Shown: piece by piece, positions 1 to 64,000 of the stretch
Layout of the letters: each line of letters begins with the position of its first letter
Numbering within the stretch: position 1 is the stretch's first letter
Program-made: the position numbers and the translations under genes
DNA from: Vezdaea acicularis
Lineage: Eukaryota
Length of the DNA: 64,000 nucleotides
Assembly: GCA_026025075.1 (NCBI GenBank)
Contig: JAPEUI010000052.1
Coordinates: 1 to 64,000 of the forward strand
Direction: 5' to 3'
Notes under the pieces: model-generated
Database searches by the model: none
Told to the model about the DNA's origin: nothing
What the model saw: the letters and a program-made list of their open reading frames with translations, nothing else

Positions 1-29
1 GGATAATGTCGTGCTGACTTATGTTGTAG

Positions 30-140
30 ACAGCCGTCCTCTTCGCCCAATGTATGAACCAAAAGCTGCCGAAGAAGGAGGGTGAGATACCCGGCGAGGT
101 TCGTCGATGGAGCGATTTCATCGGTGGGAAGCCATTGTAA
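30..140 (+). CDS. Probable terminal exon of a gene starting upstream of the window (TAVLFAQCMNQKLPKKEGEIPGEVRRWSDFIGGKPL*), product unknown
   Basis: CTGAC branch site at 14-18 and TAG acceptor at 27-29, then a 37-codon open frame ending TAA at 138-140. Confidence 0.55.
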   Translation, partial: TAVLFAQCMNQKLPKKEGEIPGEVRRWSDFIGGKPL

Positions 141-809
141 AAAAACCTACTCCTAATGACCTAATCTCTCTGGAACACACAACGTTTTCGTTGCCTCGCC
201 AAAAGAGATACTTCTACTTTTTTGCCAGATCGAGATTTACGGGCGGATCTATTGACGTTGAACGCGGTTGTGTACATACTGCCTAATAAAAATAGAGATA
301 GGATTTCAATTTCGAGAATTAATTTTGAACATTCACATGCTTGACTATTCTGAACTCTTGGGACGTTTACATTGCAATCATGACCGTTGACCCTGGAGAC
401 CTTATTTCTACTCTCGGCAAGCCGCTCAGCCTATCGATCTCCAGTCCAGGACTGTTCTCCCATAATATACCTGATGAAACGAGGAGTCCAGACCTGGCCT
501 TTACGTCCGTGTCCAATCTCCGGCTGACCTCGAGCACATAAAGTTCAGAAGCTTGTGTTCTAATGTATAGATACTCGGGGGGGCTCGGCGGATATGTACT
601 CTTGAATACATGTGGTCGCGCTTTGGTTGGATCGAATTGATTTACATCAGGTCATTTGGCGGTCAACTAGTAGCATCGTGCAGGAACCATACCAAGCGGT
701 GCAGCATATTCATGTAACTTAGTAGTAGCGCTCCCCCTGCCTGTGGGCGAAGTTGCAGAGACGAGACAAACATACTATATACGAAACAGAGAATAAAGTT
801 CGTAATTAC

Positions 810-3286
810 TCAAAGACCCTTCCAGGCAAGCTTAGCCACGTGGTCGACCTTCTTCCTACTTTGCTTCAACATGCCCATGAGCTTGAGTTCCGCCATTGCA
901 CGATAAAACAGCGCTCTACGCGCAATAAGTTAGACTCCTCTCTGCACATATATAGGGCTGCATAACTTACAGAGCAAGACGCTCATCTTTCTCTCCAGAC
1001 TCCTCAGCCCCTATAACAGCGTAGAACGCTTCCCATAAGTCTCTAACATTGATCAAAGCTCCACTCTCGAGATACAGCTGGTATAATATCGCCGTCGGCG
1101 GCTGGGATCCCGAGAGTTCATTTCCCTGCCTACAACAATCGCAATTGAGATAGTCATGCGGAGCGCAGAGAGCGCGCTCAATCGCGAATCGAGGTTTAGG
1201 GGTGATTGCGGCGCGATGGGGCGTCTTAAGGTCGTAGTAGAAGGCCTCATAGAGGAAATATTGAGATGGACTCTTAAGGTGATCTTGAAAGTATAGACTG
1301 AACCACTCTTGTGTACGCCTAAGAATCTCCGAGAAAGCTGCCTCATGAGCTGGTAGCGCCGACCTCTGACGAGATAACTCCACACGGCGGCCATCAAACG
1401 TAGTTCGAAAGTTTGAGTGTTGAAGATCATGCCCACTGCGCAACGGGCGGCCATGAATGGCTTGTTCTTCGACGAGCTTGGCATGATCAACCTGGATTTG
1501 CGCAAGCTCGAGCAGGGATGGCTCCCCCACTCCAGCAGTCTCTAACAAAGTAGAGAAGAGCGTTGACAAGGCATCTGAGCTCAGCTTATCTACAGCTTCA
1601 ATTAGATCCTCAACTAGATCATCTTGACCATCTTCGTTCACTTCGAAACCTCGCACATAAAGATCCGATAAAGATAAACGCGCTTTCCCGGGAATACATG
1701 TACGCGCTATTTGTAAGAGTCTCGTAGCCTCCCTCACATTGTTCATTGCTTGTACATGAGCCGCAGAGGAGCTACGTATCGCAGCCATAAGAGTCTTGGA
1801 GTCCCCAGGGTCCAACCATTTACGGACAAGGGCTAGTTTGCCCTTTTGCACAAAACGTTCAACATGTCTTCATAGCTGTCAGCAAGACTTGGCCTGAATT
1901 GAGGAGATTTCTTACTCTTTAAATGATGGCAAATGCCTAGCAGCCTCTAAATGTTCGTCTTGAAGTACTTCCAAAGCTTTCGACCCAGCAAGCAATATAC
2001 TCAAAGGATTCGCATAGAAATGGGACATATACGCATACTAACGCTGTTGGCTATGCAAGTCCTAATCTGGGGAGATGAACTCACTTTCAGAGAAGATACG
2101 AAAGATTGGACGCTCTGTATATCTTCACGCTGCCTCGTCAACAGGAGCTTGCTTAAAGACGGACCAAGTCGTAGAACATTTTGGTCCCCGAAATCAACAG
2201 GATCGTTGATCTCATAGAAAATTCGCTCCAATGACTCTTCAGCACGTTCCACATCAAACTGTTCGCCCTTCATGAGTTGTATTGCTGATCTTGGAAGCTT
2301 CTCGTGAAAAATATCCAGTGACGTAGCGATACCAAATAACAACACGAATGGAATACGGTCCAGCCATGAATAGAATGTCTGGACCAACTCGGCCAGTAGA
2401 TCGCCATCAAATGCGTCACTGTCTTGGAAGGCAATTACGACCCGACTCGAGCCGTGGCTCTCAACATAGGTCTGAAGAATTTGCAGATCAAAATTGAGAA
2501 GTTTTCGACCCTTTACGCACTTAGCTCGATGCAGCATTACGTCTAATACTCACTCACTCTTAAGAATGATTGTGACACTTCTTCTTCATTCGTTTCGTTT
2601 GTAGCCTCCTTAATGACCTTCTTAAGAACAGTTTTAAGATTCAGCGACTCTCCAGCGTTCAGGAGGATGAAAGGGCCACCCGTCTGTAGGTTAATTCGAG
2701 TCTCGATCTGTTGGAACAGGAAGCTATGTGAGGCAATGTTCGGGCCAGCCAGAATGAGCCCAGCTGGGACTTTCCCATTGTACCTGATCAAGCGTCAGGA
2801 CGGCAACACGTTACTCGCGAACGACTTACTCGTCTGGAGTTGCCAAATTAACAAACTCAGCAACTCCATTTATTGTTTTCGCATTTACATCTTGTAAGAT
2901 AGCCTACAAGCCATTAATCCCTGCGCATCGTAGAACATGATGCTGACTTCTTACTTCTATACGCCCTTCCTGCTGTGCCCAGAGGGTTTTGTACGTGCCA
3001 TAGCGAAGCTTCACGCATGCAGTACTTTCCAGTCCATTGAGCAAGGGAACGAAAGGTACTGAAGGCTCGAGGCTTGTGGACGCGGAGTGCCCAGGCTTAT
3101 CATCCAACTTTCGTCTCTTGGCAGGGTGCTTCGCTTCAGCACTTGAGGTTGCGGTAAAAACGTAGCAAGCCTCGCGTAATATTCAGTCAATGGGCCTTGT
3201 CTACGGTCACAATTGGGACAACATACCTGATGTACCGTCGGATCATATCCACTTTCTTCTACATTAGGATGAGGGACCGATGACAT
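810..3286 (-). CDS. ORC3: Origin recognition complex subunit 3 (multi-exon)
   Basis: Exons contain FVPLLNGLES, AGLILAGPNIASH, VVIAFQDSDAFD...SWLDRIPFVLLFGIATS, PRFAIERAL..PHDYLNCDCC and ILYQLYLESGALINVRDLW; the last exon ALFYRAMAELKLMG...LAWKGL* follows a GTAAGT...TAG intron. Confidence 0.93.
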
Positions 3287-3479
3287 TATAGAAGCTGGTT
3301 GAGTAGAGAAATCAAGGAGACGCGTTCCCATATACAGAACCTCGCGTCTCAAGTACGCTAAGCTCGAAAGGGTTTGTAGATTTCGGAGATGCTCTCTGCG
3401 GAGCCGAGCTTCTTCAGTTCGCAGGTGTAGAAGCAGTGATGTTCATATCTCTCTCCCAACACTTAATCGCTCATCGTCG

Positions 3480-6164
3480 ATGCAAGCTCTTGGGCTTGCC
3501 AGGGTCCCACTACGCCGTACATATTTTCTAAGCCACAGTAAAACAATAACTCTTGGTTTACGACCGCGATCCACGGTATCTCCAAGAGGTCCAGGTTTTC
3601 AGAAAGATGGAGTAGCAAAATCCGGCGGTTTAGGCCGCAACAAAGCCGGCAGTCGGGACGACAATTTGAGATTGAACTTACGGCGGTTACAGCGGGGTGA
3701 GACAGTGTCAGGGCTGGAGAAGAGGGAGAGGGAAGAGGAAGTGGAAGTGGAGGATGTCCTCGATGAGGATGATTATGAGGACCTAGAACTTATCCAAGCT
3801 CTTTCAGATCAAGACCCGGCCACGAGTCAAGCTCGTAGAGCCCAGCTTCTTTCCGGGATGACTTCGGAGGAGCGAAAATTACTGAAACGAGCTGTCGAGG
3901 AACACGACCAAAACCGAACGGCTCTTTTCGGTGCTACGAAAGGGGAACCAAGCATAGACACAAGCTTTCTTGACCCACCGAGGTCCAAAGATGTCGCACT
4001 CTTGAATATTCCTGCTCTACGACGACATAGACCATACCTTGAGCACCTAAATAAGTGCCTTGCTCAAGTGCAACAGGGAGAAGTCAATGCGACGACACGA
4101 AAAGAACTCTGGCGATGGTATTCTCGTTGCAAGCAGAACCTTCCGCCGTTCTTCTTTCTTGTACCGCAGAGAGTATGGGAAACGTTGTGGGGAAGTCAGT
4201 TCAACGTACCTGAATCGAATCCTGATAGGTGGGCGCATCTGAAGATCCTCGCAGAAGACATCATTGCAGCTGGTCATGAGCTTACAAACGAGCAAAAGCT
4301 TGCATACATTGAGGCCCTCCATTTTATAAATGAGCGAGTCAAGGCTGTGGAGGTTTGGGGCAATGAGGTCATCTCGGTCGGGATGGATGACAAGGACTTT
4401 GAAGAATTTTGGGACCTTGGGGTTAGAATGTTCGCTGCGCAAGGCGACCCCGAGCGAGCCCAGAAGACAGCTTACATGCTGCTTGGAAGTAAGGGAGAGA
4501 AATCTCTTAGAGTCTTACTGCCAGTGATTGCATCATGGATAGATCAGGGTGGAAAATTAGGCTTTCAGAACGCTTGGGCTCTTTACATGGTAATGAAGGA
4601 TCGGCTGGGTCTGAAAATGACCATGGAGGACTACGACATGGTCAGCCTCAGCTTTCTTAGAGCTGGCAAGAAAGATCTGGCGCTAGCAGTCTTCAGGGAC
4701 ATGATGCTCACAGGCCAGGCATCAGATTTTGACTCCGTCATCCTCTACAAGAAAGCAATGGGCATCGTTGGCGGGCTGCAAGCTATTAGCAATAGCATGG
4801 AAGAGATTAACAGAATCTCGTTGGACGCCATGGCTGTTCTTCCACGCCAATACCAGAACAAGTTCTTTTTCGGCAGTTGGATCAAAAGGTTGATTGGCAT
4901 GGACGAAGTCGATGCGGCTGCGATGGTGGCCGAACTAATGTACGAGAGAGGAATAACCCCGGCCCCAAAACACATGAATGGTATCATCGGAGCTTGGATC
5001 CGTAGGGGTGATGAGAAGGCGCTGAAGAACGCGGAGAGCCTTGCCTGGGCTATGATCGCGGAAAGGAAGAGAGTCGTCGTCGAACGTCAGGCCGTCAAAA
5101 GGGCTGAATTAGATCAGCAACTGACGCGGCAAGGGCAGTCGGAGGGAAATGGAGAAAGGTCTGCAGAAGCCGAAGATGAAGATGATAGTGTAGCACACAA
5201 CCTCCCTCCTTTTACACCCCCTCCATACAGTCATGGGCCCGTTCCGCCCGCTACAACTGAAACATTCAACGTACTACTGCTTTACTATTCGCAGCGGGAT
5301 CGTTATGATCGCGTCGAACTTGTCCGGCGGACGCTACACCAGGTCGCTCTTCCCCAGGACGTGGACTTCCTTAATCAAATGCTCTACACGACAATGCGCA
5401 CTCGCGGCCTCGGTGTCCTCTGGAGGCGGTTCTCGAGAGCAAAAGCGTTGTTGGAGAGAAAGAAAAGCGCACCAAAGCCCAATGTCGAAAGCTACCAATG
5501 CTTGTGGGATGCTATGGTCGTGAAGCTCGATCGCAAACCCAAAGGCGCCGACGGAGATTTCCCCATGGGTCCCCGCGCTCTTTTTGCAGATATGGCGATC
5601 TGGTGGAGAGGTCTTACAGAGAAGGAGCGGCTGGTACAGATCGATATGTTTAGCAAAGGGCTTTACGATCAAATCATACGCTCTTTTGGTACAGGAGAGA
5701 ACGTAGATCATATTGGTGTCCTCATTGCGATGCATACACTCACCCAAATGTTCAAAATATTTCCGGATGAAGCCACAGCCCGAGTCATCATACTACAACT
5801 TTCAGAGGCCAAGGAGAAGGTAAAAGCTTCATCTACAGCGGCGCTCAAAGAACTACGGCGCAGACCTGCAGTTCGCGCGCAACATGCGCAACAATGGGTT
5901 GTAACTGAAATACTGGATAAGCTTCAGAATAGAAGACTGGAGTTCTTGGAGAGCAAGGGAGCCCAACTAGACGAGGAGAGCGACACAGCTATGGGTGAAG
6001 AGAAGCTGCTGTTAATGTCAGAACTTCTAAAGACTATCATAATAGAGGAAGTGAGGGTTACGAACGAGGATATGGATTCAAGCATCATGCAGGCTGCATG
6101 GGAGATGGAGGTTCCATGGGTGAATATTGGAGATAAGAGTGGTCACTTTGCCACTCCGCAATGA
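3480..6164 (+). CDS. Mitochondrial pentatricopeptide-repeat (PPR) protein, 894 aa, single ORF
   Basis: Arg-rich presequence-like N-terminus; PPR-like helical repeats such as DYDMVSLSFLRAGKKDLALAVFRDM and SWIKRLIGMDEVDAAAMVAELMYERGITPAPKHMNGIIGAWIRRG; divergent from ORC3 across 193 bp. Confidence 0.8.
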   Translation: MQALGLARVPLRRTYFLSHSKTITLGLRPRSTVSPRGPGFQKDGVAKSGGLGRNKAGSRDDNLRLNLRRLQRGETVSGLEKREREEEVEVEDVLDEDDYEDLELIQALSDQDPATSQARRAQLLSGMTSEERKLLKRAVEEHDQNRTALFGATKGEPSIDTSFLDPPRSKDVALLNIPALRRHRPYLEHLNKCLAQVQQGEVNATTRKELWRWYSRCKQNLPPFFFLVPQRVWETLWGSQFNVPESNPDRWAHLKILAEDIIAAGHELTNEQKLAYIEALHFINERVKAVEVWGNEVISVGMDDKDFEEFWDLGVRMFAAQGDPERAQKTAYMLLGSKGEKSLRVLLPVIASWIDQGGKLGFQNAWALYMVMKDRLGLKMTMEDYDMVSLSFLRAGKKDLALAVFRDMMLTGQASDFDSVILYKKAMGIVGGLQAISNSMEEINRISLDAMAVLPRQYQNKFFFGSWIKRLIGMDEVDAAAMVAELMYERGITPAPKHMNGIIGAWIRRGDEKALKNAESLAWAMIAERKRVVVERQAVKRAELDQQLTRQGQSEGNGERSAEAEDEDDSVAHNLPPFTPPPYSHGPVPPATTETFNVLLLYYSQRDRYDRVELVRRTLHQVALPQDVDFLNQMLYTTMRTRGLGVLWRRFSRAKALLERKKSAPKPNVESYQCLWDAMVVKLDRKPKGADGDFPMGPRALFADMAIWWRGLTEKERLVQIDMFSKGLYDQIIRSFGTGENVDHIGVLIAMHTLTQMFKIFPDEATARVIILQLSEAKEKVKASSTAALKELRRRPAVRAQHAQQWVVTEILDKLQNRRLEFLESKGAQLDEESDTAMGEEKLLLMSELLKTIIIEEVRVTNEDMDSSIMQAAWEMEVPWVNIGDKSGHFATPQ

Positions 6165-6527
6165 TGTACCATTGTCTGATTATCAGCATTATTAGTTGGG
6201 GCGGACTGCTGCAATATCTTGACCTTGGTGTAATGGATTAGCGATTTGTTTGCATAGAAAGCTTTGCACCCGTTAGATTTCAAGCGAACATGTATAACAA
6301 AGGCTCCAAGCACTGCCTCACGTAAATGGGATTTTCTCTATAGATCACTTAGCAAAGCCCCAAAACGGGAATTGGTTCTTGGACTTTTTAGAATTATCCA
6401 AGTTAAAATCGAGCCTCATTCCGTCCAATTATCTACTCGCCCGCATCAAACGAACTTTACGCAGCGAATATGTTGCATTTACTTCAAAAATGTGCTTAAG
6501 CCAATTAGATCCATACATAATCAGAAA

Positions 6528-7970
6528 ATGGCGCTGAGTAGAAAATATGCTGCGCTCCCCGACCTTGTTAGTACCACTTGGATATTCCAGAGTAATTCTA
6601 ATACACGGAATTCCTAGGACTCTGCTCCAGACATCTATGAGACCCCCGAACTAACAGACGGCGGGTCTACTGTGCCTGTAAGTATCTAGTAGGATTCAAA
6701 ATATTTCCAACGCCTACTGAAGCTGCTACAGACCTCTGCCGCGGCTCAGTCTGCTCCTCCATCTCGTCGCTCTTCAGCATCAGACTCAGGACTGTCTCAA
6801 GACGAAACCCGCAATATATCGCACTCCCATCTTCAACCTTCACAGGCACGACATCTATTTTCTCCTTCACAAGTCGACGCACGAGGCGTCGACTTTTCAG
6901 ACCGCATTGCGGCCAAGAAAGCTTCTTACAAAACTTCAACTCGCAGGCGACGGAAGAATGCTGATGGTACAGAGCTGGGGGATTTAAGTGATGAAGAGGA
7001 CGAAAGCTTGGAGCGGAAGCTTGCAAGGTTAAGGAGAGAAATCGAGGAAGTCAAACAAGAAGCCGGGCATCGAAAACAAGAGCGTGGAGTATCAGGAGAC
7101 AAGAAAGTGGCGGACGATGAGGGAGACTTTGAACAACTAAGTCAGTTGCTGCGCACCGTGGAGATCAATGCAAGCCTTAATGACAGATCTGCGCAATCTA
7201 AGTTGAGTCAGAGTCTATCTAAAAGTCTCAAAGGTCACGCAGGTCCCGATTCTCAGGGTGGTCATCCAGCAGAGGGTCTGCCTACCGATGGAACTAATTA
7301 TTCACTCGTTTATAGCGCATCGCAGGACCTTGGCCGTGAGCACACACTTGCCCTTGTGGCATCTTTCGAATCACGTCTCACTGCTCTGGAAAAGCTTCTC
7401 GGTCTACCTGCTCTCCTACCAGACTCGTCCCCAAAACCTATCCTTCCCATACTTGATCGGATTTCTGCTCAGGTCAATACCCTTACGGCCACATCTGCAT
7501 CCTCGCTAGATGCTCTCCGCCATCGAATACGTCAGCTCACGAATGATGCTGAGACGTTAAGTAAGTCCCGGCAAACGGCCCGTGATGCTTCTGGCTCGGG
7601 GGGCGAAGATGCAAATGGCACCGTCGCTACAAAACGGGCGATTGACGAAGAAAGTCAAGCTGCGAAAGTCACCGCCCTGTATGGCACATTACCAACGATA
7701 GAGTCTATCGCACCGCTTTTGCCCTCATTGCTTGCTCGGCTTCACTCGCTGCGCGAACTGCATGCGGAAGCTGCGACAGCGAGCCAAGATTTGGAGACGC
7801 TCGAACAAAGAACGGAAGAGATCAGCAGAGAGGTCAAAGACTGGAAGGAGGGACTTGGCAAGGTTGAAAGTGTAATGAATAGAGTTGAAGGGGAATGGAA
7901 GGCAAATGCAAATGTGATGGAAACCTGGGTCAAAGGGCTGGAGACGCGGGTTCAGAAGCTGGGTGATTAA
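6528..7970 (+). CDS. DCTN2: Dynactin subunit 2 (dynamitin/p50), two 5' introns
   Basis: Spliced N-terminus MALSRKYAALPDL|DSAPDIYETPEL; SLERKLARLRREIEEVKQE coiled coil; LPSLLARLHSLRELHAEAA. Confidence 0.85.
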
Positions 7971-8177
7971 GGGGTCCTCCGGAACGAGATACTCTTATAT
8001 TCCATGGGCCGCGTTGCACATGCAAGTTGCATATATTCCCCTAGTTATAGATATTATCTACATATCCGGAGCATACTGAGGAGGCGTCCTCTCGCTTTGA
8101 CAAAACTCCAAACCTGGGTATACTGATGTTGAAATCCGTACGCCGTTTCTCCGAAATAGATATCCCAAGGTGCAATA

Positions 8178-8739
8178 TTAGGCCGGCCTTCTTCTTACAA
8201 ACTCCTCTAAATCCCCTATTGTTGCAACTCCAAGAACAAATCTCCTACCGACGTCCGTTACCACGGCAAAGTCTTGTTGTATTCCACCACTCGTACCACC
8301 GTTGAAGAACTCCTCTAGCTCCTCTAAAGGCGTATCCATGGTTATAACCTTGTACACTTTCCCCTTCCGCCGAAACTTGAGCATCGCCTTGTCGACTGTG
8401 TCATGATCCCGAACTGTCCCTTTCTTCAAGAGCTCCTTCAGCCGAGGAATACTCAGGTAGCCCAGTAGAGCCCGGTTGTGCTCAGATATCACGGTGAGAT
8501 GGGTGTAATCGCGCTCATAAGCACTCATGAGTGCGTTTGAAATCAAATCGGTAGGTTTGGTGGAGAGGGCGGGTGGGGGATCGAGGTCTTCGACGGTCGC
8601 CTGTAAACCAAGCGTGAGTAATAGAATCTGAACTGTGGTGGTTGACACTACTTACACCGCGGTATTTGTCCGCCCATGGTGATTTATATTCAGGTTGAGC
8701 TGGTATATGGGGTGTGGAACTTGATGTTGTGGTCTCCAT
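8178..8739 (-). CDS. Small CBS-domain protein, one intron
   Basis: SPWADKYRG|ATVEDLDPPPALS...AYERDYTHLTVIS...LLGYLSIPRL...FAVVTDVGRRFVLGVATIGDLEEFVRRRPA; GTAAGT donor near 8654. Confidence 0.8.
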
Positions 8740-9288
8740 CTTGTGAAATGGGATCTTTTAGATAGCGCTTCAATGGGTTTTAATCTTTGAATGGATATCG
8801 GGGTAACAATGCACCCAGAAAGCAGAGGGCCAGCTCGATCACCCCCTGTGCTGCTCAGTAAAATTGAAAATGCGCAAAGAATTATCAAAAATGGTTCGCG
8901 TCCTGATATTGCCTTAGCGGAATTTTGATGGGATGATTTTGTTCTTATAAACGGAATCACATTTACTAATTGTCGATTTGGTCCAAAGGCATCCCGCTTT
9001 CGCGACGTCATACTGTACGGAGATGGTCGTATTTACCGAGGGGTGGGCGACCTGCTTCGGCCATCCATCGCACCTAGAGCTCTTCATGCGATCCATGATC
9101 GGTAATTGAGCCGTCTACTCACGACCATCAATTACGGTCAACTTGCTCTAGATTGTCCTTCAGCTACGGCTCCTGGTGCTAGCTCGAGAGAGCCGTTGAC
9201 GGCTCTCAAACGAACGCCCCCCCATCAACACGTGTGACAGATCACAGCTAAGCTGTCAACGATTGCCGCCGAGGAGAACAATATCGTT

Positions 9289-10629
9289 ATGCCTCCCCTA
9301 TACCCAACTCAAGGGACGCTGACCAGCGTCTTCCATCAGCAATTGCCATTATCACCACCCAGTCAAGAGCGTGTTGCTTCAAAGCGCACGAAATATCAAG
9401 CTCGGTCCGATCTTTACCCCGCCTACAGCGTCGTCGAAGATGCAAAAGTCAAAGCGAATACCTTAGGCAATGAAGCTTCAAAGGAATTTAGCAAGGCGAG
9501 CTCGAAAGCGCAAGCCAAGGCTGGCCATATTGAGCTCTACACAGCAAAATACTATGCCGCCTGCACGTTTGGGGGCCTTATGGCCTGCGTATGTTCTACA
9601 CCCCTGGCTAAGATATGCGACACTGATTGTGCTGGAAGGGTCTTACCCACACCGCTGTGACGCCGCTCGATCTCGTGAAATGCCGTCGGCAGGTAGATTC
9701 GAAGATGTACAAAGGCAACTTCGAGGCCTGGGGCAAGATTAGTCGTGCTGAGGGCTTTCGTGGTGTTTATACAGGATGGAGTCCCACTTTCTTTGGATAC
9801 TCGGTAAGCGCTGCGAAAATTTGAGAACAGAGAGCATCGGCTTACGCAATATGCTCAAAAAGGCCCAAGGAGCTTTTAAATATGGCGGATATGAGTTCTT
9901 TAAGAAGTTCTACTCGGATTTGGCGGGCGAAGAGACGGCCTATAAATACAAGACATCGCTCTACCTGGCAGCCAGCGCATCTGCCGAGTTCATTGCAGAC
10001 ATTGCACTTTGCCCCTTCGAAGCAGTGAAGGTCCGCATGCAAACGACCATCCCTCCATTCGCCACTGGTACCATGGATGGGATCTCAAAGATCACCGGCG
10101 CTGAGGGTGTTGCTGGGTACGTATCCAATCTGCGATGCATTGCACCGGAGGGTATAACAGGCGGTTTACCATTGCATACAGACTATACAAAGGTCTCTAT
10201 CCCCTGTGGGGCCGACAAATCCCTTACACGATGATGAAGTTTGCCTCTTTTGAGACTGTCGTCGAGATGATATACAACTACCTTCCCGGGACTAAGAACG
10301 ACTATGGCAAGGGTGCACAGACAGCAGTCTCATTTACTGGCGGCTATATCGCTGGTATTCTCTGCGCTATTGTCAGCCATCCAGCCGACGTGATGGTTAG
10401 TAAACTCAATGCCAACCGTCAAAAGGGGGAAGGATTCGGAGCTGCCACGAGCAGGATCTACGGCGACATTGGTTTCAGGGGCTTATGGAACGGTCTGCCC
10501 GTTAGGATTGTTATGATTGGTACCTTGACGGGTCTGCAATGGATGATTTACGATTACTTTAAGATCTTCATGGGCTTGCCAACAACGGGTGGGGCTGCAC
10601 CGCCACCGAAACAGGAACTGGGGAAATAA
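9289..10629 (+). CDS. PIC2: Mitochondrial phosphate carrier (Pic2/Mir1 family), three introns
   Basis: Three carrier signatures ([33 protein letters not shown]), plus [14 protein letters not shown] and [12 protein letters not shown]. Confidence 0.92.
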
Positions 10630-10837
10630 GACGAGGGGGTACGTTGTAGATATAAATTTGGAAACAGGGGCAGGCTAATTTGGAAGCTTGCCATATCCTC
10701 CTTGGATAACTATTTTTATAGGGTTGTTAGTATTTTTAGTCGTACATGGTATTTCGGAGCAATGCCACGCATTCTGATAAGATGGCCACTCAATCAAACG
10801 CCCTTCAATGCCTCCCGTATAGACAGCGCGTGCTCCT

Positions 10838-12065
10838 CTAAGAATCTAGTTTTGCCAAAGCCCTTTTCATCCTCTTACATTTCAGCTTGAGTAACTTCAC
10901 GCTCTCCAGAAATAGCTCGTCGCCGTCAAACTGACCAGTACTCTCCACAGAGAAGATGAAGTGGTCCCTCACCCTCCCTAGCTTGACCTTGTCCTTGAAC
11001 TCGTCGTATCGCAAACACTCCCTCGAGACTGTGTCCCTCATCGTGTCCTTGACAACGGCCCTTTTCATGCCGACCAAATCCTTGAGCTTCTTATCCTTGA
11101 AGGCATCTGCGGCCGTGACGTTCTCAAGTCCAATCACCCCCGGAGGAAAGCAGGTTCGGAATTTTTCCGCGTCTTTCCCCACAATCGGATGCTGGATATC
11201 GATGGTTGGAAGTAGCCGGTAGCTCGCTGTCGCCACGGGCGAGAACTTCGCATGATCGGCGCCGATCCCCTTAACGCAATGCATATCCATATCGATCTCC
11301 TGCCCAGGTCTCAACTTCGCAATCAGCACATCCGGCGTCGTCGGTTCTACGACCGCGCCATCGAAGATGGATATTTGCCGTCCCATCGGGTGAAATGTAA
11401 TGTCGCGAGCATAGACGTGCGCGTTGTGATATAGCTTCGTTGGATCAAGCTCGCCCTTCGCCGCGGCCTCGTTTTTCGTACACTTCACCTTCAGTTTCAG
11501 CACTAGCGTATTGTAATCTGTCGTTGGCCCCTCCGGATGTTCGTCCGTGCCGCGCTGCTTCCATGTCATCTGATCGAACCAGTGATTTGGGCCACGCATA
11601 GGAATGAGGCCGACGCGCTGGCAGATTATTTCGTCTTGGACTATTGAGGTGTTATTGAAGATCAAGCAGTTTTCTACAGCAATACTGGGGATTTCGGCAA
11701 GGAGGATGCGTCGGAAGGCATTTGCGATTGAGGCGTCGATTCCGACGACCGAGAAGGTGATTTCATATCTATTCGGTTGGGTGTGGATTTTGATGCGGAG
11801 GTTCTGGCTGGGGTTTAACTATGTGATGGGTCATGTGGGGGGCTGTGATGGCTTGGCATACCTTTTGGAACTGGTCGAGGTTCCAAGAGTGGTCTTCACC
11901 AGGCCAATGCCCTGGGAAGTCGTTGGAACTGACATTTGTGACTGTCTCTTCATTGACACCGACGATCTGGAGGTACTTTTAGCTGGACAATTCAGCTGGT
12001 TGACAATAAGACGCTCTTACCTTCCGCCGATCCAAGTCGGCTTGTGAAAAAGGTCGGAGCACCAT
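10838..12065 (-). CDS. RPC40: RNA polymerase I/III shared subunit AC40
   Basis: VGIDASIANAFRRILLAEIPSIAVE, NNTSIVQDEI, LIAKLRPGQEID..HCVKGIGADHAKFSPVATASYRLLP, RVRDHFIFSVESTG. Confidence 0.95.
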
Positions 12066-12340
12066 ATCTTCAAGTTGAGAAGACAGGCGTCCGATATTGA
12101 GATATTCGATGTTTGGACCTCGAAATTATTTCGCGATGCACAAACATTTGGGCCAATCATGGTTGACGAAATGTCTTGACTAAGCATGGAGCCAAGCCTC
12201 TTTTGACCCGATAGGATCGTCTACCTCATCGCTTCTCTGCAACAGAATAATACTTCTTACTCTTCGGCTCCAACAGTATGACGCGGCAGGCATCAAGACC
12301 TTGATATCCTGCCCCTCCCCGTCTCTAATAATCGAGGCTG

Positions 12341-13817
12341 ATGGCATCCTCTTTCGCCCGGCTTGCCGGCCACAGCGCCAAAAGGCTGTGTCTTCGGCCA
12401 TCGACCCACCACACCTCCATTATAGTCTCCCGATCAATTGCAACATCACCCCGTCAATACGCCGAGCCATACCAATCAACAAGACTCATACCTACGGATG
12501 ATCGATTTGGGCACCCTACTAATCCCGAGAACGAGCAGCACACCAATCTTCCATCGGAAGATGGATCGCAGGTCGAGAATCGAAAGATCCGCCACTACAC
12601 TGTAAACTTTGGGCCCCAACATCCAGCTGCACATGGTGTGCTCCGATTGATTTTGGAGCTCAACGGCGAGGAGATTGTGCGAGCGGATCCGCATGTCGGA
12701 CTGTTGCACCGTGGCACGGAGAAATTGATCGAATACAAGACATATCTGCAAGCGTTACCGTACTTTGATCGCCTGGACTACGTCTCGATGATGACCAACG
12801 AGCAGTGCTTCTCGCTGGCGGTTGAGAAACTCTTAAATATTGAGATTCCTGAGCGGGCGAAATGGATTCGGACCTTGTTTGGCGAAATCACGAGAATCTT
12901 GAACCATCTGATGTCCGTTCTTTCCCATGCTATGGACGTGGGAGCTTTGACACCGTTCTTGTGGGGCTTTGAGGAGCGAGAGAAGCTCATGGAGTTCTAC
13001 GAGCGGGTTTCTGGGGCTCGGCTTCACGCTGCCTACGTTCGACCAGGTGGCGTGGCCCAGGATCTTCCCATCGGTCTTTTGGACGACATCTATCAGTGGG
13101 CAACACAATTCGGTGACCGCATTGACGAGACCGAGGAACTTCTCACAGACAATCGAATATGGAAGGGGCGGACAGAGAACATTGGAGTTGTATCGGCTGC
13201 AGATGCACTCAATTACTCTTTCACGGGCGTCATGCTACGTGGCTCGGGCGTACCGTGGGACGTTCGAAAAAGTCAACCATATGACGCCTATGACCAGGTG
13301 GAATTTGACGTGCCAGTCGGTGTCAATGGCGACTGTTATGACCGGTATCTCTGCCGGATGGAAGAGTTCCGCCAATCGCTCCGCATCATTCACCAATGTC
13401 TCAATAAGATGCCTCCTGGCCCCGTGAAGGTCGAAGACTACAAGATCGCGCCGCCACCGCGCGCGGCGATGAAGGAGAACATGGAGGCGCTAATTCATCA
13501 CTTCCTCTTGTTCACAAAGGGCTATACTGTCCCACCAGGCGAGACGTATTCGGCCATCGAAGCACCAAAGGGCGAGATGGGCGTCTATGTGGTGAGCGAT
13601 GGAAGTGAGAGGCCATACAGGTGCAAGATCCGCGCCCCGGGCTTTGCCCATTTGGGCTCGTTCGATCAGATCTCACGCGGTCATCTGCTCGCAGATGCGG
13701 TGGCCATCATCGGGACGATGGATCTTGTGTTCGGGTACGTTTTTGCCTTCTCCCTAGCCCATTCAATACGGGCCGCTTGCTAACGTGATCTTCGATTACA
13801 GGGAAGTAGACCGGTAG
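12341..13817 (+). CDS. NDUFS2: NADH:ubiquinone oxidoreductase 49-kDa subunit (nuclear-encoded), one 3' intron
   Basis: [46 protein letters not shown]; intron GTACGT...CAG restores the terminal DLVFG|EVDR*. Confidence 0.97.
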
Positions 13818-14627
13818 AGAAATGGGTAAGCACCACGGGTGGAAGAGAACATGGTCTGAAAATCCCGAGAAGTTTTCTTCAGCAGATCTTCTAGGCCTCT
13901 CGACTGCCCTGGGTCACTTTTCATGTACATAGTCATTGATATCAGCTAGACTCCCCTACCAGCTTGCGCCACTCGTTGAAATTCCTCCTTGCCTCCAGGT
14001 GCCACCCCTTTCTATTCCATGCGCACACACCCCGCGAAACCCGCACTTCCCACCTGTCGCCGCATCCCCAGCTCGTAGCCCAAAGCTTCCCCCCGCCTAT
14101 CACCGGATAAATGCATAAACCCGGGTCGATTGTGAATCCTCCAACTAACGACGTTGCGTGGCGGCGCGGCACATGGCTGTTTGCACCATTTTGCTTTGCT
14201 CCTCCGGTCGTTCCCCGATGGAGGACGGTGGGAAATGGAGAGGACGCTTTTGATTTGATTCGTCCCTCGTGAAATCCCGCCGTATGCAGAGCTGTCACCG
14301 TGTTGTTACCCCGTCTTGCCCGTATACCCCGCGATCGCGTTTCACGTATTCTCTCTCTTCCTCACTCTCTCGGGCGCGGGCGCATGCGCGTATATGCGCG
14401 TAACCTTCTGTCTACACCACAGCACATCTTTCAGGGACCCGATGACAGGAAAAGGGAGACGGGCTGGGTCTTCGAACTCGATAATAGTTCTCGGCTGGTG
14501 CTGGCGCTGAGTGCTGCTTGTGCCTTGTGCTGGTAAGAAGCCCTGTCGCAGAATGTCTGGCTCTGCGCTATTACCTCTAACCCCCGCAAGCTGGTTTATG
14601 AAGACGACTAAGTAGAGGATAATAGCC

Positions 14628-14650
14628 ATCTATCGATCTATCGATCTATC
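14628..14650. repeat. (ATCTATCG)x~3 short tandem repeat (GATAGATC on the minus strand)
   Basis: ATCTATCGATCTATCGATCTATC read directly. Confidence 0.7.
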
Positions 14651-15672
14651 TGCCAAGTCGCTCCTAGCTCTCATGCTTGTTTTTCCCGGGCGGCCCCGTA
14701 TTGCGTGGTGCCTGGTTGGATTTGGGATTTTCATCGACTATTCCCTATTCTGCCGATTGGAGGAAGAGAAATCTTTCCCCTGCAGCGAGCGTGCATGACT
14801 CGCATGAGCCCACGCTTCTTTCGGGAACGAACCCATCAACTGGCTGGCAGAGAGAGAAACCTGTCCCGCTGCCGCTGTCTCCAACACCACCAACACCACC
14901 GTCACCACCAGCGCTGCCGCCTCCGCCGCCACGGTAGCGGATCGTGAGACTGACTATGCGCACGTCTGTCATTCGTTTGGGGGGGCGATGGTGGGTGCTC
15001 ATGACGTGCGACCCCCTTCCTCTCCCCCGCGGCAGCTAGAACTCCGCTACCATGGTTCGTGGGAGTCACATATCCTTCCCCCGCCCCGCAGGAAGGATGC
15101 GATATGTCTGTGCGAAGTTTTGCGTTGCGGCCTATGCGTGGATCAGGGGTGCGAGTGGGGATGCAGAGAGCGGCCGCGAATAAATAATTATGCGTCTCTC
15201 ACCCTATACTTTACCTATTTCTCTTTCCTTCCCTTTCTTTTTGCTTGAAGCTTGATATTTCTTCGGCACGGCGACTTCTTCTATTCATACCTGTTTGGTG
15301 GCTATCGTTTTTCTTTCTCTCATCTGGTTGTCGCTGTTCGCAAGTGCTGGAATAATCGAGAGCCGTGGGAGAAAAATGACCTGTGTTGTGTTTGCGGATT
15401 AACATATGACGGTGACGACGACCGCATAGCGACGATTGTTTGCGATCAACACAGCCTCCGCCGAGACCTGCGCTTTACACACACGATTTGGTTATGACTA
15501 GCAAACCAAAATTTATCCTTTCTTTTATTCAGTAAATCCAGGTCGATAACTCCTCTCTCTACCATTTCATCCTCAAGCAACTCGTATTCGTACAAGATAC
15601 GCAGCTCAGGGCCTGCTACTTCCCATATCGAGTCAACAGCAACTTTGAAAACATCTTACGATATCTGCAGCT

Positions 15673-16793
15673 ATGGCTTCTTGCAAGCCCAGCATCCAGT
15701 CTCTACAGGATTTCCATCCCCATTACTCGCCTGTCACCGAACAGCAATGGATCGTTGCTATCCAGCATATGAAGGGCCTCTACTTCACAAGACAACACAA
15801 GCAATGCGCCGCATCCTGTACCGCTCTTCTCTCCACCGCAAAAGCAGTACGCCGCCCCCATCCCCAAGATCCCCTTTAGTGCTCTACTAACACTCGTCAC
15901 AGCCCCACCCCGTCTACACCCTCCACTTGACCTATCACCTCGCCCTCTCAATAGAGCTCCACGCCCTATCCATGCCCCTCCTCTCCACACAACGTACCAC
16001 CCTCCTCTCCACAGCCAAAGAGCACTACCAAACCTGTCAATCCCTTCTCTCCACCTGCCAACAAACTCACCCCTCCACTCTACGTATCCCCTCAAACGAC
16101 AGCACCACTTCCAGCGCTACCACCTCCCCACTGTACTCACCAACGACGAGTCCACGTACCGTCTCCCCCAGCAGCTCCATCAGCTCACTCAACTCCATCT
16201 CCGAGCCCCTCTCCCCCACAAGCACGAGCCCACACACAAAACACCTCCGGGGCATCAGCATTGACCCACTCAAGCCCTCTCCGCTCAAAATCCGCAAAAC
16301 CGTTCGCTTCGCCGACACTTCGTCCCCTAGCACCTACCACAGCGATATAGAAAGCAGCGCCTCACCGTCGCCGCACGACGACCGCCCTTCAACACCCACC
16401 CACCAACGAACCAGCACCCCCGACAGCCCCTCCTCCTCCTCTCCCTCCCCAGGCAAATCCACTCAAACATGGCTCCACCTCCGCTCCCTCGCGCGCTTCA
16501 CTGCCCTCCTCTCCAGCCTATCCGCCGATCTCGACGACCACCTTGCCTCCATCGACAAACTCTCCATCGCGGCCGAGCGCGCCAAGACGAATCGCGCGTT
16601 GGTCGGGCTTGGAGCCGAGGCTGGTGAGCGCCCCGAGGGCTTTGGCCGCGTCAATGGGATTGGAGATGAGGATGTAAGGAAAGTGGAGATTCGGGCGCGG
16701 ATTGAGCGTGGGCGCAGAGAGGGATGGGCACGCAAGAGATGGGATGGACGGAGGTGTGAAGGCGTTAGGCGGAGGGCGGTGCATGAGTTGTGA
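15673..16793 (+). CDS. Hypothetical protein with a Ser/Pro/Thr-rich middle, one intron
   Basis: Exon 1 MASCK...HKQCAASC, GTACGC...CTAAC...CAG intron, exon 2 ending RIERGRREGWARKRWDGRRCEGVRRRAVHEL, a C-terminal pattern I associate with Pezizomycotina hypotheticals. Confidence 0.65.
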
Positions 16794-17235
16794 GGCTCCT
16801 GGCGTCTGGATTTCTCTAGGAAAAAGGGGGTGTGGGTGTATCATGCATAATTTAAGACCTGCAAACAGGGAATGTCTGGCTTTAGATCTGGGGTTGGAGC
16901 AGAGCGGCGTTCAGTCTGGCGTCTCGGCGCTTTATCTGGAAAATGGAGAGGAGGCCTCTGTTTTTCTCTCTATCACTTTTAATCGGTCTCTGGGGAGGAG
17001 ACGGGGGTGCAGAGATGATTCTCGTACCTCCCCCCTTCCCTTGTCTATAGGAAATACACGAACTCCAAAACCATCTCATACAGAAGTGGGAGACGAAGGG
17101 GGGAAAGGGCTGTGATGAGCAAGCTGGAATTGGGTATCAGGGCGGAGAGAGAGAGAAATCAGCCACGAGATTCAATTCTAAACAAACCCACCCCCCCCAC
17201 CCCCCTTGTCTCCCTTCACCCCACCCCCACTACCC

Positions 17236-17550
17236 CTATTTACCCCCCCTCCCCCTCTCCTCCCTCTCCCGCCTCTCCCGTTCCCTCCACTCCCTCTCCT
17301 CCCTCTCCCTTCTCCTCTCCCTCTCCAGCTCCCACTCCCTCTCCCTCTTCACCGCCTCATCATCCCTCTTCTTCAGATCCGACACCCTATACTCACAGCC
17401 CGGACACGACCCCTGAATATCCACCGGCTCTCGCACCGAGGTCTGGCAAGCGGGTATACTTCCATCGCGCATCTTTGGTTGGCAGAAGACCCAGTGGTGT
17501 CCGTAGGTGTGCCCGCAGAGTAGGAAGTGTTTGAATACGGTTTTGCACAT
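17236..17550 (-). CDS. Met-Cys Cys-rich microprotein A (104 aa, Glu/Arg-rich tail)
   Basis: MC-x9-CGH-x8-C-x11-C-x13-CPGC; TATATAA about 70 bp upstream on the minus strand; spacing shared with paralogues. Confidence 0.75.
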   Translation of the reverse strand: MCKTVFKHFLLCGHTYGHHWVFCQPKMRDGSIPACQTSVREPVDIQGSCPGCEYRVSDLKKRDDEAVKREREWELERERRREREEREWRERERREREERGRGGK

Positions 17551-17960
17551 TGTGGGGTGGGGTGGGATGAGGTCGGGTGGTTTGGTTCGGTTTTAGGGGA
17601 AAGGCGTGCTGAGTTGTTATATAGGAGGAAAGTGAGTCAGTGGGATTGTTTGCGTGTGTTGCTGGCGGGGAAGGAGGGGGGGCCGCGTGCTTGGATGGCG
17701 GCTGGATGGCAAGGAGAGGTCAGCTGAAGCGAGTGCGAGGTGACGGGATAGTCCAGGGGAGGTGAGTTGGAAGCGAGTGTGAAGTAGTTGACACCAAAAG
17801 CACAGAATGAGAGCCGTCATCAGGTTGCAACCAGTCCACCCAATCTCACATTGCCACCGTTCATTCCCAACTGGCAATACCCTACCTAATGCAAACCCCT
17901 TCTATTTCAAACGCCAAACCTCCTATTGTCCAAACATCCCCACTCCTTTCCGCAACCTCC

Positions 17961-18188
17961 TTATTCTCGTCTCGGCGTCCTCGCTTCATTCTGCCCTTGA
18001 CCCCTCCTCCTCTCATGTCTTGGGTGACATCCTGCAGAGCAATATCCCGTGACGATGGTGCCGACCTCGTAGACGGGTACCATGCAGGGTGGCTCGATGC
18101 CCGCTTCGATGGCCCCGCGGCAATACTCCCACCGCGGCGAGGTGTAGTGGCCACATGTTGTGTAGTAGGTGCGGAGGATTTTGCACAT
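17961..18188 (-). CDS. Met-Cys Cys-rich microprotein B (75 aa)
   Basis: MC-x9-CGH-x8-C-x11-C-x14-CSAGC; AAAATG context; tandem with A. Confidence 0.75.
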   Translation of the reverse strand: MCKILRTYYTTCGHYTSPRWEYCRGAIEAGIEPPCMVPVYEVGTIVTGYCSAGCHPRHERRRGQGQNEARTPRRE

Positions 18189-19402
18189 TTTTGGAAAAGC
18201 TGGTGGTAATTTATTTGGGACTGGAGGCTGAATATTTGGAGAGTGTCAGGGAAATGAGGGAGATTCAGGAGAAAGCCAGGAGCGTGGTTCAACGATTATA
18301 AAAGATGTCCCCGAAGAAGGACTGACGGATGAATGAATGACGGTATTGCTGGCTTTACTGGCGGTGATGGTTTCAGTGGATTGAGTCAGCGTGATTGTGT
18401 TTGTGCTGAAGATGGTGAAGAAAATTGCTCAGCTGTTGTATGTGTTGGTACCTTTAGAGCACTAACCTTGGACGTGTTAGGGTCTGGACTTTGTTGTTCA
18501 CTATGGGTGAATTTGCTTGGTAACCATACTTAATCAAATCTGTCAATGAAGTCATCTCATTACACTGACAACTATGTGAATACGCCCATGATAATTGAGT
18601 ACCCCCGAGGGCTGTGGAGATCGTGATTTCCAGGATCTGGTGTTCTGTCCTAATAGCCATATTGTACAAGAGCTTGGAGGGTCGTGTGGGATATGAAGCC
18701 CAGGGAGCGCCCATCCGTTGGACTGTGCAGGGTGGTTTTGGTGAAGGGGCGAGAGAGAGTGGAGAAGATAAAGGAAAAGGTTAAGATGAGACATGGGGAA
18801 AGGAACGAAATGAGGCAGATAGGGCCCGGCGTAAGGGCGTATTGGTAATGCGGGAAAAGATTCGATATACTGCCTGTCAAGCCAGCAATGGACCTGCTGA
18901 GAAGTGATAACAGAAAATTTTCGCCAGGAGAGTTTAGAAATATGGGCATGAACCGTATCATCACCACATGAAGGTACTACAAGCAGCTCTTGCATACTGA
19001 GGGCAGACGAATAGCCTTTCTATATGGAATATAGAAGGATTCATCCTAGTGCGAGATTTCTCATGATAGACTAAGGAACAACTGATTCTGCGTAAGAATC
19101 TTGCCGGCGTGTACAGAACAAAACAACTCTGTATGCGACCCACAGTGGAATGCTAAGAATGCTCATTCACTTCTTGCAAAAGGAAAGTGAAAGGAGCACT
19201 CGTGTCAAGCCGAGCTTACCAGAGAGACACAACAAGGCCACATAGACTCCAGTAGCGCCGCGCTCCTTCGCCCCTTACATCCGCCCTAAAACTTCTCATC
19301 TACAGCTTTCTTTGCAGAACTCATCAATATGATACCGCATGCGCTCATATGCCCCTATCAGCGCATCCTTTACTCCCCTTTATGATGAACCGAAAAGTCT
19401 CC

Positions 19403-19956
19403 TCAAACCGTATTGTCATCGTAGTAAAAGCTTATGTCTCGTGGCCTCAGCGTGTTTCGTCGAACAAAGTCCTCGTCGCCAGGCGGTCGTTCCTTTTTCG
19501 TGTTGCCCGTCAACATGCTTTGAATGCTCATGCATATGCTCTCGACGTTCTGCACGGGACTCCATCCCTGAGCTCCAAGTAGATCGAGGCAGATGATGCC
19601 ATTCGAGTATATGTGGGGATGGATTGGTATTGGGCGAACCGGATCGGTTGATGAGGCAAATGTTACTTCGGGGGCTTCTGTAGAGAGTGTTAGTGACTCT
19701 GTTGGCGCAGCCTCAAAGTTTGTGGATACAAGGCTTGTTAAGAGCAGGAATCAGGATTACACATACCAATAGGGTAAGAAGAAGAGAACTTGAACTTCAG
19801 GCGGTACTCTTCGTTCGCGTAGATTGGATTTCCATCTAACACTTTGATATCCATATACCAGGTCTCTAGATCATCCGCCAGCGCGATGCTGATTCCAGGC
19901 GGAAGATGGTCGTGCATCTTGGAGAGCTCTTTTGCGAGCCTTTTGCTGGCGAACAT
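19403..19956 (-). CDS. UBE2W: Ubiquitin-conjugating enzyme E2, UBE2W-like, one intron
   Basis: MFASKRLAKEL...FKFSSSYPI|EAPEVTF...PIHPHIYSNGIICLDLL..GWSPVQNVESICMSIQSML...FYYDDNTV*; HPH in place of HPN is typical of UBE2W. Confidence 0.85.
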
Positions 19957-20968
19957 GATGGCTAAGTTGTTTGGTGAAGAAGGGTTCCCAATATGTAGCT
20001 AGAACGGTCTATCAGGAGAAGTTGAGGGTTACGGGAATGTCGTGACTTGGGTGGATCACACCCTTGTGATATGCTTTTGCAATTTGAGATTGAGTCACAC
20101 CACCAAGAACAAATGGCGACAAGCAAGACTGACCAGATCTTGAACGCCTGATATATTCGACGGGCCGTTCAAAGCGGGTGCAACCGGGGCGCTTTTACTG
20201 ACGGTGGTTGCCTTGCGGCTAAGATGACTCCAATTCACGGAATTTAGCGGCTTTGGTGGATGCCTGTGATGCCTGAGGTGCTTGAGCCCAAGGTACTAAG
20301 AGTCTAAAGTCTTATAACATTGAAATATATCTAAACATAATTCTTAAGCCTGAGATCTAGAGTGCAAGGCGATTCCATAAGATTGAGGAGGCTCATGAGG
20401 TTCTAGAAGCTGCAGTGGTGTGCTCTCCGCGCGTCAAACAGCAATCTCTTGGGTCCGTCCCAGCCTGCACCTCGTCTGCGGCAGGTGTAGCCGGCGGTAC
20501 CGCGGGGCTGAGTATGCCTTGCGATTGCCAAGCCTAGCTCCCCAAAGGTTTCAGCTTTCCCACAGCTATATCTACGATACCTTGAATATCTTCTGCCAGG
20601 AGGCTTAATCTAAAAGATCATCCAGCTGTGTTGGAATTTAAGTGATAACTCTGATTGCCGCTTTCTTCGGTTGCGTCTGTTGGAGACTCATGAGAGGTCG
20701 AGGAGGCACGAAAGTCTATTCCAATCAGCGCTTACGGTCAACGCATTTGTTGTACACGAGCGGGCATTGCTTGCCAACAACCCCTTTCTTGAAACTTCTT
20801 CCCACGTCCCAATTGACTTGTTCCCATATCTGGCTTTTCTTGCTTAGGAGAGCCTGTAAGGCTGGTCCGCATCTGGAAGCATAGGGTATAAGAGGCAGCC
20901 TTTCCCTCCCCAGTTCCCCCCCACATACTTCTTTGCCCAGAGGCCCTTCCGTACTGGATAAGGCCAAC

Positions 20969-22644
<1,676 letters not shown>

Positions 22645-23566
22645 TCGTATTGAAAGAGATGCGATGAGACACATGAACAAGGGCGAGTAGTTTCAGCTTC
22701 CTTCCCAGGAAGCTGGCAATGGCGTTTGTAAGGCATGAGCGAAATGGCACTTGGCACCAGGTTTCTTTCATCCCCATACCTCCTATCCATCGGTAGCATG
22801 GTTCATCCATATGACGAGAAATAAACGGCATAAACCCTTTAGGCTTGCATCTTGCTTGGAAGCCCCGTGTTTACCATATTTTGTGCAGTATGTTCATTCT
22901 ACGAACATGCCTATACATGACGTTTATTGAATGTGCTTGTGGTAATCTCTATGAGACCGCCCACTTTCTTCTCTCTTCTTTGTGGCCTGTGGTACTTTAC
23001 TTTTCTTATATCATCGAGTGAGAACTTTATAAGTTTCCACCCCTGAGGCCTTCATGAGTCCAGCGCACCCTATGCCCGTGGCGTTGGTAAAAGGCTCGTA
23101 CGATTTCCAATCGATCTCGACACCTCTGGCTGGAGCTGGACGAGTAGCTTGTTTGTGAATACCATCGACAAAGTCTCTTTGAATTCTTGTCGCTGTGAAA
23201 GAAGATAAGAGATCTAAGATTCGGGCAAATACAAGAGAAATGCAGAAGGGAAGGATTCTATGCTGCGGTCAGCGGATCCAATCATCATTGTTGAGGGTAC
23301 TCCGGAGAATCACTCCCTTTAGTAACGATTTTGAACGTTCTGATGGTAAAAAGGTATTACGTCTATATGAAGGCATTGTAGGCTCTGAAAATTGAAAGAG
23401 GTAGACGGCCCATAGCTTCCGAGTCCGACACGTTATGGCAGCCAGGAACTTGACAGCCCGGGCGGCCTCACACAAAGCGACAAAGACTCATTTGGAATGC
23501 AGCTAAGGCAAAATTATCTGAAAATGCAATAGGAGACTCATTAAAAGAATAGGAAAGAACCGCAGG

Positions 23567-23577
23567 GGAATCGAACC
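23567..23577 (-). promoter_or_regulatory. Isolated RNA Pol III B-box-like motif GGTTCGATTCC (no complete tRNA)
   Basis: Plus strand GGAATCGAACC; a flanking AACCGC/GCGGTT pair encloses only about 40 nt and there is no clear D-arm. Confidence 0.3.
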
Positions 23578-23988
23578 TTCACGTTGCTTTTGATCAGCCG
23601 AAAGCGGTTAGGAGCTCGAAGTCACTCTACCTCCATGTGTTTGCCGACAACCCTCGTCTCCGCTTCAGTCCTCTCCCTTCTCACGGCACAAAAGACAGGA
23701 TATCGCTATTGAAGATGTGCAATAAGGGACAAGAAGATTTGCAAAAAGGAGCTTTCAGCTCTGACCGTTCCTAATTGATCAATCCGTATGAGACATCAGC
23801 CCGTAGACGCGTGCTTAGGATATGGCACTCGCTCAACTGGCCATCGGTGTGGGGAGAAGGTGGACGGGTCAAGGGCACCAGATACAAAGTATCTAAGACA
23901 TGCCCAAGTCGCCACTCGATCAAGAACCCATCGTGATATTAGGAAACGGCCCGCTTCCCCAACTACGACACAGGGACTGAAAACTGAG

Positions 23989-24696
23989 CTAGTACTTTCC
24001 GCCACAAAAATGGCATATATACCCCACCACTGCGTCTTGCTCCATTTGGCTACTCGTGCATTCAACGGAGGGCAATAGATGCACCTGCACTAGTTCTTCA
24101 AAACAACTACGATCATGCGACGCATTGTTCAGACAATTGATATGCGTACACACTGCACTGAACACTGCCGTGTCTTGCATATGCAGCTCTATCAATTGCG
24201 GGCGCACGCAAAGCATTCTCGATGAGTTGCAGCTTACCTGTGACTGCGGTGAGTGCTGCAGTTGCGCGAAGTCCAGCCGCTCAACAGAGCTCTTTACATT
24301 ATCTGCATCGTCGACAAGACACGACTGGATTCCTGTAAAGGTGACGGATGACGAAGTCCACTTCTTCAGCTCGAGAAGATCCGCCTTGTCGTCTTCGTGG
24401 CGCACTTCCAGAGCAATTTCCCCAGGTGTTCCTGCACGAGTGAGGGATCTGAATGACACGAGGAGAATGCGGGTGCTATTAGTATTGCGTTGGTGGGCAT
24501 CGGTATCAAACTCCATTCCCATACAAATCGAGCCCTTCAAAGCTAATACCCGTTCCAAAGAGGCGGAACTAAGGCTGACTTCTCTCATGTGCTGCATAAT
24601 ACGTATAGTTTGGCCATTGCTGCTGCACCTGGGACTCAGGGGATTATTTCTGTGCAAGCAGGCTTGAGAGACAACCATATCTAGGATGCGCTTCAA
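23989..24696 (-). CDS. Orphan ORF or gene relic (235 codons), no recognised domain
   Basis: Long open frame ending GYICHFCGGKY; overlapped by an antisense ORF, so strand and reality are uncertain. Confidence 0.25.
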   Translation of the reverse strand: MKRILDMVVSQACLHRNNPLSPRCSSNGQTIRIMQHMREVSLSSASLERVLALKGSICMGMEFDTDAHQRNTNSTRILLVSFRSLTRAGTPGEIALEVRHEDDKADLLELKKWTSSSVTFTGIQSCLVDDADNVKSSVERLDFAQLQHSPQSQVSCNSSRMLCVRPQLIELHMQDTAVFSAVCTHINCLNNASHDRSCFEELVQVHLLPSVECTSSQMEQDAVVGYICHFCGGKY

Positions 24697-25135
24697 GCAA
24701 GATATGGCGGAGTGGATTGACTCTAGAGAACGAGACGTGCCAGAGCATTATTTGCGCCGGAAGGGATGGTTACCATAAGGTGTATGATCGCATATAACGT
24801 CGGATGATCCCTGAAGGACAGTTGAGGGAAACAATGCTGTAGGTCTTAGGGATCTCTTTATCTCATTACGATAAGCTGCTCTTTGTTAGCATTGCACATA
24901 GCATGCGAACAAGTCAACTCCCTTGTCTACGTCCTGATCATGCATTGTTCACGCCGAATCGCTTGGGTATAAGTAACCACCCCTTTTCTAATACTGCCCT
25001 CCCATACGCAAACTATTCCTTAAGCAACCGCAATTGCTAAGCAAAGATACTTCCATAAGATTCAATCGCGAATATCCAAGAAAACATACGACGAAAACAT
25101 ACGCCAACAATATACGCAAACAATATACACCGACA

Positions 25136-25312
25136 ATGTGTCAAATACTCATGCACATGTTTTCTTGCGGCTGCGTCGGTGATTCTATTTACGTTGCATG
25201 CTATAATGCTATGAAGACTGGAAAGTATTGCCCGAAAGAGCAGTGTCAAGATGTCCTTGGTCATATCGATCTCCCCTGCGACGGGATAATGTGCAGACCG
25301 CCTAGAAAATAG
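25136..25312 (+). CDS. Met-Cys Cys-rich microprotein C (58 aa)
   Basis: ATG at 25136 (ACAATG) inside the listed ORF 25034; MC-x8-CGC-x8-C-x9-C-x15-CDGIMC; A/C-rich leader; TATAAG near 24968. Confidence 0.72.
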   Translation: MCQILMHMFSCGCVGDSIYVACYNAMKTGKYCPKEQCQDVLGHIDLPCDGIMCRPPRK

Positions 25313-26648
25313 GAGTACAGTGTCCTTGAAGAGTTGGGAAGAAGCAGTCAAGTGAGCGCAAAGGCTTTGAATGGTAAAGATCAGGATAGAATTATATGGG
25401 GGAAATTAAAATCAAGAGGGTCATCAGGTTCCTTTAGCTGAGTCAATGAATACCTTTATGGCTCGGTATCCCTTTGTCTCGTGCTGCTGCTGATTCTTTG
25501 TGTCTTCTCTCAGAACTTTTGAATGCTTAGCCTCTAAGTCTATGTGCTTGTCGATGAATTTTTTGTGAATCGAAAGCCAGCCAAGCTTTCTAGCTCATCG
25601 TGTGTTCCTCGTCTCATGATATTATGGTCCAAGGTCTCCCTAAACTTAATCCCTAACTAGTGTGCAACTGGCGAGAACTCTGCTGAAGCCACATACACTT
25701 AGAACAGACTTTGTACAAAAATAGTGGAACTAACCTGCGCGCTTCTACACTCATTTATTTCGCCTCTAAAGGCGCTCAAGTTCGCTTGGTTTGGAGTTGG
25801 CGAGCAGGCCCAAGGGCTTTTCTCTCGCCATGCTCGATTTTTTTAGCACCGGTAATAGCAAGAGCAGATCAATTCGCAAGATCAACGCATAAATCATCCG
25901 AATCACTGATTTTCCCTAGATTCATAACCTGCCTCTATACAATTGCTGGGCGCCCCCTAGAACATTGCTAGACTTTGTGGCCGGCCATAAGAGGTCTCTT
26001 TAAATCCTAGGACTCGATTCGTTGTCCATCACGAGCCAGCCCATGAAATCGGTCCTAATACGCCTACGCGGAACACGAGAAAAATCTCCAAAAAAAGCCA
26101 TTGAAAGACCGCTGGCAAACTTCTCACTAGCCTCCGAACCACGACCCATGGAGCCAGCATACACTTGAGTGTGATCATACCGGCCAGGCTCACGGATCGA
26201 CGTTATCGAAGGAATCACCCAAGGCCAGCCCTCGTAGGAAAGTGGAACGCGCAAGGGTTTCAGGGAGAGCATCCACGCGGGATATTGATCTAACAGTCGA
26301 GGAGATAAAGTTCGTTTCTTGTAATGATGCGACACTCTCTACCCTCAACTGGGACCAGAGTAGCCTGTATCAAGTTGCAGAAATTCTCTATGATATAAGA
26401 TCGATCAACGAAAGGCGTGATCGTCTTCGCCCGAGGATCACCGATTCATCTAATGTTCCTTTGGCAAAGTTTGTCAGACATGCACTGAGAATTTCCTAAT
26501 TCTGATCGTAGAACAGCGATGTTTTGCGTACCCATCACTCTGTAATTGAGAGAGTCTCTTCTCATTTCTCTATCTGCTGCTTGGGACTTATACTAGATCT
26601 TCCACCTGTCTAGCTTCATGTCTCCATAAGAAGTTTAATCCTTTTCGT

Positions 26649-27048
26649 TCAACCCATGGCGAAACTTTGGGCCCATGAAAACCAGCTCCCAGCAGGAACT
26701 ACGGCGCCAAACTGTCTTGACTGAGTTGCTGCCGCCCAAGACCCTAGATCATTCAATCTATCAGCTATTCGATTCAATAAATGCAGCAATTCATATTGCC
26801 ATACCGCTAGATACACCTCCAAGGTGAAATCCAAGAAGGCTTAGCAAAATTCTCAGTAAGATACTTGAGAACGCCACAAGCGCGATTATGACAACAACGG
26901 AGAGAACTAGCATGGGGGCTTCAGCGATCAGGTCGACCGCAGAGTTGGTGATAGTACTAAAGACATTGAGGACGGCGCTCACGCCTTTTAGGACGGCTTT
27001 GCCGATCGTTTTTGTGATTTCGACCGTTTTGGAGACGAAGGAGCCCAT
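26649..27048 (-). CDS. ISG12/IFI6/IFI27-like small hydrophobic membrane protein (about 112 aa, intron 26804-26744)
   Basis: Splicing G|GTATGG...GCTGAT...TAG|GG joins two ORFs into LLGFHLGGVSSGSWAAATQSRQFGAVVPAGSWFSWAQSFAMG*; upstream TM segment; TATAAAA near 27091-27097 on minus. Confidence 0.75.
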
Positions 27049-27925
27049 TTTTACTATTGTATTTGCTGGCTTCGTCGATCTGGAGCGAGCTTTTATAGAG
27101 TCAAGAAGGGGTCCAGATCAAGCGCACTGAAGTCTCAGGCCTTTTACAAAATCTGTATCTAAGACCCAAGCATGAAAAGATGATTTAGGAAGATGGAGAG
27201 GAAACAGACAGAAAAAGAAGGTAATTCGGTGCTTGAAGTATCGGAGCGTGCTGCAAACGAATGGCGGTTACGTGCAGAATAAAGGAGACGAATCGCAGTG
27301 TGCGTTCAAGACTTAGGACTCTCTAAGGAACTCCCTATGTAAGGTCCAGAGGGTCAAAGTTCTCCAAAGAGTTGCCACTCGATGATTCTAGGGTACCTGC
27401 TGCCAAAATGGTCATAACGCGCAGCATTTAGAGAGGGACAACATTGTTGTCGTACGCTTGAAGCGAGCCCCAGCCTATCTACATTGTCAAATGCTAGTGC
27501 TCTCAGTTTCGAGTTTCTTTCTCCTTCTCAATATGCTTTCTCGGTAAACTATAGACTGAAGTACCTCTTCTAGCCAACTCTGATCGAAGTAGCCAGTTTG
27601 AAGAGCTGTAAGTGTCTGCTAGAGTACAGTCGTACCAAATCTACGCTAAATCCCTTGCCCCACAGCTGCCCCCTATCTGCGCCGGTTGAAGAGCTTGTGC
27701 GCATCCTTGTTTGGTTCACATTTAGGGCTCTATAGTTAAGGAAACAAGCAAGTTAGATCCAACAGGATGTGTCCCAGAACTGACTTTTACATACACAGGT
27801 TGTCCCAAGGCAAACTAAAACACAGTTCTTCAAGCGACTCTGAGATCTGACAAAGCGTCTTGGTTTTGGTCGGCATATCTCAGTACGTCTAAAGCGGAAC
27901 CCCTCAAATCGGAAACCAACACAAA

Positions 27926-28252
27926 ATGGTCAAACGCCTTCATTCACTTCTTAGTTCTGTCAAAAATCGGGTCTCTTCTTCTAACATGTATAAAAAGATC
28001 AAGAAGGAACAAGAAGAAGAGACGAGTGAAGACCAAGGTGTTCGAATGAAAATACAACTAGAGGAGCTAGAGAAAAGAATGGCCAATGTAAACTTCATCG
28101 TAGAAGATCTTCGCATTGCCATTGAAAAGGACGAACGTAACCTTGCTATGATGAAGGCATGCTTCTATCGGATGCTAGAAAGACGTCATGCGGTGAGGGA
28201 GGAACTTATTGGGTTTAGGGCATTGCTTAACGAAATGTGTGGAGGCAACTAG
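27926..28252 (+). CDS. Orphan coiled-coil protein (108 aa)
   Basis: AAAATG start; heptad-like MKIQLEELEKRMANVNFIVEDLRIAIEKDERNL. Confidence 0.5.
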   Translation: MVKRLHSLLSSVKNRVSSSNMYKKIKKEQEEETSEDQGVRMKIQLEELEKRMANVNFIVEDLRIAIEKDERNLAMMKACFYRMLERRHAVREELIGFRALLNEMCGGN

Positions 28253-28657
28253 TCATGCATGTCGACGCTCTTGTTGCCGAACACAGCTTTCTTCATTTGA
28301 TCGTGTTTCACGTTTCCTTCCCATGATCACTACTTCTGTGGTTCGAGAAGCGTCTTTAATATGCACACTTGCATAGTCTTTTCTAGTTGTATTGATCTTC
28401 AAAGCATCAGTTCTTACAAGGCAAACATTCATAGCTAGTAGTGCTTTCGTTACTAGTTTCCGTTCTCAGTATCAGAGGGATGTGTGTATTCACTTCACAG
28501 CTCAAAGGTGTATGTTCACTTCAGAGCTTCAAGGAGAATATAAATGCTGCCTCAACGATGGCTTTCGAGTCTATCTTCTTAGCCATTTGCAATCATTCTT
28601 GATAATTGGTATCCAACATTCTGAGGCATATCTACTACCTAAATCCCTACAACATTC

Positions 28658-28852
28658 ATGTGTAGACTCATTCTATTCATATTCCCGTGCCAATGCCCCC
28701 GGACAATGATCCCGGACCAATGCGCCAACGCGGAACGCAGATACTTCCCAAACAGGGATAGGCTGTGTGGAAACATCAAAAATACGGTGCAATACATGAG
28801 TGGGCCTTGTGGGGATCCGAGGTGCCCGAGTAACGGGTTGGAGGATGCATAG
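28658..28852 (+). CDS. Met-Cys Cys-rich microprotein D (64 aa)
   Basis: MC-x8-CQC-x8-C-x14-C-x13-CGDPRC; TATAAA near 28539. Confidence 0.72.
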   Translation: MCRLILFIFPCQCPRTMIPDQCANAERRYFPNRDRLCGNIKNTVQYMSGPCGDPRCPSNGLEDA

Positions 28853-28901
28853 CCCAGCTATTCAAGAATGAGCGGCTAGATAGAGCAATCAAGCACTCTT
28901 A

Positions 28902-28981
28902 CAGTTGGGGGGCAAAAGTCTGAATACACCTTGGCCTCGCTTCACGCGCCGAAGTGTATTCAGACTTCTGCCCCCCCACTA
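28902..28981. mobile_element. 80-bp Tc1/mariner-type MITE, impala/mimp-like
   Basis: 28-bp TIRs CAGTTGGGGGGCAAAAGTCTGAATACAC (28902-28929) and its complement (28954-28981), 25/28 identical; TA on both sides (28900-28901, 28982-28983); 24-nt spacer. Confidence 0.85.
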
Positions 28982-29275
28982 TAACCAAACACCAACCTTC
29001 CGAGTCGGGACATCTGTTGTGCATCTGAGTGAGCTAGTTAGCATTTAGTTTGTAACTTGCGTAGAACAGCACTTCTCCCGATAACTAGAGTTGCTCATAC
29101 ATGACTCAGTCTAGGGAGTGCAAGCGCTGCAGAGAAAGTTCAATTATTGGTCAAAAAGGGGGTTGTACCATTCCCATTAGATCCATATTTCCTCTTACAC
29201 TAGTCAACCAAATAGAACTCTACCAAGCTTTATAACGTAAAACAACAGGCGTATACATCCATCTCAACAGCAAAC

Positions 29276-29566
29276 ATGTGCACCACTGCAGTACCCAAAT
29301 ATAAGTGTGGATATACTACTCAAGGCAAGCTGCTCAAGTGTAGAGATAGATCAAACCTTGACTACTGCTCGTCCCTCAGCTTTGTGCAATGGTTGGAGGT
29401 ACAGGTACGACATATGGCAGCGCAAGAGTCTTGGGGAGATGCAAAGAAGCGACGGGGCAGGAAGATCCTTTGTCATAAGGGGCGATTCGTAGTTGATATA
29501 AAGCACAGACGAATGGACACTCAAAAAGACCGGAAACTGCATATCTTATGGGGTATAATGCGGTAA
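29276..29566 (+). pseudogene. Met-Cys microprotein E, probably degenerate or frameshifted
   Basis: MC-x8-CGY-x8-C-x8-C matches the family start; the terminal Cys pair is absent in frame, and GRCKE lies in another frame at 29434-29448. Confidence 0.5.
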
Positions 29567-29583
29567 AATACAGAGCCTTCTAC

Positions 29584-30084
29584 CTAGCTGCTAGCTACAG
29601 CAATTTGGTTCTCCTCGTGATGCATTATAAGCCCGGTCAAGACAACCTCATCCAACATATCTGGCGACAGATCTTCGTAAATCTCAAAGATGCCCGCCTT
29701 AGTCCAAGCGTAGCACTTGGCGATAAAGCTTGCAACGATCCGGCCAGTGTTTCCATCTATGCAGTTGAAGTTGCTGGAGAATGTGCCGGCGGACTTCCAG
29801 AAGAGGATGCCCCGCTTGCTTCGGATTGTACGCGTGCGGGAGAACATATCCTCTCTCTTGTAATTGACTTCACGTCCACCAATGTTGCAATTGACTTTTG
29901 AGGAGAAAGTGTGGAAGGTACCCGTGCCGGCCGGTGACCCTGACCCAGCACGGGTAAGGATTACATTGGGTCTGGAAAAGCTGTGGTTTACGAGAGTGTA
30001 GAGTGGGGTGGTTTTGTCCGTGTCGAATAAGTTGATATCACTCCACTTTTCGTAGCAGTGGATCTGTCTAATAGACTGCGCCAT
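29584..30084 (-). CDS. DUF6593-like (Tubby/LURP-like fold) protein, 166 aa
   Basis: TPLYTL...RPNVILTR...LFWKS...CIDGNTGRIVASF...KAGIFEIYEDLSPDMLDEVVLTGLIM: alternating beta strands plus a terminal hydrophobic helix. Confidence 0.65.
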   Translation of the reverse strand: MAQSIRQIHCYEKWSDINLFDTDKTTPLYTLVNHSFSRPNVILTRAGSGSPAGTGTFHTFSSKVNCNIGGREVNYKREDMFSRTRTIRSKRGILFWKSAGTFSSNFNCIDGNTGRIVASFIAKCYAWTKAGIFEIYEDLSPDMLDEVVLTGLIMHHEENQIAVASS

Positions 30085-30971
30085 TCTCTCTGCGGTTCCT
30101 TTTCTAGCTTCGAACGCGCCAAACAGATACTCTGTCTAGTATAAACTTCACAGGTTTTGAAAGAAAGCTTTTCGTGACCTTAGTGCTTGAATGTTCCCAG
30201 GTCGGCGATATCACTTGGAGGGGGCTGACTAAAATGTTGTGGAGACTTTAATTCGAGGGTATGACTTGAGCACTTGATTTGAAGGGTTTGGAAATCCTCG
30301 ACTATCTAACGTACATTGGTTCGTATCTATATAGATGGTTTCTTTGGCGATCGTTGTTTTCGTGGTCGTGGCTTCGAGAATGGAGGGGACCGCTGCGCCG
30401 CTTACATAGCCCGTGCCGATCTGTCGATCATCACGAACCGTTCGGTTCGAAGCTTACGAAAACGCGTCATTGCCCAGACGACTTGTCTTGGCCTGAGATA
30501 GTTCTGGCTTATGTCAGCGGCCCCTGCGTACGGCTGAAAGTCAAGCGCGAGATCGAAACCACACTACAAGCTGTGCACCCCGAAAGTCGTGTGTATCCTT
30601 CATTCACCGGGAGAAAGTTTCTTCGAGATAGCAGTTGCGGCAGGAAAGGCATTACTATCTGGTCCGGTATGGTTTTCGAGAAAACTGCAATATCTTCCGA
30701 ACGCTAGGATGAAGATATGTTAGGTAGAATTGTAGAAAATGAGGTTGAAAGCTGACACATAATGAGCCTGCGGATTGTACGCCAAGATTGTTTGAAATCT
30801 GGAAAATGAGATCTTGATTCAGCAAATATTCCGAGCCACATGCCGAAAATGATTCGCGAATGGATGTGCTATCCATTCACTCCCTTTACGTTGAGGAGTT
30901 ATATTTCGAGCGAGTCATAGTACCATGACTTTCATTGGCATTAGAAGGTATACATTCATACAGGAGCCTCA

Positions 30972-31262
30972 ATGTGCAAACTTGTAACTCCAAGATACGA
31001 GCTCTGTGGCTGCTTTGTTGCCGGAAGCCTCCAGCTTTGCGGCGGATATCTCTCGGCACTCACCGGTAATCAGAAGTGCGGGATGCTATGGAAAGAATGT
31101 CGTTGGGTCGAGGGCTTGTGTTTTAAGCATCGAAAGATTACGAGGAGCAACAGCGGAATGATCGAGAGAGGAGGGGTGCTAGAGGGTTACGTGCCCAAGT
31201 GTTGGCAGTTCGCTGCCTATGCTAAGAAAGATGGAGTCAGCAAGATGAATGCAATAGGATGA
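30972..31262 (+). CDS. Met-Cys Cys-rich microprotein F (96 aa)
   Basis: MC-x9-CGC-x8-C-x12-C-x13-CFKH. Confidence 0.68.
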   Translation: MCKLVTPRYELCGCFVAGSLQLCGGYLSALTGNQKCGMLWKECRWVEGLCFKHRKITRSNSGMIERGGVLEGYVPKCWQFAAYAKKDGVSKMNAIG

Positions 31263-31397
31263 AGCTCAACATAATGGGAGATGCTTACTAGTAGATAATG
31301 AGCACGTTCAGTGCTGCAGGTTGACTCATAGAGTGCTTTGCGATAATAGAACTGAGGCCAAGCGCTAGATTCCTTTCTAAGGGAATGTTTTCTTACA

Positions 31398-32048
31398 TCA
31401 GCCGCTGTTAAGGCTCCCTAGCCTGTCAAAGGAGTTCACCCCTATCCCGAGTGCTGTATCAACGTCAGATCTTCTCCGGCCCTCCCTCCGCTCCACATAT
31501 CTGTTCAGGCCATCTAGCCGTGCGCTAGACGTGGTCTTCCGCCGAAAGATATTGTTCACAATCTCGATACACCTCTTGACACCCACTCCGTAAAATGCGT
31601 CACCATACCACCATAAGTCTTTGCAGGAATCATCGTCTCCTAGACCACGTTCTTTCCATCTATGCAATAGAATTGTTAAGACGGGGTTTCGTGCCATATC
31701 CCGTTCAAACCTCCTCCAGCTGTCCTCGCAAATGCAATTCGCACGACAATATTCCAGTAGCGCATCTCCGGTAAAAAACACTTCGCCTGCCTCAGGAGCA
31801 CGTCCGATACGCAATTTGCCATCTTGAGGATTACATTCCAGACGGTTGTAAAGGTTGACATGGGTCGAGAGTCTACAAAGCTCCGTAAGACTGTTCATTG
31901 GGCCTCGGCCGTTGAAGAAGTGACTTGGAATCGATTGAAGCTCAGCAGGAATTGGACCGAAGCAGACAATATCATCAAATGCCACGATAGGAGAGAACAA
32001 GGACATAATGAGCAAACCAAGGAGGATGCGAAATGGGGGATAGGCCAT
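31398..32048 (-). CDS. Secreted six-Cys-domain protein (effector-like), 216 aa
   Basis: Signal peptide MAYPPFRILLGLLIMSLFSPIVA; IVCFGPIP...LTELC...LECNP...YCRANCIC; TATATAA near 32152-32158 on minus; paralogue at 59792. Confidence 0.75.
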   Translation of the reverse strand: MAYPPFRILLGLLIMSLFSPIVAFDDIVCFGPIPAELQSIPSHFFNGRGPMNSLTELCRLSTHVNLYNRLECNPQDGKLRIGRAPEAGEVFFTGDALLEYCRANCICEDSWRRFERDMARNPVLTILLHRWKERGLGDDDSCKDLWWYGDAFYGVGVKRCIEIVNNIFRRKTTSSARLDGLNRYVERREGRRRSDVDTALGIGVNSFDRLGSLNSG

Positions 32049-32492
32049 TTAAGAGACACACTCACGAGCAACACAATTGTCGAAACGTAAGCATGCTTGG
32101 GCTCGGGCAATAGAAGGCTCCATTCCAGACTCACTTGGTATCAGTCCTGCTTATATAAACATTGGGATCAAAGCTTTGCCCAGAGTTTTCCAAGCTCGTG
32201 TCGAAATGAGATTTTGTGATCGGTGGGGCACACGGACCAACATAACGCCCCTATGTGCGGGTAAGTACGAGTTGCGGAAAAAGATGCCACGAGCGCGTCC
32301 AAGATCTGGCAGAATACAGAGACAATAAATTGGCGCAGCAAGGATCTGAGAAGAGTTAGTACACTCCATTAAAGAGTGGTAAAGCACAAGTGCACCTATG
32401 AGGCCCCCACCCATAGCATTCATGTTTGGTCAGATAAGGTTGGTATTTCTGCTTTACGACCTTCTTATTTCCGGGTACGATTTCGCTGATAG

Positions 32493-35400
32493 TTAAAGGT
32501 TGAGCTTTGCCAATTTTTCTTCAATGAATTTTTCCGCGACCTCAATCGCTTCTTCAACTTTGGTGGGATCTTGCCCAATGCCTTGACTGGTCGCACCCTT
32601 GCCTCCCGCCTTACCACCCACAATGCTGGAAACCGCGGTAGCCCACCCAGTTGCTGAGGCGCCAGTTTTGGCAACGTCCTGTGTGAGTTGAGTCATTGAT
32701 CCTGAAGGATGGAAGGAGAACTTACGTCGCTAACATAACAACCATGCACAATTTTCCCACTAGCTTCTTGGTCCGCGGCAAACAAATAAACGCTCTTGGC
32801 TTTGTCTTTCGTCTGCACATGCTTGAGGGCCTCGCTCACCGCTTTGACGTTGGCGCTAATTGGAAGTTTGGCGACCAAATGAGTCGCCTTTCTATTCTCG
32901 GGTTTGGCGAAATATTCTGTAATTGTATCTAGCGCCTTCTTACTCTCAGCCTTTTGTCTCGACTTTTGCTCATCTAGGACTTGCTTGTGAATCCTAGCAT
33001 AGCGTTCACGGAATGAAGATTTCGTTATGGCAGAAATTGAGAGCTCATTTAGCTGGGTCTGTGCAGCCTTGACAAGCGCCTCTTTTGAACTGCCGAATGG
33101 CATCTTCTCGAGCTCAGCAAGCTTGTCCGAAAATTGCGAGGCGATGCGTTGCACGTTGTACGCGTCTTCCCCAGTCACAGCAATGATTCGTCGAATACCC
33201 TTTGCAATCCCACTTTCTTCCAGGATAATAAGCTCTTTGATGTCTCCGGTCTTTTGAACGTGCGTGCCGCCACAGAATTCCACGCTCACTTTCTTCCAGT
33301 CCTCGTTCTTGAGATCTTTGAGAAGGTCTTCAACGGAAACTCCGACTGATACAACGCGCACAGGATCAGGGTACGTCTCGCCAAATACAGCACGTACGCC
33401 GACTATCTCTCGCGCGGTTGAAAGAGGAACGTCTTGAGAATAGACTTGGCAGTTTTGTCGAATGTAAGAAGTAGATATGTCTTCGATTTTCGAAAGCTCG
33501 GCATCAGATATACCAGACTTGTGTGAAAAATCAAAACGGAGCTTCTCAGCAGCAACCAAAGAGCCTTTCTGATCAATGCCATCACCTAAAACCTCGCGCA
33601 ACGCGTAATTCAGAATATGTGTTCCCGTATGGTTGTTACGGATAGGCCACCGACGCAGCTGTAACTAGTCAGCAGGCGATTGTTATTATATTAGGGGGTC
33701 TTACTTCGTCGTATTCAGAGATGACTTTGTCTCCAACTTTGAGCACACCATACTTAAGGTAACCAGTGTGAAGCACATAGCCGGCATATACTTGTACGTT
33801 TTGAACGTCAAGCTCGGCTTCACCATCGATCAAGATCTTCCCTGTATCGTACTCCTGGCCTCCTTGCTCGGCATAAAAGTTCGTCCGGTCTAGTATGAGA
33901 CCCAGCTGTCCATTTGAAGGGATGGTGCTGGTATCGGAGATAAAGCCTTTATCGAAATATATGGCCTTTACGTGCGACTCAATGTTACCTCGTCCTGGCG
34001 GAGGTTAGCAGGCAAATAGAGGCTTTGAATCTAGGCGTCCTACCAAATTTTGGGCTATCATCTGTCTTTGGTACCTCCTCCATCTTCTCAAGCTTGCCAA
34101 GGTCATGAACATCTAATTTCACGACATCCGCAACCGCTTTCTTAGCTCCCTTGCTGGCCTCTTTTGCTTTGGCTTGGGCATCTTCGAATTCTTTGTCGTT
34201 GATGTCCAAACCTCGCTCCTCTGCCATTAATCTCGTCAAATCGACCGGGAAGCCAAATGTGTCGTATAGCCGCCATACATCGGCACCGTCTAGCTTACTC
34301 GACTTATTTGCTTTCGCTTTCTGCGCATATTGCTCAAACATCTTCTCACCACGGTCTAGCGTCCTTGAGAATGATTCTTCTTCCTCGTCCAGAATCTCCT
34401 TTATGTCCGATTCCTTCGATTTGATTTCTGGGAACATGCCACCCATTTGTGTAGTCAAAGTTGGTACTAATTGAGAGAAAAAACATCCAATGTCGACGTT
34501 GAAGTACTTACGCGCATATCGAGCACCGCGGCGTAAGACTCTTCGAACAACGTAGCCTCGACCTTCGTTATTTGGGGTACCTCCATCGGCAATTGCAAAA
34601 GTAAGCAGCCGAACATGATCAGCGACGACTCGATATGCTGTGTCTATGCCATCTGAATCTTCATCTCCGAACTTCCCCTCATAAGGTCGAGCTCCAGTAA
34701 TTTCTTGTATTTGAGCGAACAAAGGTGTGAAGACGTCAGTGTCGTAATTGGACATCTTATTCTGAAGGACGGAGACGAGTCGCTCAAAGCCCATCCCAGT
34801 GTCAACGTGCTTGTTAGGAAGTGCCCTCAACGACTTGTCCGGCTCCCGGTTGTACTGTATGAAAACGTTATTCCAGATCTCGAGGACGTTTGGATCATCT
34901 TGATTGACGAGGTGTGCTGCATTTCGACCTCCAATTCTATCGTAGTGGACTTCACTGCATGGGCCGCAAGGGCCTTGGTCGCCCATCTCCCAGAAATTAT
35001 CCTTCATGTTTCCGGGAAGGATATGATCTTCAGCTACGCCAACACGACCCCACAGCTCCTTAGCCTCGAGGTCAGGTTCGAGACCCTTGGCTTTGTCACC
35101 CTCGAAATAGGTCACGTATAGCCTACCAGCATCTAGACCGTAGACTTTGATGAGCAATTTCCATGAGAATGCAATGGCCTCGGCCTTAAAGTAGTCGCCA
35201 AAGCTCCAATTCCCTAGCATCTCAAAAAAGGTCTACCCTTGGTTAGCAATCCTCCCCTTTTTTGGATAAAGACTTGTTGGTTACATGATGATAGCTGTCT
35301 TTGCCCACATCGTCCAGATCCTTACAAGAGTTAGCGACGCTGTAAGGTGAGGTCAGTCCGAGGACCCACGTTATGCTTGCCACCAGCACGAATACACTAT

Positions 35401-35907
35401 GTAATTAGCCTGGATATTTTGATTGAGTAATGCATGATGTTACCTTCTGTGAGTTTACAGCACGCTTTAGCTTCCCGAAATCGGACTGCGGATCTACCGT
35501 GCCCAGAAAGATAGTTTTATATTGATTCATTCCCGCATTGGCAAATAATAGAGTAGGGTCCGAGAGAGGAACTACAGAGGACGAAGGTACTATAAGGTGT
35601 TATTATGAGCATTCCGTAATCATGACTTGCCATGAGATGATATCATACCAAAAGTGTGCGCCTCCTTTCTAAAGAAGTCAAGAAACGTTTCTCGCACTTT
35701 GGCGGCAGGCCAGCCCTTGTCTTCACCCCCATGCTTCTCCATGGCAGTCTCAACTAGGGCAGCCATAGAGACTCGTCGGGTGGAATGAATTGGACGACTA
35801 TGTTGCAGCAAACAAAATTTGGGGGGGTTTGCGGTGCTCCTTGAGCTCTCCGGATGTGGATGACTCAAGCGGAACGCGCAATTGCGAAGTACTTTCAAGG
35901 CTCGCAT
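32493..35907 (-). CDS. ALA1: Alanyl-tRNA synthetase, probably dual mitochondrial/cytosolic, multi-exon
   Basis: [70 protein letters not shown] and EFCGGTH editing motifs, terminal GGKAGGKG. Confidence 0.97.
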
Positions 35908-36045
35908 AAAACACCTTGCCGCTGATACAGTGTAACTACCACCTTTGTTATGAAAGCTTGCAGGATCAATCGCTTCCGGCGATTAGTTGATTGTGTTCTG
36001 GTAGCAGCGAGCACCTTGGAGGAGAGGGTTCATGTGTGATGGAGG

Positions 36046-36697
36046 ATGGATAGTCGAGTAAGAGCTATGGAAGCGGATCATTGGAAGCACAAGCGCGGCG
36101 CCGAAGACAATTTGGAGAACGAGCAACCACTTGCGAAGAGATTTAGTCTCCTCCGATTAGGTATCATAAGCTACTGCATCTTTCTTTGGGCCATGACTAA
36201 GTTGTACAGATCGAGATGGCAATCCATATACTCTTCCACGACATTTTTCATCACCACGCCGACCTCGAAAGCCTACGAATGACTCGATGCAATTGGATAA
36301 CACAAAGGACAAAGTATATATACAAGATATAGATGCTGAACTATCGGATACGGAGTCTGAAGATGGCAAACTTATATTTCTACCCGACATTGAGAAAAAG
36401 TTTACGAAGATCCCAAACGCTGTGCTATTAGATAAAGCGGCTGAAGAGAGTAGCAGGGAGATGGTGCTTTATAACGTCCCATCCTCCCTTTCTGTGCCAC
36501 AAGCACAAGACAATGTTCGGAGGGCCATAATTGAAGCAAGGATACGACAAAGAGAAAGGCAGCTCGATGCAAGCAAGCAGATCAATATCCAAAAGCAGCG
36601 CTCAGCCGATTCAACCCTCAAGGACAAGAACATCCAGCCATCCTGGACCTCGAACCGGGCTAGCATCGAAGACATTGATGCGATGGATACGGACTAG
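36046..36697 (+). CDS. Hypothetical protein, probably conserved in fungi, one intron
   Basis: KRGAED.LENEQPLAKRFSLLRL|...DKVYIQDIDAELSD...LIFLPDIEKK...MVLYNVPSSLSVP..QDNVRRAIIEARIR; divergent from ALA1. Confidence 0.7.
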
Positions 36698-36774
36698 AAT
36701 AATCCAGCTTTACTCTTATCGTATCCAGCGTCATCTATAAGCGCTCCACATAACACATCCTATCATGTTCTTTC

Positions 36775-37790
36775 TTAGACAGATGTGCTAGACATTTTCC
36801 TCATGCTCTTTCTAAATTCTTCATCGAAATCCAAAAATATATCGTCGGACCCAATTCGTCGTTCAGTCTCACTTTTATTCTTAATGCCACTACTGACATG
36901 ATGTGCTGTGATGTTGACCTTGTCGAGATGACCTCTGAGGTCTTCTACCGCAGCTCTCAATCGGGTAAGTGCCTTAGTGGCACTGCCTTCATGATCCTCT
37001 CGAGACGCTTTCGAAGGCGTTGGACTCAGGTCGAAGTCGTCATGTACTTTAAATGTACTAGGCTCCGCCGTTCGGGCTTGCAAGTTGCTTTCGACTGCGG
37101 AGAGGCTGCTTACAGTAAGCCATAAGAGCTCCCTGATTTCGTTGTCTCTAGCGTATTCTAATCCTCCAGTTAGAGAATAATCTTCCTCGGTGTCGGACGA
37201 GGACGTGACGGATGAAAGCATGGTGGAGCTTTCGAGCACGAACCGGCACTCAATGAGAAAAGTTCGGTTCACGGATGAAGCCCACAGAAGCTTCGTACAA
37301 GACTACAGATTGACAGTCGATCACCAGAAACAACCATGAAGCATTTATACCCAAACTTTGCCGCAAGTTGGGAAGCAAACATCGCAATACAATGCCGAGA
37401 CATCAAAGCAATCCTGGCCAACCACCTCTTTTCATTGTCCTACCTCGTCCCACACCGGGAATGTGACTATGTTATACAACTTTTCGTATTCGGGAACATT
37501 GTCGACGCCCGTGATCTTGGTAACTGTCTGGATGGCTTCTAACCATGTGATACAGTACTTTGGCTGCCAGCCTTATCCTCAGAAATCCCCGCAGTAACCT
37601 CATTGACACCCCCTTTTTGGTCTATCTCAAGCTCCGACACGACGAGTATATCTCGTAGCATTTTGAATGGCATGTTTAGGAGGTCCATGTCTCTCGCGTT
37701 CCCAGCTCCAACCGGATATGTTATAAACGTATTGCCCAAGACATCAGAGATATAGGAAGCGGTGCAAGCGGTGTTTGGTTTTTCCAGCAG
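36775..37790 (-). pseudogene. Orphan gene or decayed gene; only the 3' 165 codons are uninterrupted
   Basis: Protein-like ORF 36775-37272 preceded by broken minus-strand frames (37539-37739 and others) without clean splice sites. Confidence 0.3.
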
Positions 37791-38166
37791 TGCATAGTCT
37801 TGTCTCCGCCAGAATTAGGCTGCCACGGTTATTTGAGTCGCTTTCACGCGCTCACTAAAAGATATGAAGAATCGTCGAACGTTCCGTTAATGATAATATG
37901 AGTTGAGCAAGTTGTAGGGAGATGAATGTTAGCGTAGTTATATACAGTTCTCCGTATGTCCATTCGCTAACATCAGCTGTTGCAGTAGTACTCTATGCGA
38001 AAAACCAAGTAATGATTGTAAGGCTTCATGTTAGCCATCTACGCCGCCTTCCTACCCAGCAGACCACGCGGTGACAAAATACAGACGCCAGCCCCGGCCC
38101 CTTTTAGATCCCAACCATAGTTCAGCTACATGAGCTTTGTCTCTGTAAATGCAATTATCTTACTAG

Positions 38167-38864
38167 TCAACGCCGATATGGATTTGTACTGCCCGTCCCG
38201 TGTGAGCTCACAGGCAACGTCACATCTCGGTATGAGTTGTTGCTGCCCCCTGTTTCGTGAGCTACTACTGGGTCTGCAGACGTGTCATGACCTGGAGAGT
38301 TCATGTATAGATCCGTACTTCCAGTAGTGTGCTCCGTTGATGATCCTCCAGCTTCGCCTTCCCTTGTCTCTGTATGCTGAGAGGGCATCACCTTACTCCC
38401 TCCTTCAGGTGGCATGTATTTTGGTGGAGGGGCCAGATCTGGATTGTAAGCTGGAGGTGGCATTGCTGTTAGATCATAATTGGCGGTCTGCGTTCCGGGA
38501 GGAGGGAAGCCCCATGGTGGGTACCTTGGGGTGGCCACGTAGTTTGGGTCAAGCATCATCCGCTCATGTCGTGTAAGGAGGAATCGGTGATAACGAAGTG
38601 GAGGAAGGTGTTTGTTGAGGCGACGTCTCGCATGAAGACGAGCTAAGACGATGAGGACTACGATAAGAAGAGCAATGCTGCCAACGACCGCCCACTTGAT
38701 GATGATGTCGGTTGTATATGTCTAAGGGGAAAAGATCAGTCATTTTCTGTTAGATTTACGCCCGAGAATGGACTTACAGGATCGTCATAATAACCGTCAT
38801 AGCCGTAGCCGTAGTTATTGTTGTAGTTGGGGTCCTGCCTCGCAGCAAGCCGATGAGACCCCAT
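38167..38864 (-). CDS. RCR-like single-pass membrane protein with PPxY motifs, one intron
   Basis: MGSH...YDDP|TYTTDIIIKWAVVGSIALLIVVLIVLARLHARRRLNKHLPPLRYHRFL, then PPPAY and PPPKY. Confidence 0.75.
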
Positions 38865-39749
38865 TGCAGATAATGCTTTCAAAAGCGAAAGGAAACGACT
38901 GTTACGTTTATCTAGATCCGATGCTTCATGAAGCGTAACAGGGTCTCCAAAGACGACAACGAGCGAAAGAACTGAAAGAGCGACAAGGCTTGGGGAGGCT
39001 TTAAACTGCGCCTTTGCTAAGCATTTGGAATAGTCTGGGGCTATGGATGAAGCTTGTTTCGATGGAGCCCTGTCTGCGAATGGCGCATGTTAAGCTTACG
39101 ACATTTAGCGGAGGTTGGTGTTTGGGGGCATCTTTTCTTGGGGCGTGGCGGGATGCAGGCGTGGCTTCTGCGATCGGCAGTGCTACAGCCAACCAATCAA
39201 GCAACGTATCTAAAAGCAATTCTGATTCAAACCTACGAGAAAACCCCTTGCTTAAAACGCGGAAAGCGGAAGATTGCTACGTGAATCCTGTTGGCAGAAG
39301 GGTAATTCGAGACAACGGCTAACTCTCAATACCCCTTATGTGAGTGGCCAGTTTTAGCTTGGGAGGCTCTGGTAGAGATGACGCAGATCGCGTCCTTTTG
39401 TTGGTTACTCTAGCATCTGAGGCGGCACAAGCGCATGTCAAAGTCTAAACAAGTGGAGCGAGGCTACGCTGCTGGACTCGGGCCCGTCACAAGGAGAATG
39501 TAGCGCTTTTAGAAAGACGCGGTGCTCGTTGCATATTCTGTCTCGTCGACTTCGAAGTATGCTATGATGGAATGAGCGTTAGGGGAACTCTACTTGCCGC
39601 ATCGAGTTCTGTTGCTTTAGTATTATAAGTGAGGACCTGACATTAAAGTAGTACCTGATTGTCTGCGTAGTCAATGTGCTAGTTGCGCTTCACCAGAGAA
39701 ATCTTGCAGTGGATGATAGAAAGGCGCAGACGTAAGCAATTGTTGTATT

Positions 39750-40691
39750 TCATAGGTATTTGCCTCCTGCAAATCGAGATCCAAATCCTGCAGCCTTGTT
39801 CAATAATTCTTTCCTTTGCGTGTGATCAATCTGACGTCCCCCTCCAATATCCTTTTCTCGATCAAATGGTCTTGCACTTGGATCGTCTTCTTTCTCCTTG
39901 GGGACGGTCTTCTTGTGTTCATTGTATAGTGACTTGTTGCGATTTTGGTCCTGTAGAACAAAGTCGTTAAGCTCGGGAAGTTCCTGCTTAATAAATTGAT
40001 GCAAGGAGTGCTCACGTTATATTCCTGAATTCTTCGTGCCGTCTCCGTCGCTTCAGCAGCGCTTCTATCAGGCTTCTCATCCATTTCTCCAAGCGCTGCA
40101 GGCCGCTTGACTCCCATTACTTCATCCTCCAATCTCTTCCGCTTCTGTTCGGGGGTCTCCGTCCACACCGTGCTTTCGCCCCTAGATCTCGCAGCTGGAG
40201 CTTTAGAGCCCATGCCAGTATTAAATTTTCGATTGCGTAACTTTGTTGGATCAACTCTTGAAGACCAGTCGTCTTGCTTCGGAGGCACGAGCATCCATTC
40301 CTCTCTTTGCAGCTTCTCGGCGGACTGTATAGCTTCTGAGCTCTCGGGCTCCGTCCAAGCCGTATCATTGGCTTCATTAACGGCCTAGTCAGATTAGTAT
40401 AAGTGTACTGCTTAAACTTTTGATGAGTCAAACCTTCTGACCTATAGCTGATGGTAGAGCAGGTCCAATATCGCTGTCGCTGCTGCTGCTACCTCCATCT
40501 TCAGAGGGAGTTTCCAACGGCAACCCCTCAAGTGGAGCTGGAGGTAGTGTAGGTCCAACCACTCGCTGCCGTTTGTCGCTGGATCTCGAATTAGTTCGAT
40601 CATTTTGTCTGCGCTGCTCGGCCTCTTCCTCGGCTTTACGTTTTCTCTTTGCAATCAAGTGCGGTGGAAGCTCTGGGCCTGCTGAGGACAT
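39750..40691 (-). CDS. GPALPP1: GPALPP-motif protein (DUF3752), two introns
   Basis: GPELPP, GPTLPP and GPALP repeats; REEWMLVPP; WTETPEQKRKRL; RPFDREKD...FGSRFAGGKYL. Confidence 0.88.
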
Positions 40692-41159
40692 CTTATTTGC
40701 GTTTGAGTTTCGTTTTGAATGTGAATAGTTTCAAGGCAAGTCTGCGGTCAGGCTCGTTATGTCGCACGGAAGTTGCCGACGGCCATGAATCGCATCCGAG
40801 AAGCTTCGTAGACTGCAATCAGTCTAGTAATCTGGCATACTGAATATGGACTACGACTTTATGATCATTCTCCGACTAAGAGGCCCCTATTCTGCGTAAT
40901 CTAAGAACAGGTATTCAGCTTGCGTCTACCAGAACCGTCTGTTTACCTCGCGTAACTAATACTACATGAAAGCAAGGAAAGACCAACACCGGAACCCTGC
41001 CAGATGCGCCCATTACCTCCATCACACCCCGATTTGCCTACACAAGCCTCAGTATACCTCGTACACAATATCCACTCATCTCCGATAGCGCCCTCATATA
41101 TCTGACCACTGTCCGCGCCATTACAGCCTTGTAGCGATGCGCAATAGAGAGTTCCATCT

Positions 41160-44100
41160 ATGAGCTCCAGGTCTGAGGAGACGGATGGCGCCGTTGATGA
41201 CGAAGACGTTGAGGAAGTGACAACGGCACTAGCCGGTCGGGAGTCAGCTGGGCTTTCGGAAGATAGTCAGAATGGTGGGGATAGGGGGCAGCCTGACATT
41301 GGACGTCTTGCGGAAGAGGAAAGAGACAGAGTCCGAACAACCTACTCTAACGGCTCTACGTTCAAGGGCTATAGCTCAGTAGAGCACGAAGATGGCAGCG
41401 TGGACCAGGGCGATTTGGAGCCACGTAGTGGTTCTCCTGGGAAACTTTCACCGAGCATTGATGATTCCTTATCATTACCAGACGACACACCATCGGTGCA
41501 GGTAAGACCTCATGTTTGACCTTGGAGGTACTGCGAACTCTGACATTTGTAGGGCTCGATTTTGTCATCTCCAGGGAGTAGTACATTCCCATCTCAAGCA
41601 AGGCTGTTATCGGGAAGCCCTACGCCCTCGCTCATGCCGTTTGACCGACGCTTCTCGTCTCGACTGCCTTCATCGCATTTGAGCTCCCCCCGCGCTACTT
41701 CTCCTGCATTTCTCAGCAATCACTCTCGCCAAGTATCTCTTTCAAGCCAGGTGGCACCAGAAGAAAGCGATAAAGATGCTTCATCGGCCCCTTGGGAGGT
41801 TGTGCGCTGGACTAAGCTGAAGCGAATATCAGGGCAAGCCTTTTCAGAGGTCACAAAACGAAAGTTTGGAGTCCCCACATGTATATCTGCTTCAGCTTCG
41901 ATTGTAATAGGCACCTCAAAGGGTATTATACTTATTTTTGACTACAACCAAGCGCTCAAATCAATTATTGGGCCTGGGACGAAGGCATTGGAATCGGGAG
42001 CTATCACATCTGTTGCCATTTCTGCGGACCATAGTACCGTTGCCGGTGGACATGCCCATGGGGACATATTTACGTGGGAGATTGCCAGAGCTGCGAAGCC
42101 ATTCCTGCACATCCCCCACCTCGAACCAGGCCAACTCCAAGCTCGAAAGGTCGACGGCCATACGCCTGGTGTTGCTATTATACATATCGGCTTTCTTGGA
42201 ACAAGACACACTGCTATCGTGTCTGCGGACGACAGGGGAATGGCCTTCTCCCACCTAGCCAGTCGTGGCCTTGGGGCTGTCGCGCGTATGGTCAAGACTA
42301 CTCGTATCTTAGGCCGCTATCCTGAGAGTGTTCCCACAGTTGTTCGACCAAGGAAACCAAGCTCCATCTTAGCATTTTCACCTTTACCCCTTGGAAATGC
42401 AGAGCAAGTGACAGATGACATGGGCTTAGTAGCCATGCTGACCCCTTTTCTTCTCGTGATTGTATCAACCACGCCCATCGCACAGACTCAACATAAAGCC
42501 GCGAGGCCGAAAGATATACCTGCTCACGCTACTCTAAGCGGCTGCTTAGCCTGGTTCCCATCTGTCAAGCTCAAGACGAAAAGCGCATCCGAGACCAACC
42601 CAGTATCTAGAACAAAACTAGTATACTGCTGGTCTAATATTCTGACGATCCTGGAAGTCACGGAAGCGGAGCAGTCAGCGCCCTTGGAGAATGATCGCCC
42701 TCCAAGTCTTCAGTTCCGAGCTCGAAGTAGATGGAAAGCTGAGGAGGCAATTGTTGCGGTGCAATGGCTAGGAAGATCGATTATTGGCGTTCTTACAATC
42801 ACACAGCAGCTGATCATACTAGAGGATGGTTCTATGCGCATGACTGATGCATTTGATATCATGCACAGGCAAATATATCACCGAGATCTCTTCTCCAAAC
42901 AGCTCCAAACGCTTGTGGAACAACTCGATGACGAGGACGCTTCTATGCATGGAGTTGTAGCGGATGCTTTTTTCGGAAGTTTCAGGGCCTATAAAGGGAG
43001 GATATTTCTTCTAGGTAATAATGACGTCTCAATGGGAACGTTGTCAAACTGGGCCGATAGACTACTGGCATTAATGGAGGATGGGGATTTTGTAGGAGCC
43101 ATACGACTGGCAACCTCTTATTATACCGGGAACGGAGAGAAGCTGATGGTGGGACTCCCTGAGGATAATGAATTAAGACACCCGGTGGTAGAAAGCAAGG
43201 TGTACGAAATGATGTCGGCGTCACTGAAGTATGCTTTGGGACAGAAGAAGGGCACGACGAGCCGGAGCATGGATGCCTCTCAATTGCAAGAGTTGGCAAA
43301 CGCCTGTATCATTGCCTGCGTAAGCATGGATGCCATGGACTATCTTTTCGAGGATGTCTTTGAAAGATACGACGAGGGTTCGTTAGGTGGTATCCTCCTC
43401 GAGGCTTTAGAGCCATACATTCTGGACGGCCAGATCAAATCTATTCCGCCCGTGGTCTTGAAGGAGCTTGTCACGTACTTCACGTCGAAGAACCTTGACA
43501 GCCGACTGGAAGATATGATCTGCAACCTGGAAACGTCGACAATGGATATTGATCAGGTCACCGCGCTCTGTAAGGATCACCGCCTGTACGACGCTCTTAT
43601 ATACGTCTGGAATCAGGCCCTCGGCGACTACATCACGCCCATGATAAACCTCCTATCACTTCTTCTACCACCCAGTGGCTCGAAGACGATGTCAAATGGT
43701 GAACCTTCACACGAGTTTCGAAATGTTACGAATGCGTCGAAAATATTCCCGTACCTTGCGTATACCTTCACGAGCCGTGTATATCCCACAGGAGAAACAA
43801 TGGACCCCGAAAAGGCTGCGAAAGCCAAAGCTGAGGTGTACTACGTCCTTTTCTCTGGACGGACCATCACATGGCCAACGGTCGGAGGAAAGCCTTTCCT
43901 CACTCAACAGAGCGGTAAAGACGAGCCTCCATATCCGTATCTCCAGATGATTCTACATTTCGATGCGCCAAGCCTTTTGAGCGCACTGAACGAAGCATTC
44001 GAGGATGGCTTCCTTAATGGTGCTACCGACCGGCTTGTCAATGGAGGCTCGCAGAATGATATCAGCGAGGAACAAGTCTTTGGGCTCGCCGTTACCCGGC

Positions 44101-46127
44101 AACTGATTGTCAGCATTTTACTGGAGACCATGAACCCTAAGCAGTTTCCTCCGGAGGACACCATATACCTAGATATGTTTGTTGCACGAAACTTGCCCAA
44201 GTTTCCCCAGTTCATACTGCTCTCTGGAAGCGCCATTCAGCGTGTACTTGCAGGTCTCTGCAATTATCCCGGTGATGATATCGCAGAAGACTGCCAGCTG
44301 AGCGTCGAGTATCTCCTCTCGACACACCATCCGTCAGATCTAGAGTCCCTCATACCTCTTTTCGAAAAGGCTCGGTTCTTCCGGGTCCTAAAGTTTACTT
44401 TCAGGACCGAGAAGAAATACGCCAGACTACTTCAAACCTACTTTGACGACCAAGAGAATCTCATGGACGTCTTCGAGTGCATCGCTGACTGTCTGCGCCC
44501 CGGAGCCGGCCTCACGGAGAAGCAGCAGCGCGAAGTCCACAGCGTCATCCAGTCCCACGCGCGAGACCTTGCAGATATCGACGCCGTAAGGTCCGCCCAA
44601 ACGATCGAGACATACGCCCCAGCGCTACACCACGACATTCTCTCAGCCCTCGAAGGAGAGCCATATACAGAGTTCACCTACCTGCAAGCAATCCTTGAAC
44701 CTAAATCCCCCGCCGACAACACACCTTCACTGTCACTTGAAGGCCGCGCTTCTGAGCTTATCGAGCGCTACGTCCAATTGATGTGCCGATACGCCGCGTC
44801 GCACGTCGCAGACTTCATCTCACACCTACACAGCGCCTCTCTCCGCCTCGAAGCTGTTCTCCCGGCCATGGAGTCCAGCGGCGTAGTCGACGCCGCGGTC
44901 GTGCTGATGGCACGCGAAGGTCAGGTGCGCGCCGCGATGGACCGTCTGCTCGCGCACCTATCGACGCTTGAATCCGCGCTGCTAGGCCTGCTGCGCGCCT
45001 CGGACGACAGCCCAGACCCCGATAACACGGACGAGGCAACCGACGACATCCTGGCTGCTATCCAGAAATACACACAAGTAGGCATCTGGCTGTGCCAGGG
45101 GCAGAGCAAAGCCGCCGCCGCTGCTAAGGCGATGCAACCGCCTACAATTACAAGCGTATCAGGCCCGCCCCGCCATCCCAAACGCTCCTCCTCCCTCAAA
45201 AAGGGGCAGGCGGACCTCACGGCCGACGAAACGCTCTGGCTTGACCTCCTGTCATCGACGGTGCGCACCACGCGCCTCGCCTCAGTCCTCACCTCTCCTC
45301 TCCCAAACAGCACCGACGACCAATCCAGCGCCCCATCCCCCACAACCGCAACTTTGACTGCCCCTACTGCCCTTCGCCAAACAGTCCAAGCAGCATTCAC
45401 CGCCCTCCTCCAAACGACCTCTTCCCCCCCTTCCAGCGCACCCACCCACACGCGCATTCGATTCCTCCCCATCCTCACCGCGCTCCTCACTTCCCTCTCT
45501 ACCTCCACCTCCGCCTCCGCTTCCTCCTCTTCTCCCTCCCTCGCAGAACTGCGCCAAGTCCTACAAACCATCTTCGCGGCCTACGCCTACGAAGAGGGCA
45601 TGCTCCGCCTTGCAGAGGGTCTTTTGGAAAGCGACCTCTTCCTCAGCGTGGACGAGCTACGACGCGGGCGAGAACGCGGATGGAAAGCACGGAGCGTGGC
45701 CTGTGAAGGCTGCGGGAGACGCGTGTGGGGCGCCGGGGCGGGTGGAGGCGTGTGGGAGCAGTGGGAGAAGCGGAGGCGGGAGGACAAGAGGGCGAGCAGG
45801 TGGCGGAACATAGGGCAGGGAGGCACAAGCCTAGGAAGTGAGCGCCGGTCAGGAGAAGGCAGCGGAAAAGGCAAGGCTGTCGTATCTCGCAATACCGCTG
45901 ATACCGCGCTAGAGCACCCTTCTTCAGCGAGTGTGCCCGAGGGGAGTCCAACGCAGCCAGATAACGCCGGCAACGCAAACGCCCAAGAAGGAGAAGAAGA
46001 AGATCTCGGCCCCTTAGTGGTCTTCGCTTGCCGCCATATATTCCATCGTGGCTGTCTCCAGAAATTACTCAGGAAAGACGGGGAGGCGCCGCTTTCGGCC
46101 GAGCTAAGGTGTCTGGTGTGTAAATAG
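41160..46127 (+). CDS. VPS8: CORVET subunit Vps8, one 5' intron (about 41502-41551)
   Basis: Beta-propeller N-terminus (IVIGTSKGIILIFDY), Vps8 core LEPYILDGQI...LCKDHRLYDALIYVWN..LGDYITP, C-terminal RING-like CEGC...CRHIFHRGC...CLVC. Confidence 0.93.
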
Positions 46128-46605
46128 GGGGTCTTGTGTCGTTGTAGCTTTTTCCATGTGGAAATGGAAATGGGAAGGCGGTCGCGTCTGTTAGAGAGAT
46201 GGTTGTTTCGTGTTTGTTCAAGATGGTTTTGTGGTTGTTGTGAGATATAGGTGTTTCGAGTTGTCACAGGGGAGTGGTTGGGCAGCAAGAGATAAATGGG
46301 CAATGTCAGCTACAGCGTATCACAGCGTCTCACGGCATATTCATCAACTTGGTCATAAAATGACACCCTACCGAATCCATTGGGTGTGTCTAACTTCCCC
46401 CTATTCCACTACTTTTTTTTTGTCTATATTTTTTTGGTTTTTTTGTCTTTTCGGAAGAGTTGCGCCAAACTCATAATTCCGTTTTCCAATTTCTTACCCT
46501 TTCCTCCATCTCCATAACAATATTGGATTTTCATTCTGTTCGGCCCACCGCCCCTCCTCCCACGATCCTCCTTTCCCCCTTTCCCCTTTGCGCTTCTGCA
46601 CCCTC

Positions 46606-47124
46606 TCACCACCCAAGCTTTCCCCCAACGACTCGAAGAACACCTTCTCCATACGGCTCGGGTCCGAACTCTACTGCTTTCGGTGCTAGTCCATCGATGA
46701 ATTCCACCAGCCCGGGAACGGTGGCATAGTCGGCCTCTGTGGCGGGTCGCCAGCGCGGCTCGCCGTTGTTGTCTGGCTGGAGAGGGATGTATACCAGCAT
46801 GTATTCTTTCTTGCCGGTCCGTTCGACGCCGACGTCGAAGTGCGGGAGGTAGTCTAGCTGGGCTTCGAACTCGTTTTGGGCGGAGCAAGTGGTGGGAGAG
46901 TGACCGCCAGGTGTATTGCTAGTCGGGTCTAAAGCTGGAATCGTCGTGGTTTCTGCGGTGGATGTGTTGCCGAAATCGGTGACCCATTCGGCTTCGGCAT
47001 CAATGGATTCCGAAATGATTGCCGCTTTCTTGTCACTCTCGGAGAACTGCTGGTTTGGGGCGAGCATTTCCCAATCGCTAAGCTCTTCTGTGGTCTTGTT
47101 GTCGTAGCGGTTTGAAGCGGACAT
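46606..47124 (-). CDS. Orphan acidic protein (172 aa)
   Basis: AAAATG at 47124; TATATAA near 47299-47305 on minus; globular-looking C-terminus LDYLPHFDVG...YMLVYIPLQP...RWRPAT. Confidence 0.6.
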   Translation of the reverse strand: MSASNRYDNKTTEELSDWEMLAPNQQFSESDKKAAIISESIDAEAEWVTDFGNTSTAETTTIPALDPTSNTPGGHSPTTCSAQNEFEAQLDYLPHFDVGVERTGKKEYMLVYIPLQPDNNGEPRWRPATEADYATVPGLVEFIDGLAPKAVEFGPEPYGEGVLRVVGGKLGW

Positions 47125-47353
47125 TTTTTCATTGGAGGAGGTGATGTCTTTTTTCCTTTGCTGAATCGATCGGAAAGGTTTCTTTTTGGTTTTGCGTATT
47201 GAAGGCAAAAGAAGGCGATGTCGAAGCAAGAGTTGTTGCAAGAGTGTGTGCTTTGTTAAAAAAAAAGAACTCCCCCCCCCCCAGAATAGGAGCCCATCTT
47301 ATATATCCCGGCCCGCGCAAAGTTCGGGTGTTCTGCGCTGTGTTCTTGTGTTC

Positions 47354-47461
47354 TTGTGTTGTCTTGTATTTCTGTGTTGTCTCGTACCTTTGTACTGTCT
47401 CGTATCATCGTACTGTCCTGTACCATCGTGTTGTCCTGTACTATCGTATTGTCCTGTGGGT
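47354..47461. repeat. Degenerate 18-bp minisatellite, 6 copies
   Basis: ttgtgttgtcttgtattt / ctgtgttgtctcgtacct / ttgtactgtctcgtatca / tcgtactgtcctgtacca / tcgtgttgtcctgtacta / tcgtattgtcctgtgggt. Confidence 0.8.
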
Positions 47462-47582
47462 GTATTGCCTGTGTTCTCTCATTGTTTTCTTCTCGCGTTG
47501 TTGTATCGTTTCGGTGTAGAATACCGATGGTGTGGATGGAGTGGTGCAGAACAAAGACATTTCTCACATATGAACAATCCAA

Positions 47583-47605
47583 CCCCCCCCCCCCCCCCCC
47601 CCCCC
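47583..47605. repeat. Poly-C tract (about 23 nt)
   Basis: Read directly. Confidence 0.9.
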
Positions 47606-48297
47606 TCCCTCTGGTTCCCAGAACCATCACCTTCATAACCATAATAACAGCCAGGATAACCAGAACCGGAACAATTCCTTAATAATCCCTTAACAAACCC
47701 TTAACAACTCCCTCTTTCCTTCCTTTCGTCACATTTGCGACTATAGCTTTCGAAAAGATGGAGGAAACGGGGGAAACAGGGGTTTCGATGGCAAGACACG
47801 GTAGCCCTGGGACGAGCCGGCCGAACGACCCTGCGAAAAGGCTGAAAGAAAGGGGTCGGGGGAAGGGAAGGTTGGGGGGTGAGACAAGTCGATGATGGAA
47901 AAGCGGTTTGGGAGGTTTGATGTTTTATTTGTTTATTTACATGTAGAGTACACTCTACTCTTCCCAGAGTCAGCCGACAACCAGTCTGTCTGTTTGCAGA
48001 CGGTAAGAATTATGAGAGGGGGAGAAGAGGGAGGTGATGTGGCTCGCAAGCGCCGTTCGCCGGACCGGGTTTGTCTATGCGCTAGAACCCGAAAAAAAGG
48101 GGGGTCAAGTTCCAAAGTCATGAAGAGGGAAAGAAGAGAGAAGCCAGGTATCGGCCGTGAGATAGGTTCCGGAGATGTGAAAGAAAGATGAAAGCCCCCC
48201 TGTTGGTGGAGAGGTACGAGGAGTGAGAAAGCCTTTTCGTACATAGGAAAATCCCAGGTCCAATCCCAAGCCCAATCCCTAACCCAAAACCCTAAAA

Positions 48298-49693
48298 TCA
48301 TCTAGCTACAAAGTCACCATAATCCCGCGTCGAGACCGCGCGGCCGATCCGCAGCGGCTCCTCGACCTCGACGCTGACTTCTGTCGTGCGGATGATGCGA
48401 CCGCTCACATCGCGCATGACGGGTTCGCGGAGGGGGGCCGGCGAGTCATGGACGACTACACTCGGGTGCGCGCCGCTGCCGTGGTGGGGCAGGATGCTCT
48501 TCTGGCTCTCGCCATCGCCTGGTTTCTCGTCGTCGAGCTCCACCAGCTCGGCGGCGGGGGCGTGCTCGCGCTCGCCCAACACCGAGGGGGAGGCGACGAG
48601 GCGGTGGCGGTCGTCTTTGCGGAGGTTGCTGAGGGGGTGGCTAGCGGCGGAACCGGCAGAGTAGGCGTAGCTGCTGTCCTTGCGGGTGGTGTTGCGGTCG
48701 CGGAAGTAATTGAAGAGCGGGGTGAGGGTGGGGATGCAGGTGAGGCCGATGCCGACGTTCATCTCGACGGTGCCCCACAGCACGAGCATGGTGGAGTTGC
48801 CCGTCATGGCGATGGTGGGGATCTGCACCATGCGCATGACGGAGCAGACGGTGGTGAAGAGGCCGAGCATGAAGACGCCTATGAGCGCGATCTTGCGCCG
48901 CCGGTTGATCTTGACTTGCACCAGGAGCGGGATGGGCAGGAAGAAGATGATGCAGTCGAAGAAGATGGTGATGCCGGCCAGGGCATAGAACGTGATGTCG
49001 TTCGGTAGACAGTGTCCAGGGGTCGATGGACGCCATGACTTTTGGACCTAGGAAGCCCTCCATATCAGTCACGTGCGATGCAATGAAGGGCTGCTGATAC
49101 TAACCGGCTTGCACTGGAAGATCAAGACGAGGGTGCCCGCCACATGGGTGAGGACGGCAAACACGCCAACAGTCCATATCAAAGTCTTGTAGAACCGGTT
49201 GTTGCGGTGGACGATCCGTAGATACGCCAGGCACAGTGCAACTTTGAACCCGGTGATGCCGGCCATGTAGAACGGCCTGCCCGCAAAGTTGATCTGTGGA
49301 AACGCATGAGAAGAGCCCTTTGCAAGATCCATATCACGCAACTTACGGTGGAATACTCGTTCAGATTGACCTTCGGGCGCAATGCGATTGGAAGGCCTAA
49401 CCCCCACCGCGATTGTCCAATGGCCAGTCCATTGTAGATGACACTGCAGACCTAAATCGCATCGTGTCAGCTAAAGTCCTCCCGGAGAGACGTCCGATAT
49501 TACTCACGGCGGAGAACAGAATGGTCCAGTCGTCAGCCCCAAACGACTTGATTATGTGTCCGCGAACGTAAACGCGCAACCCCACGATGATTAACATCCA
49601 TATCGTGAGACAGACGCAGACTGCGAGAATCGTCGGGTATTGCGAGACGTCATTGACGTGTTGAGAAGCATTGTGAACCCAGAGGCCGCCCAT
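48298..49693 (-). CDS. PTH11-like (fungal rhodopsin-domain) 7-TM protein without CFEM, multi-exon
   Basis: IVGLRVYVRGHIIKSFGADDWTI, FKVALCLAYLRI, LIFQCKP, DCIIFFLPIPLL..VKINRRRKIALIGVFMLGLF, WGTVEMNVGIGLTCIPTL. Confidence 0.88.
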
Positions 49694-52600
49694 GATGGCT
49701 GCTTCAATAGTAGCTTTGACGCAAAGCAGCCGGAAGCCCGAAGGGAAGAAAGTAAAGAAAGATGAGGGACCGCTTCAACCCGTGCGTTGACAGATGATGA
49801 GAAACGAGCTTCTTCGTCCTTCCTCCGGTGAAGCCCAGAAGCAGGAGGCAGCCTGTTAAAATCCCAAAGTCTTCGAGATAATCTACAATGATCTCCTCCC
49901 CGATATGACGGCGCGTGGGGGCCTCTAGCTCGATATTAGAGTTGGAGGATTCCGACCTGAACACGAGAGCTTAGCCCTTGACATGGTGATATCCAGCGAC
50001 GGTGGATGCAAGGGCCGTCGGTACGGTGCTGCATGTAGGGAACGACCGAGGCGACTGAACGCAGTCTGTGCAGTGTATGCAGGGGACTTGTGATGGGCGT
50101 TGTGCAATGCACCCCAAAGGTTACGCAGGCCCTCTCCGATCTGTGCAGCGCTGGGTACCGACGAAGAATGGAGTCGAGTGTCGTGTTGAGTCGAGTGGTC
50201 TACCTTTCCACTAGGAAGAAGCAGCGTGCCGGAAGAAGCGCGATGGAGCGATGATAATGTTTTTTTCCACGCCGATTGGCTGCGATGAAGCACAATCTCC
50301 CCCAGGTCAAGCTAGAAGGGGGACGATCTCCATCGATTCGCAAGCCATGGCGGGGGCCGATGAGACAGGCCAATTCCCGGCATCTGATAATGAATGAAGC
50401 GGCGGACGCCATTCACCAGAGGAAGCCGTTGTCATTGGGCCCTAGACGCAAGCGTCATCACGGCAGCATTCCTGGAGAAGAGAAGAGAGTTTTCTCCAAC
50501 ACATGGCATTGCGTGTGGTGGAGCGGACGGCGATGTGGCTGGCGGGCCTGTCGGGCGAGGTCGGCCTAGCGCCGCCACGAGCAAGTCAGGGACGGCACCC
50601 CCTTCGCTTGGCCCGATGGTGGCACCGACCCGAAAGCCAAATTGGAAGCGAACCCGAACGAAGCTAACCAGGACAGGGGCTAGGGCGGGGGCTAAGGTAG
50701 GGGGATCCGGGAGGGCGTTGGCCATCAGGGCCATCGCCCCACTTTCTGGCGGCCCAATGGACAGGAAGAACTGCCGTGACTGTTGTGCGTCGCCACGTCC
50801 TCGAAGAGGCCAAGGTCAGCTCATCCAGCCCCTTGACTTGGTGCGCGCGTTGCCGGAACGATCCCTGGCTCAATGTGCTCTCAGGTTGACGTTATACGTG
50901 GTGGGCTTCCTACTGCGTCACCTCCAACGTCGTCCGCAGTCCGATCGTGATGGCTTCGAAACAGGATTATGGCTGAAGAATGCTAGGACGAGGGTCGCAC
51001 CCATAGACTCTCGCTGTGTTGAACATCCTCCGATGATGTGCTCGAACTCGACCATGTCGCGCGACCAGAGCGGCAAGGGCCCCAGCAAAGCCACCGACGT
51101 ACGGTGGCGCCCTTCCCACGCCGTGGCGTGTGCTCTGCTGCGTCTGGACCAGGTGTGATCTGGAGTGCTCTCGATGCAGCAGGCCAATGGGAGAGCAGTC
51201 CGGTCTCTCTTGCGTTCACCTTTTCGTGGAAGTGGAGATGTGGATTGCACCATCTCGGCGGGGTGCCGATGACCGCGCTCTATACGAGGGTGAACTCGAC
51301 CATCAGTGGGGGATTTGCGTGTTCTCAACGCGGCGTCTATCTCGACTCCGGAAGCTTCAAACGTGGGCGTCACTGGCTGCCATGGAGTGGTTCACACAAA
51401 CAAGCTTCCCCCCACTCGCTATAGTCTCCGACCAGCGTCCTGCTGATGCAACGGCGTCTGTCCGACCCCATCGATGCTTTTTGCTCCCGTGGTATCGCGC
51501 ACTGGAGAAGAGATAAGATGGCCCCTGCCCCACCCGATCGGCACGGGATCGACACGCCCCTTTCCCCTTAGCGCCCTCGACGGGAAAATTTTTCTCCCTC
51601 TCATCCTACGCCTGCCGGCCGCCTCCCGCGTCCACCAACATGGGCAATGTCTCTTTTTGGTGTTGTGGTGCTCCCAATCCGGACGACCTCCCTCGGGCGG
51701 GCATGATCGTAGCACAAGATGCGGTAGAATCGGGGGTTCGTGTAACGTTGGAGGACGCCGCAAGCCGTCAATTGCACGGAGCGATCGATGTGGGATGTAT
51801 TGCCCACTCGCTTGCCGATCCCTCGCTTCGGTGGTGACAAAGAGAGAGTTTATCAAAGGCTTCAGGGATGATTGACTCGCGAGGAGCGCGAACGCAAGAT
51901 CGCATGGGAGTGTGGACATCGGCGTCGCGAGAGAAGCGAGCCAGATCAGGGTGGGGCCCTAACCCGGCGTGACGGGCTAATGCGTGATGGCACACTTAGC
52001 GGTGCGCTAAAAACGCCTCTTGGATCTCGCCTATGGGCCGTCGCGCTGTGATACGCTGGGCGCCGCATTAACGATTACCGACAGACTGGTTGATGCCACC
52101 ATCTTCTGACGTCGTCGCTTTTGCAGCGAGAATCCTTTCGCAACGTCCAAAGCTGCTCCCGAAGCCCTCGCCGCTCTCCTCCTAATACCAGCGTTGCCTC
52201 AATATGCAGATTTACCCCTTACCGAGCCCCGACCATCGGATATCTCATTTTCCTAGTGTGAAGGCTCAATGGGGCGGTGCGGGAACCCCTTCAATCAGAA
52301 GGTGTGGCCTCCTCGCCTCGCAAGAATGCTCGCTTCGACTGCCCCTTCAATCAGGGCGGACCGAGCGAGGACCAACTCCGAGCATCCCCGTCGGACGAAA
52401 GGAGCATGGTTGTTCCCGGCCGCTCTGCCGGTAGAGGCGCCGCCACCGGAAATGGCAGCAACTGCCGTGAATGGCACGTTCATGCTGGTGCCATGCAACC
52501 GAGTCAACAAGGTGCTCGCAAGGTCCTCGCATGGTGCTGTTTCATGCCGCATGCTCCCCCGGCCCCCCTTCCCCTCCATCGACCAGCCACGCGTGCTATG

Positions 52601-52922
52601 GGACCTGGCTCCCCGCTCTCGCTCTTGCGCCGGCCGACCTCGATACGCTCCCTTCGAGATCTCTTGGCCGTCGCGTGCGCAGGACAGGACAAGCAATCTA
52701 GCTCCGGACGTTGGGGCGAGGCACAACCCATCTGCATGAGAAACGCCGGGACGCCACTCGAGCGACTCCTTCGACTCGGTTCGTTGTGCACCCAGCGGGC
52801 GACCGCCCTGGTTTATACGTCCGGAAGACCCTCCACTTCTGCTTCACCTTGTCCATCTGTTCACCTCCCTGGACTGAACTGTTCCTCTCCCCCTCCCCTT
52901 GCCGAGATACTCTTCGTACGCA

Positions 52923-54709
52923 ATGGAGACCTCTAACGAGAAGATCGCGCTGGGAGCGGAAGAGACGAGCGCTCCTCACTCGAAGTCTTCCATCTCCGAG
53001 CGTTCCATCGAGTCCGCCAATGTCGACGGAGCGTTCAAGTACCTCGAGAGCCACAGCACGGCCGTCGCGGATGCGGAGGCTCACCATGCCTACACGAAGG
53101 CCTTGCGCCGGAAGATTGATTTCCGCATCGTGCCCATCATGTTCTGCTGCTATACGATGCAGTTCATCGACAAAGTCCTCATCAACGTAAGTCAATGGGA
53201 ACGGTTCTGCTCAGCTACGGGTGCCCTCCTCAGCGTAAACACCTTGCTAATGGCAATTGCACAGTATGCGGCTGTCATGGGTCTTAACAAGGACCTGAAG
53301 CTGAAGGGCAACAACTTTACGAACGCCGCCACGGCGTTCTTCATCGCGTACCTGATTGCGGAGATTCCCAATGGTACGTTTCTTTGCTCCCACTAACAGA
53401 CTCAAGAGCGCAAACTCTGACACTTCTACAGGCTATGCGATCCAGAGACTGTCTCCGAGCAAGTGGCTCGGTGGGAACGTCGTCCTGTGGGGCATCGCAA
53501 CAGCATGTACGGCTGCGACCCACAACTACCACTCGCTCCTCGCTGCGCGCATCTTCCTCGGCATCTTCGAGGCTTCCATCGCGCCCTCCCTCATGATCAT
53601 CTCGAGCAACTGGTACACCAGGCAGGAACAAGCTCCCCGCTTCAGCCTGTGGTACTGCGGTCTGGGACTGGGCCAGATCATCGGCGGTGTCATCTCGTGG
53701 GCCTTTCAGCACGTCAGCCCACACGCGCACTACGCGGGGTGGAGGATCATGTTCATCGTGCTCGGCCTGGTCACCGTCGTCATCGGCCTCACCACGATCC
53801 TGGTTCTCCCGGACAACCCTATGGTGGCCCGGTGGCTGAGCGAGGAGCAGAAGGTCGCTGTCATCAAGCACGTCTCCCTCAACCAGACCGGCATGAAGAA
53901 CATCCACTTTAAGTTCTCGCACGTCCTCGAGATCCTCATGGACCCCCAAATCTGGCTGCTGACCATCATCACCATGCTGGTAAGTCCTGCACCCCATCTC
54001 CCTCTGATCCACGCACATGCTCCCCCTCTCCACCCGTACACATCCATCTAACACATCCGCCTAGATCTCCGTCTCCAGCGGCGTCGTGACAACCTACAGC
54101 GCGACCCTCATCAAAGGCTTCGGCTACACCTCCCCGCACGCCGCCCTGCTCAACACGCCCTCCGGCGCCGTCAGCATCCTCTCCACCCTCCTCGTCGGCT
54201 ACGGCATCCGGTACACCTCGCACCGCTGGGCCTGGCTCGTGGGGTGCTGCATCCCCTCCATCATCGGCGGGGGCCTCATGTCCTTCCTGCCCGCGCGCGG
54301 CCACCGCGCCGGCCTCCTCGCCGGCATCTACCTCGTCAACTGCGTCGTCGCCACCCTCGTCATCCTCTACCAATGGACCGCCGCCAACTGCGCCGGCCAG
54401 ACCAAGCGCGTCGTCGCCTCCGCCCTCGTCTCCGCCGCTTTCAGCGTCGGCAATATTATCGGCCCCCAGACTTTCCAGGCCCGTGATGCGCCCAATTATC
54501 GGCCGGCGAAGATCGCCGTGCTGGCGACGCAGGCGGCTGGTGCGTTTGTGACGGTGGTTCTGTTTTTGTATTATGTCTGGGCGAATAAGAGGAGGGATCG
54601 CGCGGGCGATGCGGGCAGGACCGGTGAGCAGATTGAAGGGCAGGATGAGAGGAGACAGTGGGCCAATCTCACGGACAAGGAGAATGTCACCTTCCGCTAC
54701 GTCTATTGA
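52923..54709 (+). CDS. MFS transporter, Dal5/allantoate-permease (ACS) family, three introns
   Basis: ALRRKIDFRIVP...QFIDK, ARIFLGIFEASIAP, WYTRQEQAPR, LPDNP..ARWLS, GNIIGPQTFQARDAPNY, NLTDKENVTFRYVY. Confidence 0.92.
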
Positions 54710-55515
54710 GCTTGTCGTTTGCGTGCTTCTGTAGCTAGTTCGGGTGGCTGGAGAGAGAGTCTCTCCTTGCTTGTTTTTAACGGGGGGTTGGTTCTGACTG
54801 GGCTGGCCGGACTGGACTGGACTAAACTCTGCTCGCCGTAGCAATAACCTCATACCTCATAACCACCTACGCTGCTAGTGCCGAGGTGCTTTTCAATCAT
54901 CGAAAGAAATATACTATACTTCCCTCATCCTCTCTTCTCCCCTTTCCCCGCGCTCTCTGGAAATCAGCGTTTGTCCGTCCCAACAATCCTAGCCCATAAC
55001 ACCCGCGGACGTACACACGCATCTCTCTCTTCTTACGCGCCGAAGGGAGCTCCCTCTTTCTCGAGACCGCTGGATGCTTATCCGTGCAATATAATACGAT
55101 GATATGCTATGTGAGGAGTCATTCGCAACCCCTCGAAGGAAGCCGAACTCCTGTATCATGCTGGTGGCGCATCGGCGTGGATGGGTGGTGTGCCGGTGGT
55201 GGGACGGTGTGGTGCGCTGCTGGGCACACTATGCTGATCCCGAGCGGATTCGGGTGGGGCGCCCGGCCGCGCGGGAAATGGGGCCCTTGCATGCATCTTC
55301 GCTCCATGCGCGCCGTCCTATCGTGGGCGTGTGGTGTGGGTGGGCGGGCCAGGGCGGGGCGAGGGTAGGGTAGATGTATAAGTGAAGCCCGTGCTCTTGC
55401 TTTTCGGAGGGCTTGTTGATCACGGAGTCCTACCACTGAAGTCTTCGCTCAATTGGTGTGTCTATGAGTGAGCGAGTGAGTGAGTAAGCTGCGGGACAGG
55501 TAGGTAAGGTTGGAT

Positions 55516-57323
55516 ATGGCGTCGACGCCTACAGACATCAATGGCCTCCACCACGACAGCCCCACCGACGAGCACACCTCCCCCTCCCCATCTCAGTCAC
55601 CACCCCACCACCAACCCCCCCACATCCTCATAATCGGCGCCGGCATCACCGGCCTCACCCTCGCCCAATCCCTTCTCAAACAAGGCATCCCCTTCACAAT
55701 CTACGAGCGGGACCCCACCCCCACCTTCCGCGGCGCCGGATGGGGCCTAACCCTTCACTGGGCGCTCCCAACCTTCGAATCGCTACTTCCATCCCACCTG
55801 GTAGAGCGGCTCGAAGAAACATTTGTGGATCCCGAGGCGAGTCGGAGGGGGGATGGACGGTTCTTGTTTATCGAGATGGGGAGTGGGGAGGTGAGGTGGA
55901 GTACGCCCCCGAATAGACGCATACGTGTTAGGAGAGAGGCGTTGAGGGGGTTGTTGATGGAGGGGGTGGATGTTCAGGTTCGTGCAGTGCTTCTCTCTCT
56001 GTGATCATTCTTCTCGTATGCGCTCGGTGAAAGCGGTAGAGCTGATCATCTACCCCGCGGAGGGGAAAACAGTGGAACAAAGCCCTCACAACCCTGACCA
56101 CCTGCCCCAACTCGGGGAGCGTAACAGCCACATTCGCCGACAACAGCACAGCCACCGGAACCCTCCTCATCGGATGCGACGGGGCGCGCTCGCGCGTCCG
56201 CGCCCTCCTCTGCCCCGGCGCGTCCGAGAACAAACCTCTCCCCGTCCGGCTCATCGGGGCGCGCACTCGCATCCCAGCGGAGAAGGCGGAGGATTTGCGC
56301 GCGATAGATCCCTTCTTGTTCCAGGGGAGTGATGAGAGGACGGATGTGTTTCAGTATTTCAGCTGTACGTCTTTGTCTCCCCCTCCCTTCCCTACTCCCC
56401 TTTCCCCCATTTTCACACTCCCCCCACCCATTAACCCCATAACCACAGTCCTCGACACACCCCAAACCAACACCTCCCACTCCACTCCCTCGCCGTACTA
56501 CACCGCGCAACTAACCCTCTCCTACCCCCACCGGCCCTCCTTCCTCCGCCGCGGCGCCCCCACTGAACTCCCTGCCTCCCCAGCCGCACAGATCGACCTC
56601 ATGAAAGAACTGACGCGCGACTGGGCCGAGCCCTTTCGGCGCGTGTATCAAGATCTCCACCCAGAAACAACGGAGGTCAAAGCGTTGAAACTGGCGGATT
56701 GGATACCACCGAAGACGGGGTGGGGGAATGGGGGGGGGTTGGAGGGGGTGACGCTGGTGGGGGATGCGGCGCATGCGATGACGATGTGTATGTTGTGGCT
56801 TTTTTTTCTGGTTGTTGCTTTCTCCCCCCCCCCCTCTCGCCCCCTCCCTCTCTCTGTCTCTGTCTCTGTCTCTGTGCCCCTGCATCCCCCATCCAGCCGA
56901 ACATATCCCGCTAACCAACTCCACTCTCGAACTATAGACCGCGGCGAAGCGTGTAACCACGGCATCGAAGACGTATCCGAACTCCTCTCGCACCTCCTTC
57001 CTGTCCTCACTTCCTCCCCCTTTTCCCCCTCCCCATCCCAGCCCTCTCCCCCACAAACTCAAACCCCCTCCCAGCCTTCCTCCTCCCTTCCCACCCCTCC
57101 CAAATCACCTAATCGCCCCCCACCCATCAATAAAGCCATAAAAGCGGCTCTCCGCGCCTACGAAACCTCCATGCTTCCACGCGCGCGCAATGCGGTGCTG
57201 GCCTCTAGACGGGCGTGTTTGGATGCGCATGAGTTCGGGAGGATAGGCGAGGGGAGTCCGTTGATTGGGCGGCGGGTTATGATTTTTGAGGAGGAGGGTG
57301 GGGAGGATGGGGAGGGTGATTAG
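55516..57323 (+). CDS. FAD-dependent monooxygenase (class A flavoprotein hydroxylase), three introns
   Basis: ILIIGAGITGLTLAQ Rossmann motif, LLIGCDGARSRVR DG motif, VTLVGDAAHAMTM|YRGEACNHGIED GD motif; TATAAG near 55377. Confidence 0.88.
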
Positions 57324-57438
57324 GTGGAGGGGGAGGGGAGGAGGGGGGAGGGGTAAGTTTGAAGTGGAGAGGGATTGATGGATGGAGAGATGGATGGATA
57401 GATAGACTACCTAGCTAAATACCCACGGTCTAACCAGG

Positions 57439-59084
57439 TTACAGCTCCTCATGCCCTCCCCGCTCCTCCTCCTCGCCCTTCCCCCCATCCCCATCCCCAT
57501 CCTCCTCTCCATCCTCCTCCCACCCCTTAACCACCTCCCCAAACCCCCCCGGCAACTCCCCTCTCCCCTCCCCAGCCACAACCCCACCAACCCACTCCCC
57601 CAGCCCACCCCCCCAAGGCCCCGCATACCTCCCCCACCAGCCCCTCCTAACATTCAGCACCACAAACTCCTCTTCTTCCTCCCCTCTGAGCTGCAATGCC
57701 TGTCTTAGTCGTCCGGCCAAGGGATTGGAAGCCGGGACCGCGTAGAGAGGGATGCGGATCCGGGGGCTGGATTGGAGGGAGGAGAGGGAGAGGAGGAGGT
57801 GGAGGGTTTGGTTTGTTGGGGGTACGTCTGTGGAAGGTTCAGAGGTGGAGGGAGGGAAGGGGAGGAGAGCGAGGCCGCAGGGGGAGGAGGAGGGGAGGAG
57901 ACAGGTAGTTAGTAGGAGGGGAGCCGTGGAGAGGGTGGTTATGTTGTGGTTGGTTGTTTGGCGGGGGGCGCTGGATGGGGTTTCCGCGGGGTGGGTAGAG
58001 GTAGATGTGGAGGAGGGATCGTCCAAGGACGAGGCTTCTTCGAAGATGTGCTGGGCGGAGTCTGCGTTCGGGGGTGTTGCCTCTTCTTTAGGCGGTTTAG
58101 ATGCTTTCGCGGTTTTCTTTGCGTCCTTCGCCGGTTTCTTCACCGGTTTCTTGCCCTCAGCGGCCTCAGCATTCGGAGGGGCAACACTGGAGAGAAAGGC
58201 CACTATATCCTCCTTCTTCATCGGGCCCTCATACACCACCGGCTTAGCATCGATACCCGGGAGCAGCACCAGCGTCGGGAAGGACGTGATCTTGAATGTA
58301 TCCACGACAGCCTTCTGCGAGCTTCTAATCTGCGCGAGGGCGATCTTGCCCAGAAAGTCAATCGCGACGGCTTTGAGCAAAGGACTCGTCGTGCCTTTAT
58401 CGGAGAAGAGAAGGGCTTTTGGCTTGGGCTCGCCCGTGACGAGCCATTCGGGGAGGTTCTCGTCGGAAAGGCGTTGGACGTGGTTAGGCATCTTGTCGAG
58501 GACGGCGGAGACGATGGCCTTAGTGGTGCGCGCGCCGTTGTAGTCTTCTACGAGAGGTCGTCCGGGCTTCTTACCGGGCTTGATGATCTTGAGGGTGGGA
58601 AAGCCTTGGACGCCCATTTTGCCGCAGAGGGGCTTGTTGGCCTCGTCGTCGCAGTTGAGGGCGGCTACCTGGGCGAGGCCTTGCAGGTTCTTGGCCGCTT
58701 TCTCGTAGGCGGGTTTGAGGTTCTTGCAGTGGCCGCACCAGGGAGCGTAGAATCTAGATTAAGAAGGAGAAAGGCAGGGTGAGTAAAGAGGTGTGTAGAC
58801 TCAGGTGGTTACCGGGGTTCTATTTTGCTTACTCGACGATCTGAGCGGGAAAAGGGTAGGATTATTAGCCTCATGTTCACTTCTCGAGGGGGGTCTCACA
58901 CGCGCGCGGCGCTCACAGATGTGTAGTTCGACTGTGCGATCAGCTTGTCGTATGTTCTGCCCGTCACCTGCACGACGGGCGAGTTCTTCGAATACATAGC
59001 CTGGGCTTGCGCGCCGAACGGGAGGGCGGCGAGCAGGAGCGCTGCTGCTGCGGCGGTGGAGACGACGGCCGACGCGTGGACCAT
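57439..59084 (-). CDS. ER protein disulfide isomerase-related protein (Mpd1/PrpA/PDIA6-like) with an 8-nt micro-exon
   Basis: Signal peptide; spliced SNYTS|IVE|FYAPWCGHC; GVQGFPTLKI; C-terminal HEEL. Confidence 0.9.
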
Positions 59085-59791
59085 GATGGCAGCAATCTCA
59101 GTAGCGACGAAATGATTGAGTGGTAGAATCGAGAAGATCAAAGACAAAGGAAAGAAAGCAGGAGAAGCAACTGCTGGGAGCTCGCAGTCCGGTGGGAAAG
59201 CATGCGCGGGTCTGTCGTCGTCGGTCGATTTAGAGTGCGAGATTTGCCATGCTGAGGCCACCGTGACATTTCTGGGGCGCTGGGCCCGTTGGTCAAGCGA
59301 AATGCGGGGCTTAGTGTGCTGGCAGGGGTTCTCTAGCGGGCCCTGGTACCTGAAATACGAAGCCCCAATCAGAAAGCTTATCGACATATCCCGGTCGACA
59401 ATGGGTGAGACGCAAACTGCTTGCCCCCGGGTAATCATCTCGAGGCTTCAAGTAGTAATCACGTACATCACTTTCTACATTTCTTTATGCAAACTACCTC
59501 GAGCCTTCTCAAACCACATGCGCCGTTCCACTCTTCACGAAGCGGGTAGGACGCCAACCCTCGTCGATGCGCCATTTTGCGATCTCTGGAAAAGAGTACA
59601 ACGGCGTCCTCAGCTCTACCGCTCAATCCGTCGCAGAAATTTTGTACTAGGTCCAGCCCCAACACAGACGCCATGTGGAGGGACGAACAAGGGCCGTATG
59701 TTCACATATATGCTGCAGCCCTGTCACATCTCCATCACACTTTCCATGAGCACATTCGTCACATCCCAACCCATGTTTTTTTTCCGTAATC

Positions 59792-61144
59792 ATGCATCAT
59801 TTGCCGATAGTGCCTATGGTCCAACTTGCATTGATTTTGCTCCCCTTCGTCCGTCCAGCAGTCGCCAGGCCAGATGGCTATCATAGCCGGAACGATGAGG
59901 CGATCACTTGCTTTGGCCCTCTTCCTGTGCAGGGGACCGATCGTCCGCAGAGCTACAACGCAAACATCCACATCGACGGAGGTTATCCACCCCTGACGGG
60001 CCTCTGCGGGATCCACAGCCGATCGTACACCCAGACGGCCGGACTCTATTGCGATTTCGAGACGCGAGATCTCGTCTCTTCTAGCGAGGGCCTGTACTCC
60101 ACCGTCCAGGACGTGCCCTACGAATACTGCAGGAAACGATGCCTCTGCCGTAGCGATTTGGACAATCTGCGTAGATTCTCCAGTCATTCGCATACGGACC
60201 TTGTCCAGCTGGAGAACTGGTGGTGGGACTATGGTATTACCCCTAAACATCGCCGGCTGATAGAAAACATGCGAAATTTCCTTCGAGCGGTTGACGCCAA
60301 TGACCCTTCTTCGACCGAGCAACATGACGCATTGCTTGATGACCTTATATCGCAGAGTTACAGCATGCAAGGTTTCCCACGTAAGCAACCAAAAGGACGT
60401 CGGCGTCTCCGGCGGAGCGATAGCTCTTCGCAGGAGGATTTTCTGTTCGCAGGTGAGTGGTCGAGTGGCTCCACACCATGCTGAAGCGAGTGATTCCCCA
60501 GCAACTTCCTTTGCTCTACAATAACGCTGACAGATGTACTAGACGAATCGCTTGACGACGATCCGGCATATACGCCCCCTACACTCGAGAATTCCGGAAA
60601 GCTCGAGAGTCCCGACAGTCTCGACAACCTCGACATCGGGCTCTATAAAGACTGGAGTCTCTTTGCGGACATCGAAATCTCCTGCGTCGGCCCCGTTCCC
60701 GAAATCTTCTCTATTTTCGCTGGGCAATCCCTGAAACAACTCTGCCGCTATCTCGTCGTCTGCGATCCAGTCAGCCACACGCTGAAGGGCGCCCCGAACG
60801 TGGACCTCGAGGACGTCGCCGAAAACTTGGCGCCATACTGTCTCGCCAACTGCGTGTGCGAAAAAAGCATGCTGACCTTTCTAGCGGCGATGCGCAAGAA
60901 TGGAGGCAAGTCCGAGGGGGGTTTCAAGGAATACCTTCAGGAAAATGGCCTTCAAACTGAGCACTGGGCTAGGAATAGAAACGCGAAGAGGAAGAGAAGG
61001 GCCCGAGAGAGTTGTGATTCGGGGTCGTACCGTACTTCGAGGTCTTGCCGCGCCGATCAATTTCGTATCGATGAGGGAAAACGTCCGACCGGTGGGTACA
61101 GTAGTAGAGCGCTGGGGCTGAGCCAGCATGTTCTGTCGGGGTAA
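59792..61144 (+). CDS. Secreted protein with two tandem six-Cys domains, one intron (60453 to 60533 or 60542)
   Basis: Signal peptide MVQLALILLPFVRPAVA; domain 1 ITCFGPLP...LTGLC...LYCD...YCRKRCLC; after GTGAGT...AG splicing, in-frame domain 2 ISCVGPVP...LKQLC...VCDP...YCLANCVC. Confidence 0.72.
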
Positions 61145-61359
61145 GATGACCCTCATTGTTTCATATATAGCATATAGCCATCTAGAATTCGAATTAGAAT
61201 ATGAGTAGCCATTTGTGACCCGGAGCTCACGGTAGCTCATCTTCACCCTCAATCTTATGATGACTGCGTTGCATGCGGGGTCGGCGACGCATGCTCTGTA
61301 ATAATCAAGGGGCGCCATAAATCGAAATGTCCCCGACCGTATCCAGTTGTATGTGCAAT

Positions 61360-62615
61360 TCATGTCTTCCTTCTTCGGCAAAGCGCTGCTACAACTGAGA
61401 TGTCATCTAACTTGCCTATGGTGCATTAGCCTGGATCGCCACGCCAACTCCCAGCGCGTACGTACCTCCCTCCATCGCGAGGCCCTCGTCAATTGCCCTC
61501 TCCATGAACGGGCTTTCCGCAAAGGGATCGGTAGCCACATCCCTCGCTGCGATCATCACCTCCGATGCAACAAAATGCATGCCTCCACCAGCTCCATGCG
61601 CCCTTTTGTTTTCACTATCCGCTCCATCACCGTTCTCCCATTTTTTGATGCTGTCAATCACGTTCTGCACAACCTCATGCTCCCAGAGATTATCGACGAC
61701 CCCATCGGACATGGCCAGGACGACGTCATTCTCTTGAATCTCGAACTTGTCCGTCACCGCGTTCGCGAGGGGTGTGTCCGGACTGTTCGTGCCGAGTTGT
61801 CGAGGGCAATCGAACCAATGCCATTGCTCGGCGGTCCTGTAGATGGGTTCGATTTGCGAAGGGCGGACGACTAAAACCTTGGAGTCGCCCAGGTTTGTGA
61901 CGTACAACAGTGGTCGAGGATTTGGCTTTGTATCCGTGAAATGAAGCAGTGCGCCACAGGCAGTAGTTGTGCCTTGGAGCGAGACGGGTGGTGCTGTTGC
62001 ATCGACGGTCTTTTCATATGCGCGTTGGAGATACGCCGTAGGGTCGGGGCTGGCATCTTCGCCGGTTTTGTTGAGCAGAGCCCGCTCTGCCTCGAGAGCC
62101 CAGAAGTGCAGTATCAGTCGCGACCACAAGCTGCATGAATGGTCAGTTGTATTCCGACGACGATGATCGTTCGGGCGGGCATACGCTGCATGTCCCTTCG
62201 GCTTGCTAGACCACTGCCCCACTCCATCGTTGGCCCCGATGAAATTCTCTCCCGCCAACACGGCGTCGTCTCCGTTGGTCAGCCCACGGATGACTTCTCC
62301 ATTGACGTGGGGCCGTCGGTCCCTGCTCCGATGATGCGTGCTCAATGGATCCGAAAAGGAGCCGGACGGCGGCGAGAGAAAGGGGGGAGGGAAGGGTCGC
62401 GAGGGGCGCTTGGCGAAGAGGGCGTAGCCCGTCTCGAAGTAGAACGGGGTCTTGGAAAGCTTTGCGTCGAGGATGGCATCTTCGGGCTCGGCTTCGATCG
62501 CATAGGCGGTTGCGGATCCCGATGACGAGTGTCTTGAAAAAGGAAGCACCCTCGGGCCAAGGATGGCGCCTCGGAAGGTGTGCAACGCTCGAAGGCTTGT
62601 GGCCTGACCATGCAT
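61360..62615 (-). CDS. PTC7: PP2C-family phosphatase PTC7, two introns
   Basis: TNGDDA, GANDGVGQW, GTTTAC, NLGDS, EQWHWFDCPRQLGTNSPD, SDGVVDNL, ESPFMERA..EG...GG|KLDDISVV. Confidence 0.9.
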
Positions 62616-63800
62616 GCCAGCTTTATCCCCTCGGCGAGCCCAGGCTTTCGACTTGGTCGCGGGTTGAGAGACGGGGACGGAGGAGGGCGACGGTCCGAAT
62701 CGTCTCGTGGAGGGCGAGAGTCCAGCAGGTCGGACGTGCGTCCGAGGCTCAAGGCCGCAAGCCCCCCCGCAGAATCGCGAAATCTTTAGCCCCAAAGTCA
62801 ATTCGCTGCGGCGAGCAACGCACGTGATGTTACATCACTGCCCAGGTGAGCTTTCCCGCCGCACCGCTGCCTCTGGCCCGAATTCTACCTTTACGTCATC
62901 AACCTTAATTTGTTGACCGACAAAATCCAATTTGAAAGCGGACCGAATGGGTCCGGATGGAGTGCCCGCGAGCCCATCGTCGGCCAATGCCAAGGTGGAG
63001 TTCGTGGTTCATATTTGTTGTCGACGCGCCGGAAGTGGAAACGACCTTGAGCCAGCATTCCCAAAGGGACGAGCAGCCAGATCGATTGGGGCGACGTGGA
63101 CTTGGGACGTCAATTGGGACCTTCGGGGCTTCCGTGGAGAGGGTCCAGCAACTCCGAAGTTGTTCGTGGTACGCCACATGTACCAAGTCGGACGCGGTGG
63201 CGCCCGTTATGCTCACGGTCAAGCAAGATGCACTGTCTCCTGCTGCTGGCGGTTTGCCGCATTCCCCTGCGTTTTGCCTTGTGGCGGTCGAGCAGAATGC
63301 TGACGTTCCCGACCGGCCACCGCACGCCTCCTTCCTTGATGCGGGCCACCTCCGTCTCACGATCTTCGCGGGACAAGGTGGTCAAGACGATGGTGATGCG
63401 TACCGTGGCTTGTAGGAGCTCTGTTGCTCCTGCTCAAAGCACGGCGGGAACGGTTGAAGCTCCTCCGTCTCCAGCAAGTGAACACGTAGCACGTGCACCA
63501 TACGCTCTTCGAGGAGAGCGATGGTGTCGTGGGTGCGGTGCGTGTGGCTGGGGCAACGTGCCCTTGCTTGCCTTGGCCTGTTTTGCTCTTTCCCTGCTTG
63601 GGTGCACACACGCGCAAGCCCCATGGGGAGGGCGCGGCCCTGAGCTCCTTCCGAGCTGGTTCCTTCGCTGCTGCCGCGGCCGGTCGAGCAGCTCGCTTGA
63701 GCCTTCCGCCCTGGTCCTGCTGGGTCTTGCCTATTCTTGTCTCGTCGTCCTTAGCTTGCCCTGCCCTGGCCTATCTCTCATCGTCCTCTTCGTCATCACC

Positions 63801-63818
63801 CTCTCTCTCTCTCTCTCT
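63801..63818. repeat. (CT)n microsatellite in a pyrimidine-rich stretch, possibly the leader of a gene beyond the window
   Basis: ctctctctctctctctct. Confidence 0.6.
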
Positions 63819-64000
63819 TTCCTCTCGACGCCCTCACCATTCTCCCGCCCGCCTTCCTCCTCTCCCTTCATCTCATCTCACCGTGGTATCCGGACATTCG
63901 TTACGTGGTGGAACGTTCCCTGCTGAAACACTATCGGCCGTCGTTTCGATTAGGCGTGTCGCCGCGCGCGTTTCCCGCTGCGTCCAATCCCGGATCCCGA

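Follow-up and report, generated by a model that had tools for sequence, protein, structure and literature searches.

Six clustered Met-Cys microprotein ORFs in Vezdaea acicularis and their probable membership of a widespread, undescribed family

Do six short open reading frames (ORFs) that agree in little beyond the positions of their cysteines represent genes, and if so, what kind of protein do they encode? The question is raised by a locus of Vezdaea acicularis, for which an initial annotation proposed a locally expanded family of metal-binding microproteins with fixed Cys/His spacing. We analyzed positions 1-64,000 of contig JAPEUI010000052.1 (GCA_026025075.1), and this stretch of 64,000 nt is referred to below as the window. 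All six ORFs were recovered from ATG to stop, with the lengths and positions claimed for them, and are called A to F here. ORFs A and B lie in tandem on the same strand. Fungal housekeeping genes make up the genomic context, and a fungal-type Vps8 RING is among them.

Positions of the ORFs and associated features in the window. Turn, residues starting at the second Cys; terminal pair, Cys/His pair at the end of the motif.
Feature	Positions	Strand	Length	Turn	Terminal pair	Remarks
ORF A	17236-17550	-	104 aa	C-G-H	C-x2-C	putative canonical member
ORF B	17961-18188	-	75 aa	C-G-H	C-x3-C	putative canonical member; His after the terminal pair; basic tail
ORF C	25136-25312	+	58 aa	C-G-C	C-x4-C	variant turn; 8 Cys
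ORF D	28658-28852	+	64 aa	C-Q-C	C-x4-C	variant turn
ORF E	29276-29566	+	96 aa	C-G-Y	none	variant turn; first four Cys only
ORF F	30972-31262	+	96 aa	C-G-C	C-x2-H	variant turn
N-terminal domain of ORF A	17395-17550					residues 1-52
C/T-rich repeat	17186-17350					underlies the ORF A tail
Longer ORF hiding ORF C	25037-25264		75 aa			antisense
TATA-like motif for A	17617-17623	-				71-73 nt upstream
TATA-like motif for B	18296-18300					
TATA-like motif for C	24968-24972					
TATA-like motif for D	28539-28544					
TATA-like motif for E	29231-29235					

The architecture first described for these ORFs was borne out. All six proteins begin with Met-Cys, carry a second Cys at residue 11 or 12 that is followed after one residue by His, His, Cys, Cys, Tyr or Cys (A to F), and have a third Cys exactly 11 positions beyond the second and a fourth 8-14 residues further on. 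In five of the six, all except E, the motif closes with a terminal C-x2-4-[CH] pair that lies 25-28 residues past the third Cys. This pair had been said to be usually preceded by G-x, as it is in four of the five, and it takes the C-x2-C form only in A. An aromatic residue at position 9, absent from the original description, proved to be invariant as well, and in an alignment of five sequences (A3) M1, C2, C12, C23, C35 and C50 are invariant. The copies are strongly diverged, again as claimed, and are 17-36% identical to A. We found no DNA-level repeat shared between the six loci, and the invariant Cys positions are encoded by mixed TGC and TGT codons across the copies. The likeness therefore sits at the protein level, which supports the view that the window ORFs constitute a true protein family. 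The tail of ORF A is Arg/Glu-rich and is encoded in a low-complexity polypurine tract.

We then asked how often such ORFs would be expected by chance. Translated in all six frames, the 64-kb window contains six matches to the core pattern, against a mean of 0.003 (maximum 1) in 300 second-order Markov shuffles, and the full pattern matched six times in the window and never in the shuffles. A cruder and weaker measure that involves no post hoc spacing, namely ORFs of at least 50 aa with an MC start and at least four Cys within the first 56 residues, yielded six ORFs compared with a mean of 1.7 (maximum 7) in 200 shuffles. All six copies lie within 14 kb, whereas a search of the window's other 50 kb for a seventh copy found none; of the proposed local expansion, clustering thus stands on the scale of the window. 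Promoter-like features had also been noted. TATA-like motifs occur within 200 nt upstream in five of the six ORFs (78 of 438 random 200-nt blocks contain one), and none was found in that interval for F. The A/C-rich leaders are present in A to E (A+C 0.52-0.83, G 0.07-0.10) and not in F.

Two observations favor the reading that these open frames arose by chance and are no genes. The codon usage of the six, at -0.10 to +0.075 per codon, falls between the 17th and 85th percentiles of 114 random small ORFs, unlike that of the housekeeping genes (0.13-0.24 per codon). In addition, a collection of 15 billion proteins contains only F (P0001; Logan/ENA only), and the other five are absent. The latter result agrees with the earlier expectation that gene callers would probably miss several of these ORFs, as does the position of C, which is indeed hidden in a longer ORF; none of the six has a protein entry from NCBI, yet a neighboring 166-aa ORF is in NCBI nr.

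The chance reading must also account for the recurrence of the same architecture in many unrelated contigs. We searched metagenome contigs with a degenerate DNA pattern for M-C-x6-[FY]-x1-2-C-G-H-x8-C and obtained at least 115 loci. The gap was in frame in 106 of the 116 metagenome matches listed (length 3 in 81 and 6 in 25, versus 4 in six and 5 in four), compared with 42 of 120 in prokaryote genomes (22 and 20 for lengths 3 and 6, versus 32 and 46 for 4 and 5). From the matches listed we took as relatives 72 unique ORFs, none shorter than 45 aa (alignment A4); most are 49-132 aa long, with a median of 64. The search pattern imposed the aromatic residue, the spacing of the second and third Cys and the C-G-H turn on these sequences, and variants of C-G-H were outside its reach. 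A fourth Cys is nevertheless present in 57 of the 72 relatives listed, though the pattern did not require one, and the first and second Cys of the terminal knuckle, equally unasked for, are found in 66 and 54 of them. A C-x2-C lies at most 60 aa past the third Cys in 52 of the 72, at a distance of 19-28 residues in 40 of these 52. When the interval is set at 15-32 residues, 41 of the 72 contain one, in contrast to none of 14 prokaryote in-frame ORFs. Proline stands behind the first Cys of the terminal (G-x-)C-P-x-C in 22 of 70 relatives listed.

The start and the coding constraint of the relatives could be judged from the same set. Met-Cys is the first ATG past the upstream stop in all six window ORFs. 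Among the 72 relatives listed, an upstream in-frame stop was reached in 68 and an upstream ATG occurs in only eight; the base at -3 is a purine in 69 (A 59, G 10) and C in the other three. These frames mark the ATG of Met-Cys as a genuine start codon in the relatives. In all 12 pairs of listed relatives that are at least 55% identical, pS (0.47-1.04) exceeds pN (0.12-0.31), and dN/dS is 0.06-0.35 in the six pairs for which it could be computed. These ratios show the signature of purifying selection on the relatives outside this genome. With six matches where 0.003 were expected, and with in-frame bias, Kozak purine and an excess of pS over pN in unrelated contigs, we give almost no credence to chance, which is effectively refuted for the family as a whole.

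The predicted family domain is about 50 residues long and can be written M-C-x6-[YF]-x1-2-C-G-[H/C]-x8-C-x~10-C-x~14-(G-x-)C-(P)-x2-C. It begins in every case at the initiator Met, and in the usual layout either a stop codon or a short, often basic tail follows directly behind it. The tails of the relatives contain K+R at 0.20 and D+E at 0.10, and 18 of 30 are net positive. On one other contig, three members share a stretch of about 1.5 kb (L018/L019). In the flanks of the metagenome loci, a Pfam match was absent for 38 of the 41 ORFs scanned, and one of ten relatives is present in the 15-billion-protein collection.

To place the six ORFs relative to this family, we built a profile solely from metagenome sequences and scored 1324 window ORFs with it. 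ORFs A and B scored at E 5.7e-10 and 2.3e-8, values with some circularity, since these two ORFs served as the model for the search pattern. The alignment of ORF A with the profile runs over its full length and takes in the fourth Cys and G-x-C-P-x-C. ORFs C (E 0.0024, across 55 profile positions) and E (0.0037, across the N-terminal 38 only) are borderline, because two unrelated window ORFs reach E 0.011 and 0.027. The scores of ORF F (0.14) and of D, the weakest of the six (0.97), are not significant. A profile of the C-terminal half singled out none of the six (A ranked 22nd, E 1.9; B ranked 122nd), and hhalign of C to F against the family gave a probability of 54% over just 27 columns. In the ESM Atlas, A (0.83) and B (0.93, to the 73-aa cluster) share their three nearest clusters, all of them Ascomycota "hypothetical protein" groups, of 73, 65 and 82 aa, which have 77, 57 and 55 members and no Pfam assignment; B has a recognition value of 2205, short of the level of 2300 reached by 91% of known families. 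The six are evidently not equivalent, and only A and B are putative canonical C-G-H members. ORFs C, D and F are best explained as a local C-x-C lineage in which Cys would have replaced His.

We think it probable that the six ORFs belong, as genes or in part as decaying copies, to a widespread eukaryotic microprotein family, most likely ascomycete, that is undescribed. A competing account, which we hold to be unlikely although it deserves serious weight, is that only A and B work, C to F (or D, E and F at the least) being unexpressed and unselected relics of an old local expansion that owe their open frames and most of their Cys to recent descent. The weak or non-significant profile scores of C to F fit this account, as do the T at -3 in D and F (A in the other four), the missing TATA-like motif and A/C-rich leader of F, the GC3 of 0.49 in C and E (0.76 in A, 0.67 in B and 0.63 in D) and a codon usage like that of random ORFs. 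ORF E also fits it: a terminal Cys pair was sought in all frames and none was found, so E may be a truncated and possibly decaying copy. Other features of C to F speak against this account. Their frames run uninterrupted for 58-96 codons from the first ATG and retain the position-9 aromatic and four to eight Cys each, in register with A and B. The change from His to Cys in three copies conserves a ligand, and C, D and F keep the terminal pair at the modal family offset. DNA similarity between the copies has gone, yet Cys persist with mixed codons, which would scarcely be understandable had selection not acted on the copies for most of the time since they arose.

If the six are genes of one family, does that family correspond to anything characterized? 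In a Pfam-A scan that admitted matches up to E 10, none of the six window proteins reached a gathering threshold; the 72 relatives (scanned up to E 0.01) gave only seven single-member matches, at E 0.003-0.008 and each to another family. Zn_clus (PF00172) did not match the six up to E 10. A profile search of the PDB returned Aart, a designed C2H2 array, at E 0.0041, by its C-P-x-C turns alone, no single stretch scoring better than E of about 4; eS26 and likewise a consensus zinc finger came out at E 0.12. Comparison with Pfam, the check proposed at the outset, and with solved structures thus matched no characterized family. We found no publication that matches the family, and AlphaFold2 gave no usable fold, with both models at low pLDDT (43 and 49). 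The family is real, locally clustered and without prior description.

We infer that these microproteins probably bind zinc. Six Cys and one His or Cys would fold the chain around the metal, and one site would take its two zinc knuckles from the C-G-H turn, which is short, and the C-P-x-C turn. A second site could be built from Cys2 and the third and fourth Cys. The conserved ligands number seven, one below two classical tetrahedral sites, and the second site might be completed by a bridging thiolate, by a variable extra His or Cys or by the free N-terminal amine. The folded chain would serve as a small scaffold inside the cell, and its basic tail may contact nucleic acid or a partner protein, and ORF E would have lost the C-terminal knuckle. 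The absence of signal peptides was judged by eye, and D has a short hydrophobic run right behind Met-Cys-Arg.

Other uses of the same residues can be envisaged. Small, Cys-rich proteins with no evident signal peptide, three of them (C, D and F) with C-x-C, might be metallothionein-like metal buffers or thiol-redox proteins and not structural zinc domains, which we judge improbable: Cys makes up only 6-14% of residues (lowest in A, 6 of 104, and highest in C, 8 of 58), the long fixed spacing and the conserved aromatic, Gly and Pro are typical of a folded domain, and no metallothionein Pfam family matched the six, at E up to 10, or any of the 72 relatives, for which the limit was E 0.01. It is about equally improbable that the Cys/His set holds an iron-sulfur cluster instead, for example a 3Cys-1His 2Fe-2S cluster. 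One His among six Cys and the odd count of ligands would suit such a cluster, and metals are indistinguishable by sequence alone; yet no Pfam Fe-S family matched the six or the 72 relatives, C-P-x-C and C-x-H knuckles are typical of zinc ribbons, and the local copies freely swap His for Cys or Tyr.

The location of the predicted zinc domain at residues 1-2 could itself be functional. The Cys becomes the N-terminal residue upon removal of Met, and we entertain, as a long shot, a model in which this Cys binds metal through its thiolate and its free amine, the latter serving as the eighth ligand, so that loss of metal or oxidation would expose a Cys degron. The proteins would then act as short-lived regulators gated by metal or redox state, a counterpart in fungi of the Met-Cys sensors of plants and animals, and would be diversifying in local clusters.

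If the preferred reading is true, a sizeable microprotein family, its members about 50-100 residues long and maintained by selection, exists in filamentous fungi, lies outside Pfam and solved structures and is rarely called (one of six here and one of ten relatives in the 15-billion-protein collection). The family would then offer a defined and easily expressed candidate for a predicted new small metal-binding fold, its unusual N-terminal Met-Cys requirement would be directly testable, and it would make a concrete case for better small-ORF annotation in fungal genomes.

Several known systems invite comparison. Zn2Cys6 domains (PF00172) are restricted to fungi, as the present family probably is, and share six Cys that could hold two Zn via bridging thiolates, but their Cys spacing differs, His is present here, and they occupy the N-termini of large transcription factors instead of microproteins. 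Fungal copper metallothioneins are likewise very small, Cys-containing, devoid of a signal peptide and often missed in annotation. Metallothioneins have a very high Cys content in dense C-x-C or C-C clusters, whereas in the proteins described here the fixed spacers are long and positions other than Cys are conserved; their low Cys content and at most one C-x-C per protein speak against metallothionein membership. Twin Cx9C (CHCH) proteins, which reside in the mitochondrial intermembrane space, are also small with Cys about 9-10 residues apart, but the window ORFs have a single C-x9-C (A, B and F) or a C-x8-C (C to E) with no second Cx9C, and the family has a His and a C-x2-C knuckle. [quoted passage not shown] Zinc-ribbon and treble-clef domains with rubredoxin-type C-P-x-C knuckles differ in that their first ligand pair is C-x2-C and not C-G-H, in having four and not seven conserved ligands, and in that the domain here is locked to the extreme N-terminus and matches no Pfam zinc finger. 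Like the present family, they span about 50 residues with their ligands in short turns, a likeness that extends here to the terminal (G-x-)C-P-x-C followed by a basic tail.

The initial annotation had described six intronless ORFs, A-F, each encoding a Met-Cys microprotein, and all six were recovered when ORFs were called from ATG under the standard genetic code. In every case, Met-Cys lies at the first ATG downstream of a stop. Residues M1, C2, C12 and C23 are invariant in the six-sequence alignment, as are C35 and C50 when the five ORFs with a complete domain are aligned. Low identity outside the Cys positions had been claimed, and the other ORFs are 17-36% identical to A; all six share an aromatic residue at position 9 besides. 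The C-terminal C-x2-4-[CH] is present in five ORFs (E is without it), with G-x ahead of it in four of these, which agrees with the earlier description of a mostly G-x-C ending.

Coordinates of the microprotein ORFs and other features of the window, with family-profile E values for A-F
Feature	Position	Strand	Length	Family-profile E	Remarks
ORF A	17236-17550	-	104 aa	5.7e-10	
ORF B	17961-18188	-	75 aa	2.3e-8	
ORF C	25136-25312	+	58 aa	0.0024	
ORF D	28658-28852	+	64 aa	0.97	
ORF E	29276-29566	+	96 aa	0.0037	
ORF F	30972-31262	+	96 aa	0.14	
Pro/Ser-rich ORF	17019-17534	+	139-171 aa		antisense to A
Low-complexity tract	17186-17350				C/T-rich
E2 enzyme	19.4-19.96 kb				
Protein kinase	21.7-22.6 kb				
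ORF	23989-24678	-	229 aa		no significant family
ORF	23993-24667	+	224 aa		no significant family
Inverted repeat	28899-28984		37 nt		86% complementary, 12-nt loop
DUF6593-like ORF	29584-30084	-	166 aa		between E and F; 25.2 bits, cut-off 27
ORF adjoining F	31398-32048	-	216 aa		no Pfam family
Right third of window	44000-64000				G+C 0.55-0.62

The pattern that unites these ORFs is not equally frequent in shuffled sequence. Its core, MC-x8,9-C-x-[HCY]-x8-C, matches six times in a six-frame translation of the window, compared to a mean of 0.003 and a maximum of 1 in 300 second-order Markov shuffles, and the full pattern matches six times in the window and never in the shuffles. Because the spacing was derived from the data themselves, we added a cruder measure that counts ORFs of at least 50 aa with an MC start and at least four Cys among the first 56 residues. 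This gave six ORFs, whereas 200 shuffles averaged 1.7 and reached 7 at most, a weaker result in the same direction. The remaining 50 kb of the window contain no extra copy, even with the Met requirement dropped. Moreover, no DNA repeat connects the six loci within the window, and TGC and TGT are mixed between copies at the invariant Cys positions. Together, these results argue that the likeness has been kept at the protein level and does not reflect copied DNA.

Since no stretch of alignment A2 was conserved enough for a locus search, we looked for relatives with a degenerate DNA pattern, back-translated from M-C-x6-[FY]-x1-2-C-G-H-x8-C and allowing a gap of 3 to 6 bases. At least 115 loci in metagenome contigs match this pattern. 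Among the 116 metagenome matches listed, the gap is in frame in 81 (3 bases) and 25 (6 bases), and out of frame in six (4 bases) and four (5 bases). The prokaryote control, 596 Gb of genomes, gave 22 + 20 matches in frame versus 32 + 46 out of frame, so only the metagenome set shows an in-frame excess. Among the in-frame matches listed (106), 78 lead into ORFs of 45 aa or more, and the 72 unique sequences among these are the relatives analyzed here.

Some matches are spurious. An identical 25-codon frame at L031, L036, L050, L077, L091, L096, L098 and L206 fits the N-terminal pattern with the rest of the domain absent. Copies of this frame occur in several metagenome contigs (one with human gut in its title) as well as in an Alistipes genome, and the match is due to chance within bacterial DNA. 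Many Collinsella genomes likewise contain out-of-frame matches that arise by chance. One 499-kb metagenome contig (L018/L019) carries three members within ~1.5 kb; two share a strand and one is opposite to them. The third match stays open for only 35 codons. Local clustering is thus not unique to the window. Two canonical members (L228/L236 and L239) lie ~1 Mb apart in a 6.7 Mb record whose title names an actinobacterial MAG chromosome. The surrounding DNA is ORF-poor, with 46-50% G+C at L239, and one fungal-type Zn_clus match occurs elsewhere in the record. Because this DNA looks eukaryotic, the record is probably chimeric or mis-binned. Loci in two other MAGs, L133 and L233, also look like family members.

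The relatives share features that lie beyond the search pattern. A fourth Cys is present in 57 of the 72, and the first and second Cys of the terminal knuckle (the C-terminal Cys pair) in 66 and 54, respectively; the residue after the first knuckle Cys is Pro in 22 of 70, and Gly stands two residues ahead of that Cys in 22 of 65. In 52 of 72 relatives, a C-x2-C lies no more than 60 residues past the third Cys, at offsets of 19-28 in 40 of these. When offsets of 15-32 are considered, 41 of 72 relatives have the motif versus none of 14 prokaryote in-frame ORFs of at least 45 aa. The 54 complete relatives range from 49 to 132 aa, with a median of 64 aa. An in-frame stop lies upstream within the flank for 68 of 72, an in-frame ATG lies upstream in only eight, and position -3 carries A in 59 relatives, G in 10 and C in three. 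Substitutions were compared in 12 pairs of at least 55% identity, and pS (0.47-1.04) exceeds pN (0.12-0.31) in every one; dN/dS is 0.06-0.35 in the six pairs with unsaturated dS. Only one of 10 complete relatives looked up is included in a 15-billion-protein collection, indicating that the relatives, too, are mostly uncalled. A Pfam search with the 72 relatives gave no convincing family, only seven single-member matches to seven different families (E 0.003-0.008), and none of the 38 flanking ORFs scanned, out of 41, had a Pfam match.

We then compared the window ORFs with the family by searching a profile built solely from the 72 metagenome sequences against all 1324 stop-to-stop window ORFs. 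A, B, C and E scored ahead of two unrelated window ORFs (E 0.011 and 0.027), with F and D behind them (see table). A and B align over the full profile, with the fourth Cys and the G-x-C-P-x-C region included. For these two ORFs the test is partly circular, since the search pattern was modelled on them, and a profile of the C-terminal half had no discriminating power (A ranked 22nd with E 1.9, B 122nd). Their spacing provides a positional argument that is independent of the profile score: the fourth Cys comes after 11 residues and the terminal pair at offsets 25-26, which are the modal values of the family. The C-F group aligned with the family profile over the first 27 columns, with an hhalign probability of 54% (E 1.2e-4). 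We read A and B as canonical members, and C, D and F as a probable diverged local lineage in which His has been replaced by Cys. E has C-G-Y, and no terminal Cys pair was found in any frame when a spliced C-terminal knuckle was sought; this ORF may be truncated or decaying.

The window is a fungal chromosome segment that carries housekeeping genes, encoding an ORC subunit, dynamitin, an Rpb3-like subunit, the 49-kDa NADH dehydrogenase subunit, alanyl-tRNA synthetase and a Vps8 protein whose RING is of the fungal type. ORFs A and B are arranged in tandem, and C-F lie within 23-31.4 kb, where the rest consists of unrecognised ORFs and the DUF6593-like ORF. TATA-like boxes and A/C-rich leaders had been claimed for most copies. 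This holds for A-E, which have TATA-like motifs within 200 nt upstream (compared to 78 of 438 random blocks) and A+C-rich, G-poor leaders, and fails for F with respect to the TATA-like motif. The long Arg/Glu tail of A comes from a polypurine low-complexity tract and may be incidental. On the opposite strand this tract is C/T-rich and yields the long Pro/Ser-rich ORF, a candidate reading frame like the tail itself. The inverted repeat ~50 nt downstream of the D stop could be a hairpin terminator-like element or the end of a small mobile element. The 216-aa ORF has a hydrophobic N-terminus and several Cys and may encode a secreted protein. Of the two frames that are open on both strands near 24 kb, the plus-strand frame is Cys-rich and is the source of one of two non-Met pattern matches. 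A compositional domain boundary precedes the right third of the window, where many long ORFs overlap on both strands; G+C elsewhere is about 0.47-0.50.

Several observations weigh against the six being functional. With nine housekeeping ORFs of the window as the training set, codon-usage log-odds come to -0.10 to +0.075 per codon for the six versus 0.13-0.24 for the housekeeping genes, and fail to separate the six from 114 random small ORFs (17th-85th percentile). D and F carry T at position -3. GC3 is elevated in A (0.76), B (0.67) and D (0.63) but not in C and E (0.49). A look-up of RNA runs for window positions 17000-26900 listed none.

Gene finders had been expected to miss several of these ORFs, and exact look-up in the 15-billion-protein collection returned only F, via Logan/ENA, leaving five absent. 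The neighboring DUF6593-like ORF was the only tested ORF of its stretch to match NCBI nr exactly, so an annotated record of this genome exists without the six in these exact forms. A Pfam search with A-F gave no match. A profile search of 1.84 billion representatives matched only F itself, and word-based searches (with B, alignment A2 and A residues 1-58) found nothing except F, though such searches are uninformative for proteins so short and diverged. In the ESM Atlas, B is nearest to three Ascomycota "hypothetical protein" clusters (scores 0.93, 0.90 and 0.89) of 73, 65 and 82 aa without a Pfam family, and A residues 1-58 are nearest to the same three (0.83 each). This placement is a lead only. 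B has a recognition value of 2205, short of the mark of 2300 set by the tool. It agrees with the Met-Cys...C-G-H "hypothetical proteins" known from filamentous ascomycete proteomes, and suggests that such proteins are in databases unnamed. We found no description of the family in a literature search that reached few subscription journals and no preprint supplements. The family thus appears to be undescribed, though members sit unnamed in databases.

Sequence and profile searches of the PDB gave noise-level matches only, with no solved structure for the family profile. The designed C2H2 array Aart scored E 0.0041, but each of its stretches by itself has E ~4 or more and pairs C-P-x-C turns only. 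Two further matches, to eS26 and to a consensus zinc finger, each had E 0.12. AlphaFold2 models from the shallow alignments A2 and A3 (the latter of five window sequences) had mean pLDDT values of 43.1 and 48.8, too low for fold searches.

Seven putative ligands are conserved, six Cys plus a His (or Cys); Gly and Pro occupy knuckle positions, and an aromatic residue precedes C-G-H. C-P-x-C is the classic zinc-knuckle turn, and C-G-H could serve as a matching short knuckle, the two forming one Cys3His site. Cys2 and the third and fourth Cys would form a second site, whose remaining ligand would be a bridging thiolate, an additional His or Cys at a variable place, or the N-terminal amine. What sets the family apart most is that the domain sits strictly at the N-terminus. 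Tails past the knuckle are on balance basic (K+R 0.20 versus D+E 0.10, net positive in 18 of 30), which would be compatible with nucleic-acid or nuclear association. The low Cys content of the six (6-14% of residues) speaks against a metallothionein, and the conserved set instead resembles a small folded metal site. These proteins probably represent a new family among the small Cys/His putative metal-binding domains.
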